Positions 1 through 64,000 are shown, counted from the first letter of the stretch. The stretch is DNA of 64,000 bases from Candidatus Bathyarchaeota archaeon (GCA_963775685.1 CAVZJV010000014.1:1728001-1792000); one strand, 5' to 3'. Notes: generated by a model from the letters alone, not told the origin. A program made the numbers and translations.

Positions 1-375
1 GCGTTCCTCTTCTTTTTGAATATGTGGAGGTTTGGAGCCGATTATCCCTGGAAAAGCACCTTTTTTTGTATGGACCATTACTCTTTGGGCTGGGAGAATG
101 CGGTCGTCGATACCACCCATTTTGGTGAACTGTAGAAAACCGTCCTTCATTATGGTTTTGACCATCAAGCCGACTTCATCCATGTGAGCTGCAAGCATGA
201 TTTTCGGCGATTTCGTTTTGCCCTTCTTGATAGCTATGACGTTTTCTAGTTTGTCGACTTGAATTTCATCAGCCAACGGTGTCATAAGGTGAACCATAAG
301 GTTTCTAACGTGGTCTTCTCTGCCTGTTACTCCGCACGCGTTGGAGAGTTTTTCAAGATTTGTGTTTATGGACAA
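1..375 (-). CDS. M42 family aminopeptidase (TET-like), 5' part; runs off the window
   Basis: Manual translation from TTG at 375: LEKLSNACGVTGRED...IMLAAHMDEVG...GGIDDRIL...GIIGSKPPH, typical M42 motifs; absent from the ORF track. Confidence 0.9.
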   Translation of the reverse strand, partial: MSINTNLEKLSNACGVTGREDHVRNLMVHLMTPLADEIQVDKLENVIAIKKGKTKSPKIMLAAHMDEVGLMVKTIMKDGFLQFTKMGGIDDRILPAQRVMVHTKKGAFPGIIGSKPPHIQKEEER

Positions 376-483
376 TAAGAGGCCTTCTTGGTTGTTGTTC
401 GATAAGACTTTAAAGGAATTGTTATTAAACGGTTTTGGTTCTAGGCGCTTTAATAGTTATAGAGGGAACTATCTCTTTCTGGA

Positions 484-2004
484 TTATTCATTTTGCGACA
501 GTTCAACGGTGAATTTTGTGCCTTTGTTCACTTGGCTTTCAAAGTGTATCTTGCCATTTAATGCTTCCACTAAGCGTTTAACGACGGCTAAGCCTAAACC
601 TTGACCTTTGGATTTTGTAGTGAACAGCGGCGTGAACATTTTGGTTTTAACATTTTCTGGGATGCCTAACCCCGTGTCTTGGATGCTGATTGCTGTTTTA
701 TCCTTTTTCCTGTTTATTTTTACGGTTAATTTGCCTTCATTGGGCATAGCTTGAACTGCGTTAGTGATCAGGTTTGTCAATATTCGTCTCAAGTAAGCGG
801 TGTCTGTTTTGATTGCTGAGTTTTCTTTGAGTTTTGTTATGAGTTCTATTCGATTAGGAATATTGATAGCCAGGATGGTGCTTTGGATTAATTCGGAGAG
901 ATTTATGACTTGAAGGTTTGGTTTTAAGGGTCTTGTGTAATCTTGCAAGTCGCTAACAATCTTGTCAATGTAGGTGATGTTTTCGTTAACTGACTCAATA
1001 CTTTCAAGTATGGCTTGCTTGCTTTCGCCCTCCTTCATGGACTTTGTTTCTTCAGTTATCAAGTACATATCGCTTGTTATTGCCTGCAGGGGGTTGCGAA
1101 TGTCATGTCCAACCATGCCCGCGGTTTGGCCGATGGCTGCCATACGCTCAGCGTCTTTCAACTGAGCAGCTCGCTGATTTGCTAGCTCCTCCATTTGGTT
1201 TGCATACTCTTCCAACAATATGGCGTTTTCCTCAAGCTTAATCTGCGCCTTAACTCGTTCTTCTTCAACTAACTTTAACTCGTCAATATCTACAGTATAA
1301 ACGCGTACTTGCTGGGTTTCGGGCACAAGATAAATTTGTTCGTGGTACCAATGCTCATTAACTTTAATTTCTCTGCCAGAAGTTGTAGTTTTAATTTTTT
1401 GCGCATAGTCTTTAGCGATGTCTTCCCAGTTGGACAAGAGGGGATGCTTTAGACCTAATTCTTCTATGTCAGGAAAGAAAAGTGTTGTTGCAGGATTGGC
1501 GTAGGTTAATTTTCCTTTAAAGTCTACTTCGAAGACTGGGTTAGGATTAAGGGTAGGAAAAGTAGCTAATCGCGCAATTTCTTTTTCTGCTTTCTTGCGT
1601 TCCGTTACATCCTCGAAGAGCGTTACGAAGTATCCTTTTTCTGGGCAGTAAGCAGAAATATTATACCATTTGTCAAGAGGCTTAGCATAATTTTCGAACT
1701 GAATGGACTCGCAATTGAGCGCAACCTTTCCATATGTGCCAATCCAATCTGCTGGGTCGTTTTCGATGCCCTTTAGGATTTCGGTTACTTTTTTTCCAAT
1801 AATTTCCTCTTTTTTGAGCCCAATCATTTTTTCAAAGGCATTGTTGACTTCTAGAAAAACGTAGTCTATTGGCTTCCCAGATTTGTCAACAACTACCTTG
1901 TGATAGGCAAATCCATCCATCATTTTTTCAAAAAATATGCTGGAGTGTTTTCTTTCGACGCTGAGTGCTTTTGTCCAGCCGTTAGCTAAAGAATCAACAG
2001 ACAA
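484..2004 (-). CDS. Cytoplasmic PAS-domain sensor histidine kinase
   Basis: PAS domains, H-box GMVGHDIRNPL, N-box NLITNAVQAM, DTGLGI, FTTKSKGQGLGL. Confidence 0.92.
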   Translation of the reverse strand: MSVDSLANGWTKALSVERKHSSIFFEKMMDGFAYHKVVVDKSGKPIDYVFLEVNNAFEKMIGLKKEEIIGKKVTEILKGIENDPADWIGTYGKVALNCESIQFENYAKPLDKWYNISAYCPEKGYFVTLFEDVTERKKAEKEIARLATFPTLNPNPVFEVDFKGKLTYANPATTLFFPDIEELGLKHPLLSNWEDIAKDYAQKIKTTTSGREIKVNEHWYHEQIYLVPETQQVRVYTVDIDELKLVEEERVKAQIKLEENAILLEEYANQMEELANQRAAQLKDAERMAAIGQTAGMVGHDIRNPLQAITSDMYLITEETKSMKEGESKQAILESIESVNENITYIDKIVSDLQDYTRPLKPNLQVINLSELIQSTILAINIPNRIELITKLKENSAIKTDTAYLRRILTNLITNAVQAMPNEGKLTVKINRKKDKTAISIQDTGLGIPENVKTKMFTPLFTTKSKGQGLGLAVVKRLVEALNGKIHFESQVNKGTKFTVELSQNE

Positions 2005-2239
2005 TTAGCAGCCCCTACAAACATTTATACCTAAAAATTTAAGCGTTGAAGTATAAAAGAGTATATTTTGCCCATGGACATCCATAGAAATCAGGAACAA
2101 CTATTTTTCTTTGACAAGGTCAAAGTTCCAGCAACGGGATTAGAACAACTTTGTAATTATCTTGGAAATTAACTCATTCCAATTTTGGATAATTCTTAAA
2201 TCATTAAACCGCATTCACAAACAATGTAAGGTGTAAAAA

Positions 2240-3178
2240 TTGGCACAACAACCCCCAAGTTATAAGACAGTTTTCGTTTTCCTAGACACAGACAAATATT
2301 GCAGTCCATTTGACATGCTCGTCGCCATAGACGCATTCCCAGACTCGACGATTTTCAAGTATGAAAATGTTACAAGCGAAGATGCCCCAAAAATCATCTT
2401 TGACCTGCTATTCCCCCGTGGACCCGAAGGCGCAAAACACACAAAGGTATTCATCAACGGAAGCAAGTTTGAAATGGTAGAAAAAGTAGTTGAAGCAACC
2501 CAGAAAGCAATGAAGTCAGCCCCATGGGGAAACAGCATCATCGTTGACCCAAGAGGCGGATACTCAACAGCCGCAGCCGCAGTAGCAAAAACTTTCGGAG
2601 CAGCCATGGAGAAAGGTTTTGGGAGCTTAGAAGGCAAAAATGTAACCGTCCTAGCTGGCACAGGACCAGTAGGACAGACAGCCGCAAGAATCTACGCGAC
2701 AGAAAAAGCCAACGTAACTATTACAAGTCGAGCACTCGCAAAAGGTCAAGTTATAGCCTACAAAATCAACCAAGAATGCGGCGCCCAAAGAGTCAAAGTT
2801 GTCGAAGTCAAAAATCCCGAACAAACAGCCGAAGCCATAAAAGACGTAGAAATCGTCCTATCAGCGGGCGCAGGCGGAATCCAATTGCTCTCAGCAGCAG
2901 ATCTTAGCAAAAGCCCAATGTGCAAAATTGTAGCAGACATCAACGCGATCAAACCGCTGGGTGTAGAAGGGTTAGCCCCCAATGATGACGGCAAAGAACT
3001 CAAACCTGGCGTTTATGGCATAGGGGCGTTGGCGATCGGCAAACTTAAAATCAAAACCGAAACGGAAATGATTAAACGTGCAACCGCTGAGCCGTCAGGA
3101 CTCTTTGACTACTCAATTGCATACACCATCGCTAAAGACCAAATTTTAAAGAAACTCGCAAAAGCAGCTGCTAAATAA
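2240..3178 (+). CDS. NAD(P)-dependent methylene-H4MPT/H4F dehydrogenase, MtdA/MtdB family
   Basis: SPFDMLVAIDA, FPRGP, DPRGGYSTAAAAV, Rossmann AGTGPVG, DINAIKPLGVEG, GIGALAIG match the bacterial Mtd family. Confidence 0.8.
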   Translation: MAQQPPSYKTVFVFLDTDKYCSPFDMLVAIDAFPDSTIFKYENVTSEDAPKIIFDLLFPRGPEGAKHTKVFINGSKFEMVEKVVEATQKAMKSAPWGNSIIVDPRGGYSTAAAAVAKTFGAAMEKGFGSLEGKNVTVLAGTGPVGQTAARIYATEKANVTITSRALAKGQVIAYKINQECGAQRVKVVEVKNPEQTAEAIKDVEIVLSAGAGGIQLLSAADLSKSPMCKIVADINAIKPLGVEGLAPNDDGKELKPGVYGIGALAIGKLKIKTETEMIKRATAEPSGLFDYSIAYTIAKDQILKKLAKAAAK

Positions 3179-3304
3179 GCAGCAACTTTATCTTTTCTTT
3201 ATATTATTCTTTCAATTTTGACAACTATATTTATTTATGATAAGATCCTTTTTTATATTAACCCTTCAAGAAAGCTCCCTGTCAATTAAGGATGATACGA
3301 TAAG

Positions 3305-4369
3305 TTGGCTAATCTTACAGAAATTATTCAGAATGTACTAAACACGAATTCGAGCATCGCTGAAATCCTATCATCTATAGTCATTTTCGCTATCGTTGCC
3401 ATAGTGGGCTGGGGTTTCTACCTTATTATTAACAGGTACTTTTCTAAGTGGGCAAAAAAAACCGAAACAACCCTAGACGATGACATACTTGCCGCTGTTA
3501 AAGCCATAACAATCATAATGATTGTGGTAATCGGCATCGAATATGCGCTTCAACCGCTTTCGTTCCTTCAACCGTACAACACTACATTAACGGGAGTCTT
3601 TACAGTAATTGAAATCTTTTTAGGCGCATTTGCAGTCACCCGAGTCTCAAACATAGTGGCGGACTGGTACACAAGCAGAACCGCGCTTATGGAAGGAAAA
3701 AACAGCCGTCACCTACTGTTCATCTTAAAAAAAGTCATACAGATAGTTGTTTACGTCTCGGCATTTCTAATCATTCTATGGGTATTCAACGTTAACCTCA
3801 CCGGCGCAGTTGTCGGCTTAGGAGTCGGGGGCATTGCCATAGCGTTCGCTTTACAAAGTACTTTGAGCGATTTCTTCAGTGCTTTCTCAATCTATTTTGA
3901 TAGACCTTTTGAAATCGGTGACTTCATTGTCGTAGGCAACTATAGCGGAACGGTGAAAAACATAGGTGTCAAATCGACAAGACTACAGCTGCTGCAAGGC
4001 GAAGAACTCATTATCTCAAATAAAGAATTGACTGGCACCAGTGTCAGGAACTTTAGGAAACTGGAAAAAAGACGCGTAACCTTCACCATCGGAGTAACTT
4101 ATGACACCGTAGTTGAGAAACTCAAAAAGGTCCCTGGAATAATTGCTGGCATAATAAAGAACATGGATTTGACTTCATTTGACCGGGTAAACTTTACAGA
4201 ATTCGGAGATTTTAGCTTAAAATTCCTGGTAATATACTACGTAAATTCATCAGATTGGGGCAAATACCTAGATACACAAGAGAGAATCAACTTTTCAATT
4301 AAGGAAGCATTTGAACGGGAAGGTATAGAGATGGCGTTCCCAACCAGTACAGTCTACGTCAAAAAATAA
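3305..4369 (+). CDS. mscS: Small-conductance mechanosensitive channel
   Basis: TM helices, GVGGIAIAFALQ, DRPFEIGDFI, EGIEMAFPT. Confidence 0.92.
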   Translation: MANLTEIIQNVLNTNSSIAEILSSIVIFAIVAIVGWGFYLIINRYFSKWAKKTETTLDDDILAAVKAITIIMIVVIGIEYALQPLSFLQPYNTTLTGVFTVIEIFLGAFAVTRVSNIVADWYTSRTALMEGKNSRHLLFILKKVIQIVVYVSAFLIILWVFNVNLTGAVVGLGVGGIAIAFALQSTLSDFFSAFSIYFDRPFEIGDFIVVGNYSGTVKNIGVKSTRLQLLQGEELIISNKELTGTSVRNFRKLEKRRVTFTIGVTYDTVVEKLKKVPGIIAGIIKNMDLTSFDRVNFTEFGDFSLKFLVIYYVNSSDWGKYLDTQERINFSIKEAFEREGIEMAFPTSTVYVKK

Positions 4370-4391
4370 GCAAACCCCCAAGCAGGGTTCT

Positions 4392-5555
4392 TTATTTGAA
4401 TACGTCAGCGATTCTTGCGCAAGCCTCGGCAATGCGTTCTTTGGGCTGAGTAAAAGTAATCCTTGCGTAACCTTCACCATACCTGCCAAAACCGACTCCA
4501 GGCGTTACAGCGACACCCACACCAAGCAACTTGGTTGCGAATTTCATTGAGTCGCCCTTACAATTTACCCAAACATAGAAGGTTGCTTTTGGTTTTTCAC
4601 ATTGGTAACCGATTTTGCAAAGAGTATTTACTAGCAGGTCGCGGCGTTCCTGGAGTATTTGATTATTTTTCTCAAGGAATTCTGGCGACTCTCTACTTGT
4701 ATATGCTCCTAGGGCTTTCACGGCGGCCTTCTGCGTATAAACCGGCGGTCCCGAGTCTATTTGGGATTTAACTTTAGCTAGTCCTTGGACTACCGCTTTG
4801 TTTCCTGCCGCGAACCCAATGCGGTCGCCTGTCATGTTAAAGGTTTTTGAGAGCGAATGGAATTCGACAGCGACCTCCATTGCGCCATCTATCTCCAGGA
4901 TGCTGGGGGCACGGTAGCTGTCATAGGTGATTTCTGAGTAAGCGTTGTCATAGCAGAGGATTATGTTGTTGTCCTTTGCAAAATCAACTGCTCGCTTTAG
5001 GAATTTTTTGTCGACTGTTGCGGCGGTCGGGTTGTTCGGATAGTTGATGAACATCATTTTGGCTTTCATGGTGTCGATTGCATCGAAGTCGGGTTGGAAA
5101 TTGTTTTCTTCTAAAAGTGGCATTGGCACGGCTAACCCGTCACAAAGAATCGTGCTGCCGTTAGCATACACGGGGTAAGCCGGATCTGGCACCAACACTT
5201 TGTCGCCCGGGTTTATGAATGCTCGTGCGATGTTAGCTATTCCTTCTTTTGACCCTAGTAATGCGACGACTTGGTCGTGGGATAAGTCAACGTTGAACCG
5301 TTTCCTGTACCACTCCGACACCGAATGCCGGAAATCTGGTTCTCCCTGACTAAACGAGTAACTGTGGTTTTTGAGATTTGCCGCTTCCACTTTAAGTGCT
5401 TCAACAACAAAAGATGGAGGCGGAAGGTCAGGGTCACCTATACTCAGCGAAATCAGATCTACTCCTTGCGCCCTTTTTTCTCTAATGGCTTTTTCTATTT
5501 CAGCAAACAGGTATGGCGGTAAACGTTTTATCCGATCTGCATACTCAAACGTCAT
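4392..5555 (-). CDS. dapL: LL-diaminopimelate aminotransferase (class I/II PLP)
   Basis: LPPYLFAEI, NYPNNPT, SLSKTFNMTGDRIG; last gene of the dap operon. Confidence 0.85.
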   Translation of the reverse strand: MTFEYADRIKRLPPYLFAEIEKAIREKRAQGVDLISLSIGDPDLPPPSFVVEALKVEAANLKNHSYSFSQGEPDFRHSVSEWYRKRFNVDLSHDQVVALLGSKEGIANIARAFINPGDKVLVPDPAYPVYANGSTILCDGLAVPMPLLEENNFQPDFDAIDTMKAKMMFINYPNNPTAATVDKKFLKRAVDFAKDNNIILCYDNAYSEITYDSYRAPSILEIDGAMEVAVEFHSLSKTFNMTGDRIGFAAGNKAVVQGLAKVKSQIDSGPPVYTQKAAVKALGAYTSRESPEFLEKNNQILQERRDLLVNTLCKIGYQCEKPKATFYVWVNCKGDSMKFATKLLGVGVAVTPGVGFGRYGEGYARITFTQPKERIAEACARIADVFK

Positions 5556-5557
5556 TT

Positions 5558-6391
5558 CTATGGCTCCTTGAATAGTGTGCCTTCATAAACTTTCTCGGCT
5601 GCCCCAATCAAGAATATGTTTTTGTTTACTTCAACTTGGAGGTTGCCGCCGAGCACATGAACGGTGACTTTGTTACCGACTCTTCCCAGCTTGTTAGCGG
5701 CAGCCACAGCAGCGCAGGTTCCGGTGCCGCATGCTAAGGTTTCTCCGCATCCGCGTTCCCAAACCCTAACATTCAGCTCGTTCTTGTTTAGCACCTCTAC
5801 AAAGCCCACGTTGGTTCGCTTTGGGAAAGTCTTGTGATTTTCAATTTTTGATCCGATTTCTTCAACCGGGAAACAGTCGATGCAGTCAACGAAGATTATG
5901 CAGTGGGGATTACCCATTGAGAGGCATGTTACATTGAACTGTTCGCCGTTAACATCTAGGTCGGCGCCTATGCATGTTCCTTTTCCTTTCATGGGTAGGC
6001 TTCTTCTTTCCCAGTTCGGCTCGCCCATATCTACCTTGACGGCGGCGACTTCTTTGCCCTTAACCGTTAACCAAACATGTTTAACACCTGACATCGTCTC
6101 AACCGAAAACTCATCTCTCATAACAATGTCGTTTTCGTAACAGTACTTGCTTAAGCATCTTATTCCGTTTCCGCACATTTCGGCTTCGCTACCGTCAGCG
6201 TTGAAAATCCGCATCCTTACATCAGCAACCGTTGAATTGCAGACCAAAAGAAGCCCGTCAGCGCCAACTGAGAAACGCCTCGCACAAAGACTCTTCGCCA
6301 ATGCCGCAGCCCTCTGGTCACTGACTTTTCCATCCCGATTGTCGATCAAGATGTAGTCATTGCCTAAGCCATGCATCTTCCAAAAAAGCAT
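5558..6391 (-). CDS. dapF: Diaminopimelate epimerase
   Basis: KMHGLGND, EMCGNG, GNPH, ERGCGETLACGTG. Confidence 0.96.
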   Translation of the reverse strand: MLFWKMHGLGNDYILIDNRDGKVSDQRAAALAKSLCARRFSVGADGLLLVCNSTVADVRMRIFNADGSEAEMCGNGIRCLSKYCYENDIVMRDEFSVETMSGVKHVWLTVKGKEVAAVKVDMGEPNWERRSLPMKGKGTCIGADLDVNGEQFNVTCLSMGNPHCIIFVDCIDCFPVEEIGSKIENHKTFPKRTNVGFVEVLNKNELNVRVWERGCGETLACGTGTCAAVAAANKLGRVGNKVTVHVLGGNLQVEVNKNIFLIGAAEKVYEGTLFKEP

Positions 6392-6395
6392 ATAC

Positions 6396-7679
6396 TCACT
6401 CTACCATCCGTTGACTAGACATCAAATCGCTTAGTTGTTCACGTTGTCTAACCACAATCGCCTTGCCCTGCCGAATCATCACTTCCGCTGCTCGTGGTCT
6501 TGAGTTGTATTGTGAGCTCATGCTAAAACCGTAAGCGCCAGCATTTAATATAGCAAGTAAGTCGCCCTCCTCAACCAGGGGTAATTTTCGGTCTTTGGCT
6601 AAAGCGTCACCTGACTCACATATCGGACCCACCACGTCATAAGTTTCCTTGTCCGACTGCGCAACCTTGTTGGCGACTAATATTTGATGGTAGGAGCCAT
6701 ACATCGTTGGACGTAACAATGTGTTAAAGCCTGCATCTACACCGACGAATTTCTTAGAAGGCGTTGCCTTTACAGTGTTAACAGCGGTTAAGAGTATGCT
6801 TGCGTCACAAACAAGGTATCTGCCTGGTTCAACGCATAAGAATGGCTTGCCAAGTCCGTACTCCTTTACTTTGCTCTTGAACATGGCGACCACCTTGGTG
6901 GAATATTCCGTTAGGTCAAGATCTTTGTCACCTGGAGTGTAGGGAACCCCGAATCCTCCGCCGATGTCAATGAATTCAAAATCGACACCCACCTCATCAT
7001 GCACACGCTTGGCTATGCTTAGCAGCTTCTCCACCGCCAAAACATACGGCTCTAACTCCAAGATGCCTGAGCCAATATGCATGTGTAACCCGAAGCGTTC
7101 CACACGAGCACGCTTAGCAATAGCATAAGCCTGAATGGTTTCTTCTTCCCAAAGTCCAAACTTTGATTCAGGACCAGCGGTAATGCAGTGACTGTGATGC
7201 CCAGCGCCGACATCAGGATTAACACGCACAGACAAAATCTGTGGCACAGCAATCTTTAGCAACCTATCCAGTTCTGATTGGGAATCCACGTTTACAGTTA
7301 TGTTTGCACCAGCAAGAAACTTTAGTTCGTCGTCTCGAACACTAGTTCCAGTGAATAGTAGGCGATCTGGTGTGAATCCGCAACTTAAGCCCATGAACAC
7401 TTCGCCTGGGCTAACCGTGTCCAAGTAGGCGCCTTCTGACTGCAAAATCTTTAGCACGGTTAGGTTGCTGTTGGCTTTGGCAGCGTAGTAGACGCGCAGA
7501 TGCTTGTAGTTACTGATTAAAGCGTTGTGTAGACGGTTGTAGTTGTCTCTGATGCGTTTCTCGCTTAGCACATAAAGCGGTGTATCATATTTTTCAGCCA
7601 GTTCCTTCACTGAGAAGCCGTCAAAAAAGAGGCTGCCTTTTCGGTCTTCTAAGGGTTCACGAAGCTTTCTTTTAACCAT
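6396..7679 (-). CDS. lysA: Diaminopimelate decarboxylase
   Basis: YAAKAN, HMHIGS, EPGRY, GPICESGD, GAYGFSMSSQYN. Confidence 0.96.
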   Translation of the reverse strand: MVKRKLREPLEDRKGSLFFDGFSVKELAEKYDTPLYVLSEKRIRDNYNRLHNALISNYKHLRVYYAAKANSNLTVLKILQSEGAYLDTVSPGEVFMGLSCGFTPDRLLFTGTSVRDDELKFLAGANITVNVDSQSELDRLLKIAVPQILSVRVNPDVGAGHHSHCITAGPESKFGLWEEETIQAYAIAKRARVERFGLHMHIGSGILELEPYVLAVEKLLSIAKRVHDEVGVDFEFIDIGGGFGVPYTPGDKDLDLTEYSTKVVAMFKSKVKEYGLGKPFLCVEPGRYLVCDASILLTAVNTVKATPSKKFVGVDAGFNTLLRPTMYGSYHQILVANKVAQSDKETYDVVGPICESGDALAKDRKLPLVEEGDLLAILNAGAYGFSMSSQYNSRPRAAEVMIRQGKAIVVRQREQLSDLMSSQRMVE

Positions 7680-7720
7680 ATAACATACACCAGACTCTAC
7701 TGTTACAGCTCGAATTGCAT

Positions 7721-8779
7721 TTAAGCTAAACCGTTAGCCACATACAGCTCTGCGCTTAGAATGCCTCCGCCCGCAGCGCCCCGAACCGTATTGTGTCCTA
7801 AACACATATATTTGAAAGTCATAATCGGGTCTTTGCGAATTCTGCCCACAATTATACTTTGTCCATTGCCTGTATCTCGGTCGTAGCGTGGCTGAGGTCG
7901 GTTTTTTTCATGGCGAACAACGATTGGGTACGCCGGTGCAGAAGGCAGCTTGAGCAGCTGTGGAGCACCCTTAAAGTCCTCAAACGCCGCCTCTATTTGC
8001 TCAAGCGATGGTTCTTGGTCCAGCTTTACGAATATGGATTCTAGATGACCATCTTTAACGTTGACTCGGTTGCAACTTGCGCTAAGTATGAAATCTGCGT
8101 TCTGCACAACTCTACCATTGAAGGACCCAAGAATCTTCAGGGCTTCCGTCTCCATCTTGTCCTCTTCACCTGAGATGAAGGGAATTACATTGTCGATGAT
8201 ATCCAATGAAGGTACACCTGGATAACCTGCACCGCTAAGCGCTTGCATCGTAGTAACAACGACCTGTCTTAGACCGAACTGCATCAGCGGCTTTAACGTA
8301 ATCGCCATTTGAATCGTGCTGCAATTTGGGTCAGTAGAGATAAAGCCTTTCCAACCCCGAAGTTGCTTCTGAACTTTAATTAACTCCGCGTGATCAGGAT
8401 TGATTTCTGGAATAATAAGCGGTACATCTTTTTCCATTCTGTGAGCGCTCGCTTTGCTAAACACTGGATACATTGCAGCAAATTCTGATTCAACTGGTCC
8501 CGCCAAATCACCTGGCATAGACGAGAAAACCAAGTCAACGTCACCAGCCTTCTCCACCGATGGCACGTCAGCATTTACGACCGGCATTTCAGCAATTTCT
8601 TTAGGCAAATCAGACTCCATCAACCAGTTGGCGGCGTCCTTGTATTTTTTGCCTGCTGACCGCTCTGAAGCAGCCAGAACCTCAATTTGGAACCAGGGGT
8701 GACCTTGCAATAGTTGAATGTACCGTTGTCCGACGGCTCCGGTTGCGCCCAGAATGGCAACTTTACGTTTATTTTGCAT
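7721..8779 (-). CDS. asd: Aspartate-semialdehyde dehydrogenase
   Basis: GATGAVGQ, PNCST, QALSGAGY, HNTVRGAAG. Confidence 0.96.
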   Translation of the reverse strand: MQNKRKVAILGATGAVGQRYIQLLQGHPWFQIEVLAASERSAGKKYKDAANWLMESDLPKEIAEMPVVNADVPSVEKAGDVDLVFSSMPGDLAGPVESEFAAMYPVFSKASAHRMEKDVPLIIPEINPDHAELIKVQKQLRGWKGFISTDPNCSTIQMAITLKPLMQFGLRQVVVTTMQALSGAGYPGVPSLDIIDNVIPFISGEEDKMETEALKILGSFNGRVVQNADFILSASCNRVNVKDGHLESIFVKLDQEPSLEQIEAAFEDFKGAPQLLKLPSAPAYPIVVRHEKNRPQPRYDRDTGNGQSIIVGRIRKDPIMTFKYMCLGHNTVRGAAGGGILSAELYVANGLA

Positions 8780-8845
8780 GGGGTTTCTTCCTTTGCTCTT
8801 TTCACTTTGTTCTTTCTCGATAAAAAAGTTAATGGTTCTGGCTGG

Positions 8846-9640
8846 TTAAGTTAAACCTAAAACGTCAGCCATGCTGAACACTTTGGGCTCATTTTGTTTG
8901 CTTAACCATTTAGCCGCACATACGGCGCCCTGTGCAAACACGTTCCGCGAGAAAGCCGTATGTTCTATGCGCAGCATCTCGTTTGGACCGGCAACGATTA
9001 AGTCGTGGATTCCTGCGACGCCGCCTGCACGTATCGCTGTGATTTCGAGTTCTTCCGGTAGACGAGGGCTTATACCTTCTCTTCCCGACACCGTTTTCGT
9101 GTAGCCCCGAATGTTTGCAATGATTTCGCCCAATTTTTTGGCTGTTCCACTTGGAGCATCCTTTTTGCCTGTATGGTGAATCTCGTTTATGCTGAAATCG
9201 TAGCCTTGCGGAAACGCGTTGAGTAATTCGGCCAGTTTAAAGAGTATGTTGATGCCTACACTGTAGTTTGGAGAGAACACTGCTGGAACTTTTCCCGACA
9301 TTGCGGCTGTAACTTGTCGGTATTGTTCGGGTGTGAAGCCTGTAGTGCCGAGAACTATACTTTTTCCTAAGTTAGCAACAATTGGAACATTTATTATGTC
9401 CGCTCTTGGCGCGGTGAAACTTACGAAAATGTCAGCGTCCTTTACTGCATCGACGACCTCTTCCGAACTTAGTATCAGCGTTTTTTGATCTGTTATGCCG
9501 CAATCAATTAGTGTTTTACCAATAGCCGGACTGTTTGGGGCCTCTATTGCTCCAATGGTCATTATCCCTTTTGCTCGTGCTTCATGAATTATGGCAACAC
9601 CCATTCGCCCAGTGGCGCCTGCTACGCAGATCTTAAGCAT
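8846..9640 (-). CDS. dapB: 4-hydroxy-tetrahydrodipicolinate reductase
   Basis: GATGRMG, GTTG, EIHHTGKKDAPSGTA; ATG at 9640 overlaps the end of dapA. Confidence 0.95.
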   Translation of the reverse strand: MLKICVAGATGRMGVAIIHEARAKGIMTIGAIEAPNSPAIGKTLIDCGITDQKTLILSSEEVVDAVKDADIFVSFTAPRADIINVPIVANLGKSIVLGTTGFTPEQYRQVTAAMSGKVPAVFSPNYSVGINILFKLAELLNAFPQGYDFSINEIHHTGKKDAPSGTAKKLGEIIANIRGYTKTVSGREGISPRLPEELEITAIRAGGVAGIHDLIVAGPNEMLRIEHTAFSRNVFAQGAVCAAKWLSKQNEPKVFSMADVLGLT

Positions 9641-10667
9641 AGAATAGTCCTTCAAGATACTTTTCGTTATAGAGACGGTCTTTCAGGTCCACGTCGAAGT
9701 GCTCAGCGATTGGCTTTAGGATTTGCGGGTTAGCTTCATAGACTTTACGTGCGTTCGTAAGCACAACTTCTATGCCTAATCGAGTCATTTTTCCCAGCGG
9801 TTGCCTGCATGGCCCCGACGGCATCCCCAGCACACTCATCAGTGTCTTGTAGGCAACAGGATTGCGAGCTTTGCATGTGACCGTTCCGAACGCGGTTTGT
9901 TCTTGGGTCTTCACTGTCACTATGTCAAAGAGCGGTTGGAGCGCCTGGGCAATTACGCTTGCAGCTTCTTCATTGCCATCGATAACGTAATGAACCATGT
10001 CCACAACAGTTCTGGGAGCAATATTTGATACGACAGAAATTACGCCACTTGCACCAATGTCTGGCGAAATCATCATAGTATAGGTCTTGTCATCATCGCC
10101 TGAGATGATGTCAAAGCTCTCTCCGCAGAGCTTTCGGGTTAACTCCATATTCTTGAGGTCGCCAGTTGCTTCTTTGACACAGCAAACATTCGGGTATTGC
10201 TGGTGAAGCACGGCAAGGTCCGGGGGAAAGAGTTGGGTTCCTGTTCTTCCCGGTATGATGTAGGGGATGACTTGAACTTCTGGAAACTTGCTGGCAACGG
10301 GCTCTACGTATTCTCTGCGTATTTCCAAGGAACTTGGGCCGTTATAGTAGGGGTCGACGAGTAGAACGTTTCTGACGCCTAAGTCTAGGGAGTGGGCTGT
10401 GGCTTCGATGGTTTCCTGTGTGGAGTTGCTGCCTGTTCCGGCGATAGTTTGGGTTTTGCCTGCGTACTCATGGATTTTTTCTATTACTTTGTTGTGTTCG
10501 TTCCATTCTAGGGTTGGGCTTTCACCTGTTGTTCCTACAGCAAGTATGCCTTTGACGCCGTTTTTTATTTGGAAATCTACTAGTTCTTGTAAGCCCTCGT
10601 AATCGACTTGATGATTACGGTTCATGGGGGTTATTAATGCAGTGTAACAACCATTAAATGTTGCCAT
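9633..10667 (-). CDS. dapA: 4-hydroxy-tetrahydrodipicolinate synthase
   Basis: TALITP, GTTGES, PYYN, VKEATG, SGDD. Confidence 0.93.
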   Translation of the reverse strand: MATFNGCYTALITPMNRNHQVDYEGLQELVDFQIKNGVKGILAVGTTGESPTLEWNEHNKVIEKIHEYAGKTQTIAGTGSNSTQETIEATAHSLDLGVRNVLLVDPYYNGPSSLEIRREYVEPVASKFPEVQVIPYIIPGRTGTQLFPPDLAVLHQQYPNVCCVKEATGDLKNMELTRKLCGESFDIISGDDDKTYTMMISPDIGASGVISVVSNIAPRTVVDMVHYVIDGNEEAASVIAQALQPLFDIVTVKTQEQTAFGTVTCKARNPVAYKTLMSVLGMPSGPCRQPLGKMTRLGIEVVLTNARKVYEANPQILKPIAEHFDVDLKDRLYNEKYLEGLFYA

Positions 10668-10789
10668 TTTAAATTCCTCTTAGGATGAAAGATTAGTGGA
10701 GTACAGATTATTTAAGCATTACGTTTTTCACATATTCTTTACTAATTACGCAATAATTAGAGGTGTTTAGCACTTAATTTAAGCGTAAG

Positions 10790-11110
10790 CTAACTTTTTT
10801 CGAAGTTAGTCAATGGTGCAATATAGTACGCTGTAAAAACCCCATCGCAAACCCCGTAAATCCTCCACAAATAATCAACCGCCTCACTGAGCTCCTGTGC
10901 CGATGGAATAACCTGCTTAAAATTATCTAAACGCAAAACTTGGTCAAGTTGCCCAAATTCTTTCTTCACAATTTCATACCTCAATATGTGGGGCCCTGAC
11001 TGGAAAACAACGATGTCACCCTTCCGAGGGGTGCCTTTTCGAATATCGATTGTTTTTTTGCCCTGTTTTAGCCAGTTGAATACTTCCTTTCTTGCGTACA
11101 GAAGCGGCAA
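10790..11110 (-). CDS. ASCH/PUA-like domain protein
   Basis: WLKQGKKTIDIR..GDIVVF pattern. Confidence 0.7.
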   Translation of the reverse strand: MPLLYARKEVFNWLKQGKKTIDIRKGTPRKGDIVVFQSGPHILRYEIVKKEFGQLDQVLRLDNFKQVIPSAQELSEAVDYLWRIYGVCDGVFTAYYIAPLTNFEKS

Positions 11111-11224
11111 ATCTGAAACCTGATTTAGAGCTTAATTGCTAAAAGATAAGTATTCAGTAGAAAAGCGTATAGCCCTCACAAAATAGGAAAAAATGGGTTG
11201 AAAACGTAGAAGATTGTTGTTGGT

Positions 11225-11422
11225 TTACCCTTTGCCCTTCTCTTCTTTACCGAAGTATTTGGTCCATTTCAGTTTGCGTGCATCGCGTTTGAAGGATAAG
11301 CTGCTTTTCTTGCATTTGCTAGAATCGAACCACAGAATTGAGCCGTCGTTTTTAACGAACATCATGCCTGTGCCAGCTGGGAAATCAGCACCACAGAACG
11401 AACATTTTCTAGGTTTTGGCAT
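11225..11422 (-). CDS. rpl24e: 50S ribosomal protein L24e
   Basis: CSFCG...[11 protein letters not shown]...SSKC...LKWT. Confidence 0.96.
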
Positions 11423-11443
11423 GACAAATTCTCCAAGTCAGGT

Positions 11444-11662
11444 TTATCTAGTAAGTTTCTTTGCTTCTCGCTCAGTTTCTCGCAGCATCAGAATATCTTG
11501 TGCTCTCACGGGTCCTTTAACGTTTCGTGAGATGATTCTGCCTTTGTCTTTGCCTTCCATGATTCGGACGCGGACTTGTGTGATTTCTCCGGTTACGCCC
11601 GTGCGACCGATGACTTGTATGACTTCCGCGGGAATTAGTTCTTCAGCTGCTTCTTTACTCAT
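11444..11662 (-). CDS. rps28e: 30S ribosomal protein S28e
   Basis: [15 protein letters not shown]...[20 protein letters not shown]. Confidence 0.97.
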
Positions 11663-12042
11663 TACTGAGTTCCTCGTTTAACCTGGTCGATACGAGTGAC
11701 GATTTCTTTGAGTAGTCCTGCTGCTTCTCCTTCTCTTATGATACATGCTGCTGCGCATGGTACGTCTATGCCGATGGATTTGCCGAGTTGTTCTTTGCTT
11801 GGGACAAATACATATGGAATTTTTCTTTCGTCGCAGAGTAATGGCAGGTGTGCTATGACTTCTGGTGGATCAACATCTTCAGCAATTACAACTAGTTTTG
11901 CTTGTGACCGTTCAACAGCTTTTGTAGCTTCGTTTGTTCCTTTCCTAACTGATCCTGATTTTGAAGCAATCGTTAGGGCTTCATAGGCTGCATCTACGAT
12001 TTCTTTTGGGACTTCATATTTTACATAGAATGGTTTTGACAT
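11662..12042 (-). CDS. rpl7ae: 50S ribosomal protein L7Ae
   Basis: [22 protein letters not shown]. Confidence 0.97.
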
Positions 12043-12195
12043 ATTAGCCTCACCCTTTTAAGGCACAGTCTTATCCACACAACTTATTTAAGAAGCTTTC
12101 TGCTAAAAACCGATACTTGTACTTTCTGCTCATATAGCATCTAGAAAACTTTATATAAACTGTTACGGGTTCCTACATGCTTTTCGAGAGGGGAA

Positions 12196-12453
12196 TTGCG
12201 TTTGCAAAGATTGGGCAAGGTTTCAAATGTAACTCCATCGCGAAATATGGTGGTAAGAGCAGAAAATACCCCGAAAATTAGTTTTGAAGTTGTGGATGAA
12301 AACCTAAACGTTGTCGGAAAAGTTTTCGACATTATTGGTCCAGTGGCATCCCCTTATGCAGTGATTAAAACAACCGTTAGGGAACCTGAGAAATTAGTGA
12401 ATAAACCGGTGTACTTGCTTCTCTCGAAAACCAAACGGAGCAAAAATAGATGA
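12196..12453 (+). CDS. gar1: H/ACA RNP component Gar1
   Basis: [14 protein letters not shown]; usual position upstream of tfb. Confidence 0.85.
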
Positions 12454-13424
12454 TAAGAGCTAGCAAGTTACATGAACAAACAAATCAAGACCAAACTGCA
12501 CCAAAAGCAGAACCAGCCAAAGTTCAGGCATGCCCTGAATGCGGCAGCACTCGACTAATGCGTGACTATGAATGCGCCGAAATAGTATGCATGGACTGCG
12601 GTTTCGTGGTTGCAGCCAAAATAGCTGACCGAGGTCCCGAATGGCGAGCTTTTGATGATGAGCAAAGGTCAAAGAGAACCCGTGTTGGAGCTCCCCTGAC
12701 ATATACAATCCATGATAAAGGATTGTCAACAACAATCGACTGGCATGACCGAGACATCTACGGTAAAAGTCTCTCGCCAGGACAGAAAGCACAGGTTTAC
12801 AGGCTCAGGAAATGGCAGCGACGCATCAGAGTTTCAGACGCAACAGAGAGGAATCTGGCGTTTGCTCTATCCGAAATCACCAAGATTTCCAATAACCTAA
12901 ACCTACCAAAGAGTATTCTTGAAACCGCCTCAGTTATTTACCGTAAAGCAGTAAAAGAACGCCTAATACGCGGTAGGTCAATTCAGGGCGTCACCTCAGC
13001 AGCGCTCTATTTAGCGTGCAGGCAATGTGGCTTACCCCGAACTTTGGACGAAATCTCACAGGCATCAACAGTTAACAAGAAAGAAGTTGGACGAAGCTAC
13101 CGTTTCCTAATCAGAGAACTAAACTATTCCATCCCACCCCTACGACCAAGCCAATACATAACAAAGTTCTCCAACCAACTCACCATGCAGGGAAAAGTTG
13201 AAGAAATCGCTCATAAAATTTTAGCTTCAGCAAAAGAACTCAAACTCACTTCAGGCAGAGGACCAACAGGCATAGCAGCTGCAGCAAGCTATGTGGCATC
13301 CGTTTTAACCGGTGAACGCAAGACACAAAGAGAAATCGCAGAAATCGCACAAGTGACTGAGGTAACTATTCGGAACAGGTACAAAGAGCTCGCTGAACGT
13401 TTACTGTTCCAAATAAGCATCTAA
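12450..13424 (+). CDS. tfb: Transcription initiation factor IIB
   Basis: Zn ribbon CPEC..CMDCG, GPEWRAF, two cyclin repeats, [13 protein letters not shown]. Confidence 0.97.
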
Positions 13425-13460
13425 ACGTTCATCTTTCTTTCTTTTTTTAAGGCTCCAACC

Positions 13461-13743
13461 ATGTGGCTGATTTCAACAAAATTTTAAAGTAGACAAAATT
13501 GTAGAGTTGCTTGCTAAACACGGAGAAATCCAGGCGGCCTTAAGCAAAATCTGCAATCGCCATCAGAAGCTGGAAATGTTTGATTCAAAGTTTTTTTCTA
13601 AACAGCCTTGATACCCTAAAGAGAGATGTTCGGACGAGGGCCAGCGACCTTGAAGTTGAGGTGAAGCGACTGTGAGAGAACAAAGAGCTATTCGAGAGCT
13701 TTTAGGCTTGAACTTGGACAAACGTTGTCAAGGCAAAACTTGA
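13461..13743 (+). pseudogene. Decayed small coiled-coil protein gene
   Basis: Protein-like fragments KIVELLAKHGEIQAALSK and TLKRDVRTRASDLEVEVKRL*, broken by stops and frameshifts. Confidence 0.4.
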
Positions 13744-13791
13744 TTGTGGGTAAGCAATTTTTTTAAGCATCTACGTTGCTAATGCTAACTT

Positions 13792-14406
13792 ATGCCCTAT
13801 AAATTCACCTTTGACCTCTCTAAGGTCCCACGATTCTTCTTTACCGAAATAGCCATGATTAGCTACCAGAAGGGCATGCACAAAAGTTTCCTTTCAACAC
13901 TCAACGATGTAATCCTTAAATTTAAGATTCAAGAAGCAACGGGATTAAACCTTTCAGACGCAGTTTCTTTGCTCCAGGACTTGATTGATTTGCAAGCCAT
14001 CAACAGTATGGAGAGAGGCAGATTTTTGCAAACCAAAAAAAGAGCAATTTTCTTGCCCCACTGCTCCCGAAAATTCATGGATAGCCGCTGTAAAGCAACA
14101 TTTGACCCTAACGTTCCATGCTATACATGTGCGCATTGCTCGGAAGATTGCATGGTAAACAAGGCAGACCAGTACGCTCGGAAGAAGGGTTACGACGTTT
14201 ACTTGTTGCCCGGCGGCTCCTGCATCCCGAAGATACTTAAAAACACTCGTTACGAAGGCATCGTCGGAGTGGCTTGTGGGGAAGAAATGAAAATTATGGG
14301 TCCGCTTCTTAGCGGCATGAATGTGACGGGGCAAGGTATACCATTGATTAAGAATGGTTGCGCGTGCACCGTTTTCAACATGGATACTCTACGAAAAGTT
14401 CTCTAA
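13792..14406 (+). CDS. DUF116 family Cys-rich protein
   Basis: FLPHCSR, CAHCSEDC, PGGS, GVACGEE, GC. Confidence 0.8.
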   Translation: MPYKFTFDLSKVPRFFFTEIAMISYQKGMHKSFLSTLNDVILKFKIQEATGLNLSDAVSLLQDLIDLQAINSMERGRFLQTKKRAIFLPHCSRKFMDSRCKATFDPNVPCYTCAHCSEDCMVNKADQYARKKGYDVYLLPGGSCIPKILKNTRYEGIVGVACGEEMKIMGPLLSGMNVTGQGIPLIKNGCACTVFNMDTLRKVL

Positions 14407-14576
14407 TTGCACTCTATGATTTGACTTTGAGTTTAGTTGATATCAAAATAGCTAAATTTTTCAATCACTTTAAAGGTGGTCAACTTATAGGGGCTTTATT
14501 CACTGTGAGTTAGAGAGAGAAAAACGCCTATTACCGTTTCATTTCTTAGGAAACAGAATAAAGAAAAGTAAAATTG

Positions 14577-14738
14577 CTACTTTACTAATTCTCGTTTCTT
14601 CCAGCGCAAGTTTTTGCCCTTGCACTTTCTGCATTTCAGCGCTGTTGCAGCATTGCGTGAGCCACAATCGCGGCAGATTTTCATGTGTAATCGGTGTTCC
14701 TGCGCGATGGATTTCTTTACTGGGTCTAATATTGGCAT
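14577..14738 (-). CDS. rpl40e: 50S ribosomal protein L40e
   Basis: Manual translation MPILDPVKKSIAQEHRLHMKICRDCGSRNAATALKCRKCKGKNLRWKKRELVK (53 aa, not in the ORF track). Confidence 0.95.
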   Translation of the reverse strand: MPILDPVKKSIAQEHRLHMKICRDCGSRNAATALKCRKCKGKNLRWKKRELVK

Positions 14739-14838
14739 TTTAAATTGTACCTTCCGTTTCGGCTAACTCTTTGATGGTTAGGTATCAAATATACCTTTTG
14801 TCTAAACTTGTGCGTATTCAACAGATACAAATACTCAT

Positions 14839-15306
14839 CTACTTTATTACTTCAATGGTAACGTAAGAGCGCGTGTCTTCTATTCCTTCGATGCTGTAGA
14901 GTTTCTTCAAGATTTCATCGAGGTTCTCGCGTTCAACGATAATCAATGCATCTACTTCGCCTGCTATTCGGAATGCTCTGGAGACCGCAAGTTCATGGAT
15001 TTGCTCGTAGACGTGGACGCGTTTGATGGGTGAAACTTTGAGAAGTATGAAGGCAGGTGTTGTAGAAACGCCAAGTGCGCTCAAGCCTTTTTCTGTAACG
15101 TCGATGAAACCTCTTCCTGTACGTATGTAGCCGCGATTTTTTAATTTCCTCAAGTGGACGTTTAGTGCTTGCCTGCTTACGCCCAACTGGTTTGATAGTT
15201 CGTCTTGTTTTACCCTCAGGGTGTAGGTGTTTGTGGATTTGCCTTTTTCGTAGAGGGTTTTTAAGAGTTGAATTGAACGTTTAGTTAATGGTTCCAATTT
15301 AGTCAC
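14839..15306 (-). CDS. Lrp/AsnC family transcriptional regulator
   Basis: HTH QDELSNQLGVSRQALNVHLRKL plus RAM domain IAGEVD...TRSYV. Confidence 0.85.
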   Translation of the reverse strand: MTKLEPLTKRSIQLLKTLYEKGKSTNTYTLRVKQDELSNQLGVSRQALNVHLRKLKNRGYIRTGRGFIDVTEKGLSALGVSTTPAFILLKVSPIKRVHVYEQIHELAVSRAFRIAGEVDALIIVERENLDEILKKLYSIEGIEDTRSYVTIEVIK

Positions 15307-15623
15307 TTTTGTGGTGTTTTGTTAAGTTAAACCTTTACAAATAGTTGCATACTTCCTTAATAATCTGACGCAAAAACTTAAAAGCTGATTCTAACAGGCA
15401 TACCAGAAAAAGAAGAAGACCCCTTTTCCAGGTTTGCCCGAATAGCCCTGATCACCATTTTTTTTAACAACCAAAAAACCAAGTGATAATAATTAACCAT
15501 TAACATAAAAAAAATAACCAGTTTTCTTGAGCAAGAACCCAAACCAGCACACCACAATGTATTTATTTTGAAAAAAAGCTTAAGTCAAGCCACTTAAAAG
15601 TAAACTAGGAGTGTAGCAGAACC

Positions 15624-15911
15624 GTGACAGAAAACGCCAGCGCAGTCTTAATCGGTAAAAAACCAATAATGAACTATGTCCTCGCATGCATCACATTCTT
15701 CCACGGCGGAGCAAAAGAAGTCAGCATCAAGGCACGAGGCAGGTCCATCAGCCGAGCAATCGACGTCGCCGAAGTTGTTAGACATCGATTCCTACCAGAT
15801 GCTAAAATAAAAAGCATCAGCATTGGAACAGACCAGTTCCTACCGCAAGATCAAGAAGATGGCAATACAGCAACCAACGTCAGCACCATTGAAATAACAT
15901 TGATAAGGTAA
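15624..15911 (+). CDS. albA: Chromatin protein Alba
   Basis: [34 protein letters not shown]. Confidence 0.95.
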
Positions 15912-15962
15912 AATTCATGGTCTTTAGCTAAACTCCTTCTTTGCAGGAAAAACGACACACAA

Positions 15963-16472
15963 ATGAAAACAGAACTATGCAGTTTCTGCCTAAAAAGTGG
16001 CATACTATGCCAAAAATGTTCAGCCAAAGTGAAAGCTGGCGAAATCAGCGACATAGACCTGAAAATCGCACGAATACTGCTCTCCCTAGAAGAAAAGTAT
16101 CCTTCCCTGCAAAACGTCTGCTTCTACAAGGCAGTTGAGGTTGAAAAAACCTTAGCCATCCTCGTCGGACACGGAGATGTCCCTAAACTTTTAGGTTATG
16201 GCGGCAAAATCGTCAAAACCCTCGGAGACGAAACAGGCAAAAACGTCCGCGTACTCGAACATGGTGTTGACGACCGCAAATTCCTCGAAGACCTCTTTGT
16301 ACCCTTCAGCATTCTGACCATCAACACAATCTGGATTCCAGACGGAACCACCGAAACTCGGGTAATTCTTAAGAGGAAACGTGGTGCACAGCTACCCTTT
16401 GACCTTAAAGCTTTAAAGGAAATTGCCAGTAAAGTACGTAAAATGTCTCTACGCGTTGAAATTGCAGATTAA
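15963..16472 (+). CDS. Archaeal NusA-like KH protein with N-terminal Zn finger
   Basis: CSFCLKSGILCQKC, KH-like GYGGK; adjacent to aspS. Confidence 0.75.
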   Translation: MKTELCSFCLKSGILCQKCSAKVKAGEISDIDLKIARILLSLEEKYPSLQNVCFYKAVEVEKTLAILVGHGDVPKLLGYGGKIVKTLGDETGKNVRVLEHGVDDRKFLEDLFVPFSILTINTIWIPDGTTETRVILKRKRGAQLPFDLKALKEIASKVRKMSLRVEIAD

Positions 16473-16474
16473 GG

Positions 16475-17806
16475 TTGGCAAGCAGCATGAACTTGGACTC
16501 TATCGGCGACTGGATTAGAACTCACTATACAAGCCAAGTGACACCTGAAATTGACGGTCAAGAAGTTACTCTCTTTGGCTGGGTCCAAGATATCCGCGAC
16601 CTGGGTGGGATCCGCTTCATAATTCTGCAAGACCGCGAAGGAACAATCCAGTTAACCATCCCCAAAAAAAGAATTGCGCCTGAAGTTTTGGCGAAGTCTG
16701 ACCTTCTGCAAAAGAGGTTCAGTATTGGCACTTGCGGAACCGTTAAAAAAACTAACATGACGCCCAGAGGAATCGAAGTAATTCCCAGCGCAATAAAGAT
16801 TCTAAACATCGCCACCGAGCAACTTCCTATAGACATCACCGGAAAAACGCCTGCCCTCATAGAATCCCGATTAGATGCCCGACCGCTTGACCTTACGCAA
16901 GAAAAAAGCTTGGCAACATTCAAGGTTCAGCACATCGCTCTTGAAGCAATCCGCAGTTTCCTTTTCCATAAGGATTTTTTGGAGGTTCACACTCCCAGAA
17001 TCATTGCCTCTGCCACCGAAGGTGGAGCGGAATTGTTCAGTGTGGATTATTTTGGTCAAAAAGCCTACCTTGCGCAAAGTCCACAACTCTACAAAGAAGA
17101 ATTAACGTTGAGTTTTGAGAAGGTGTTTGAGGTTGGACCCTTCTTCCGAGCTGAGGAATCGCACACAAGAAGGCACCTTAGCGAATTTACCTCTGTTGAC
17201 ATTGAGGCGGCTTTTGCTAACGCGACCAATGTTATGGCACTCTTGGAACAAGTCATACACCATGTCTTTACGATTGTCAAAGAAAAGTGCGGCAGCGAAC
17301 TTGCGGTGCTCGGGTATAAGTTTGATGTGCCTCAGATTCCGTTTAAGCGATTAACTTACGACCAAGTCGTCGAAGACCTCAAAGCGCAGGATGTAACGAT
17401 TCCATGGGGCGAAGACATTCCAACTGAGGCATTTAGAGTCTTAGGCAAGCTTTACCCATTCTTCTATTTCATAACAGATTGGCCTACCCACGCAAAAGCC
17501 TTCTACATTAAACCCCGCGAAGACAAACCTGAAGTTTGCGAAGGCTTCGACTTGATGTGGCGATACATTGAACTTGTTTCTGGCGGAACAAGAATATCCC
17601 AAAAAGACCAACTGATCCAAAGGCTAAAGGAAAAAGGCTTGGATCCTGAATCGTTCAAGTGCCATCTAAAAGCCTACGATTACGGGATGCCTCCACACGC
17701 GGGATGGGGACTGGGGCTAGAGAGACTAACGATGATTTTAACTGGAAACAAGAACATCCGAGAAGTAACCTTGTATCCTAGAGATAGAGTCAGGCTAACA
17801 CCATAG
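16475..17806 (+). CDS. aspS: Aspartyl-tRNA synthetase (archaeal type, probably non-discriminating)
   Basis: GWVQDIRDLG, AQSPQLYK, FRAEES, GMPPHAGWGLGLER. Confidence 0.96.
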   Translation: MASSMNLDSIGDWIRTHYTSQVTPEIDGQEVTLFGWVQDIRDLGGIRFIILQDREGTIQLTIPKKRIAPEVLAKSDLLQKRFSIGTCGTVKKTNMTPRGIEVIPSAIKILNIATEQLPIDITGKTPALIESRLDARPLDLTQEKSLATFKVQHIALEAIRSFLFHKDFLEVHTPRIIASATEGGAELFSVDYFGQKAYLAQSPQLYKEELTLSFEKVFEVGPFFRAEESHTRRHLSEFTSVDIEAAFANATNVMALLEQVIHHVFTIVKEKCGSELAVLGYKFDVPQIPFKRLTYDQVVEDLKAQDVTIPWGEDIPTEAFRVLGKLYPFFYFITDWPTHAKAFYIKPREDKPEVCEGFDLMWRYIELVSGGTRISQKDQLIQRLKEKGLDPESFKCHLKAYDYGMPPHAGWGLGLERLTMILTGNKNIREVTLYPRDRVRLTP

Positions 17807-18044
17807 TCAAGCACACAAACACTGTTCCTTAGATGTGATTTCTTGTATGTTGCAAGTGGACATAAACATAGTTTAGGTTTTCTTCGTTGTCTGGACAGCG
17901 TTACCCAAAAATTACTGCAAAATATTTGGGTTAAGGCTAAGAATGTTATGTAACCGCACATTACCGATAACAGACTACAAAAAAGATAAAAGATAAGTTT
18001 GGACCTTATTCTATGTGGTGCTAAAATATTCTTTCAGCTTTCAT

Positions 18045-18239
18045 ATGGGTTCCTGCTCCATATTATTCCGATTTTTTAACCTGCCCAAAATGCAAATCAC
18101 AAGCAACTACAATTTCTAACTTCTGCAACTTCTGCGGCACACCTCTGCATCAACCCATTGTGTTGAAAACTGCCCAAAATGCAGTACTCGAATGGATGCT
18201 AAGGCACATTTTTGTCCAGAATGCGGTCAAAAACAATGA
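18045..18239 (+). pseudogene. Double zinc-ribbon small protein with two frameshifts
   Basis: CPKC...FCNFCG then, in a shifted frame, CPKC...FCPECGQKQ*. Confidence 0.65.
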
Positions 18240-18584
18240 CATCATAGCAATTATTGATTCTGACTGGGGGTACAGGTGGTAAACCGTAGCTAATTTTGTC
18301 ATGTAATCCTTCAAGCGAAAATTGAAGGGTCCTCCATTTAATTTTGCAGCGAGAACCAGACGAGCAAGCTTTACAAGCTTATTTTTTGAAGCTCACCCAC
18401 AAAAACTGTAAAGCGGGTCTGATGGGAAGCCAAAGTTATACATGTTTTTCTCACTTTTGTCGCCTCTTCAATATTTTTCCCGGGATAAGGATTCTAAAAG
18501 TGCAATATTTCCCGCCAACAATCCTATCTTTCTTGTATAATATCAACTATTTTCCAATATCCAATTAGACTTATAAAAAATGAT

Positions 18585-18620
18585 GTTCAGGGCGCGAATA
18601 TTTGCTACTTTGCCCTGAAC
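18585..18620 (-). terminator. Hairpin downstream of ORF 18649-18942
   Basis: GTTCAGGGC...GCCCTGAAC inverted repeat followed on the minus strand by a T-run. Confidence 0.4.
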
Positions 18621-18648
18621 AAAATCGTTAAGTGAAAGGCGGAACTGA

Positions 18649-18942
18649 CTACAGGGTTTTTGCAATTTCACTTAGTGGTTTAACTGGCCTTACTTCAACC
18701 TTCATTGGACCAAAGAATTTTTCGATTGCTTCTGGGTTCTGTGCTTCTATTGTAAAGAACCCTTTGTGGTCGACGGCTTTGTCTTGAGGGCAACTCATAT
18801 AGGCGGCTGCTAAGTTGATTCCAGCGTTCTTTATGTTCTGCTCAGAGAAAAGCTGCTTGAACATAGCTTTCCCTTCAGCACTTAAAAGCGGACATTGCGG
18901 CGCCGGATGAGAATGTGTAGCTTCATATAGCAAGAAAATCAC
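18649..18942 (-). CDS. Small hypothetical protein (possibly ferredoxin-like alpha/beta barrel)
   Basis: Strong RBS GGAGGTGA near the start; HSHPAPQCP and DHKGFFTIEA pattern. Confidence 0.65.
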   Translation of the reverse strand: MIFLLYEATHSHPAPQCPLLSAEGKAMFKQLFSEQNIKNAGINLAAAYMSCPQDKAVDHKGFFTIEAQNPEAIEKFFGPMKVEVRPVKPLSEIAKTL

Positions 18943-19043
18943 CTCCCTGTTGGAAGTTGTTCAAATAAGATGCAGTAATTTGTCTTATTAGCTTAATCTT
19001 AAACAGGCATTTAAAAGTTATTTAGGTATATTTTAGGTCGGAG

Positions 19044-19130
19044 TTATTTTCCTTGTTTTATGTTGTAAGATTCCTCTCCAAGTTGGCGCAAATCTCGTTC
19101 TTCATCAACCGACCATGGTTTACCCCTCAA
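19044..19130 (-). pseudogene. Truncated Myb/HTH-like gene remnant
   Basis: TTG-RGKPWSVDEERDLRQL then a stop after 28 codons. Confidence 0.45.
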
Positions 19131-19315
19131 CCCCAAACCCCCCACAACATTTCCAGTCTCTAAACTCAGAAGACGGCCTTAAAAATTATTGACACCAATA
19201 ATACAAAAAAACCAAAAGCAAAAGACAAACACACAAACATAGCTTTAACAAAAAGACGTAAAAAATCAAACTTTCTCTAAACACAAAAAATATTCCAGAT
19301 GCCAGTTAATAGTTG

Positions 19316-19391
19316 TGGTGCGGTTGCCGGGATTTGAACCCGAGTGTTCAGCTTGGGAAGCTGATGTCCTACCGAACTAGACTACAACCGC
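19316..19391 (-). tRNA. tRNA-Gly (CCC), intronless, CCA encoded
   Basis: GCGGTTG/CAACCGC acceptor stem, TCAGC-TTCCCAA-GCTGA anticodon arm, GGTTCAAATCC T-loop, ACCA end. Confidence 0.96.
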
Positions 19392-19470
19392 AATTGTCTC
19401 CTGCATAAGCTATCGCATAGGGATAGTTCATTTAATATAGAAACTTTGCTATCAAACCTTTTTGGTGAAG

Positions 19471-20251
19471 TTAATTTAGGATTCTTCTCGCGTCGACATT
19501 ATACCCGCAGTTGGCGAGTTCTCGAATGAGGGCAAGCTTCCAGCTATCACGGTCGTCAAAGGCGCTAACTTTAATGCCTTCAAAATCAGGGATTGCAAAG
19601 CCTTCACATTCCCTAAAGAAGACAAGAACATTGGCTTTACCGAGCGTTCCTACCAAGAAACCAAGCTCAAAAACCGCGTCCTGCTGGGACTTAAGCTTAC
19701 GTTTCGTTGGCGCTTCATTTCTGCCATAAACAAAATCGTCAGGCGACAATAAAACCACAGCAAAACCAACATCTGAGTAATCCTTGAAGTGAATTGGTTA
19801 AAGCTGCACTGATGGCCTGTTTCATTTCATTATCCGTACCCGAAACAACAAAGATTCTGTGGCGAATGTTTCCCAAAGCGGATGCTGCCGAATCGTTAGG
19901 CTGAGTGGTTTCTTTGGGTGTGAGCAAAAATTTTTCGGTGCAGAGGTAGACGCCTTTCACTTTGCTTTTCAGAATGCTTTCAATAAGGTACTTTTTGTCT
20001 TTGGCAGATACGAGGTTTTCGTAATTTGGCAGGGTTATTTTATCGGCTGTTTCGTATGACCAAAATAAGATAGCTTTGGTGACTTTCAGGGGGTTGAGGA
20101 GTCTACCTGTGAACCAGAAGGGTTGGCCAAAATTGAAGGGTGTGGCAAATGTGCGCACGAGTTCTTCTCGGGAGACGTTGAAGCGGACTCCGGACTTATC
20201 ATGCTCGGCATATTCTAAGTAGATGTGGTATTTTGGCACTTGCAAGCTCAT
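19471..20251 (-). pseudogene. TIR-like nucleotide-binding domain protein (Cap12/Pycsar-type TIR) with unknown N-terminal domain; split
   Basis: RIFVVSG ... frame switch ... DVGFAVVLLSPDD, QDAVFELGFLVG, DSWKLALIREL. Confidence 0.75.
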
Positions 20252-20312
20252 CGAGTGCTAATCAGCAACTCTTAGAACAAAAACGTTACCATTCCCAAGA
20301 CAAGAGAGTAGG

Positions 20313-20827
20313 TTACGCAGTCAAAAAGCTCCATCGGGAAATAGAACGATTCTCTACAGTTCTTAATGGCACCCTCAACAAACTATAGAGCCATAAAGGC
20401 ATCTGGGGAAACCTCTTTGTTGAAAGCCCCACCCACTTGCGAATCTAAAACCGAATCGGGCATAATAGTCCTGGTGCCCAACAACTAAAACAGAAGAGAC
20501 CCCACGCTGTTTTTGCTGTTACTAATCCAGCCGTCACCAGTTCACTGCCGACACCGCGCCTCTGGTAACTCGGATGCACAGATAAAGGAGCTAAGACAAG
20601 CGTCTGCAAGGCTTCTCCGTCCGCTTTAACTTCTATGGGGAAAAACAGGATATGCCCAATCACACGACCCTCATATTCGACGACTAAAGATAACTCTGGA
20701 ATGTACTTTGGATTTTGTCTGAACTTTTCTATTAGCTGGGATCGAAGTTGCGCCTGAATGCTAACCGTACACCCTCAAGCACCTCAGCAAAGTCAGCTTT
20801 CGTTTCCTGCCTGACTTTTATATCCAA
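20313..20827 (-). pseudogene. GNAT N-acetyltransferase (YhbS-like) pseudogene
   Basis: IKVRQETKAD, PELSLV, LAPLSVHPSYQRRGVG, GHQDYYARFG; several frameshifts and an in-frame TAG at 20383-20385. Confidence 0.8.
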
Positions 20828-20958
20828 GACAACTCCCTCCAAGAAAATGTTAGTGTTGCACTTTGGCTTAAGAAGTTTGCTTGTTCAGCATGAAGATGGA
20901 AACAAAATCGTTATGAGACAGTTGCTTACTAATTTAGCGTGCAAGGAGAACCCTGTCT

Positions 20959-22041
20959 ATGCCAAAAAACTTCACCTACACAGATGCAGGCGTCAATCGA
21001 CAACAGCGCCATGAATCAAAGAAAGCCCTAGTCGCGCTTAAAGAAACATATAAGCACATCGGTTTTGGCGGTATTATGCATTTGCCCTACAGCAACATAT
21101 TCCCAATTGGCGCCAACGCTTTTCTTGATCTTGAAATTGAAGGCGTCGGAACAAAAGTGCTAGTTGCCGACCTCGCAGACAAATATGACACTATTGGTAT
21201 AGATGCAGTGGCAATGGTAGTTAACGATGTTATCCGCTCGGGAGCTAAACCTCTAGCAATTGCAGACAACATCCATGCAACTGCCAGTAAACCTGAACTC
21301 GTAAAAGCTTGGCTCAAAGGCATCATTCAGGGCGCAAATGAATCGGAGTGCCCAGTTACAAACGGCGAGACAGGTGACGTCGCAGAAATAATCAAAGGCA
21401 TCACCCCCAACTCAGGCTTTGACATTGTTATCTCCTCAGTGGGCAAAGTGGAAAGCCAAGACATCATTACGGGCGAAGGCATCAAGCCAGATGACCCAAT
21501 CATTGGCTTAGCCAGCAGCGGCGTCCATAGCAACGGCATCACCCTTGTTCGGAAAATTCTCTTCAAGCAGTGGGGTGGAAAATACCTGCCAAACGACGTA
21601 CCCAAAGGTTTAGACAGGGAAGTTGCACTTGAGGTTTTGGAACCTACAAAAATCTACGTTAAGCCGCTCCTCAAACTCGTACACGAAGTCAAAGTTAAAG
21701 CCGCCGTGCATGTAACAGGCGACGCATTCACCAAATTCAACAACTTGGCGAACTACTCGCCGGGCATAGGCTTTAAGTTCAACAATTTTAAGCCCCAACC
21801 AATCTTTGGATTGATCCAGAAAACTGCCGCTGAACTCGGCTACACCATAACCGACGAGGAAATGTTCAAGACATTTAACATGGGCTGGGGCTTTGGCATT
21901 ATCGTTGACAAAGCAGACACAGATAAAGCCATGGACAACCTTGAGCAAAACAGCATGGTTCCCCAGTTGATAGGCAAAGTCACCAACAAAGAAAGAGTAG
22001 TTGAGATAGAGCACCAGAACAAACGTATGGTTTTAATGTAA
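20959..22041 (+). CDS. purM: AIR synthetase
   Basis: YTDAGV, EGVGTK, GETG, SSGVHSNG, HVTG, TFNMGWG. Confidence 0.93.
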   Translation: MPKNFTYTDAGVNRQQRHESKKALVALKETYKHIGFGGIMHLPYSNIFPIGANAFLDLEIEGVGTKVLVADLADKYDTIGIDAVAMVVNDVIRSGAKPLAIADNIHATASKPELVKAWLKGIIQGANESECPVTNGETGDVAEIIKGITPNSGFDIVISSVGKVESQDIITGEGIKPDDPIIGLASSGVHSNGITLVRKILFKQWGGKYLPNDVPKGLDREVALEVLEPTKIYVKPLLKLVHEVKVKAAVHVTGDAFTKFNNLANYSPGIGFKFNNFKPQPIFGLIQKTAAELGYTITDEEMFKTFNMGWGFGIIVDKADTDKAMDNLEQNSMVPQLIGKVTNKERVVEIEHQNKRMVLM

Positions 22042-22098
22042 AGTATTGCTTTTTTCTTGATGAAAGCGTTTAAATCCCGAGGCTGAATTTAGAGGCTT

Positions 22099-22350
22099 AT
22101 GAAATACGCTGCAAAAATTGAAGTCAGCCTCAAACCCGGACACAGCAACCCGGAAGGCGAAACCACCGCACGACTACTAATCGAACTCGGCTACAAAGTA
22201 GATGCAGTGGACGTTAGCAAAGTCTACACCGTAACCCTTGACGCAGCCTCACCAAAGGAAGCCAAAGCAAAAGCTGAAGAAATGAGCAAACGCCTCCTGG
22301 CAAACCCAACCAAAGACAACTACACCATAAGCGTCGCTGAGCAGAAATGA
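22099..22350 (+). CDS. purS: FGAM synthase subunit PurS
   Basis: LKPGHSNPEG, LLANP. Confidence 0.93.
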   Translation: MKYAAKIEVSLKPGHSNPEGETTARLLIELGYKVDAVDVSKVYTVTLDAASPKEAKAKAEEMSKRLLANPTKDNYTISVAEQK

Positions 22351-24734
22351 ACTCGGAACTCTATACCCAACGCAAAAACAGCCAAGTTTTAGAATTTCCC
22401 ATAGCAAAAGCCACCAAAGAGCAGCTTTCTGAAATTAACAACGAACTTGCTTTGGGATTTAGCGCAGAAGAACTGGATGCAATCCAAGCTTATTTTAAAA
22501 AAGAAAAACGCAATCCCACTAATGTGGAGTTGCAAACAATAAGTCAAACGTGGAGTGAGCATTGCTGCCACAAAACGTTTAAGGGCAAAATCCAACTCAA
22601 CGGCAAAGAAATCCAAAGCCTCTTTAAAACCTACATCGCAAAAGCCACGAAACAAATCAAAGCACCTTGGTGCGTAAGCGTTTTTGAGGACAACGCAGGC
22701 ATCGTAAAGTTTGACAAAGGCTATGGAATCGCGGCAAAGGTGGAAACACACAATCACCCATCCGCTGTGGAGCCGTTTGGAGGGGCAGCAACAGGCGTGG
22801 GCGGTGTTATCCGCGACATTTTAGGTGTGTGGGCTGACCCAATTGCGTGCACCGACGTTTTGGGTTTTGGACCCTTAGATTACGATTACAGTAAACTTCC
22901 AGCAGGCGTTAAACACCCAAAATACTTGTACATGGGCGTAACAGCAGGCATCAGCGCATATGGTAACAACATGGGCATCCCAACAGTCAACGGCGCAATA
23001 TACTTCGACGACAGCTACACGGGCAACGTCATAGTGTACTGCGGTTGCATCGGACTCTTACCCCTAAACAAGTACAACAAAAACGCTAAAATCGGAGACA
23101 TAGTTGTTTTGGCAGGCGGCAAAACAGGACGCGACGGCATCCACGGCGTAACCTTCGCATCCGCTGAACTCACCGAAAAATCAGAAGAAATCTCAAGACC
23201 CGCCGTACAAATAGCTGACCCAATCGAGGAAGAAAAAGTCAAACGGGCAATTATAGAGATTCGGGACTTGCGGTTGGGCTCGGCAATAACAGACATTGGC
23301 GGGGGAGGGTTATCTTCAGCTGTAGGTGAAACGGCTGAACGTTTTTGTTGTGGCGTGTCAATTGACTTGGGGAAGGTTCCTTTGAAGTATCAAGGATTAG
23401 CGCCATGGGAAATCTACCTTTCCGAATCCCAAGAACGCATGCTCCTAACTGTGCCGCCCGAGAATTTGGAGCGGGTTATGGCTGTTTTCGAAAAAGAAGA
23501 TGTACAAGCCAGGGCTATCGGTAAACTAATTCCGGAAAGGCGATTGCAACTCAACTACAACAGTGAAATAGTCTCCGATATCGATATGGAGTTTATGTTC
23601 AATCCCTGTCAAAGCACCAAAGTAGCAACCATCGAGAAGCCAAAACTAACTGAACCAGAGTTTGATGAACCAACAAACATAACAGAAACACTCCTACAAT
23701 TACTCGCAGCCCCCAACATCGCCAGCAAAGAATCTGTGATACGCACCTACGACCACGAAGTCAAGGGCAACACAGCCCTCAAACCCCTACAAGGCGAGTA
23801 CGCTGGACCAAACGACGCAGCAGTTCTCAAACCGTTGGACGATTCGATGAAGGGCTTAGTTATATCATGCGGCATGAACCCAAACTACGGCAAGATTGAT
23901 GCTTACTGGATGGCGGCTTCAGCAATCGACGAAGCCATGCGAAACAACATAGCTGTCGGTGGAAGAAGAATTTCGCTTTTGGACAATTTTACTTGGGGAA
24001 ACCCAGAGAAAACAGAACGGTTAGGCTCACTGGTGAGAGCTTGTCAAGCGTGCTACGATTTCTCGGTGGCGTTCAAGGCACCGTTTATTTCAGGAAAAGA
24101 CAGCCTCTACAACGAGTCGCCACTGGGTCCCGTGACCCCAACGCTCCTAATAACGGCAGTCGGCGTAATCTCCAACATCCAATCAACCATAAGCATGGAC
24201 CTCAAAACCCCAGGCAACAACCTCTACATCATCGGCGAAACATTCAACGAACTAGGCGGCAGCGAATACTACAAACTCAAAGGCTTCTCAGGTGTATCCG
24301 TCCCTAAAGTCAAAGGCGCAAAGGCCAAACGAACCTTCAAAGCCGTCACCAAAGCCATCGACGCAGGCTTAGTTAAATCGTGCCACGACCTTTCGGAAGG
24401 AGGGTTAGCTGTGGCGGCAGCGGAGATGGCGTTTGCAGGTGGCTATGGCTTAGAAATCAATTTGCAAAAAGTCCCAGGCAAAGACCTTGCGCGCAACGAC
24501 TTTGTATTGTTCTCTGAATCCAACAGCCGGTTCCTAATGGAGGTCATAGAAGCAGACAAAGAAGACTTTGAGGACTTAATGAAAGGCAAAAGCTGCATCC
24601 TGATAGGAAAAGTAACCAAAGAACAAAAACTAAAAATCAAAGGCCTACATGGAAAAGCTGTGGTTGATTTAGCACTTGAAACGCTTCGGCGCAGCTGGAA
24701 GAGAACTTTGAGTTCAGAGAAGATGCCACAATGA
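22347..24734 (+). CDS. purL: FGAM synthase subunit PurL
   Basis: WSEHCCHK, ETHNHPS, GAATGVGG, SESQERM, HDLSEGG. Confidence 0.96.
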   Translation: MNSELYTQRKNSQVLEFPIAKATKEQLSEINNELALGFSAEELDAIQAYFKKEKRNPTNVELQTISQTWSEHCCHKTFKGKIQLNGKEIQSLFKTYIAKATKQIKAPWCVSVFEDNAGIVKFDKGYGIAAKVETHNHPSAVEPFGGAATGVGGVIRDILGVWADPIACTDVLGFGPLDYDYSKLPAGVKHPKYLYMGVTAGISAYGNNMGIPTVNGAIYFDDSYTGNVIVYCGCIGLLPLNKYNKNAKIGDIVVLAGGKTGRDGIHGVTFASAELTEKSEEISRPAVQIADPIEEEKVKRAIIEIRDLRLGSAITDIGGGGLSSAVGETAERFCCGVSIDLGKVPLKYQGLAPWEIYLSESQERMLLTVPPENLERVMAVFEKEDVQARAIGKLIPERRLQLNYNSEIVSDIDMEFMFNPCQSTKVATIEKPKLTEPEFDEPTNITETLLQLLAAPNIASKESVIRTYDHEVKGNTALKPLQGEYAGPNDAAVLKPLDDSMKGLVISCGMNPNYGKIDAYWMAASAIDEAMRNNIAVGGRRISLLDNFTWGNPEKTERLGSLVRACQACYDFSVAFKAPFISGKDSLYNESPLGPVTPTLLITAVGVISNIQSTISMDLKTPGNNLYIIGETFNELGGSEYYKLKGFSGVSVPKVKGAKAKRTFKAVTKAIDAGLVKSCHDLSEGGLAVAAAEMAFAGGYGLEINLQKVPGKDLARNDFVLFSESNSRFLMEVIEADKEDFEDLMKGKSCILIGKVTKEQKLKIKGLHGKAVVDLALETLRRSWKRTLSSEKMPQ

Positions 24735-25549
24735 ACACCGAGGACATTAAAATCTGCGTGCTGCGTGTCGGCGGAACCAACTGCGACGCTGAAACCCAAC
24801 GCGCCTTCCAAGAACTCGGTGTACAAGCCGAAACGGTACATGTTAACGAACTTATCAAACGCCGCAACCTGCTCGATTACAACGTGCTGGTTTTCCCAGG
24901 CGGCTTCTCATTTGGCGACTACGTACGTTCAGGCGTCATCTTTGCAAGGCATCTTTCAACCCAATTAGGGAAGGAAATTGAAACCTTCGTTGACGAAGGC
25001 AGACCAATATTGGGTATTTGCAATGGATTCCAAATCCTCGTCGAATACGGTTTGCTCCCAGGATTCCAAGGAATAAGTACCTACCCCGAAGCAACGTTAA
25101 CAACCAATGAACCAGCAGGCTTCAAGTGCCAATGGGTTTACCTAAAACAGGAAAACAAGAGCAAATGCGCCTTCACAAGTAAAATCCCCGCCGAAAAAAC
25201 CATCCAGCTACCAATTGCACACGGTGAAGGAAGATTACTCTTCCCTAAGGAAAAAGAAGAGTCTCTACTAAAGAAACTGATCGACGAAGACATGCTGGTT
25301 TTCCGTTACTGCACCAAGGAAGGAAAAGTAGCCGACAGCAAATACCCCGCCAACCCGAACGGTTCATTCTACGACATAGCAGGCATCTGCAACAGAGAAG
25401 GCAACATTTTTGGTTTGATGCCACATCCCGAGAGGGCAATGTACTGGTGGCAACAACCCGACTGGACACGCCAACAACAAATGCTACAGTACGGCGACGG
25501 CAAACTAATCTTCCAAAGCATCATCGATAAACTAACCAAGAAGTGCTAA
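24731..25549 (+). CDS. purQ: FGAM synthase subunit PurQ
   Basis: GTNCD, GGFSFGD, GICNGFQ, AHGEG, MPHPER. Confidence 0.96.
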   Translation: MNTEDIKICVLRVGGTNCDAETQRAFQELGVQAETVHVNELIKRRNLLDYNVLVFPGGFSFGDYVRSGVIFARHLSTQLGKEIETFVDEGRPILGICNGFQILVEYGLLPGFQGISTYPEATLTTNEPAGFKCQWVYLKQENKSKCAFTSKIPAEKTIQLPIAHGEGRLLFPKEKEESLLKKLIDEDMLVFRYCTKEGKVADSKYPANPNGSFYDIAGICNREGNIFGLMPHPERAMYWWQQPDWTRQQQMLQYGDGKLIFQSIIDKLTKKC

Positions 25550-26446
25550 ATCCTTAGCGTAAGGCAATCCCGTGCGAGCACCCATCACCGTAACGCTTCG
25601 GGAAGCAACAAAATTGGCAAGTTGTCCGCATTCGTAAAGGGTTTTACCATGGATTAATCCGTAAAGAAAACCCGCGTCGAATGCATCTCCTGCGCCAGTC
25701 GTGTCGACAACTTTTACTTTGAAGGGGTCTATGCTAAGTCTTTCTTGTCCGTCAGTGACGTAGCAGCCCTTGGCGCCAAGTTTTACCGCAACTATTTTGA
25801 CGCCCATCGCAATCATGAAGTCGGCGCCTTTGCGGTAATCAGTTTCGCCGGTTATTTGTTCAAGTTCAATGAGGTTAGGCAGCAAAACGTAAGAATTCCT
25901 AATCATCGGCTCTATTACGGCAAAACCTTTCTGTGCATACAGTGAACCGGGGTCAAAGCTGATTTTAACTTCATCAGGCAACGAACTTAACAGCTTTTTT
26001 TGTGCACGAAAAGATTTCTCGCCCACAAAGGAAGATAAGTGCAAGAATTTGGATTGGGAAACGTATTCCCATTTGATCTCGCGGGGCTCAACTAAGTCGT
26101 TGACGCCTGAGTTTATGTAGAGGGCTCTTGCGCCTTTTCTGTCCACAAAACCCATCACTACGCCGCTCTTGCCTTTCGTTGCCACTGTTATGCCATTGAT
26201 GTCGACACCTTCGGTCTTTAAATTGTCGATTTGAAGTTTTCCTTCGCGGTCGTCTGCGACTTTCCCGATGAAGCCTACTTTGCCGGCTAGCCTAGCCAAC
26301 CCAACTATGGTGTTTGCAGCTGAACCTCCGCAGGCTTCCGTGTAGTCTTCAATGAAGCTTTCTTCTTCCGCACATACAAGTCGCTGCACTTTGAAAAGCA
26401 TATCGACATTAAGTGCACCAAAACCTATTACATCAAATTTTGTCAT
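25532..26446 (-). CDS. PfkB/ribokinase family kinase (EhaT-like)
   Basis: GGSAANT, DTTGAGDAFDAG; 4-nt overlap with the ftr-like gene. Confidence 0.9.
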   Translation of the reverse strand: MTKFDVIGFGALNVDMLFKVQRLVCAEEESFIEDYTEACGGSAANTIVGLARLAGKVGFIGKVADDREGKLQIDNLKTEGVDINGITVATKGKSGVVMGFVDRKGARALYINSGVNDLVEPREIKWEYVSQSKFLHLSSFVGEKSFRAQKKLLSSLPDEVKISFDPGSLYAQKGFAVIEPMIRNSYVLLPNLIELEQITGETDYRKGADFMIAMGVKIVAVKLGAKGCYVTDGQERLSIDPFKVKVVDTTGAGDAFDAGFLYGLIHGKTLYECGQLANFVASRSVTVMGARTGLPYAKDLALLG

Positions 26447-27348
26447 GAAAATAGCTCTCTTAATTGGATTTTGTATTCGCCAAGTTTACCGCCGTAGTTA
26501 CCACCGGAGACCCGTACAACCCCTTCAATGTCTAATACTGCGTTTATACCTTTTTTTGTGGCTTCTTTGATTGCGTCTAAGGAAATCCCGTCATAAACGA
26601 TTTCGGCGATGTATCCCACGCCATCTGGAACCAGTGATTCCGCGCCTAAGCGTGCCTTGAGCGAGGGACAGTGGAGGTGGTTGGTTGTTGGTCCGATTTT
26701 TGGGAAGTGGGTTTCGGGTTTAGAGCCTGCGGAGCAAATGTCAAAGGTGGTCACGACGCCATAAACCTTATGAATGGACTTTAAGGCTTTGGCGCCCGCT
26801 TCCTTAAGCGCTTGTTTAGTGCCACACATTACCCAGAAATTGCCGCCCATCACCCCGCGCGCATAACCCAAGTAACGTTCGACAACAAAGTCCGGAACCA
26901 TCAATGGAACCACAATGACCTCTCTACCATACCGAGTTTCAACCCACTCGTAACCATCGCCACAGTGACCTACACGCTCCATCATGTCCAATTTCCCCTC
27001 AGCTCTCGGCAGGGCGTCGAATACAGCCGTGAATGGTTTTACAAGTATGTCTTGGCGAATACGATAGGACAACTCAGTTTCGAATTTTTTTAGGGATTCT
27101 TGGAAGGTTTTTTTCGGGCTAATTTCTCCCCAGAACTGCAGGATTGCGCCAACCCTTTTATCCGGAGTTTCGTTTGGGCGGAGGTATTTTTCTACCCCGC
27201 CTTCTGTTCTGCCTATAACAACCGATGGAGTTGCAGTCGAGTCTTCGGCTGCTTTACGCAATGTTTCGGGATCGTCGGCAGTCAGTATTATGCGGCAGAA
27301 TACACCCGCGAACGCTTCGATGTAAGTATCATCGATTTTTTTATTCAT
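26443..27348 (-). CDS. Formylmethanofuran:H4MPT formyltransferase-like protein (Ftr paralog, EhaS-like)
   Basis: IDDTYIEAF, TPDKRVG, GGNFWV, GSKP, EIVYDG, GNYGGKLG. Confidence 0.85.
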   Translation of the reverse strand: MNKKIDDTYIEAFAGVFCRIILTADDPETLRKAAEDSTATPSVVIGRTEGGVEKYLRPNETPDKRVGAILQFWGEISPKKTFQESLKKFETELSYRIRQDILVKPFTAVFDALPRAEGKLDMMERVGHCGDGYEWVETRYGREVIVVPLMVPDFVVERYLGYARGVMGGNFWVMCGTKQALKEAGAKALKSIHKVYGVVTTFDICSAGSKPETHFPKIGPTTNHLHCPSLKARLGAESLVPDGVGYIAEIVYDGISLDAIKEATKKGINAVLDIEGVVRVSGGNYGGKLGEYKIQLRELFS

Positions 27349-28440
27349 TTACCCAAGTCCTCCAATATCTATGCCCCGAACCTTATTGCGAAACATGCAA
27401 CTCTCTTTCACAAGTGCGTCCACATTTTGAGGAGTGATAATTTGAACGCTCGGCAAGGCTCCAGGATATACTGAATAAAGCTGTTTTAGGAAAACAGAGT
27501 TTACACCGCTCTCTTCTACCGCTTGTTTGCACCAAAACAAAATCACTTTTAGAGTCTGGGCTTTTCCCAACCTACAGAACAAGTCAGCAACTAGGGCGGT
27601 AATGAGATTGCTTTCGGAGAACACTGCAACCTCAGCGCTCCTAACAGCATAACTGTTGCCATTAAAAGAGACAGCTAAGCCACCACCAGCGCGGACCAGT
27701 TTGAAGGCTTCCATGTCGGTTATGCTGTCGCCAACATAGATTACATCCGCCAATCGTACGCCTAAACGTTTTGCAGCATCACGTATAGCCTCAGCTTTTT
27801 GTGCCCCACCAACCGTAACCACATCTGTGAGGAATTTGCCAACAAACATTTTGGGGACGTCACTCCAGAAGATCTCATCCAACCGCTGGATCACCGATAG
27901 GTCGCTATGGGAAAAATCTTGAAGAGTTCTTGCCCCAAGTGGAATATCGATTAACTGCATTTGCGCGATTTCTTGCGCTATTTCCTTTAAACGCTCTTTT
28001 TCTTGGGGAGTTATGGCGATTTTGTCGAGGCTGACTTTGGTGCAGTAAGTGTTTTTGTATGGGAAATCGACGACGGTGCAAAGGGCGCGGATGTAGTGTT
28101 CATAACTGGTGCTGACGATGAAGGCGTCGGCTATGTCTTGTATATAGTGTAGGGTGGTTTGGGTGTTGGCGATTAGTAGGATGTTTTGGGCAGAGAACTC
28201 TTCCATCTGGCGGTCGGTTACGCCATATGCTTTGAAGAAGGGCAAAATGAGCTTTAACGTGCTGCCCGCGGAATACCCAGGTTTCTTCAGTATATCTGCA
28301 AGCGTATCGTCGTATTTGCTGATATTAGCAAAAAAGCTGTCACCGTTTGGAATAAAATTAGCCGCCAACTCAAACGCATTATCATTTTTTGAGATAGGTC
28401 CTTCGCAATCAGAAACAAAAACACGCTTCAAACCCTGCAC
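27349..28440 (-). CDS. HAD-superfamily hydrolase (EhaR-like)
   Basis: FVSDCEGPISKND (motif I), STSY (II), YVGDSITD (IV), SFNGN. Confidence 0.8.
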   Translation of the reverse strand: MQGLKRVFVSDCEGPISKNDNAFELAANFIPNGDSFFANISKYDDTLADILKKPGYSAGSTLKLILPFFKAYGVTDRQMEEFSAQNILLIANTQTTLHYIQDIADAFIVSTSYEHYIRALCTVVDFPYKNTYCTKVSLDKIAITPQEKERLKEIAQEIAQMQLIDIPLGARTLQDFSHSDLSVIQRLDEIFWSDVPKMFVGKFLTDVVTVGGAQKAEAIRDAAKRLGVRLADVIYVGDSITDMEAFKLVRAGGGLAVSFNGNSYAVRSAEVAVFSESNLITALVADLFCRLGKAQTLKVILFWCKQAVEESGVNSVFLKQLYSVYPGALPSVQIITPQNVDALVKESCMFRNKVRGIDIGGLG

Positions 28441-29840
28441 CTCAACTGCTCCATGTGTCTGACGCTTTTGGCTATGTGATGTTTTTCTGCCACGTCGGTT
28501 CGGTTCCAGAGCGCACCACCCTTGATTGCTTTGGCGCCTTCTTGGCTTATTTGGCGTGCTTCCTCGATGCTACTGCCTATTCCCAGAATACCGATAGCAC
28601 GGGATTTGAGCGCATAGTTTTTGCCGTCACGTACCTCCATGGAGCCTGGGTAGATGCGGATTTTGTCGCCGTACTTTTCGGTTAGGTCTTCGGCTTTAGT
28701 TAGATCGACCGGTGTGTTGATGAAGGCTTTATCCACTTTGTCTGGGTGTGCTTCGGCGTAGCCGCCGTAGTCTGCGGGAACCTTATAGGTCAGCACCGTC
28801 GCCGACTTCTCCATAGCGACCCCCTTCAGGTTGCCGTCAATCATTCTGAGGCATACGTCGACGAAGTCGTTTTTAATGACCGGGAGGAGGTTCATGATTT
28901 CGGGATCTCCTGGGCGACTGTTTATTTCTAGGATTTTTATGTCTTTGCCCGTGTGAATGAAAGCAAGGTAGAGTGGAACGCCGCGGAGTGCCGAATCGTC
29001 AAGGATTTTTGCCTTCCATCCATTGAAAACCCGGTCAGCTAAAGCAAGTTCTTGTTCACGTTCAGAGGCAGTGAGGAAAGGCAGGTAATCGCCGACATCT
29101 TTGTATGAACCCATACCGCCTGTGTTTGGGCCTTTGTCATCATCGAAGGCGCGTTTGTAGTCGCGGGTGTCGGGCAACATCATGAAGTGTTTGCCGTCGC
29201 AGAACCCCATACAACTGGATTCTTCCCCGTCAATTTTTTCCTCTATAATTACTGAGTCATATTGGAAGTTAGACATGAAATGCTCGAAAAGTTGTTCGCG
29301 GTTTGCGAAGTGGTCTCCCCAAACGCCCACGCCTTTACCCAAGGCCGGTTTGTCAGGTTTAACCACAGCCTGATTATCGAGTTCGTCTAGCCACTCGTAA
29401 ACAGCCTTTCGTACATCTTTGCCTTTGTAATCGGTAGGGTGGAAAATCCGAAAACGGGGATTAGCGTCCGGCGCAATCTCCTCGAAGAGTATGCGTTGGG
29501 CAATTTTGCTGCCTTCGATGGCGTAGTCTTTTTTGGGGCAGATGACAGGTATGCCGGTTTGTTCCTCGACTAAGTCGCGTATGCCCTCAATTATGGGTTT
29601 CTCGGAGCCAACCATAACGAAGTCCAGGTTCTCCTTGTTTTCTTGGGCAAACTTGCATACTTCGTCAATGTTGAGGTTTGGGATGACTTTGTGTTTGGCG
29701 GCGTGTTTTGCATTGAAGGGATTGCGTTGTTTGTCGGCAACGAAAAGTTCAACTCGGTAGTTATTGCTTCTTAAAAGTGCGTCTGCCATAGCGACTTCCC
29801 GTGCGCCGTAAGAAACTAGTAGGATGCCTATCTTCTCCAT
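28428..29840 (-). CDS. purD: Phosphoribosylamine-glycine ligase
   Basis: GAREVAM, GKGV, DYKRAFDDDKGPNTGGMG, EINSRPGDPE. Confidence 0.93.
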   Translation of the reverse strand: MEKIGILLVSYGAREVAMADALLRSNNYRVELFVADKQRNPFNAKHAAKHKVIPNLNIDEVCKFAQENKENLDFVMVGSEKPIIEGIRDLVEEQTGIPVICPKKDYAIEGSKIAQRILFEEIAPDANPRFRIFHPTDYKGKDVRKAVYEWLDELDNQAVVKPDKPALGKGVGVWGDHFANREQLFEHFMSNFQYDSVIIEEKIDGEESSCMGFCDGKHFMMLPDTRDYKRAFDDDKGPNTGGMGSYKDVGDYLPFLTASEREQELALADRVFNGWKAKILDDSALRGVPLYLAFIHTGKDIKILEINSRPGDPEIMNLLPVIKNDFVDVCLRMIDGNLKGVAMEKSATVLTYKVPADYGGYAEAHPDKVDKAFINTPVDLTKAEDLTEKYGDKIRIYPGSMEVRDGKNYALKSRAIGILGIGSSIEEARQISQEGAKAIKGGALWNRTDVAEKHHIAKSVRHMEQLRCRV

Positions 29841-29889
29841 CTAAGATACACCTTAACTGACTAATCAGTGGAGGAACTCTTTATAGCGG

Positions 29890-31378
29890 TTACGGCTGGA
29901 CTTCTTCAGATTCGTAAATCCTGTTTTTCTCTTCATAGCCTTCGAGGAAACGTTTTTTCATGACATCAGACATTTTCTGCGCACACAGCGTCGGGTACTT
30001 GCCAGTGACGCAGGCTAAGCAAAGTTGGTTTTCGGTTTGTCCTGTGGCCCCGATTAAGCCCTCCAACGACTGGTAGCATACGGCGTCGGCGCCGATAATT
30101 TTGGCGATTTCTTCAGGATTATTTCGAGATCCGATAAGCTGCCCATAAGTGGACATGTCGATCCCGTAGAAACAGGGTCCGATGATTCGCGGGAAAGTCA
30201 CGAAAAGATACACTTTTTTGGCGCCTGCCTTGCGGAGTTTTTCTATAATGACTTTGGTGGTGTCGCCGCGGACAACGCTGTCTTCGGTTATTATAACTCG
30301 TTTGCCTGCTACTTTGCTGCCGAGAATGTTGATTTTTTTGTCGATAGTTGAGTAGCGTTCGTTGTTGAGCAATATGAAGGCACGTTCGGTTACGTAGCGG
30401 TGGCGTCTTGAGGCACGTTCCCATCTTAGACCTGACGCTTCATGGACTCCCATTGCTGGGTCGTCGCCGGTTTCAGGCACCGACATGATGATGTCGCTGT
30501 CTTTTACGATTTCTGGGAATTCTTTAACAAGGTTTCTTCCGAATTCTTCTCGGATTTCGTAGACGTATTTGCCGTCAAAACGTGAGTCGGGTCTTGCAAA
30601 ATAAGCGTATTCGAAACAGCAGAAGGCTTCACGTGGATTCTCTATGATTTGGGTGCGTTTGAAGCCGTTTTCCGAAACCGTCACGAGCTCGCCGGGTTTC
30701 AACTCGAAGTCTCTCACAAAACTATTCATGTCTAAGCTTACGGTTTCAGAGGAAAAAGCGAAAGTTTTGCCTTCAGGGTCATGTCCAGCGCACAATGGCT
30801 TTATGCCATAGGGGTCTTTGAAGGCAAAGAATTGGCCATCGCCTGTTATGCCTGTTACGGAGAATGCGCCGTCCAAGGTTTTCATAACGGTGCCAGCTGC
30901 AGAGGTTAAGTCTTGACCCTGTTTTAAGGCAAGGAGCATTTTATGGCACACAATGTCAGAGTCGCAGTTGTAAAGAAAATCAGAAAAGTTTTGGTTCATC
31001 TCTTTTTTGAGCGGCAACGTGTTAACGATGTTGCCGTTAAAGGAGAGGGCAAGTTTTATTCTGCCTGAGGAGGCAAGGACAGGTTGTGTTCCGTCGATTA
31101 TGGAGACGTCGTCGCATTTGCCTGAGGTTGTGTAGCGTACATTACCGATGCCGATGGATCCAGGTAGACGTGCGAACCATTCAATTATTACGCTTGTTTT
31201 CAGTTTTGGGACAAGATCAAGTGCTTTGTAGGTATAAAATTGGTTATTGTTGCTTGTTAGGAAACCGTGTGATTGGTGTCCTCGATGATTTTGGGCTCGT
31301 AGTCCCCAGTAAACATAAGGGAAAACGGGTTTTTTATCGTAATTTATTGCACCAAAGATACCGCAGCCTATCTTCCAG
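29890..31378 (-). CDS. purF: Amidophosphoribosyltransferase; ORF-track start at 31017 is too short
   Basis: Frame is open up to CGIFG (Cys at 31363-31365); HRGHQS, RYTTSG, NGNI, EDSVVRGDT, PCFYGID; start codon non-canonical or frameshifted. Confidence 0.93.
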
Positions 31379-31556
31379 TCCCTTCTAGCAGTAAATGCTC
31401 ATTTATTGAAAGAAGGGGTTTATACGCTTTTAGTACAAATTTAGGTAAAAAACATGTGGTTTTTAACATAATAAGATTGAAAGCAAACAAGTAAGCAAAG
31501 ACGGTAGTTTTAAAAATACTAACGGTTCACATGAGTTAAAAGCAGGTGGCGATTGC

Positions 31557-31723
31557 TTGACTTCAACTTTGGGAGAACTAGCCATTGAAACATCAAACCT
31601 CATAAAAGTCTATAAAGAAGGAAAAATCAAAGCCGTAGACGGACTCAATCTAAAAAAATAGGAAAGGGCGAAATCTACGCCCTAATCGGCGTTCATCACC
31701 GGAATCGAATTGTTGTTCTTTGA
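31557..31723 (+). pseudogene. Truncated ABC transporter ATPase remnant
   Basis: AIETSNLIKVYKEGKIKAVDGLNLK..GEIYALIG, breaking off at Walker A. Confidence 0.7.
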
Positions 31724-31759
31724 GGTAGCAGTTTCTACGGTGAAAGATAGAATGACAGA

Positions 31760-32164
31760 TTAAAATGATTTTTGCATATATTCCAGCAAACTAAAATGGT
31801 TGCCTTCTGGGTCAAGCGCCAGCGCCCACCAGCCTAAACCCGGAATCTCCATCTTCGATACCACGATTTTGCCGCCTAAGTCTACAACCTTCTTGCTGTA
31901 CTCCTCCACCGACTCCACCGAGATGTAGTTTGTCGGCTTAGCGAGCTCTGGCATCGAGAAATCCTTTTTCGCATAAAGTCCACCATTGACGCCCGGTCGA
32001 ATAGGCATCATAGTTTTTTCGTCCACAGGAACAGTTCCTACAAGATAGTAGATTGTTGGTCCAGGATACTTATTCATCGTTCAGCCAAACAGATCCATAT
32101 AAAATTTTTTCATCTTTTCAATATCGCTGGCAGGAATTTCAAAATGTACAATTGTATGATCCAT
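31760..32164 (-). pseudogene. VOC/glyoxalase family protein with one in-frame TGA
   Basis: MDHTIVHFEIPASD..FYMDLFG*T...GGKIV...DPEGN; TGA at 32081-32083. Confidence 0.8.
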
Positions 32165-32262
32165 TAAAAATCACCAATCCTAGTAATTTTGTGAATTATA
32201 AAAGAATTGCTATAGGGTTTGTAATCAAAATTAATTAAAATAAAATAAGAATATGGGATGGC

Positions 32263-33696
32263 TTATGGTTGCCATTTCTCTATGAGATATTTGGGTATCT
32301 CGCTACTGTCGCGTGGTCCAACTTGGACTTTCCAGCCGCTGAGTTCTTCGATTTCGCCGCTGATACGTGAGGCTTTGCCTGGGCTGATGATTTTGCGGTG
32401 TTTAACTTTGCTCTCTATGCCTGAGGCTTTGATTGCATCTGCGACGCGCTCGGCGGTTAGTTTGCGTCCTGCGACTCCGCTGTCGATAGCTGAGCCTTCT
32501 GTGTCAACAACGATCAGGTACGCATTGAGTTTGTTGCTTTCGATGTCTGAGGCGACTGTGTAGTAGGTTAGGGCAAAGTTTGAGGTGAAGAGGACTGGTG
32601 CGTTTTCGTCTGGGGTGCCGTAGACTTTGAGTCCTGGTGCAACTGCAACTGGTTTGCGTGGGTCAGTGTAGATGTTCTGGCGCAGTACTGTTGTCGGGAG
32701 TAGGGCCCATCCGTCGTTGCCATGCATGACAAGTACATCTGCGTAGCGGACAACAAGCATTGAAGCGACGTATGCTTCGCGCCATTTGATAAGGTCGTCT
32801 GCTGTGTTGCCTTTGTCTACCCAAGCGACCATTGGAACACCAAGTAAGGGGAAGCCTGCGAGTTCTTCGCCACCTTTGGTTGCTGCGCGGCGTAGCATGG
32901 TAAAGTTGTTTATAGTGTCTGGTAACCCTTCGTTTATGAAGGTGCCAGGGTCAAGAACTATGTCTGTTACACTATAAGCCAATAAGGTTTTCGCTAGTGA
33001 AACCAACGTGTTCAGGTCGTTTGGTGAAGATGCTACGATTGGGCAATTGTACATTAATGCGAGTTCTGCCATGTCTTTCCAGTTGCTTGAGGTTGCTGCA
33101 TAGAGCAGTGGGCGTGCTTTTGGTGCTGCCATTAAGCCCGCTTCAGCAATTGCTGGGTTGAGGGTGCACAAAATCATCGGCAGTTGGGTTATTTCGGATA
33201 CTTTTTTAACGCATACTTTGAATTTGTCTGCGTCTTCGGATGTGCATCTGATGGCTATCATGTCGAGTTTTAGGGTGTTGCCGATGTATTCGAAGGTAAA
33301 GTTATCTGTTTTTTGTACGCGAGAAACGATTTCTTGCTCACTCATCTCATCGGTTACGTCGATTGCGATGGCTGTGGGGTTCTTGTATGTGAATTCGTGA
33401 CGGTACATTACAAGTTTGCCACCGATTTTCTTTGCTTTGTCTCCGACGCCGACGATGACTTCTTTAACTGCCGGTTTTAGCATTTCTTTTAGTTTAGCGT
33501 ATGATGTTGCGTTTTCTGGTTTAAGCAGTGGTTTGCAGCTGTCGAGTTCCGTTTCGCGGTTAACGATTTTTGTTGCAAACGCCATGCAGTTGTCTACGCC
33601 GCATTCTTTACAGTTAATTTTTGGCAATGCCTTGTAAATGTCGATTGGGCTAAGTTCTTTTAATCCGCCTTTTTTCTTTTCTGCCATTTGTGTCAT
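32263..33696 (-). CDS. cdhE: ACDS complex gamma subunit (CFeSP large)
   Basis: LPKINCKECGVDNCMAFA, IYTDPRKP, NFALTY, GPRDSS. Confidence 0.95.
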   Translation of the reverse strand: MTQMAEKKKGGLKELSPIDIYKALPKINCKECGVDNCMAFATKIVNRETELDSCKPLLKPENATSYAKLKEMLKPAVKEVIVGVGDKAKKIGGKLVMYRHEFTYKNPTAIAIDVTDEMSEQEIVSRVQKTDNFTFEYIGNTLKLDMIAIRCTSEDADKFKVCVKKVSEITQLPMILCTLNPAIAEAGLMAAPKARPLLYAATSSNWKDMAELALMYNCPIVASSPNDLNTLVSLAKTLLAYSVTDIVLDPGTFINEGLPDTINNFTMLRRAATKGGEELAGFPLLGVPMVAWVDKGNTADDLIKWREAYVASMLVVRYADVLVMHGNDGWALLPTTVLRQNIYTDPRKPVAVAPGLKVYGTPDENAPVLFTSNFALTYYTVASDIESNKLNAYLIVVDTEGSAIDSGVAGRKLTAERVADAIKASGIESKVKHRKIISPGKASRISGEIEELSGWKVQVGPRDSSEIPKYLIEKWQP

Positions 33697-33702
33697 GTCT
33701 CC

Positions 33703-36339
33703 TTAAGCTTTTACGTTGACCCAGCTTGCGTATTTGGCTGAATCTGCTTTTTTGCCGCTTGTTAGGTAGTTTGTGACGTCTTTTAGTGTTTTAACGGCTG
33801 CAGGATGCATCATCATGAATAGGTCAACGCCTGCAAGCAACAGGGTTATGGCTGTTGTTACTTCCCAGAGTGGGCCTCGGAGTTCGCGTGGTTCCCATTC
33901 AGCGCCCATTTTGAGCCATGCTTCTCTTGCTGCCCAAGCGTTGGTCGTGCCTGAGGACATAGGGTGTGCAAGTTCTGAGTCGCCCATTAAGCCGCCCATT
34001 CTGGCGCGTTCCATGTTTGTGAATGCGTAATCTAAGCCGTAGCCTAAGGCTGCTGTAGTTAGGTCCATAACGATGTCTTCTCTTTCGACATAGTCATAAA
34101 GGCGTCTATTGAGTTCGCGTGCTAAATTAAGGTCCATGGGTGTAAATGAGAGGATTGCATGGCCTGCTTTTTTGATGAATTTTGCACATTTTTCTACGTC
34201 CATGTCGCGTGTAACAGAGCTGATTAGGAAGCGTTCACCTGGGAACTGAGCACATACTTCTTCGAAGACTGCTGTGTCTTTAACTGGGTCTCCACATCCG
34301 CCTATGACAATTGGTACGTCTACTGCTTGCAGAACTTTCTCGATGGTTTTACAAGCTTCTTTTGGTGACGAATCTTTGAGTAGTGGGTCAATACTGATCA
34401 AATGCATCGTAACCATGTCTGCGCCGAATTTTTCGACTGCAAGTTTTGCCCATGCTGCGGGATCGCCGACGACGTCTTTAACGTGCATCTTAACCGCCTT
34501 TGACAGGGGGACTTCCATATCGAAAACATCTAGAGTAATGACTGGTTTGTGAGGCATAGGATTCTCAAAAGTGTAGAAGGCAGGAGATACTTCTCCGCCG
34601 ATTGTGAGTGATCTTCCGCGTGTGCCGCCTTCGCTTTTTGTTGCACCAAGTTTTACTTCAGTGATTTTATTGGGGTATTTTTCGATTGGCGGTAGGAAAG
34701 CTGCCTGGAGCATACTGAGGGGTTTGCCACCTGCTATGGCTGCTTGTGGAAGCTTTAATTTGGGCATTATTTGGCCAGCTGCGCCTGCTTCGAAGAGGAT
34801 TTCCAGTTCTTTGACATCCATTTGGAAATCTTCCAGCTCAATTTGTTGGAATTTTGCAAGAGCTTCCATGAGCTCCTCGCTTAGCTGTAATTCTTCAGCG
34901 TCTTTTTTCTTGTCTGTGTCGTGGTGAGTCGTTGGAATCACCGTTTGTCTTTTGACGGTTTGGATGATGACTTTGTTTGCGTAGATCTTTGCGTCTTTTA
35001 AGATTATCTTAAATCCGCCCGCCATTATGGGCAGTGAGCCTGCTGTCGCAACTGGCAACATTGTGCCTGCTGCTTCCTCGTTAACTGTTATAGCTTGTGC
35101 TTCTGCGGCTGGAGCTTCTGTTTCCCATTTCGCTACGACAGGGTGGTTCTTTGACTTCAAGAATGCTTTTAGTTCATCGACATTCTTGGCATCTTCTTCA
35201 GTAGCAATTTTGTCAACAACGTCTGCGGGGATGAAATCTTTTACTTTTTCTTTAACTTCTTTAGGTACCCAAACAATGCGATTCCAGCCACCATCTGCCG
35301 CAAAGAATTTCTTACTTCGCATGTATTCGATAGACATTCCGTGGAATCCGTCTATCTGACGTCCACCTGCTGCTGAATCCGCAAGGGTACTGAAGGGTAA
35401 GCCGTTTACCGCTGCGCCTTTGAAGTTTCTTTGAACTACACCTAGTCCGTCGACTTCTGGGATGTAGAAGGTTACTGCTTCGAAGCATCCGCATGAAGTG
35501 TGTGGATGGTCAAATGCTGTGTAGAGCCAGACTTGGTTAACTTCGCCCATGCTGCGTTTCTTGGCTGCTTCGTTAACACCGCTAAATTCGCCTTTCTCTT
35601 CGTTGAGCATTTCGCCTCTTGGAATTGCGAAGACTGGACCCTTAGGATCGATGCTTGCTGAGGCTTTACCGTCAAACCAGCTGATTGCACCGCAGTTACT
35701 GTAACGTTGTGGTGTGATGACGCAAACGTGGCTTGGGGCGAATGATTGACATAGGGCACATCCATAGAATGTATCGACCTCCGAGTCTTTAAGACCTCTG
35801 GCTTTTGCGTCGCGTGATTCGTAGGCTTGAATGGCCTCAGGGGTCATTTCATCGAGTTTTGCTGGGTCGGTTATGAAGGTTATTTGTGCTTTCTCGATGA
35901 TTGGCAACTCACTCTTGAATAGACGGTAGAGAACTTTACCGATCGCATCAAAGCTTGTTAAACCTTTTTGGAAGGATTTTTTGCCCAATCGAATCCAGAT
36001 GTCGTATCGCTGGTTTAGGTGCATAAAGCCCTCAATGTAGTTTAGGTATCCGTGAATGCGCCTTTCAATGACACCTTCAAGACCTGCATCGATTTTTTCG
36101 CCTGCTGCTTCAACAAGGATACCGAATGGGTAAGCGCCGCCTTCTTTCATGTCTTTTAAGTCTGGACCGATGATGGTGATTTTTCCATCGTCGATTTCAT
36201 TCATGGGTTTTACTTTTGCCAGTTCAAACTTTTGTTTGACTGTGGGTCCGCCGAGTTCTACTTGCATGTCATTTCTTCGGATACGTTCTCCTTCGTAGAT
36301 TACGCCAACTTCAACAGGTATATCTTTAAACATTGACAT
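33703..36339 (-). CDS. cdhC-cdhD: ACDS beta subunit (about aa 1-469) fused in frame to delta subunit (about aa 470-878)
   Basis: Beta: YGCALCQSFAP, HTSCGCFE; delta: GATKSEGGTR, LGYGLDY, AWAAREAW, MMMHP. Confidence 0.92.
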   Translation of the reverse strand: MSMFKDIPVEVGVIYEGERIRRNDMQVELGGPTVKQKFELAKVKPMNEIDDGKITIIGPDLKDMKEGGAYPFGILVEAAGEKIDAGLEGVIERRIHGYLNYIEGFMHLNQRYDIWIRLGKKSFQKGLTSFDAIGKVLYRLFKSELPIIEKAQITFITDPAKLDEMTPEAIQAYESRDAKARGLKDSEVDTFYGCALCQSFAPSHVCVITPQRYSNCGAISWFDGKASASIDPKGPVFAIPRGEMLNEEKGEFSGVNEAAKKRSMGEVNQVWLYTAFDHPHTSCGCFEAVTFYIPEVDGLGVVQRNFKGAAVNGLPFSTLADSAAGGRQIDGFHGMSIEYMRSKKFFAADGGWNRIVWVPKEVKEKVKDFIPADVVDKIATEEDAKNVDELKAFLKSKNHPVVAKWETEAPAAEAQAITVNEEAAGTMLPVATAGSLPIMAGGFKIILKDAKIYANKVIIQTVKRQTVIPTTHHDTDKKKDAEELQLSEELMEALAKFQQIELEDFQMDVKELEILFEAGAAGQIMPKLKLPQAAIAGGKPLSMLQAAFLPPIEKYPNKITEVKLGATKSEGGTRGRSLTIGGEVSPAFYTFENPMPHKPVITLDVFDMEVPLSKAVKMHVKDVVGDPAAWAKLAVEKFGADMVTMHLISIDPLLKDSSPKEACKTIEKVLQAVDVPIVIGGCGDPVKDTAVFEEVCAQFPGERFLISSVTRDMDVEKCAKFIKKAGHAILSFTPMDLNLARELNRRLYDYVEREDIVMDLTTAALGYGLDYAFTNMERARMGGLMGDSELAHPMSSGTTNAWAAREAWLKMGAEWEPRELRGPLWEVTTAITLLLAGVDLFMMMHPAAVKTLKDVTNYLTSGKKADSAKYASWVNVKA

Positions 36340-36342
36340 TTT

Positions 36343-36892
36343 TTAATTTCCTCCATTATTTTCAAATTTTGAGGTCATTACTTTGAGGTTTGCAGCCCAC
36401 TCTTCAAGAGTTGCGTTTGGGAAAGACCAGCTTGCGTGGACGTGGTAGAGGTTGTCGATGGTCATGGTTTTTTGATCTGGTGCAAAGTGCTTCATGCCTG
36501 AAAGCATCAATGATTCAACATAGTATGGTAGTCCAACCAAGATAACTAGGATCGGGGTGGCCTTTGCCGTCCAGTCCCATCCATTCTGGGTCAACTACGC
36601 GCTGTCCGATTTCCATTGCGTTCATGAATGCCGCTGGTTGGTAGCCTCTTTTGAGGAATTCGCCAACCATATGGGCTGTTGCGACAACTGGCACTTTGGA
36701 GGCGTTAGCGAAGTCAACTAGGTATTCGATGAGTTGTTTGCCTTCCATGTACCTCTCAGTGGCGTTGCTTCCGACAATAAGAAGGGGACGTTGGGCGCGT
36801 TTTATCATTGCTACTGCTATTTCGGGTTTTTGTATGGGGTTTGCTTTTTTAGTTGATGCGATTTCGGCACATTGCCATGGTTCACAGGACAT
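36343..36892 (-). CDS. cdhB: ACDS epsilon subunit, 1-nt frameshift near 36549
   Basis: AMIKRAQRPLLIVG, WMGLDGKG, GLPYY, LKHFA-like MKHFAP, HASWSF. Confidence 0.88.
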
Positions 36893-36907
36893 TGTTTTTT
36901 CCTCCGT

Positions 36908-39255
36908 TTACTCCTTCATCTTGCGGACCATTCTTGGAAGCAAGGTTGGGTCCGGAATTACTGTTTCTTTCCAGTTGTGTTCTGCGAGGATTTTCTCGAA
37001 TTCTTCTTTCATGGTCATTGGGACATCAGCCATCGTTCTCACATATAGGTGTAGGTCATTGGGCATGACTCCGAGGTATCGTTTGCTTAAGTCGACGTAG
37101 TGGCTGAGTTTAATGCTGCGTCCTTTCCATGTGTCATTGGGTCTGATGCAGAGTTTTGCGATTGCAACCATACATTCCTCTTTAGTTTCTGCTATGTTGA
37201 AGAGGTGTTCTGGTGCTGGTCCGACGTTAACTTTGTCGCCTGTTCGTGCGTCTAGGACTTCCCAGTTTGATGGGTCTTCTTTTCTGCCAAGGAGCATACG
37301 TCTGTATTTGACACCGTGTGGACCGACAAGGACTGGTACGCCTAAACGCCAGAATCCTGAGGCAATTGATGCTGCTTTCTGTGAGTATGCGCCCCAAGCT
37401 AAGCCGACTGCACCTAAGCGGTTGTGGATATAATCGGCGATTTCTTCGTAGTTGCCTCTTAGTGGACGTTTAGCGAAGATGTTTGCTACTTTGATTGCTG
37501 CGCCGGCGATGTGGCTGTTTGCGACGCATGAGCCGACGTTTAGGACTCCTCCTGCTTCGAATCCGCCTGGGAATTCTTCGTAGAGAGTTTTGCCGTCGCT
37601 GTTGCGGTAGCTGCCTGCGGACATGGCTGAGCATCCTGAGAGAACGACGATGTATCTTCTGCTTGCGAATTCTCGGCAAATATCGTAGACATCTTTGCCG
37701 CCTTTTGGATAGTTACTGCAGCCAACTACGGCAACAATACCCGGGATTTCTCCTAGGACGATTGGGCTGCCGACATTGCGGATTTCGACATCTGAGACTG
37801 CTCCTCTGCCTACGCGGCATAGGTTATCTTCGCATTCCATTGATTTTTCTCCTGCTTTAATGATGAGGCTGTGGATCATAATTTTCTGCGGGCATGCTTC
37901 TTCACATCTTCCGCATCCAATGCAGGTCTCATAGAGGTCTGTAAGTAGAGATATGTCGCCTTGGGCAGCTGCTTTCATGGCTGCTGGAATTGCGTAGTCT
38001 TGTGGGCAGTTGCGTTGGCAACTCTTGCATTGTGTGCAGGTCTTTGCGATTTGTTGAAGTTCCTCTAGGCTTGGGAGAACGTTCTTTCGTTTGCGGACTG
38101 GAGCAACAGCTTGTGCTACGCGGACTGCGACTTCGCCGACTTTTTCTGGGTCGAGAATCAGTACGCCTTTCACTTTACCGCAAACAAGGTCAGAGACGAT
38201 TTCGTCAGCTGGGTCGTTTGTGCGGTTCTTGAAGCCTACGCAGTTCTTTTCTGAGGCTGCGATGACTGGTGTGCCTACTTTGGCTGCTTCGTCAGAGATA
38301 TCTGTTCGGATACATTGCTCGTCGAGGACAACCACGTCTGCTAGGCCCGCGCGCATGAACCTTAACTCCCAGCTTATTGGACCAACTATTTTTGCACGGT
38401 TATAGTATCGAGTTGTATCAAGAGCAGTACAGCATAAGCCGACAATCTCAATTTTATCGTCGACTTTGTTATCTTTTGCGAAATCGATAATTCCAACCGA
38501 GGGCATAACGTTATGGCCGATGCACATGACAACTGGTTTGGCTCGGTCGACGCTTGCAATGCCAAGTTTTACTAGGGGGCTTCAGGGTCAGCTTTTGGGA
38601 AGCCTAAGGCGGATATTTGTGCGATGTCACCGACTTCCATGCCTACGTGGTCAATCATGCCTACGTGTAATGCTTTTGATTCGAAGTCTAAGTTATTTCC
38701 TTCTTGGCCTGTGTGTCCTACTGCGAGAACTTGGGTGATTTGTTCTTCGGTGTAGGTTAAAATGTCGTCTAAGTCACCGAGTGTTTCAGGTTTTATACCA
38801 GTGACGAGGCGGCTGACTGGTGCTTCAACTTTTATGTTTAATCCGCCGACGTCTAAGGGGTACCTGCGGCCATATCTTTCAATTAAGGAGTGAAGAAGAT
38901 GGCGCGAGTGAGCTGTGTGGCAGGCTGCTCCGATTGCACAAGCTAACATCACAATACGGGAAGATTGGGTTGCGATGTCTAAACCGCATGCGCCCCGTTT
39001 TCCAGCTGTCAAGTCGCATTTGCCAAAAGTACATAGACAGCAAAGATCACAGTCGGGCATGTAAAAGGGCTTGTACTTGGTGAGAAGTTTCATGTCCCAA
39101 TCCCGAAGGGCTGTCAAGGAGGGCATTGGGGTTGGACCCATCGGCTCATTATAGTTGTCATTCATAACTTTGCCGATGGATAATTCAAGATTTTTAATAA
39201 GACCACTATTGGTCTTCATTTCGTCTATTTTTACATGGACGTTTTTAGTTGTCAA
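36908..39255 (-). CDS. cdhA: ACDS alpha subunit (CODH), 1-nt frameshift at the G5 run near 38575
   Basis: CDLCCLCTFGKC, HTAHSRH, GHN, GLCCT, DEQC, two CxxCxxCxxxCP, GSCVAN. Confidence 0.93.
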
Positions 39256-39391
39256 TTTGGAAACCTCTGTAAAGGTTTATGACTATGCTGCATTACAGAG
39301 TTTTTAAACCTTTCCAGTTTTCTTAGGCAAAAGTCACGGTGTAGTTATAGAAATGCAAGGTTTCCAAAAAATTGTGTAAAAGTTCTATGGA

Positions 39392-40156
39392 TTAAAGATA
39401 ACCCAGGGATTGAAGGATTTTTTTTACTGAAAAGTAGGCTTTGTTGTTGTTTGAGAGCTCAAGAAGGGATTTTCCATCTAGAACAAACTCATCTAACTCG
39501 TCGTCAGCCTCGATTTTGCCTAAATATTTGAATTTTAAGTCAGCTTCTGCTTGCTTGCCCAATTCAGCAGGGAAACGGTAGCCACCCACTATGTAAAAGT
39601 TTTCAAATTGCATGTCAACTTCCTTGGCTATTTTGTAAGCCCGTCTGACATGATCTTGGGACTTCTTGGAATGGTCCAGTATGTCAAATACATCGTTTAC
39701 ATTGGAGGTTATACGTCGGTTGAGGTTTTCCAGACCGGCTGGAGAATCTATGAGTACGTACTTGTAGGTTTTAGTTAGCGACTCTAAGGCGCCTTTAAGT
39801 GCGGAGTTTGGCATACAGTAGCATCCTTCGATCCATTTGGTTCCTACCGCCATAAAATCGAAGTTTTTGCTTTCATAGAGCCCGTTTTCCCAGATGCGGC
39901 TTTCAATACGCTGTGTTGGAGGAACGCCGACTGTAGTGCCTCCGCCTTTGATAAAGGTGCTAACTATGAGGTCAGCTATAGTTGATTTACCTGCTTCTTT
40001 AAGGTCAACCCCAAGCATCTCTGCTAAGTTTTGATCAGGGTCAGCATCAACCAAAAGAATCGGAGCCTGATTAGCTTCAATAAAGGCTTTTGCCATGAGG
40101 GCAGTGAAGCTGGATTTTCCTGTTCCACCGCGACCAATAGTCACTAAAGTTTTCAT
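39392..40156 (-). CDS. cooC: CooC/AcsF-type Ni-insertion ATPase
   Basis: GRGGTGKS, DADP, EGCYC, DSPAGLE. Confidence 0.85.
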   Translation of the reverse strand: MKTLVTIGRGGTGKSSFTALMAKAFIEANQAPILLVDADPDQNLAEMLGVDLKEAGKSTIADLIVSTFIKGGGTTVGVPPTQRIESRIWENGLYESKNFDFMAVGTKWIEGCYCMPNSALKGALESLTKTYKYVLIDSPAGLENLNRRITSNVNDVFDILDHSKKSQDHVRRAYKIAKEVDMQFENFYIVGGYRFPAELGKQAEADLKFKYLGKIEADDELDEFVLDGKSLLELSNNNKAYFSVKKILQSLGYL

Positions 40157-40173
40157 ACAAAGCCACCTCAAGT

Positions 40174-40953
40174 TTACGCTGTTTTCTTAATCAAAAGCTC
40201 GCATATATTGTCTATGGTCTTAACCGCAGCGATTTCTTTGTTTTTAAGCGGGGTTACTCCAAGCATATCGGCCTCGATGACTTTTTGGTCGAAGGGCACA
40301 AATGCAAGCAGGTTTAGCCCGTTTTTGTCTGCGAAACTTTGAATTGCCTCTTTTTGGGTGTCGTTCATCACTCTGTTTCCGATGAGGTAGAGATGTTTCA
40401 TTCCGGCTTTCGATGCCAAGTCATGGATGTGTTTGGCGATTTCCAGCGATTTCAGGTTGGAGTCCGCTACTATTAGCAATGCGTCAACTTGCCGTGCGGT
40501 GCCTCTGCCGATGTGTTCTACGCCCGCTTCGAGGTCTAAAACCACCGCTTCATTCCGATCAACGACCAAGTGTCTTAGCAAGGCGCGGATGACTGCATTT
40601 GGGGCGCACATGCAGCCTGCTTCCATCGCCTGCACTGTACCCATAACAATCAAGTTTGCACCCAATGGAGTGGGAATAGAGTAGTCTTTGACGATGTCGT
40701 CAACCGTGAAATTCAAGTTATAAATACTATTGTAGCCAGTGCTGGTTTTAGACTCTACCAGCGGCTTATTTTCTGTAATGGGCACGATTTTTCGGGTTTC
40801 CTCAGCTGATAATCCCAACGTTAAACCGAGGTTTGGAGAGGAATCTGCATCAATCGCAATTGTTTTTAGTCCGCGTTCAACAAAACCACGCGCTAAACCG
40901 CCAGCAATCAAGGTTTTGCCAACGCCGCCTTTACCAGCAACAGCAACCTTCAT
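40174..40953 (-). CDS. cooC: CooC-type Ni-insertion ATPase
   Basis: GKGGVGKT, GCMC, DLEAGVEHIGRG. Confidence 0.88.
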   Translation of the reverse strand: MKVAVAGKGGVGKTLIAGGLARGFVERGLKTIAIDADSSPNLGLTLGLSAEETRKIVPITENKPLVESKTSTGYNSIYNLNFTVDDIVKDYSIPTPLGANLIVMGTVQAMEAGCMCAPNAVIRALLRHLVVDRNEAVVLDLEAGVEHIGRGTARQVDALLIVADSNLKSLEIAKHIHDLASKAGMKHLYLIGNRVMNDTQKEAIQSFADKNGLNLLAFVPFDQKVIEADMLGVTPLKNKEIAAVKTIDNICELLIKKTA

Positions 40954-41036
40954 AAAATCACAAACAGAAATAATTTCTTTCTCAAACTATTTTATGTTTT
41001 CCCTTAAAGTTAAGGATAAAATGTTTGCTGCATCAA

Positions 41037-41999
41037 TCAGAGTTGATAGAGGTTGCCGACACTATTCCAGATAAAAGCGTCGGGAAACTCTTGGTGGATT
41101 GCAGTTATGGCTCGCCAACCTGTACAATGTGAGGGTACAATAAACGCTGGATTTATTCTTGCTAGTTCGGTAAGGGTTGAAGCAATTTTTGTTTCGAACC
41201 CTCGTCCTGCCAAATGAAAACCACCCATGACTGCATAAACAGTTTCGATCCCTGTGATTTGTTTAGCGTAGCTGATGGAGTTTATTATGCCAGCATGAGC
41301 GCACCCTGATAGAATCACTAAACCCTTGTGTTTCACATTCATTACGAAGGCGCGGTCGTCAACAATCAAGGGGTCAGGCTGCCAAGAGCCGTTAACGAGA
41401 GTTTGATGATGCGTTAAACCGTTTTCAAAGCTTGTCCCTCGAGGTATCTCGCCTGTCACGCAGACTTGTCCATTGGCAACTAGTGAAGGTTGCTTAGTAA
41501 AGATGAGTTGAGTTGATTTTAACTGTGTTTGAGTAGGGAAGTCTGGGTACTTGCGAATTGTTCCGTCGCGCGAAGCAGTTCCACGAGCCTTAAACATATC
41601 TTCATGAACAATCAGAGGCAAACCCGTTTTTCCCACTGCTTCAACAACGGACAGTAAACCGCCGAAGTGGTCGTAGTGCCCATGGGATAAAATAACAAAC
41701 CCAACTTCGCTAAGATTTAACCCCATAATCATTGAATTATCGATGATTACTCTGGGGCTGCCACCTGTATCAAAGAGGAGACTTTCCGATTTTCCCCCGC
41801 TAAAAACCCGAATCAACATCGAGAAGCCATGCTCGGCAACCGGCATTTCAGAATGCCCAAGCCGCGGTTTGGTCGTTTGCCAAAATGATTGAACCTGCTT
41901 GTGACTAACGGTTGAGAGAAAATCTATGGAATTATCCACCAGACTAACAACTTCTACTTTATCAACCTCTCGAAGAAGGGAAGCAGAGTTTGTGTCCAT
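41037..41999 (-). CDS. Metallo-beta-lactamase fold hydrolase (COG1237-like)
   Basis: AEHGFS, FDTG, SHGHYDHFGG, GCAHAG, GGFHL, HCTG. Confidence 0.85.
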   Translation of the reverse strand: MDTNSASLLREVDKVEVVSLVDNSIDFLSTVSHKQVQSFWQTTKPRLGHSEMPVAEHGFSMLIRVFSGGKSESLLFDTGGSPRVIIDNSMIMGLNLSEVGFVILSHGHYDHFGGLLSVVEAVGKTGLPLIVHEDMFKARGTASRDGTIRKYPDFPTQTQLKSTQLIFTKQPSLVANGQVCVTGEIPRGTSFENGLTHHQTLVNGSWQPDPLIVDDRAFVMNVKHKGLVILSGCAHAGIINSISYAKQITGIETVYAVMGGFHLAGRGFETKIASTLTELARINPAFIVPSHCTGWRAITAIHQEFPDAFIWNSVGNLYQL

Positions 42000-42016
42000 T
42001 TTGATTTCCCAGCCCG

Positions 42017-42595
42017 TTAGAGTGTGCCCTTATAGTTGTTTTTTGTTGGGCAACCAACACATTTTTGGCTTTCAAATCGGTTGCAGGGATCGCATTCTAC
42101 CTTGCAAGGTGTTACTTTACGCTCTTCTTGGGCTAGGTTTTGCCTTATTTGAAGGAACGGCGAAAAGTAGGTTTCGCTTATGGGATAGAATTCTGAGCGG
42201 CGTATTCCTTTGCTGCATCGAAGGGAGCATTTTTCCATGGATATGCTCTCAAGGGTTTCTTTTGTTTCTGCAACAACTAGAGCGATTAAATTGTAGCCGC
42301 CCATTGTTTTGAATATTTGGATAACGCGGGGGCATTCTTCGAAGCGATCTAGAACGCTCTGCATTGCTTCTGCACTCTCCATTTCCAGCATCACGATTGC
42401 GGGATGAAGCTTGAGGACGTTTGAATTGATTAGGGCGGATACTTTTATCGTTCCATTTTTTATGAGCCTTTCGAGCCTTTTCTTGGTTCCCATGCTTGAG
42501 AAGCCTGTGGTTTTGGCTAGGTCTTGTAGTGTTGTTCGTCCGTCTGTTTGTAGTTGTGCAATTATTTTTTTGTCTATTTCGTCCAAAGTCTTCAC
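42017..42595 (-). CDS. Lrp/AsnC regulator with C-terminal Cys-rich extension
   Basis: LDEIDKKIIAQLQTDGR HTH, GGYNL, tail CKVECDPCNRFESQKCVGCP. Confidence 0.88.
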   Translation of the reverse strand: MKTLDEIDKKIIAQLQTDGRTTLQDLAKTTGFSSMGTKKRLERLIKNGTIKVSALINSNVLKLHPAIVMLEMESAEAMQSVLDRFEECPRVIQIFKTMGGYNLIALVVAETKETLESISMEKCSLRCSKGIRRSEFYPISETYFSPFLQIRQNLAQEERKVTPCKVECDPCNRFESQKCVGCPTKNNYKGTL

Positions 42596-42627
42596 TGTTT
42601 ATTTTATAAATATAAACTATTAATAAT

Positions 42628-42803
42628 GTTTATCTATTAAACTTTTTCCAGAATGTTAAAAGTGAAACCATTGAGTACTTAGGAAAAAGAAGAAAAGATC
42701 TATTTTCACAGAACCGGTTCTTGGTCGTTCTCGAAGACGCGCTATTCAGCCAAATTAGTTTATTTATTAAACAAAACATATTAATATCATTTATTTATTA
42801 AAC
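42628..42803. promoter_or_regulatory. Divergent promoter with GTTTA-N5-TAAAC palindromes
   Basis: Perfect copies at 42628-42642 and 42758-42772; 1-mismatch copies at 42789-42803 and 42597-42611. Confidence 0.65.
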
Positions 42804-42820
42804 TATCACAAGACAAGTGG

Positions 42821-43777
42821 TTGGAAATGGCAAATATCGACAACCAAAAAAACACAGAAGAATGCAACGAAGAATGCGAATTATGCACTACCTCAAACCA
42901 ATGCAACGACCCCAAAAAAGAAGAACACGAAAAAGAGCAAAAAATAAAACAGCAACTCAAAAAAATCAAATATAAAATTGCTGTCATAAGCGGAAAAGGC
43001 GGAGTAGGCAAAAGCACCGTAACAGCCAATCTAGCTATCTCATTCGCAATGCAAGGACACAAAGAAAAAGTTGGGGTTCTTGATGCAGACATTCATGGTC
43101 CATGTATTCCAAAAATGCTAGGCCTTAAAGGGCAGACGCTTATAGGCGAGCCAGGTGGAATGCTTTTTCCAGTTACTGGCAAACTGGGAATAAAAGTTGT
43201 GTCAATGGATTTTTTGCTTAAGAATGATGAAGCACCAGTTATTTGGCGCGGTCCATTAAAAATGAAAATTATTCAACAATTTTTATCTGACGTAACGTGG
43301 GGAGACCTTGACTATTTGCTAGTGGACCTTCCGCCTGGAACTGGCGATGAACCGCTAAGTGTCATGCCGCTTATACCGGACATGGATGGAGTTGTTATAG
43401 TGACGATGCCTTCAGAAGTTTCAGAAGCTGTTGTTAAGAAATCTGTTACGTTCGCTAAGCAAGTTGGCATTCCCGTAATTGGCATAATTGAGAACATGAG
43501 TGGTTTTATTTGCCCTGAGTGCGGAGCCAAAATTGATGTTTTCAAAGCGGGTGGTGGAAAAAGAATAGCCGATGATATGAGCATTCCTTATCTGGGTTCT
43601 ATACCTTTAGATCCTAAGATTTGTAATGACTCTGACGACGGGCTGTCTTTTATAGTTGAAAATAAAACTTCGCCTGCAACTAAAGTGTTCCTGGAAATTG
43701 TCAAGAAGATTGATCAATTCTTAGAAAATACGGATCCTCATAATCATAAGGAGATAAAAAATGAAAATATGTGTTAG
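42821..43777 (+). CDS. Mrp/NBP35 Fe-S carrier ATPase
   Basis: N-terminal Cys cluster, GKGGVGKS, VIWRGP, DLPPGTGD, ENMSGFICPEC. Confidence 0.93.
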   Translation: MEMANIDNQKNTEECNEECELCTTSNQCNDPKKEEHEKEQKIKQQLKKIKYKIAVISGKGGVGKSTVTANLAISFAMQGHKEKVGVLDADIHGPCIPKMLGLKGQTLIGEPGGMLFPVTGKLGIKVVSMDFLLKNDEAPVIWRGPLKMKIIQQFLSDVTWGDLDYLLVDLPPGTGDEPLSVMPLIPDMDGVVIVTMPSEVSEAVVKKSVTFAKQVGIPVIGIIENMSGFICPECGAKIDVFKAGGGKRIADDMSIPYLGSIPLDPKICNDSDDGLSFIVENKTSPATKVFLEIVKKIDQFLENTDPHNHKEIKNENMC

Positions 43778-44147
43778 TGCAACAGGCAGCAATTTGGAAG
43801 CGCAGTTAGACCCTCGCTTTGGCAGATGCCTATACCTTGTAGTTGTGGATTCTGAAACAATGCAGTTTGAAGCTATTCCAAACATGGCAGCGGGCGCAAC
43901 TGGCGGTGCAGGAATTCAAGCGGCTCAAGTCATAGCCGACAAGGGTGTCAAGGTGGTTATAACCGGAAATGTTGGACCTAACGCCTTCGGGGCGTTATCA
44001 GCTGCTGGCATAGAAATTGTGACCGGAGCCTCTGGGGTCGTCAAAGAAGTCGTCGAGAAGTTCAAGAAAGGCGAGTTAGGAAAAACTGGCGCGCCTACCG
44101 TGGGTGGTCATTTCGGAATGGGTCGAGGGCGAGGCGGAGGAAGATGA
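43761..44147 (+). CDS. NifB/NifX family protein
   Basis: DPRFGRC, GGAGIQAAQ, GNVGPNA, Gly/Arg-rich tail. Confidence 0.9.
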   Translation: MKICVSATGSNLEAQLDPRFGRCLYLVVVDSETMQFEAIPNMAAGATGGAGIQAAQVIADKGVKVVITGNVGPNAFGALSAAGIEIVTGASGVVKEVVEKFKKGELGKTGAPTVGGHFGMGRGRGGGR

Positions 44148-44224
44148 ACATAAACAAATTGAACGTAGTTCGACCAAGCAAACTAGGAACATCCTTCAAG
44201 CTAACAGAAGTGGAGGTGAGGTAA

Positions 44225-44617
44225 TTGACAGATAGAATAGTAATCCCTTCAGAAGATCAAAATGGCTTGAACGCAAGTTTAGCAGAGCATTTTGGAAGAG
44301 CTCCATACTATACCGTTGTTGACTTTGACGAGAAAGGTGAAGTTTTAAACGTTAAGTCTGTTCCAAACGTTAGCGAGCATGCAGGTGGAGCAGGTGTTGC
44401 ACCAGACCACATCTTGGAGCTGAAACCGACTGCCGTAATTGTCCACGATATGGGGTTTAAAGCTATTGATATTTTTAAGAACGCAGGAGTGGCAGTGCTA
44501 AGATCCAACGCAGACACGGTTGACAAAGTGGTTGCCGCCTATAAAGACGACAAGCTCCAAGAGCTTACAGAAGGTTGTGGGCATGAACAACATGAACATC
44601 AGGAGCATCACCATTAA
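44225..44617 (+). CDS. NifB/NifX family protein with His-rich tail
   Basis: HFGRAPYY, tail CGHEQHEHQEHHH. Confidence 0.88.
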   Translation: MTDRIVIPSEDQNGLNASLAEHFGRAPYYTVVDFDEKGEVLNVKSVPNVSEHAGGAGVAPDHILELKPTAVIVHDMGFKAIDIFKNAGVAVLRSNADTVDKVVAAYKDDKLQELTEGCGHEQHEHQEHHH

Positions 44618-44659
44618 TGTGGAAATCAATGGTGATTATGAGGTTCTGAAGGTGGAAAA

Positions 44660-45088
44660 ACGTCAAGGAAACTATCAGAAGAAGAATTGAAACTGATGAT
44701 GGAGTCAGGGTACTCTAAAAAAGCAATCGATCTGTATGTGAACAATGTTAACGTTGGCACATTAGAGAACGCTAGTGTCGTCACCACTTTTCTTGGTCCA
44801 TGCGGCGACCTCATAAAACTGTATTTACAAATTGGCAAAAAAGACAAAATTGAAGATGCTAAGTTCTATTATTTAGGCTGTCCTGGTTCAGCTGCTTCAG
44901 CGTCTGCGATGACTGTGCTATTGAAAGGCAAGACTGTTAATCAGGCAAAGAACATGACAGAAAGCGACATATTGAATGAGCTTGGTGGTTTACCAAAATT
45001 AAAGTCTGACTGTGCAAAGCTATCCATAAAGACCCTGCGAAAAGCTATTGTTGAATACGAGAAACAAAAAGGTCGCTCAGAAATATAG
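44660..45088 (+). CDS. IscU/NifU-N type Fe-S scaffold protein
   Basis: GPCGD, GCPGS, DCAKL; probable start is ACG at 44660 (track uses TTG at 44687). Confidence 0.85.
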   Translation, partial: TSRKLSEEELKLMMESGYSKKAIDLYVNNVNVGTLENASVVTTFLGPCGDLIKLYLQIGKKDKIEDAKFYYLGCPGSAASASAMTVLLKGKTVNQAKNMTESDILNELGGLPKLKSDCAKLSIKTLRKAIVEYEKQKGRSEI

Positions 45089-45132
45089 TTAATTTCCCAT
45101 TTTTTCTTAATTACATTCAGGCGGATAAATAA

Positions 45133-45969
45133 ATGATTATGTCTGTTGCTAGTGGAAAGGGTGGAACGGGAAAAACATCAGTTGCTGTGAACTTAGCTCT
45201 TTCAGTAGGCAATGTCCAACTTCTAGACTGTGACGTTGAAGAGCCGAACGCATATCTGCTCTTACACCCTGAAATCAATAAAAAAGAACCAGTCTACACC
45301 TTAATCCCGAAGGTAGATAGAGAACTTTGTAACACTTGTGGCGAATGCACAAAATTCTGTCAGTTCAATGCTATATTTGTAGCCTCCGAGAAAATTCTTA
45401 TTTTCCCAGATCTTTGCCATAGCTGCGGTGGATGCTCTATGGTTTGCCCCAAAAAGGCAATTACTTGGGAAAAGCACAAAATCGGTACGCTGAATTTTGG
45501 CGCAACTGACGGGGTAGCTCTTGTTTATGGGGAGCTTGAAGTAGGCAAGCCTATGGCTGTTCCAGTCATAAAAGCTGTTAAAAAACAGATTAAAGAGGGA
45601 AAAAATGTGGTTCTTGATTCTCCGCCTGGAACCTCATGCCCATTTGTGGAAACTGTTAGAGGCAGTGACTTCTGTATTTTAGTGACTGAACCTACTCCTT
45701 TTGGTTTGCATGACTTGAAGATAGCAGTTGAGGTTTTGCGAAAAGTGGGGGTTCCTTTTGGCGTAGTTATTAACCGCACCGGCATAGGTGACAAAAAAGT
45801 GTATGATTACTGTGGAAAAGAGAACATCCTTATTCTTTTGGAAATTCCTTATGAAAGAAGAATAGCTGAACTCTACTCTAAAGGGGTTCCATTTAGCTTG
45901 GAAATGCCTGAATGGGCAGAAAAATTTCAAACACTCTACAATGAAGTCGAGGAGTTGATCAGAGAATGA
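45133..45969 (+). CDS. MinD-like P-loop ATPase with inserted 2x[4Fe-4S] ferredoxin
   Basis: SGKGGTGKT, DCDVEEPN, CxxCxxCxxxC twice, DSPPGTSCP, EPTPFGLHDL. Confidence 0.9.
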   Translation: MIMSVASGKGGTGKTSVAVNLALSVGNVQLLDCDVEEPNAYLLLHPEINKKEPVYTLIPKVDRELCNTCGECTKFCQFNAIFVASEKILIFPDLCHSCGGCSMVCPKKAITWEKHKIGTLNFGATDGVALVYGELEVGKPMAVPVIKAVKKQIKEGKNVVLDSPPGTSCPFVETVRGSDFCILVTEPTPFGLHDLKIAVEVLRKVGVPFGVVINRTGIGDKKVYDYCGKENILILLEIPYERRIAELYSKGVPFSLEMPEWAEKFQTLYNEVEELIRE

Positions 45970-46849
45970 AGCAGTTAACAATTTTAAGTGGAAAGGGTGG
46001 TACAGGCAAAACATCGATAACTGCTTCTTTTTCAGTTCTAGCGAAAAACGCCGTGGTTGCAGACTGCGATGTTGATGCGCCTGACCTACACATGTTATTG
46101 CACCCTGAAATAAAAAAAGAGCAGGAGTTCATAGGCTCAAAATTAGCGGTTATTGACAAAACAAAATGTATCAAATGTGGTTCGTGCCAAGAAAAATGCA
46201 ATTTTCGGCGCAATAAACAGCGATTTAGAAATTGTCGCTATTTCATGTGAGGGATGTGGTGTCTGCAAAGTCGCTTGCCCAGTTGAAGCCATAACTTTGG
46301 CGCATAGAGTTTCAGGGAAAGCCTTTATTTCAAAGACTAAATACGGTTCAATGTCACATGCCCTGCTTAATCCGGGTGAATCCAATTCAGGAAAACTCGT
46401 AACTTTGGTTCGGCAAAACGCTAAAATATTAGCTGAAAAAGAAAAACATGACCTAATAATTATCGACGGCTCGCCTGGAATCGGTTGCCCTGTAATAGCG
46501 TCTATTACAGGAGTAGATGCAGCATTAGTGATTACAGAGCCGACAATGTCAGGAATCCATGACCTTGAAAGAGTCTTAAAATTGCTGGATCACTTCAATG
46601 TCTTTGGGTTTGTTTGCATAAATATGTATGACATAAATGTAGGCAATACAAAAAAGATTTTGAGCTTCTGCAAAGAAAACAAAACAGAAGTTGTTGGCAT
46701 GCATTCCCTTTAGCCCTGAAGTTACTCAGGCAATGGTTAATGGGAAAACAATTGTTGAGTACGCTCCTAAGAGTGGGGTATCGGAAGAAATAAAGAACAT
46801 GTGGAACAAAATGAGTCAATTTTTAAGTGTTGAAAACTATGATACCTAA
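45966..46849 (+). CDS. Second MinD-like ferredoxin ATPase; two 1-nt insertions (about 46205 and 46702)
   Basis: SGKGGTGKT, DCDVDAPD, CEGCGVC, GESNSGKLV, DGSPGIGCP. Confidence 0.85.
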
Positions 46850-47377
46850 ATTTTTTTTCTGACAAAGGGTGTCGGCAAACACAGAGACCAGTTGCAGTCT
46901 TTTGAGCTTGCGTTAAGAGATGCGGGCATCCAGTATTGCAACCTTGTGAATGTTTCAAGCATAGTCCCTCCAGGATGCAAATTGATTTCACGAGAGCAGG
47001 GCTTAAAGATGTTGCAGCCGGGAGAAATTACCTACGTGGTCCAAGCCAGAAATTCGACTAAGGAACCACACAGATTGCTTGCATCGTCAATAGGTATTGC
47101 CATCCCATCAGGCAAAAATCAGTACGGTTACTTGTCTGAACACCATTCCTTTGGACAAACTGATGAAACCGCCGGCGACTACGCAGAAGATCTCGCTGCA
47201 ACCATGCTTGCAACAACCATGGGCATCCAATTTGACCCCGAAACCGCATGGGACGAACGCAAACAACTTTTCAAAACCACAGGGCTCATCATAAAAACAG
47301 CCAACATAACGCAGTCAGCTACTGGAGACAAGAATGGTTTGTGGACAACAACTGTGGCAACCGCTGTTTTTGTTTGA
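46839..47377 (+). CDS. pdaD: Pyruvoyl-dependent arginine decarboxylase; frameshift in T8 run 46851-46858
   Basis: [40 protein letters not shown]. Confidence 0.9.
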
Positions 47378-47418
47378 ATCGAAAAAAGTAGAGAAAATAG
47401 TTGTATTCCAATGGAGTT

Positions 47419-47640
47419 TCATTGAATTGCTGTTTCGCCTGTTTTGGAGAGAATATACTTGTCGTTTGCTTCCTCCACTAACCCAGAATTCTTGAGTTCC
47501 CTCAAACCGCTTCTCACCTTAAACAGAGGCTGCCCAGTCTTAGAGGCTACTTCTTCAGCAGACAAGGACCCATCCTTTAACGATTTCAGCGTTGTCAAAC
47601 CAGTTGAAGTGGGTTTTCCATCAGGAGATACACAGGGCAT
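47419..47640 (-). CDS. Small winged-helix protein with N-terminal Cys
   Basis: MPCVSPDG, EEVASKTGQPLFKVRSGLREL. Confidence 0.7.
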   Translation of the reverse strand: MPCVSPDGKPTSTGLTTLKSLKDGSLSAEEVASKTGQPLFKVRSGLRELKNSGLVEEANDKYILSKTGETAIQ

Positions 47641-47646
47641 AACGCT

Positions 47647-48309
47647 TCAGCTCTCAGGAAGCTTCTTCCTACAAAGATACCAGTCTTTGCACTCGTAGCC
47701 TTCTTGTCTTAGCCTCTCTTCAGCCCCTTCGGTAGTAGTGGGTGCTGGAACAACAACTGGGTCACCCGGATTCCAGTTTGCTGGAGTTGCAACTTTGTAC
47801 TTATCGGCTGTCTGCAGTGCATCAACTAACCTGATAATTTCCTGCATATTTCTGCCAGTGGTCATTGGATAGTAAAGCATAGCTCTTATCTTGCTCTCTG
47901 GATCAATAATAAAAACGCACCGGACTGTTTCCGTCTTGCTTTGTTCTGGATGGATCATTCCATACTTCTTGGCAACTTCCTTATTCAAATCGGCAATGAT
48001 GGGAAAAGGTATTTTGACACCCATTTTTTCCTCACAGTTTCTTATCCAAGCAATATGGGAAGAAACGCTATCGACGCTTAAACCCAAGAGTTCAACATTT
48101 CGACTCTTTAGTTCATCGTATATTTCGGAGAAAGCCATGAATTCTGTTGTGCAAACGGGTGTAAAATCTGCTGGATGCGAAAAAAGAATCAGCCACGTAC
48201 CTTTGTAGTCTGATAAGCGTAACGTCCCTTGAGTTGTGGGTGCTTCAAAATCTGGCGCTTTTTGACCTAATACTGGGAAACAAGTTTGCTCTGTTTGAAC
48301 TTCAGTCAT
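47647..48309 (-). CDS. Peroxiredoxin (Prx6/archaeal type)
   Basis: HPADFTPVCTTE, GRN, TPANW, ECKDWYLC. Confidence 0.94.
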   Translation of the reverse strand: MTEVQTEQTCFPVLGQKAPDFEAPTTQGTLRLSDYKGTWLILFSHPADFTPVCTTEFMAFSEIYDELKSRNVELLGLSVDSVSSHIAWIRNCEEKMGVKIPFPIIADLNKEVAKKYGMIHPEQSKTETVRCVFIIDPESKIRAMLYYPMTTGRNMQEIIRLVDALQTADKYKVATPANWNPGDPVVVPAPTTTEGAEERLRQEGYECKDWYLCRKKLPES

Positions 48310-48380
48310 TTATTTTCACCTTCAACAAATATAATCATCAAGTGACAATAATATAATAAACAAACAATACTAATACTTGT

Positions 48381-48397
48381 CGTTTATAAAATAAACG
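48381..48397. promoter_or_regulatory. CGTTTA-TAAAA-TAAACG palindrome upstream of prx
   Basis: Same motif as at the Lrp/mrp promoter. Confidence 0.6.
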
Positions 48398-48700
48398 AAT
48401 TATACAAATAAAACAAAGATCGAGCATCGCGAATGTTTCAGCAAAGAGACTGGAAGCAGTTGAAGGTTCTCAGATAATCGAACCTCAAACCGTTTTTTCC
48501 TACAGCAGTCTTTTTTCCGAGTGCTCGCGCGCCCAATATGAGTTAAATATTGCTTTCATTGTAGCGGGATTAAATTGAACAATATTTTGTTGATATGCGC
48601 CAGGAGCGTGAAAGGAGCACAATTTTATTCTTCTAAAACGCCGCCTGGAAGAAAAAATTCGTTTACTCTCATTAAAAACAAAAGTATGTTAAGCTCTCTC

Positions 48701-48937
48701 TCATGTTTGCTCGATTTTTTGGATAACCAGTGCCTTCTCAGGACATCTTTCCACGAGCTTCTTAACGTAATTCAAGTTCTCTGAAAACTCTCCCATAATC
48801 GAGCATTCCTTTGAAGACTTGTTTGAACTTGGCTTTAGCTCACGCGCCAAGAGTTGTGCATGGATTGGGCAGCGACCGATCGATATACCGCAGTCGAGGC
48901 ATCTATCTCTGTTTACGATTACTCTGTACTTAGTCAT
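48701..48937 (-). CDS. Single-cluster ferredoxin-like protein
   Basis: VNRDRCLDCGISIGRCP...ERCPEKAL. Confidence 0.7.
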   Translation of the reverse strand: MTKYRVIVNRDRCLDCGISIGRCPIHAQLLARELKPSSNKSSKECSIMGEFSENLNYVKKLVERCPEKALVIQKIEQT

Positions 48938-49010
48938 ATGGGCAACTCACCTCTTTTTATTCTATTCAAACCTGAATCTTGTTTGTTTTTTTGCCTACCC
49001 TTTGCTGTTT

Positions 49011-49150
49011 CGTTAAGTTCTTTAATGGTTTATTCTCTCTTTGAGCACTCATTTTGACGCTTGCAGCGATCTCTCTTGCAATGATTTGACACTCATTGAT
49101 AAATCACGCAGTTTTTATCTCTTTTTCCAAAATATGCAATTTTTTTTTCG
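49011..49150 (-). pseudogene. Degraded paralog of small ORF 49643-49819
   Basis: Fragments ECQIIARE..QASK*VLKE..KPL align with EFEIIAKKASKQAFEWVLEQTDNPL. Confidence 0.45.
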
Positions 49151-49262
49151 ATTAAATTGCAACGTTTGGTTAAGATTAATACCTACCGCTCGTAAGAGTC
49201 TATGCATAGTCTTCTTTTTAAACTTGCTTCCTGCTTTGCTTCAGTTGAAAAGCGGCAACATC

Positions 49263-49604
49263 TTATTTTGTTCCGTTCGCGTTTTGAACATTTTTGCTTG
49301 GAGTGGACGTAACTAAGTAAATTGGTCTTCCTTCACTTAGAGCTTGCGCTGTCTTTCTTCTTGCACTTTGAACAAGTCTCCAAATGGTTCCTCTCGAAAT
49401 GCTCATTCTTTGTCCTGCCTCTTCCTGTGACAAACCCTCCATATCCACAAGCCTGAAGGCTTCAACTTCCGCAAATTCAATGAAAAACGGTTCCAAATTC
49501 CATGATGGATTAGGGATAAAGCTGGTTATAGGCGGAATGATCCCTAAGGTAACGGGCTTTGGAAATCGCCCTCTTCCACCGCAGCGATGCCTTCCTCGCC
49601 ACAT
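49263..49604 (-). CDS. DUF134 family HTH protein
   Basis: EVEAFRLVDMEGLSQEEAGQRMSISRGTIWR; ATG at 49604 preceded by GGAGA. Confidence 0.88.
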   Translation of the reverse strand: MWRGRHRCGGRGRFPKPVTLGIIPPITSFIPNPSWNLEPFFIEFAEVEAFRLVDMEGLSQEEAGQRMSISRGTIWRLVQSARRKTAQALSEGRPIYLVTSTPSKNVQNANGTK

Positions 49605-49642
49605 AACAGGTTCTCTCCTTCTCGAGATTATTTGTCTTTTAC

Positions 49643-49819
49643 TCAGCACGTTAATGGGTTGTCTGTCTGCTCGAGAACCCACTCAAATGCTTGCTTCGAT
49701 GCTTTTTTAGCGATGATTTCAAACTCGGTGAATGGACCGGCGTTTAACATCTCATCTTCAAGGAGCTCTAAACAGTTTCTGATTTCTTGCTCTCTTTTCA
49801 TGTTTGGCACTTTACACAT
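49643..49819 (-). CDS. Small hypothetical protein (58 aa)
   Basis: Manual translation MCKVPNMKREQEIRNCLELLEDEMLNAGPFTEFEIIAKKASKQAFEWVLEQTDNPLTC; directly upstream of DUF134. Confidence 0.6.
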   Translation of the reverse strand: MCKVPNMKREQEIRNCLELLEDEMLNAGPFTEFEIIAKKASKQAFEWVLEQTDNPLTC

Positions 49820-49940
49820 TTTTTATGTTCTCTTCATTTAAACCGTATGTTGTGCAGAACTTTTATATATTTCTGTGCACTATCACACAATTGATTGTGT
49901 GCATAAACACAAAAATAACCTGAAAGAAGTGAAATAAAAA

Positions 49941-50312
49941 ATGGGATATCGAAGAAGAGCATATTTTGATCAATGGCACGGTAGAGGTCCCTTCAGCAAC
50001 TTGCCACCATGGCAAAGACCCGGACGCATGTACGGCAGCAGAGGCTATGGTAGAGGATATGGCAGAGGCTGGGGCACTGATTCACGAGTATGTGCAAGAT
50101 TTCCGTCACTGCCGAGATGGTGGTGGGCAGACCCAACATATGCATATCAGCCTCCAACACCGAATCCAAAAGATGAAATAGCAGCGCTAGAAGATTCCAA
50201 AAAGGAACTCGGAGAAGAGAAAACCAGCATAGAGCAAGAAATCAACGACATAGAAACGCAACTAAAAGAGTTAAAATCCAAGCTTGAACCAGAGAAAAAA
50301 CAATCAGAATGA
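49941..50312 (+). CDS. DUF5320-like Gly/Arg-rich protein with C-terminal coiled coil
   Basis: GRGPFSNLPPWQRPG, GYGRG repeats, heptad tail. Confidence 0.75.
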   Translation: MGYRRRAYFDQWHGRGPFSNLPPWQRPGRMYGSRGYGRGYGRGWGTDSRVCARFPSLPRWWWADPTYAYQPPTPNPKDEIAALEDSKKELGEEKTSIEQEINDIETQLKELKSKLEPEKKQSE

Positions 50313-50394
50313 CAGTAAGCATTGTCAACCATAGTTAGTCGACATATTTTCCAACATTTCAAGGCTGCAAAAAAATAATTGGAGGACAAAGAAA

Positions 50395-50694
50395 TTGTTG
50401 TCAAAAATTCCAATAAACTTTGAAAGAATAACGAAAGAAGATTTGGACAAAGAAATACTCAGAGTAGCAATCATAGCCGAGTTGGATGCAGTGAACCTTT
50501 ACGAGCAGATGGCAGCGTTAACCGAAAATAAACACATAAAGACTACACTACTGGAAATAGATAGGGAAGAAAAGACGCATGTTGGAGAATTCCAAGCGCT
50601 TCTGCTAGCAAATGATGAGCAGCAGGAAAAAGAATTGGCTGAAGGTAAAAGAGAAGTTGAAGAACTAACTGGTAAAATTGGTGCAAGGCGGTAA
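50395..50694 (+). CDS. Encapsulin-cargo-type ferritin-like protein
   Basis: LRVAIIAELDAVNLYEQ and EEKTHVGEF ferroxidase motifs. Confidence 0.85.
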   Translation: MLSKIPINFERITKEDLDKEILRVAIIAELDAVNLYEQMAALTENKHIKTTLLEIDREEKTHVGEFQALLLANDEQQEKELAEGKREVEELTGKIGARR

Positions 50695-50842
50695 TTTCAA
50701 GCAGAATTCTCCCCTTTTTTAGATAACAATTAAGCTTCAATACTTGAAGTTATTAGATGTAGAGTTGTCATCTTAATAGAAATGGAAGTCTATTTAGACA
50801 GGTAAATACGCAGACACCATTGGAAATGGAGGCTTTTCAAAG

Positions 50843-52109
50843 ATGAACGAAAAAAGAGCACCTCTTAAAAAAGGAGAAGAAGCAGCGAAACTATCCACGA
50901 TTATTCTTTTAGCTCTCGGTATTTTGAAAGGAATCACTTCTATTGCAAGTGGTAGTGTTGCTCTCTTGGCGGGCACAATCGATTCTTTCTCGGATGTTTT
51001 CTCTTCAATAGCGGTGTGGGCTGGACTCAACATTGCAAAGAGAAAACCAACCGAAAGATTTCCCTACGGTTATTATAAGGCAGAAACTTTTGCGTTGTTA
51101 GCAGTGTCTTTGATAATCGTGACATCCAGCGTTTTTATTATGTTTGAGTCTTTTCAAAAGTTTTTTGAGGTCTACGTTATCTCATTTTCAGACTTAGCGC
51201 TTGCTGTATCAGCTGCATCAGCCATTATTTATTATTTGCTTGCTAAATACAAAGCGAGGGTGGGGCGCCAAGTTGGTTCGCAAGCTTTGATTAGCGAAGG
51301 CTTGCATTCTATGGTAGATGTTTATACTTCTCTGTTGGTTTTTGTCGGGGTTTTTTTGGCAGTGTTAGGGTATCCCGCAGGTGAGGCTCTAATTGGCTTC
51401 GTAATTGGTTTGTATGTACTGATAAGAGGATTAATGTATGGAAAAGATGCAGCACTGGTTTTGATGGATGTTTCGCCCAGTCCACAGAAAGTTGAGGAAA
51501 TGAAGGAAATAGCAGAGGCTGTTAATGGAGTTAGAGGAACCCATGATGTCAGGTTGCGAAAATCCGGACCAGTTTTCTTTGGTGAGTTGCACATTGAGTT
51601 GATAGAAGGGCTTTCCTTGGAAAGAGCACATGTGATTTCCTATGAGGTTGAAAGAAAAATCAAGCGACGTTTTGAAGATCTGGAGTTAGTTACAGTTCAT
51701 GTGGGAGTTGCGCATAGGAAAAAAAATCGATTGGCTATTCCAATAGTTGAAGACAAAGGTTTAGACTCATTAATTAGTTTTCATTTTGGAAGCGCACCTT
51801 ATTTTGCCTTTATAGATGTTGAAGAAGGGCAAATAGTGGGTTTCTATGTTAAGGCGAATGAAGGAGCAAAATTGTCTCACAAGAAGGGTATACAAGCTGC
51901 TAACCTCTTGATTGAAGAAAATGTTACTGCTGTGCTAGCGGGAGGTATCGGCGAAGGTCCATTCCACATACCTAGGAGATAATTTAATACAGATTTATTC
52001 TCTCTCCAAATCTATGAAAATAAACGAGGCTGTTAACCTCCTAAATACAGCCTTATTACAAAGAATGACGTCGCCGACTGAAGAGCACAGCGAGGATAAA
52101 ATTGAATGA
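50843..52109 (+). CDS. Cation diffusion facilitator fused to a C-terminal NifB/NifX domain; 1-nt insertion near 51971
   Basis: DSFSD, FPYGYYKAE, HSMVD, HFGSAPYF, GIGEGP; shifted frame continues to TGA at 52109. Confidence 0.88.
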
Positions 52110-52454
52110 CTCATCAATTCCTTTTTATCCCAAAGAAAGAAACAATTAATATTACTCTTCCGTAAATTGGCTGTTACTTTTTTCAATATCTGGTTTATGC
52201 AACCTATTCTTCCAATATTATTAATGTTAATATAGATCGCACATGATTTGCAGTTCTTATTTTTTGTATTACTACATCTTTTAATTTAGTGTGCTGTCTT
52301 GTCCCGATATTGGATGTTGAAGCAGGTTGCAGGTTCGCTATGATCCAAGGAATCATAATATTACAGGTTTATGAGGGGTTGTAGTTGGAAAGGTTACAGT
52401 CACACGTAGTTATATTATCGTGCGCGTTAATTCAACTGTAAGATACTATATTTT

Positions 52455-52745
52455 ATGGTACACTGTCATGATATGAAATTAGGTCAGGTTTATTTTTGTG
52501 AAGAATGTGGACTCGAACTAAAGGTTGAAAAGAGCTGCACTATAGATGGTAACCATCCACAAGGAGTATCTTGTACTGTTTGCACTCATGTCTGGTGCAA
52601 CAAAGATATGAAATTAAAAGAGGGTGCAAATGGTGAAGATATGTGTGAAGATGTTCCGAAGAAAGATGGTTCTGGAAGAGGTGTAGGGCAGTCTGGAAAA
52701 GGTTGCGAGGGTAATCCACGAAAGAGAAGAGGAAGGAATCTATAA
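52455..52745 (+). CDS. Small Cys-rich metal-binding protein (desulforedoxin-like N-terminus)
   Basis: GQVYFCEECGLELKV...WCNKDM, 9 Cys, GSGRGVG tail. Confidence 0.65.
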   Translation: MVHCHDMKLGQVYFCEECGLELKVEKSCTIDGNHPQGVSCTVCTHVWCNKDMKLKEGANGEDMCEDVPKKDGSGRGVGQSGKGCEGNPRKRRGRNL

Positions 52746-53020
52746 AGCCCTACTGAAAGGCAAGAAAGGGATAGAACTGAATGATATGCCAAATCTCTTT
52801 GTCAGACACGCGATTTCAGTTGTGAAGGAAAAATGTTGAAGATTTCTGAACGGGCAAATTTTGACAGCAACATCATGGTTCAATTGTGCGGGTAGTCCCT
52901 CGAAAAGCTCCAAACCAAAAACCCAGCAACTCTGAATAACTTCCAATGAACTCATATGTTCCAAGCGGACTTCAAAATATTTACCTACTCAAACTCTTTG
53001 TTGTTTGTTTTCCCAACGCA

Positions 53021-53051
53021 AACTATTAATATAGTTTAGTATTTAAACTAT
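53021..53051. promoter_or_regulatory. ATAGTTTA-GTATT-TAAACTAT palindrome upstream of nifX-osmC
   Basis: Perfect 8-bp arms at 53031-53051 containing GTTTA-N5-TAAAC. Confidence 0.65.
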
Positions 53052-53066
53052 AAACTAAACATATTC

Positions 53067-53474
53067 GTGAAAGGAAAAAATGAGGCAAAAAGAATGACAA
53101 AAAGAATAGTAATTCCAACCGAAGACAAGTCCGGTTTAGAGGCACATTTAGCTCAACATTTCGGAAGAGCACCATACTACACAATAGTAGAATTAGATGA
53201 CGAAAACAACAACGTAGGGTTAAGAACAGAAGTCAACAAAGGCGAACACGTCGGAGGCACAGGACATCCACACGAACATCTCTTAGCCCTAAAGCCAAAC
53301 ATCTTTGTAGTCAATGGCATGGGACCCGGATGCTTAAGCAGTCTTCAAGATGCGGGCATAAACGTGCTTAAAGCCACTGGAACAACGGTTAAGGAAATAG
53401 TTGAGGAATACAAAGAAGGCAAACTAAGTGCCTTAACGAGCGCATGTGAACACGCACACCACCACGAGCATTAG
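53067..53474 (+). CDS. NifB/NifX family protein with His-rich tail
   Basis: HFGRAPYY, GMGPG, CEHAHHHEH. Confidence 0.88.
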   Translation: MKGKNEAKRMTKRIVIPTEDKSGLEAHLAQHFGRAPYYTIVELDDENNNVGLRTEVNKGEHVGGTGHPHEHLLALKPNIFVVNGMGPGCLSSLQDAGINVLKATGTTVKEIVEEYKEGKLSALTSACEHAHHHEH

Positions 53475-53524
53475 CCATAGATTTTAAATCCAGACCTATA
53501 GAAAGGATCTAAGGTGAAAAATAT

Positions 53525-53941
53525 ATGCCAAAAATAAAAGCAAAAGCAACTTGGGTTGAAAATGTCCGATCAATCGCAGATAACCAAAGGACCCATAGCG
53601 TTGTATGCGACCTATCCGCACCGGCCGGCGGAACAGATAGCGGTGCCACAGCACTTGAGCTCAGCCTGATGGCTTTAGCAGATTGCGGTGTCACCATTTT
53701 CGCTGACGTGTGCAAAAAAAGCAATATAGTACTAAACAAAGTTGAAGTGACTGTTGAAGCGGATAAATCTCCAGATTCGCCCATGATAAGTGGCGTAACG
53801 ATGAAAGTCAACGTTATCTCTAAAGCACGAAAAGAGCTTGTAGAAGCTGCTTGGAGAAGAACTGAAGCAAACTGTCCAGTACTGTTCATATTTAAAGAGC
53901 CAACACCCATCAAAGTTGAGTTTGAAGAAAAAACCGAATAA
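53525..53941 (+). CDS. OsmC family protein
   Basis: GGTDSGATALEL..ALADC, NCPV. Confidence 0.85.
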   Translation: MPKIKAKATWVENVRSIADNQRTHSVVCDLSAPAGGTDSGATALELSLMALADCGVTIFADVCKKSNIVLNKVEVTVEADKSPDSPMISGVTMKVNVISKARKELVEAAWRRTEANCPVLFIFKEPTPIKVEFEEKTE

Positions 53942-53975
53942 GATAGCTGAATAAATCACCTAGCGAGCATGAAAA

Positions 53976-54505
53976 ATGAAAAGAGCAATAATAGTCTACT
54001 GATCAAAAACAGCTAACACTGAAAAAGTAGCTAAAGCCATAAAACAAGGCTTGGAAGCGACGGATATCCAAGTTAACCTAAAGAAGCGGAAAAAATTGAC
54101 TATTTTGACTAAGACATTGTTTTGTGTTCGTTCACCATCTTACTCGTGGCATCCGCCGGAACCTATGACAAATTTTCTGAAGAAAAAGTTTGCCGAATAC
54201 CGTCAACAGGGCAAAATTAAACCTTCATCCCCCAAAAGTTACAGGTAAGAAAGTGCTGGTTTTTGTCACTTATTCTGGACCGCACACAGAAATTGATGAA
54301 ACCACACCTGTGTGGAAGGATATAAGGCAGTACCTCGAGCATATAGGCTTTAGCGTTCATCGACGAATAGCACAGCCTAAGCGAAGTCCATGGCGCATTA
54401 GAAAATAGCACAAAGAGCAGAATGGGCGACGTAAGAGGAAAAACCACCGTTGAAGAGCTACAAAAGATCACGCAGGACTCAAAGCAGTTGGCTATTTTTC
54501 TTTAA
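53976..54505 (+). pseudogene. Flavodoxin-like pseudogene
   Basis: MKRAIIVY*SKTANTEKVA, SPSYSWHPP, FVTYSGPHT; multiple stops and frameshifts. Confidence 0.8.
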
Positions 54506-55121
54506 TTTTTTATCAAGATTTTGAAGTATAACCGACGGAATCACACTTTGGACGAAGTCTACAAATGTCTCTTATAAGCTTCGGCACTCACAACGAACTC
54601 AGCCAATAAAATGATTTTAAAACCAAACCTCCTCTCAATAAGGTCCGTTTCTTTTTTTATGAAAAGGAAGTATGTGAAACGAAGTTCTGCACAAAGGAGA
54701 CGCAAATTGGAGGCTCACAAGAGGCATACAATAAAGTTTGCTATAACTCAGCGTTAACTGTATAAGCAACGTTTCCCAAAACCGTTCTAGCGCCTATATC
54801 CAGATAAAAAAAGTTATCAAGCGTATAACCACTATTGGAAACCAACACTATCCCAACATACATTCACAACCATAACCCAAAAAACAACATAACGTTATGC
54901 AAAATAGTGAGAAATAACCAATCAACCCACTTCTTAAAGCAACCAAATACATAAGCCAACACTGAAACACCGCTCAAACCACAACCATAAAAGTAGTGCC
55001 TACAAAACCCAGTCACTTCCACACAAAAACAAACTAAAAGTTTACTTAATAACCAACAAACACCAAGGTTTATTTCTCGAAAACCATCTAAACATAGCAA
55101 AAAGATAGTTGGACTCTTGAA

Positions 55122-55991
55122 ATGTCGGATACTCAAGCAGAAAAACCGCAAAACTACAAGGCTCAAGAAGCAAATGTAGAGCAACAGTTTTTGGAGGGCA
55201 ATAAAGATGAAGACCTTGGCGTCTACTTTAATTTGTTTTCAGCCAAAAGCAAAATCGAGGGGCAGGATGGTGGCGTGGTTTCGGCGTTGTTGGTTAAGGG
55301 TTTTGAGGAAGGCTTGTTTAATGAGGCCATAGTTGTTCGCCGTGGAGAAGGATACAGCGCAGAAGCGGTCGTGGCTATTAACCCAAGGGAAGTGCTGTCG
55401 GCAAAAGGGACCAAATACCTCAAGGTAAACGTCACAAAAAAACTGCGCGAACTAATAAGCCAAGGAAAAAAACGAATAGCAATCGTTTGCACCCCATGCG
55501 AAGCTAAAGTAGCAAAAAAAATACAGCAAACCTTCAAAGAAGATTGCGAAATCACGATTATCGGGTTATTCTGCTTTGAAGCCTTTAACAGTGCTAAAAT
55601 AAAAGAGGAAATAAAAAATCGGTTGGGGGTAGATTTGGATAGAGCCCAGAAAACCCTAGTTAGGCAAGGAAAATTCACGGTGTTTGTCGATGGAAAAGAG
55701 TACAGTTGCAAGGTAAAAGACTTAGACTGTGCCGCTGAAAAAGTGTGCCATTACTGCAGCGACTTCACAGCACAGTTTGCCGACATCTCTGTGGGTTCTG
55801 CAGGTAGCCAGAGAGGGTGCTCAACTGTAATGGTTAGATCAAAAGCAGGGGAAAAACTGGTAAAAAACCTAGATGCCGTCAAGAAAGCAGCTGAAAGGGA
55901 AGAAATCGTCAGATTATCAAAATTAAAAAAGGAACGCGCCGAAAAAAGCTTAGGAACACAAACCAAACAGAATAGCGCCTTTTTTAGTTGA
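55122..55991 (+). CDS. F420 hydrogenase/dehydrogenase beta subunit (FrhB-like)
   Basis: GQDGGVVSALL, GTKY, CTPCE, IGLFCFE, CHYCSDF, ADISVG. Confidence 0.88.
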   Translation: MSDTQAEKPQNYKAQEANVEQQFLEGNKDEDLGVYFNLFSAKSKIEGQDGGVVSALLVKGFEEGLFNEAIVVRRGEGYSAEAVVAINPREVLSAKGTKYLKVNVTKKLRELISQGKKRIAIVCTPCEAKVAKKIQQTFKEDCEITIIGLFCFEAFNSAKIKEEIKNRLGVDLDRAQKTLVRQGKFTVFVDGKEYSCKVKDLDCAAEKVCHYCSDFTAQFADISVGSAGSQRGCSTVMVRSKAGEKLVKNLDAVKKAAEREEIVRLSKLKKERAEKSLGTQTKQNSAFFS

Positions 55992-56060
55992 TTGCCCGGC
56001 ATATGCAAAAGCCTTTTTAACCCCAAACTCCTCACCTCTTTAACCTGAGATGAAATCTCC

Positions 56061-56786
56061 ATGAAAATACTAAATGAATTTGTGCCTACACGTAAATTCT
56101 TAAAGCTTGCCGACGAACTCAAAGACCTAGTCGATGGATGGAACGTCACTGACGGTGCAGCAGGTTTTCCAGCACCAAGCGGCGTAGTTGTAAGCTGCTT
56201 ACTCAAACACAAATACCCAGAAAAATATGTTTGCCCAATCTTCATTCTACACTATAAAGGCCCAGTTGAAGTAGGAGGCTTAGCATTAGCATCCGACATT
56301 ATCGGACTCGACGGCTTAGCAGTAACCATGGGAGACAAACCAAAATACGGTGAACCTATAACGATGCTCGCTAACTCTGAGGCTGCAAGAGACTTCATAC
56401 GCAATACAGTTAAAACCAAGAACCTGAAACTCGGTTGCCTGGTAACAGCAAGACGCACCATAGAGGAAACACTTTGCCGCGTACGCGAGCCATGGGACTT
56501 CGTATACTTCATGAGACTACAAGACTCATCGTTCGAAGCACTCAAAGCAGTTTCTGCCGAATGCAAGAAACTAAACAAGCCACTCTTCGCATACTTCCTC
56601 GTCGGAACTGCCAAGAACGTTGAAACTGTTAAAATGATTGGGTGGCCAACCGCCGCAACAATGGAAACAGTTGAAGAGAAAGCATCACAACTTGTCGGAC
56701 TCGTCGACGGCATCATCGCTACATGCGCAGGGGACGCTGAAGGCGACAAACTGATGCTGCAAAAACTACAGAAGTTCCGAAGCTAA
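56061..56786 (+). CDS. Divergent MetF/MTHFR-like flavoprotein
   Basis: E-F-V-P start, WNVTDG and AVTMGDKP resemble the MTHFR barrel. Confidence 0.55.
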   Translation: MKILNEFVPTRKFLKLADELKDLVDGWNVTDGAAGFPAPSGVVVSCLLKHKYPEKYVCPIFILHYKGPVEVGGLALASDIIGLDGLAVTMGDKPKYGEPITMLANSEAARDFIRNTVKTKNLKLGCLVTARRTIEETLCRVREPWDFVYFMRLQDSSFEALKAVSAECKKLNKPLFAYFLVGTAKNVETVKMIGWPTAATMETVEEKASQLVGLVDGIIATCAGDAEGDKLMLQKLQKFRS

Positions 56787-56925
56787 AAATAATTCCCAAA
56801 ACTATGAGACCTAAAGGTCTCTCCCAATTTTAAAATAACCTTTTTTCCGATTTTTGTTTCTATTTTTTGCTAGATAAACTTAAGTTCTAATGCCTAATTA
56901 GCAACTTCAGATTGAGGCAAATCGC

Positions 56926-57684
56926 GTGAATCCTGTTCAAGTATTCGCGGTAGAAAATTTACCGCTGATAAAAAAAGGAGACAATCTTGGCAAACTTATT
57001 GTCGAAGCCGCAAGAAAACAAAACAACCCAATCCAACAAAAAGACGTCATCGTCGTCACCCATGTTGTGGTTTCGAAAGCAGAAGGAAATATAGTAGACC
57101 TTGACCAAGTGAAACCTTCGGAAAAAGCAAGGGAAATTGCTCAAAAAACCAACAAGGATCCGGCTCTGGTTGAAGTCATTTTGCAAGAAACCAAAGACAT
57201 CGTTCGAGTTGGCCAAAACAGCATCATAACCGAAACAGTCAGCGGCATAATCTGCGCCAATGCTGGAGTAGATAGATCCAACGTTGCAGGCGACAGAAAC
57301 GTTGTGCCCTTGCCTAAAAATCCCAACGTCTCAGCCGAAAACATACGCAAAGAAATTAGCCGTTTAGCGGGTGTTGATGTGGCGGTTATTGTTTCAGATA
57401 CACATGGCAGACCCTTTAGGCTGGGCGAGATTAATGTAGCCGTTGGCGTTTCAGGATTCAAGCCCATACGGGATAGGCGAGGCGAAAGGGACCTGTTTGG
57501 CTATGTACTCAGAATCAAGCAAACTGCCATCGCTGACGAACTCTCTTCAGCAGCTGAATTAGTTATTGGGCAAGCAAACGAAGGCATCCCTGCCGCTATC
57601 ATCCGAGGATACAACTACCAAACCGACGAAAATGCTTCGACAACATCCCTAACCAGAGCTAAAGAAAAAGACCTCTTCCGATAA
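56926..57684 (+). CDS. cofE: Coenzyme F420-0:L-glutamate ligase
   Basis: VSKAEG, CANAGVDRSN, SDTHGRPFR, DLFG, ADELSSAA. Confidence 0.93.
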   Translation: MNPVQVFAVENLPLIKKGDNLGKLIVEAARKQNNPIQQKDVIVVTHVVVSKAEGNIVDLDQVKPSEKAREIAQKTNKDPALVEVILQETKDIVRVGQNSIITETVSGIICANAGVDRSNVAGDRNVVPLPKNPNVSAENIRKEISRLAGVDVAVIVSDTHGRPFRLGEINVAVGVSGFKPIRDRRGERDLFGYVLRIKQTAIADELSSAAELVIGQANEGIPAAIIRGYNYQTDENASTTSLTRAKEKDLFR

Positions 57685-57737
57685 CCTTTACCAAACCTTC
57701 AATAACCCAAACGTGTAAAATACCTGAAAATCACGGG

Positions 57738-58076
57738 TTGAAATTGATGGAATCAAACACCCCTCAAGATTTCTTCGAAAAAGTCCTACCTCAACGGTTT
57801 AAGCCAGAAAAAGCAATAGGCATCGACGTTATTGCTCAGATAAATGTAACAGGACCTGTGGGAGGCAACTGGACTTTGATAATAAAAGACCAGAAGCTTC
57901 AAGTAACGGAAGGAACCCACCCCGTGCCAACGTTGACTTTGAAAATGAACGAGAACGACTTCATGGACATGGTTAATGGAAAACTAAGCGCGGAAAAAGC
58001 CTTCTTCACAGGGAGAGTACATTTTAAAGGCGACATACGCGTCGCACTTAAACTAAGAGATGCCGGCTTCTTATAA
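57738..58076 (+). CDS. SCP2 lipid-binding domain protein
   Basis: GGNWTL, GKLSAEKAFFTGRVHFKGD. Confidence 0.85.
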   Translation: MKLMESNTPQDFFEKVLPQRFKPEKAIGIDVIAQINVTGPVGGNWTLIIKDQKLQVTEGTHPVPTLTLKMNENDFMDMVNGKLSAEKAFFTGRVHFKGDIRVALKLRDAGFL

Positions 58077-58613
58077 GCCGAGTTTTTTAGCCACCTCGAC
58101 GGGCAAATCGTCTTCACCCACCTTGAAGGTTTGTGGCTCATCAATTTTCACAATTGCCCGTAATTCATCGGCACTTAATTGTTTGACAAGCCCAGTTATT
58201 TGTTTCTTTGCCACTTCAAAATGATCTTTGAAAGATGCCTTATCATTGTACAGAGCCCCTGCGTAAGCACAGATATTGGACTTTTTCAAAAACCACACTA
58301 TCTTCTTCGTGGAGAAATTGAACTCGAAAGTTATCGGTCCAGCTACACAAGTTTCCGGTTTAACTGAATGAACTTTGCATTTTCCTGTTTTTTTGTTAAA
58401 GAGCCTGCAGTAGACTTGTTTGTCAACTGAGGGATAGGAATAGTCTTCTTTGGTGAAGGGTTCTTTAAGGCTGATTTTTTGGTTTTTTAGGTATTCTTGT
58501 ATTATTTTTTTGCGGTTGTTGCTTAAGGGTGGTTTCGCGTCTTGGCAGCAAATAATTTTGCATTTGCCGCAGACATCAAACGAGAAAGTTGTTCCTTTGT
58601 TATCTTCAGCCAC
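58071..58613 (-). CDS. YkgJ family CxxCxxCC cysteine-cluster protein
   Basis: CGKCKIICC, CRLF...CKVHSVKPETCVAGP. Confidence 0.85.
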   Translation of the reverse strand: MAEDNKGTTFSFDVCGKCKIICCQDAKPPLSNNRKKIIQEYLKNQKISLKEPFTKEDYSYPSVDKQVYCRLFNKKTGKCKVHSVKPETCVAGPITFEFNFSTKKIVWFLKKSNICAYAGALYNDKASFKDHFEVAKKQITGLVKQLSADELRAIVKIDEPQTFKVGEDDLPVEVAKKLGL

Positions 58614-58629
58614 CTTTTTTCACCCACTT

Positions 58630-59817
58630 TTAGAAGTATGGTTCATTATCGGATAGGCTCTTAATAAGCGTTGAATAAACGTCAACAATTGCTTCTCTGA
58701 GACTGGTTTTCTGAGCGCGTCTCAAAACCCTTTGTCGTATCAGCTCTGAAAGGTTACCTTCTTCAATTCTCTTCTTAACAATCCACAAGTAATTTTTCTC
58801 ATCTCCGTTCGCGTGGTCAAACGCCAAGTTGAGATAGCGTTGGCATATCTCCTTCGCAGTTTTTCCATACGGATTTGAGACAGCAGCGTTTAACCCATTT
58901 TTTATGATTACGTTGAAGTCGTTGACTAAAATGTCGTGAGGCAAGAGTTGAGCGTTTGAAGCAATCATGCCTCTGAGGGCGGCACGAACAAAACACGACA
59001 GCGCCACATCAGACTTGACACAGTCCTGCTCATCCATAACACGAACTTCGAGGGCACAACGGTCAAACCTAAAAATCACGCCCCTTGAATTAACCCATTC
59101 GCGATTCAGCAGAGTTTTGTCCGCATCTGCCTCTGCTAAATCAGTTGAGTACAGCTCGATAACATCCCGCTTGTACTGACCAAACGAGGAGACATATAGG
59201 GGAATGACATCACCCGTTACTGAAGGCACCTCTTTTTGGTTTACCTTGTAGAACTGCAAGCGGTTGTCAATGTCGGGTCCGTTTGCTCCTTCGAAAATTG
59301 GTGAGGAAGCAGAGATTGCTGGAAGGTAAGCGCATAGGTTTGCGAGTTGGTTATGAGTTTGGATGGCGTCAACTTCTTCTCGGAAAGGCAAATTCAGGTG
59401 AAAACTTTGAATATTTAGCCATCCATGCTGGTTTAAGTTGAAGATTTTGCCATATTCGTGGTAGATTTTTTTGTGGTAATGTGGCCAAATCCCAGTATCT
59501 TCAAGTTTGAGGAGCGGATGCATTCCTGTTCCGAGAAGACTTGCTCCGTGTTTCTGTGTGATTAAGCTGAGGGTTTTAACGGCCGTTTGCATGGCTTCCT
59601 CAAATTCAGATGGCGTCTCAAAGGGTTTGTTGGCTTTAAGTTCCATAACGTGAAGTTGCATTTCTTTTCCAAAAGTAAACTGGGAGAACTCGATGAAGTT
59701 GGTTATTTTTCCACAATAGCCCTTTATGATTCTGTCGCTAATGGCCATGGGTTTGAGATCTTGGTTCACTAGTGCGTATTCGTGTTCAGGTCCTAAGACT
59801 TCGAGGGGTTTGTACGT
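58630..59817 (-). CDS. Glutamate-cysteine ligase family 2 (GCS2) carboxylate-amine ligase
   Basis: GPEHE lies upstream of the track start; EMQLHVMELK, GMHP, SFHLN, SASSP, NSRG, EVRVMD. Confidence 0.85.
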   Translation of the reverse strand, partial: TYKPLEVLGPEHEYALVNQDLKPMAISDRIIKGYCGKITNFIEFSQFTFGKEMQLHVMELKANKPFETPSEFEEAMQTAVKTLSLITQKHGASLLGTGMHPLLKLEDTGIWPHYHKKIYHEYGKIFNLNQHGWLNIQSFHLNLPFREEVDAIQTHNQLANLCAYLPAISASSPIFEGANGPDIDNRLQFYKVNQKEVPSVTGDVIPLYVSSFGQYKRDVIELYSTDLAEADADKTLLNREWVNSRGVIFRFDRCALEVRVMDEQDCVKSDVALSCFVRAALRGMIASNAQLLPHDILVNDFNVIIKNGLNAAVSNPYGKTAKEICQRYLNLAFDHANGDEKNYLWIVKKRIEEGNLSELIRQRVLRRAQKTSLREAIVDVYSTLIKSLSDNEPYF

Positions 59818-59870
59818 GAATCTTCCTCAATACAGATTGGGTTAAGTGTTCTTTTATGTTGAGGTTTGAC

Positions 59871-61055
59871 TTAAAGCTCGCTGTAATAGCGTATTTCAGG
59901 CGGTTCTTTGTATGCGAATTTAATGAGATAAGGAGTTATGAATGCAGTTATGATTGTGGCAACGCCGAGTATGGGTAAGAGGAAAACACTTACAACTCCA
60001 AGGTCTTGCCCTGCTTTAACTACTATAAATGCAAATTCGCCAATTTGGCCCATACCTAACCCAACACGAAGCGAAGTTCTTCGGTCGTAATGGAATAGGC
60101 AAGTTCCAAATCCGCAGCTAGCCAACTTTGTTCCAACAACAACAAAAGTAATAACCAAAGCAGGAAACCAGTATGTGGTTATTTGAGTAATATCCATTAA
60201 AGCACCCATGGACACGAAGAATATGGCGCCAAAAAAGAGCTGCAAGGGACCTATCTGTTTGTTGATTTCTTCGCGGCACTGGGACCGCGCAACTACAACG
60301 CCGATTATGAAAGCACCTATAGCTGCTGAGAAACCAATTTGGGTAGATAAAATAGCGAACATAAAGCATATGCCCAGCAGTGAAACATACAGCAGTTCTT
60401 TGCTTTCTGTTCGGGATATTCTGTCAATTGCCTTAGGAATGAAGAAGCCTCCGACAATCAATGTTCCACCTATGAAAATTATGAGTTTGGCAGTTAACCA
60501 CAGAGACGAAGTGACTGAGATTGCATTGGTTAAGGCGATATTTTGAAGCATCGCTAAAATGATGACGACGACTACGTCTTCGACAACAAGTATGCCCAAT
60601 ATAATTACGGATGACATTTCCTTAATTCTTCCAGCGTCGCTTAGTACTTTGGCAATTATGGTTGTGCTACTGCTGGAAAGGGCAGCGCCCAAAAACAGTG
60701 TGTCGTAGAAGCCCCAGTTCAAAAGGACCCCCACTATATAGCTTACGATAAGCATTGTGGATATTTCGATGGCTGAAACTCCTATGACGACTTTGCCAAT
60801 AGTCTTAAGTTTTCTTATGGGAAACTCTAAACCTATTGTAAAAAGAAGTAGAATAACACCGATTTCAGCGAATACGCTTAGAAAATCTACGTTGGTAACC
60901 AAGGTGAAGGGTAACGTAAAAGGACCGATAAGTATTCCAGCAATTAAATAACCTATAACTAATGGTTGCTTGAGCTTGTAAAATAGGAAGGCTACTGCTG
61001 AAGCAACAACCATCACGACTGCAAGGTCAGTTATTATTTGTAGCTCAAAGCTCAT
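59871..61055 (-). CDS. Cation:proton antiporter (CPA2 family), no KTN domain
   Basis: GYLIAG, SSSTTII, EDVV, FFVSMG, QIGEFAF; ATG at 61055. Confidence 0.9.
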   Translation of the reverse strand: MSFELQIITDLAVVMVVASAVAFLFYKLKQPLVIGYLIAGILIGPFTLPFTLVTNVDFLSVFAEIGVILLLFTIGLEFPIRKLKTIGKVVIGVSAIEISTMLIVSYIVGVLLNWGFYDTLFLGAALSSSSTTIIAKVLSDAGRIKEMSSVIILGILVVEDVVVVIILAMLQNIALTNAISVTSSLWLTAKLIIFIGGTLIVGGFFIPKAIDRISRTESKELLYVSLLGICFMFAILSTQIGFSAAIGAFIIGVVVARSQCREEINKQIGPLQLFFGAIFFVSMGALMDITQITTYWFPALVITFVVVGTKLASCGFGTCLFHYDRRTSLRVGLGMGQIGEFAFIVVKAGQDLGVVSVFLLPILGVATIITAFITPYLIKFAYKEPPEIRYYSEL

Positions 61056-61274
61056 AATGTATTGGTTACTGACATTTTTTGGGGTAATAAGACTAAGTTC
61101 GTAAACAAAAAAACGCACAATTACCTAAAGATAGATCCTCACAAACGTTTGGTGCGTAGAACTGGCTGAGGTGAGCTTTTTTTGTTTTGTATTTGCTTGG
61201 GATATGAATTGTTATATCGTTAATCTTAAATACTGGTGCATAGTAACGCCTTTCAATTACCTGGTGTCACATGA

Positions 61275-61970
61275 GTGCTAATCGTCTCAAACATCGACTT
61301 TAGAGATGATTTGAACGCGTTAAAACCTTCACGGTTCCTTGAATCAATGATAAAAGATACCACTATCAACATAAACAACGACTATCGATATCTAAAAACA
61401 GGCTACTACGTGTCATTGCATGCAGAAGTTTTGGGAAACACTGTTATTCCTTCGTGTGAAAATATCATCGATGCCAGTCGAACCCCGATTCTTCTGTTGC
61501 GGGCATCAAGAGCAAAAATTCCCACTCTGTCATTTTTAGTTACTGATTCTGTAAAGAAAATAATGACTGAACTCAAACTTCCAGTCGTAGTTTTCGCCGT
61601 TAACCCTTTCATTTATAAGGGTTACAAAGTCGCTAAAAACAAAAGCGCCCTTTACCGAGCTATGAAGAGTTTGGGGATGAACTACAAATTTACGGTTTGC
61701 GCTCAGCCGCTTGTTGGTGAGATATTAACAGTTAAATCACTTTTTGGAAAATGCCAACTGCCAGATACCCAAATTAATGCTCTAACAGAAAAGGTTTATG
61801 AACTCTTCAAAATTCCAATCTGCAAGGTCCACGTCCAAAAAACAGAGGGAAAAGCTTTCCTGTGCGGTCTTGAACCCTTGAAAGAGTCTGACCTGTCAAA
61901 GAGTGATATAGAGTTAATCTCCGAGGAGATTAAGCTGATTTCTCAGCAGGATGAACACCTAAGTGTCTAA
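61275..61970 (+). CDS. RimK-like ATP-grasp N-terminal (RLAN) domain protein
   Basis: NDYRYLKTGYYVSLHAE. Confidence 0.75.
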   Translation: MLIVSNIDFRDDLNALKPSRFLESMIKDTTININNDYRYLKTGYYVSLHAEVLGNTVIPSCENIIDASRTPILLLRASRAKIPTLSFLVTDSVKKIMTELKLPVVVFAVNPFIYKGYKVAKNKSALYRAMKSLGMNYKFTVCAQPLVGEILTVKSLFGKCQLPDTQINALTEKVYELFKIPICKVHVQKTEGKAFLCGLEPLKESDLSKSDIELISEEIKLISQQDEHLSV

Positions 61971-62841
61971 GATTGCATGTTTTGTTGAAAGATATAATTT
62001 TACTGACCCCCGAGAGCAAGCCGCCTTGCAAAACTTTAAGCAAGCAGCCGAGCGGTCTGGGCAAGAATTCAGTTTTCTATTCCGCGAAAACATCGAAGAC
62101 ATCCAAAACTACAACGCTGTGTTCATTCGCGCAACCACTGACCCCCTTTTCACCTCATACATCGTGTCCAAAACAGCTTGGGAACTGGGCTTAAAAGTTG
62201 TCGACGATCCAGAATCAATCACAATCTGCGGCAACAAAATCCACCAATACGCGCTCTTCGAAAAATACAACGTCCCCCACATACCCACATTGTTCTTAAG
62301 CAAAGATGATTTGCACCACAAAAAAATCACCGAAATCTTTGACGCCCTCGGCAAACCCGTGGTCATAAAAGCGCCCTACACATCCTTCTCCCGCTACGTC
62401 GAAAAGGCTGCCTGTGAAACCAGCTTCCGCGATGTCGCAAAACGCTTCTTCAAAAAATCCGATGTTCTCGCCATACAAAAGTTCACACCGACAGCTTTTG
62501 ACTGGCGGGTGGGAGTTCTGAACAACGATATCTTGTACGTTTGCAAGTATATGATTCCCAAGGGCAAATGGAAGCATGGCGCTAAACTACGTGGCAAATC
62601 AACAGTTGTTTGGGGCAGAACCGTAAGTTCACAGAAACGGGACATGCCTGCCAGGCTAAGGGAAGTTGCGTTGAAAGCATGCAGCGTTGTAGGCAAGGGA
62701 CTCTACGGCGTGGACATCAAAGAAGTCGACGGCGACTACGTAGTGGTTGAAGTCAACGATAACCCAAGCATCTATGCAGGCTACGAAGACTCAGGCGACA
62801 AAGACATCTACCAACGCATCATAAACTACCTAGCCGAATAG
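61963..62841 (+). CDS. RimK-family ATP-grasp ligase
   Basis: FIRATT, DDPESI, KAPYTSFS, FDWRVGVL, GLYGVDIKE, EVNDNP. Confidence 0.88.
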   Translation: MSKIACFVERYNFTDPREQAALQNFKQAAERSGQEFSFLFRENIEDIQNYNAVFIRATTDPLFTSYIVSKTAWELGLKVVDDPESITICGNKIHQYALFEKYNVPHIPTLFLSKDDLHHKKITEIFDALGKPVVIKAPYTSFSRYVEKAACETSFRDVAKRFFKKSDVLAIQKFTPTAFDWRVGVLNNDILYVCKYMIPKGKWKHGAKLRGKSTVVWGRTVSSQKRDMPARLREVALKACSVVGKGLYGVDIKEVDGDYVVVEVNDNPSIYAGYEDSGDKDIYQRIINYLAE

Positions 62842-62894
62842 CCAAAGCGCTTCGACACGTATTTATTCCCTTTTCGTTATCAACTTGTCGTTGA

Positions 62895-63869
62895 GTGGTT
62901 AGTATGCATAAAGAAGCATCGCATAAGGTTCCAGTGAAAGATTACGATTTTAACAAAGACCTGACAGTAGATGAGCTTGTTTTGCAGATGGATGCGGCGT
63001 GGGGCTTCACTGCTGGTAAACTCGCCGTTGGCGTCAACATAATGGAAGATATGATTAACAGCAAAGGGTGTGTCAAATTCCTCTCCTTTCCCGCCGACAT
63101 CATAGCTACTGGCACGCGAGGCGTAATTCGGGAACTCGTAAAACGCAAACTCGTAGACATAATCATAACAACCTGCGGCACCCTCGATCATGACGTTGCG
63201 CGCTGCTGGAAAGACTACTACAAAGGTAGCTTCATCATGAACGACACAAAACTCCACCAAGAAGGCCTAAACCGCCTCGGCAACGTCCTAGTTCCTAATG
63301 ACAGCTACGGCATAATCATCGAGAAGAAAATCATTCCAATGCTCGAAACCCTCTACAAAGAAGGCAAAAAAGAACTCTCCACAACTGAGCTCTGCCGCGA
63401 AATCGGCTTTCGCTGCTGCAACGAAACCTCGATTCTTTACTGGGCAGCCAAAAACGACATCCCAGTGTTTATTCCAGGCATCACCGACGGCTCAGTCGGC
63501 TACCAACTTTGGTTCTTCAGCCAAGACCACGAAGACTTCCGCATTAACCTGCTAAAAGACGAAGGCGACCTCAACAACATTGTTTTCGACGCCAAAAAAA
63601 GTGGTGCTCTCATCGTCGGCGGCGGTATCAGCAAACACCACACGATTTGGTGGAACCAGTTCAAAGATGGCTTAGACTACGTCGTCTACATCACGACGGC
63701 AGACGAATGGGATGGCAGCCTAAGCGGCGCACGACCAAGAGAAGCAGTTTCTTGGGGAAAAATCAACGAAAAAGCTAAACGCCTCATGATAGAAGGCGAC
63801 GCCACAGTGGTCATGCCAATAATGACGAGTGCGTTGCTTGAGAGGTTGAAGCAGAAAAAGAGCCAATAA
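62895..63869 (+). CDS. dys: Deoxyhypusine synthase
   Basis: GLNRLGN, TDGSVG, GGGISKH, DGSLSGARPREAVSWGK. Confidence 0.95.
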   Translation: MVSMHKEASHKVPVKDYDFNKDLTVDELVLQMDAAWGFTAGKLAVGVNIMEDMINSKGCVKFLSFPADIIATGTRGVIRELVKRKLVDIIITTCGTLDHDVARCWKDYYKGSFIMNDTKLHQEGLNRLGNVLVPNDSYGIIIEKKIIPMLETLYKEGKKELSTTELCREIGFRCCNETSILYWAAKNDIPVFIPGITDGSVGYQLWFFSQDHEDFRINLLKDEGDLNNIVFDAKKSGALIVGGGISKHHTIWWNQFKDGLDYVVYITTADEWDGSLSGARPREAVSWGKINEKAKRLMIEGDATVVMPIMTSALLERLKQKKSQ

Positions 63870-63950
63870 CATTTTGTAAGAAAAGTACATAGATAAACTG
63901 TTGTTCAGGAATAAGTAAAGATCTTGGCAGCAATCAAGGGGCAAACATCC

Positions 63951-64000
63951 ATGAAAGCCATGACAATAACAGTCATAGTAATCGTCGCACTTGTTCTGGC
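63951..64000 (+). CDS. Start of a secreted or membrane-anchored protein (partial)
   Basis: MKAMTITVIVIVALVL signal/TM-like N-terminus. Confidence 0.45.
   Translation, partial: MKAMTITVIVIVALVL

Follow-up and report, generated by a model that had tools for sequence, protein, structure and literature searches.

An Ftr paralog in the purine operon of Bathyarchaeia is a candidate for the missing GAR formyltransferase

How is GAR formylated, at step 3 of purine synthesis, in an archaeon whose genes for the neighbouring steps lie together without any recognisable gene for this one? The window, i.e. the whole 64-kb stretch of DNA analysed here, comes from the genome of a Bathyarchaeia archaeon (96.9% complete). 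The first-pass annotation had described in it a set of pur genes, a HAD protein, an Ftr paralog and a PfkB kinase, all of which are confirmed by the ORF coordinates and family scans:

purM: 20959-22041, plus strand; AIRS/AIRS_C domains; step 5
purS: 22099-22350, plus strand; PurS domain; step 4
purL: 22347-24734, plus strand; FGAR-AT linker with AIRS; step 4
purQ: 24731-25549, plus strand; GATase_5 domain; step 4
PfkB: 25532-26446, minus strand; PfkB-family ribokinase-like kinase; Pfam PfkB, 176 bits
Ftr2: 26443-27348, minus strand; Ftr paralog; FTR 144 bits, FTR_C 166 bits
HADl: 27349-28440, minus strand; HAD-superfamily protein of the EhaR/AF1437 family; weak Pfam HAD matches, match to PDB 1Y8A
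purD: 28428-29840, minus strand; GAR synthetase, step 2; GARS_N, GARS_A and GARS_C
purF: 29890 to ~31371, minus strand; amidophosphoribosyltransferase, step 1; GATase_6 and GATase_7, TIGR01134 below cut-off

The minus-strand genes are thus read in the order purF, purD, HADl, Ftr2, PfkB and converge with purM-purS-purL-purQ. purD and HADl overlap by 13 nt, HADl and Ftr2 are separated by a 0-nt gap, and Ftr2 and PfkB overlap by 4 nt, exactly as first annotated; Ftr2 would be translationally coupled with purD, HADl and the ribokinase-like PfkB. The convergent PfkB and purQ overlap by 18 nt. The five-gene arrangement is seen in 73 of the 80 best related genome loci, a recurrence far above chance, and the remaining seven lack at least one of the five genes, some of them being contig ends (L094, L099 and L111 are noted as cut). 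Ftr2 is followed by PfkB in 77 of these 80 loci, and the convergent layout with purM-purS-purL-purQ is also found in G090, G131, G031 and most of the related loci compared. No eha gene is present within the 64-kb window.

Both genes at the head of this run score below their family cut-offs. purF reaches 322.7 bits against TIGR01134 (cut-off 350), and its frame contains no ATG, GTG or TTG upstream of the catalytic Cys ('GCGIFG'). Its likely start is a conserved ATA at 31371, two codons before this Cys, so that the end first given for the region, 31378, lies a few bases too far. The stretch 'AAA ATA GGC TGC' is conserved in 11 of the 14 relatives' loci examined (L041, L043, L045, L047, L050, L054, L057, L060, L062, L072 and L077), and an ATG aligns with the ATA in relative L044. 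purD is of a divergent type (233 bits against TIGR00877, cut-off 288).

The step-3 gap of this genome is real. Neither PF00551 (the PurN family) nor PurT is found in the window, as the first-pass annotation had claimed, or in the whole genome, at 96.9% completeness. The best genomic 'PurT' match (49 bits) was rejected, as it is a 1139-aa ORF of carbamoyl-phosphate-synthase size. PurH and PurO were not found in the genome either, and PurP, which serves the other formylation step, is present in two adjacent copies. A separate canonical ftr, which the first-pass reading called for next to the absence of purN and purT, is found at C14:1475129-1475995 (Ftr1). Mch, MfnB and FwdC are also present, so that both formyl carriers are expected.

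To which genes, then, does step 3 fall in related genomes? Among the 122 purD-bearing genomes of a sample of 151 Bathyarchaeia, 52 carry Ftr2 only, 49 a PF00551 (PurN-like) gene only and 12 a PurT-like gene only, while seven have none of the three candidates and two have two of them; these raw counts overstate independence, because genomes of one class are kin. The two genomes with two candidates are G001, whose 'PurT' match was rejected as a PurK beside PurE, and G149, an Ftr2-bearing genome in which a PurN-like gene lies with FolD on a separate 11-kb contig. In purD-bearing Bathyarchaeia, Ftr2 hardly ever co-occurs with a PurN-like or PurT-like gene, and the anticorrelation predicted in the first-pass annotation is therefore observed. 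The switch of step-3 solution happened more than once, since families f11 and f21 each hold more than one solution. Every one of the 57 Ftr2 genomes has HADl, as do all five genomes with a divergent PurN (PurN'), whereas the 89 others lack it. One genome, G081, keeps Ftr2 and PfkB, has no purD, and its HADl is truncated.

The position of these genes points in the same direction. Ftr2 lies at most 2.2 kb from purD in 51 of 54 genomes, a PF00551 gene within ~1.5 kb of it in 19 of 50, and a PurT-like gene adjoins it in 4 of 12. The place downstream of purD is held elsewhere by PurN, by a PurT-like gene or by PurN' with FolD, and this sharing of one operon place had not been foreseen in the first-pass annotation. 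The order is purF-purD-PurN'-HADl in G028, G034 and G140; PfkB comes next in G028 and G034, with FolD following as well in G034, and the G140 contig ends within HADl. In these three genomes a folate-type formyltransferase replaces Ftr2. PurP was not found in any of the five PurN' genomes, which suggests that the gene in the Ftr2/PurN' place is a direct transformylase, not a formate supplier. HADl and PfkB would belong to the functional module of Ftr2, since both also accompany the divergent PurN that replaces it. Ftr2 thus has the operon place, and in our proposal the pathway place, of the folate-dependent PurN and the formate/ATP-dependent PurT, but it is unrelated to both in sequence and fold: there is no PF00551 or ATP-grasp match in HADl, Ftr2 or PfkB. 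Its donor would be the methanopterin/methanofuran pool, instead of 10-formyl-tetrahydrofolate or formate and ATP.

The linkage to pur genes is not a property of the whole clade. Of 80 metagenome Ftr2 loci, 45 are unlinked to pur genes, as are 12 of the 26 with 3 kb or more on each side, ANME-1-like ones included; near the unlinked copies lie, among others, GcvH, an MtdB-like gene and FBPase/PFK/aldolase-like genes. Ftr2 is also unlinked in G391, a genome of another class (95% complete), where it is abutted by a remote HADl homolog; purD is present in G391, and no PF00551 or PurT-like gene was found. G391 is an independent lineage pairing Ftr2 with the absence of PurN and PurT. The co-location expected in the first-pass annotation is thus seen near purD in Bathyarchaeia genomes, but not in 45 of the 80 metagenome loci or in G391.

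A similar pairing can be drawn from published gene inventories. Excerpts from Brown 2011 (PMC3261824) report that purN and purT are absent from two Archaeoglobi, four Methanobacteriales and M. kandleri, and excerpts from Chadwick 2022 (PMC9012536) report the same for ANME-1, in line with the first-pass annotation, which mentions lineages without a recognisable GAR formyltransferase. The same excerpts of Chadwick 2022 (PMC9012536) mention an uncharacterised 'Ftr2' in ANME-1, ANME-2a/b, Archaeoglobales, M. kandleri and M. marburgensis. As far as these excerpts go, the PurN/PurT-less lineages (Archaeoglobi, Methanobacteriales, M. kandleri and ANME-1) are ones reported with Ftr2; in ANME-2a/b, Ftr2 is reported although PurN is present. 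In the literature searched, we found no paper tying Ftr2 to the absence of PurN and PurT.

Is the Ftr2 protein suited to such a role? The two-lobe FTR (distal) and FTR_C (proximal) architecture spans the whole protein of ~300 aa (PF01913, 144 bits, residues 4-149; PF02741, 166 bits, residues 152-299). Lobes and length are those of solved Ftr proteins (1FTR/2FHJ from M. kandleri, 1M5H from A. fulgidus, 1M5S from M. barkeri) and of FhcD (6S6Y), and E-values against solved Ftr proteins range from 6e-49 to 1e-41. Ftr2 scores 314.5 against the subfamily model NF002554, above the cut-off of 297, and 214.3 against the equivalog model TIGR03119, below the cut-off of 292.6. It is 37% identical to the Ftr1 of its own genome and 34-41% identical to Bathyarchaeia Ftr1 copies. 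Two FastTree trees, one of 59 and one of 163 sequences, place Ftr2 in a clade apart from all characterised Ftr proteins, whereas Ftr1 of the same genome groups with methanogen representatives; the Ftr2 clade holds both pur-linked and ANME-1-like metagenome copies. The signature of Ftr2 comprises W73, GHC129GDG, W172, C205, E212-T213 and IGPT, the GHCGDG standing where Ftr has F-x-DG. E249 of Ftr2 ('AEIV') aligns with the E of 'YEIV' in 1FTR, 1M5H and 1M5S, and this catalytic Glu is conserved in Ftr1 and in linked and unlinked Ftr2. The catalytic glutamate of M. kandleri Ftr is Glu245. In FhcD the oxyanion-stabilising catalytic glutamate is Glu252, according to an excerpt of the relevant paper (PMC6926001). 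Altogether 22 positions, the catalytic Glu included, are common to Ftr2 and Ftr1; as the NF002554 cut-off is also passed, Ftr2 may have a conventional Ftr activity.

From the gene content, gene order, exclusivity, operon replacement and motifs observed, we infer the acceptor, donor and reaction of Ftr2, which is probably the missing GAR formyltransferase of step 3, fed from the H4MPT/methanofuran C1 pool. Ftr2 would formylate GAR, or a very close derivative, in archaea without PurN and PurT, keeping the Ftr fold and catalytic glutamate. The formyl group would come from N5-formyl-H4MPT, made by Mch, or from formyl-methanofuran, made by Fwd, and be moved onto the primary amine of GAR, which would stand in for the methanofuran aminomethyl group of the normal Ftr reaction. 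By analogy with Ftr, Ftr2 would thus keep an H4MPT/methanofuran-bound formyl group and a primary-amine partner; it would differ in its acceptor, GAR and not methanofuran, and its gene differs in lying in a purine operon and in being exclusive with PurN and PurT. The computational checks favour this core of the first-pass idea, without the clade-wide linkage. In an excerpt of Brown 2011 (PMC3261824), formyl-H4MPT is cited as being no functional formyl donor, a remark that concerns N10-formyl-H4MPT.

Alternatively, Ftr2 could be an ordinary second formylmethanofuran:H4MPT isoenzyme, present in the pur operon through co-regulation or history, GAR being formylated by another unrecognised protein, such as a tandem PurP-like ATP-grasp acting on GAR with formate. 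We consider this unlikely, even though the NF002554 score, the catalytic Glu and the 21 further positions common with Ftr1 are in agreement with it, as is the position of some clade members beside C1 genes (GcvH, an Mpt_N-type dehydrogenase). Furthermore, no Ftr other than the pur-linked copy was found in four relatives (G031, G139, G035 and G001), all of which have Mch; FwdC is above cut-off in the first three, and G001 has only a 61.6-bit match, below cut-off. Ftr2 may keep canonical activity there, or these genomes may be too incomplete to show Ftr1: ~3-4 missed Ftr1 would be expected among 57 genomes from incompleteness alone. The two adjacent PurP genes of the source genome could provide the other enzyme, and purP duplications are left unexplained in the excerpts of Brown 2011 (PMC3261824). 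However, tandem PurP pairs also occur in the PurT-like genomes G005, G016, G073 and G119, only one PurP-like gene is present in several Ftr2 genomes, and PurN' genomes have none. An isoenzyme also leaves unaccounted for why Ftr2 almost never occurs beside PurN-like or PurT-like genes in a genome, and why its operon place is taken elsewhere by a PurN-like gene and FolD.

Another possibility, which we find very unlikely, is that Ftr2 formylates glycine or phosphoribosylamine and that the divergent PurD joins the pre-formylated piece, giving FGAR without free GAR. purD is indeed divergent (~206-270 bits, below the cut-off of 288) in nearly all genomes with Ftr2 and HADl, compared with ~300-505 bits in most PurN/PurT-like genomes, and the purD-HADl adjacency is kept in G044 and G001 although Ftr2-PfkB moved elsewhere. 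Nevertheless, Ftr2 and HADl are found with a canonical purD in G031 (397 bits) and G391 (385 bits), family f15 has a divergent purD without HADl or Ftr2, and the RPGDPE motif of purD is intact. The least probable reading is that the module frees formate from the H4MPT pool, like bacterial Fhc, to feed PurP and an unknown formate-dependent GAR ligase: the formate-requiring PurP is present in 53 of 57 Ftr2 genomes and an excerpt (PMC6926001) places the Ftr homolog FhcD in a formate-releasing complex, but domain scans and relatives' loci reveal no amidohydrolase (FhcA/FwdA-like) gene in the module, PurN' genomes keep HADl and PfkB without PurP, and, once the G001 PurK match is set aside, no PurT-like gene was found in Ftr2 genomes.

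With Ftr2 as the probable GAR formyltransferase, what could its two partners contribute? HADl (363 aa) has weak Pfam HAD matches, over residues 167-282 only, and its closest solved relative is PDB 1Y8A (AF1437 of A. fulgidus; E 4e-35 over residues 6-290), a structural-genomics protein without assigned function with which it has the D-x-E-G-P first motif in common. The four HAD catalytic motifs are present (D11; S110/T111; K215; D238 with D242), with E13 where HAD proteins usually have a second Asp, and the C-terminal tail is conserved. D11, E13, G14, P15, S110, T111, K215, G237-D242, R351, R355 and G363 do not vary from Bathyarchaeia to homologs of ANME-1, Methanocellales and Methanosarcinales; for the catalytic motifs, this holds for 10 sequences of Bathyarchaeia and for 11 that cover three orders. 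HADl and the L151 homolog have 31% identity over the full length, and 24 of the 120 best relatives of the latter are named 'energy-converting hydrogenase A subunit R' (EhaR) by JGI; one look-alike cluster listed in the Atlas is also named EhaR (0.98). By these sequence matches, HADl belongs to the EhaR/AF1437 family. The best NCBIfam match of PfkB is TIGR02152 (ribokinase; 166 bits, below the cut-off of 299.65), and it scores 129-150 bits against ribose-1-phosphate kinase models, far below their cut-offs.

The trio thereby resembles EhaR-EhaS-EhaT, whose three genes close the Methanothermobacter eha operon, a parallel drawn in the first-pass annotation that largely stands: HADl is in JGI's EhaR family, and an excerpt of Kaster 2011 gives EhaS as Ftr and EhaT as ribokinase, annotations that match Ftr2 and PfkB. 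Methanobacteriales likewise have neither purN nor purT in the excerpts of Brown 2011 (PMC3261824). In Bathyarchaeia, however, HADl-Ftr2-PfkB follow purD and not hydrogenase genes.

One tentative extension, which we hold to be possible but doubtful, is that HADl-Ftr2-PfkB (EhaR/S/T in methanogens) could form a complete third GAR formylation system, acting at the riboside level. The EhaR-type phosphatase would take the 5'-phosphate off GAR, Ftr2 would formylate glycinamide riboside from N5-formyl-H4MPT, and the ribokinase-like kinase would re-phosphorylate the product with ATP. N5-formyl-H4MPT is a weak formyl donor; if this scheme is true, one ATP would drive the step, as in PurT, and purine C8 would derive directly from the Wood-Ljungdahl/methanogenic C1 pool. 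The scheme would also give a reason for the co-transcription of the trio and the anaplerotic Eha hydrogenase in Methanobacteriales, because formyl groups drawn off for purines need replacing.

The first-pass annotation had described three tightly coupled genes behind purD. This gene set and its junctions are borne out by the ORF list and family scans of the window, which give the following features:

20959-22041, plus strand: purM
22099-22350, plus strand: purS
22347-24734, plus strand: purL
24731-25549, plus strand: purQ
25532-26446, minus strand: PfkB, a ribokinase-like kinase
26443-27348, minus strand: Ftr2, the pur-linked Ftr homolog
27349-28440, minus strand: HADl, a HAD-like protein of 363 aa
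28428-29840, minus strand: purD
29890 to about 31371, minus strand: purF

According to the ORF list, purF-purD-HADl-Ftr2-PfkB on the minus strand converge on purM-purS-purL-purQ on the plus strand. The purD/HADl, HADl/Ftr2 and Ftr2/PfkB junctions are a 13-nt overlap, a 0-nt gap and a 4-nt overlap, respectively, a spacing typical of translational coupling. No in-frame ATG, GTG or TTG precedes the codon for the catalytic Cys of purF, whose start is likely a conserved ATA at 31371 (31363-31371, minus strand), two codons before this Cys. The stretch AAA ATA GGC TGC is kept in 11 of the 14 relatives' loci examined (among L041-L077), directly after a stop codon in 6 of these 11, and in L044 an ATG occupies the position of the ATA. 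In a promoter and terminator scan of the window, promoter-like sites were not commoner than in shuffles, the patterns used being bacterial consensus ones that are uninformative for an archaeon. No RNA data set carrying the locus is listed, and two soil DNA runs hold small shares of it. Just beyond purF, and abutting the purine cluster, lies an acetyl-CoA synthase/CO dehydrogenase (cdh) cluster (32263-40171, minus strand) with a CdhD-type protein (477 aa), a CdhC-CdhD fusion (878 aa), an epsilon-like ORF (83 aa) and a CooC-like ATPase; its Prismane-type alpha subunit occupies two ORFs (227 and 539 aa), which may reflect a frameshift or a real split.

The genome comprises 14 contigs (3.06 Mb, 96.9% complete), and close homologs of its Ftr2 and HADl bear the names Bathyarchaeota or Bathyarchaeia. 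The expectation that it would hold a separate Ftr and neither purN nor purT was confirmed on both counts. No PF00551 (PurN-family) gene was found in the whole 96.9%-complete genome, nor was PurT found genome-wide, the top match to the PurT model (49 bits) being a 1139-aa ORF of carbamoyl-phosphate-synthase size. Step 3 is thus the only purine step without a recognisable enzyme here. PurH and PurO were not found in this genome; two PurP genes, side by side, are available for AICAR formylation further down the pathway. These tandem paralogs (G000:C14:1214143-1215782; 374 and 368 aa) have counterparts in many Bathyarchaeia genomes, with Ftr2 or with a PurT-like gene. The separate copy, Ftr1, stands alone elsewhere in the genome, is 37% identical to Ftr2 and groups in the tree with methanogen Ftr representatives, Ftr2 falling in a separate clade; the context of Ftr1 (eRF1 and an inositol-monophosphatase-like gene) is uninformative. 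Mch, MfnB and FwdC are present, so that N5-formyl-H4MPT and formyl-methanofuran should both be available.

Such a gap has precedents. The relevant section of Brown et al. (2011; PMC3261824) reports that purN and purT were not found in two Archaeoglobi, M. kandleri and four 'Methanomicrobiales', which, by the species named there, are Methanobacteriales. Chadwick et al. (2022; PMC9012536), in the section on this pathway, add ANME-1 to these lineages and write that the lack 'suggests that there is an as yet unidentified enzyme'. Another section of the same paper describes an uncharacterised 'Ftr2' in ANME-1, ANME-2a/b, Archaeoglobales, M. kandleri and M. marburgensis, and in these sections the two observations are left unconnected. 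A full-text search, outside which most subscription journals fall, and a look-up of terms in PMC9635834 found no literature linking Ftr2 or EhaS to purine synthesis.

One sample of 151 Bathyarchaeia genomes was searched for Ftr, PF00551, PurT, purD, HADl and PurP. Matches to the window's Ftr2 are bimodal (Ftr2 type, at least 49% identity; Ftr1 type, at most 41%). Read from the match list, the Ftr2 type occurs in 57 genomes, one of them with a contig-end fragment, PF00551 genes in 54, PurT-like genes in 13 and purD in 122. The predicted anticorrelation with purN and purT was found: among the 122 genomes with purD, 52 carry only Ftr2, 49 only PF00551 and 12 only a PurT-like gene, versus two with two candidates (G001 and G149), and seven carry none; as the sampled genomes are kin, these counts overstate independence. 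The 'PurT' match of G001 was rejected, being PurK followed by PurE, and in G149 a PurN-like gene and FolD sit on a separate 11-kb contig. Five families without purD (f10, f14, f16, f19 and f26) have none of Ftr2, PF00551 and PurT-like genes. Two families are mixed, f11 with Ftr2 in two genomes, a PurT-like gene in eight and PurN in one, and f21 with Ftr2 in three and a divergent PurN in two. The type of purD also varies: nearly all HADl-bearing genomes have a purD scoring about 206-270 bits on TIGR00877 (cut-off 288), and most genomes with PurN or a PurT-like gene one scoring about 300-505 bits. The exceptions are G031 and G391, with Ftr2 and a canonical purD, and family f15, with a divergent purD and no HADl. 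Tandem PF00551 genes were also observed, right after purD in G111 (L034, G111:C22) and in G137:C20, and on another contig than purD in G048:C17. The first gene (274-285 aa) matches only positions 1-152 of the PurN model and the second nearly all of it; the longer paralog is the sole PF00551 type in family f18.

Ftr2 and the known enzymes share an operon place. In 51 of 54 genomes Ftr2 and purD share a contig and lie at most 2.2 kb apart; in the other three Ftr2 is either 18 kb away (G044) or placed at a contig end (G050 and G007). Of 50 genomes, 19 have a PF00551 gene no more than about 1.5 kb downstream of purD, and a PurT-like gene adjoins purD in 4 of 12. In G028, G034 and G140 the order is purF, purD, a divergent PurN (PurN', 280-330 aa) and HADl; PfkB follows in G028 and G034, the contig of G140 stopping within HADl. 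After PfkB comes FolD in G034 and an ORF with N-terminal similarity in G028. G010 and G002 have purF, purD and PurN' in a row, with HADl, PfkB and FolD together elsewhere. The best model match of PurN' is PurN (51-77 bits), with PurU lower, and PurP was not found in any of these five genomes. A role of PurN' as a PurU-type formate supplier was rejected, given these scores, the lack of an ACT domain and the lack of PurP. A folate-type transformylase and its donor-making enzyme in the place of Ftr2 are a classic signature of non-orthologous displacement.

HADl is found in 62 of the 151 genomes, namely all 57 with Ftr2 and the five with PurN', and in none of the other 89. This points to HADl being part of a non-canonical formylation module, not of general purine housekeeping. 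In a HADl profile scan of genome contigs, the best 80 of 586 relatives are all from Bathyarchaeia; Ftr2 adjoins HADl in every one of these 80 best loci from species genomes, and 79 of them also have purD, 77 PfkB and 75 purF, some of the loci short of a gene lying at contig ends (L094, L099 and L111 are cut). HADl keeps the HAD catalytic scaffold, with Glu for the second Asp (DxEGP), and has a conserved C-terminal tail, FRxxVR...G.LG; a Glu is likewise known there from enolase-phosphatase E1. Among solved structures, AF1437 of A. fulgidus is the one most closely related to HADl. PfkB is ribokinase-like and scores under every equivalog cut-off.

The suggested parallel with ehaR/S/T, which end the eha operon of Methanothermobacter (HAD-like, Ftr-like and ribokinase-like), stands at the level of the HADl family, from homologs named EhaR, and not as a comparison with a Methanothermobacter locus. 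A HADl homolog on L151, a metagenome locus without pur linkage, is 31% identical over its full length. The 120 best relatives of this homolog belong to ANME-1 lineages (Methanophagales, Methanospirareceae), Methanocellales and Methanosarcinales, and by our own count 24 of them bear the JGI name 'energy-converting hydrogenase A subunit R'. In the Atlas, a look-alike cluster of HADl is named EhaR; cluster look-ups gave no EhaS or euryarchaeal names on Ftr representatives, and Ftr2 used as an Atlas query did not discriminate. The long Ftr proteins proved to be Fwd/Fhc-type fusions (amidohydrolase-Ftr, Ftr-GXGXG) in which no pur, HAD or PfkB parts were found, and no HADl homologs of 637-2000 aa were found, which is weak evidence. 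One 3173-aa representative (P0129) has 24 separate Ftr-matching stretches (33% identity); it could be a giant protein built of repeated Ftr-like segments, or else an artefact of assembly. On L022 (G081:C1:1526392-1528203), a 604-aa ORF joins an N-terminal part, which opens with a GxGxxG-type nucleotide-binding motif, to the C-terminal 254 residues of HADl.

Ftr2 is probably the missing GAR formyltransferase, and would be a third, non-homologous one that belongs to the Ftr family. Alternatively, Ftr2 could have an ordinary Ftr activity. It scores above the NCBI Ftr subfamily cut-off, and in four relatives the pur-linked copy is the only Ftr found, with Mch in all four and FwdC above cut-off in three; however, four misses of Ftr1 are about the number expected from genome incompleteness alone. 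Three further observations count against a GAR role. One is G081, which keeps Ftr2 and PfkB, with purD not found and HADl truncated, and whose module may be decaying. A second is that ANME-2a/b, in the published sections concerned, reportedly have both PurN and Ftr2. The third is that purD linkage, expected to be conserved across the Ftr2 clade, is not universal: a profile of divergent Ftr2 representatives recovered 80 metagenome loci, of which 35 show linkage to purD, HADl or PfkB and 45 do not (14 and 12, respectively, for loci with at least 3 kb on both sides).

Some unlinked copies (L131, L143, L148, L151, L185 and L194) are on ANME-1-like contigs, an assignment drawn from the names of HADl homologs. 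Their neighbours are FBPase (class V or class I), ATP-PFK, a 390-440-aa class-II-aldolase-like protein and an isocitrate/isopropylmalate-dehydrogenase-family gene, and on L151 an EhaR-type gene lies three genes from Ftr2. Another unlinked set is beside GcvH and an Mpt_N-type methylene-H4MPT dehydrogenase. Linked and unlinked copies are interleaved in one clade of the tree and have the same signature residues; a single function for both is probable. Among 301 genomes sampled at the level of the phylum, only one outside Bathyarchaeia scores as Ftr2 type (G391, 95% complete). Its canonical purD is on another contig than Ftr2, and PF00551 and PurT-like genes were not found in it. A remote HADl homolog (hhalign probability 96.9%) abuts this Ftr2, which also has Ftr1 and cdh genes as neighbours. 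On L154 (8941-13202), a MazE/PIN toxin-antitoxin pair and three paralogous genes (214, 375 and 540 aa) separate an Ftr2-type gene from a distant HADl homolog, as though an insertion had split what was once a gene pair.

Overall, that the Ftr paralog formylates GAR, as first proposed, is likely and strongly supported by comparative genomics, through the pathway gap, the mutual exclusivity, the shared operon place with its PurN'/FolD swap, the conserved Ftr catalytic glutamate and the presence of the carrier-making enzymes; the reaction itself is inferred. Ftr2 would run the Ftr reaction with the aminomethyl-carboxamide amine of GAR replacing the aminomethyl-furan amine of methanofuran, the formyl group coming from N5-formyl-H4MPT or formyl-methanofuran. 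An amide-to-amide formyl transfer of this kind is near equilibrium and would be drawn onward by the ATP-driven reaction of PurL. From their distribution, HADl and PfkB appear to be needed with Ftr2 and PurN' and not where canonical PurN or PurT is present. Their roles could be read coherently, if speculatively and with rather low probability, as a riboside bypass in which the substrate would be dephosphorylated, formylated and re-phosphorylated.

That Archaeoglobi, Methanobacteriales and Methanopyrus are missing a GAR formyltransferase was pointed out in 2011 and again, for ANME-1, in 2022, and a question open for 15 years is now directly testable. If true, the candidate would fill one of the few remaining holes in the universal purine pathway with a third, non-homologous solution for GAR formylation, and the methanopterin/methanofuran C1 pool would be a direct source for nucleotide synthesis, contrary to what had been thought. 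It would also assign a function to AF1437, a structural-genomics protein, to 'EhaR/S/T' and to the 'second Ftr', which is widely mis-annotated, point to a biosynthetic target specific to methanogens, and correct a pathway hole in reconstructions of Bathyarchaeia, ANME-1 and gut methanogens.
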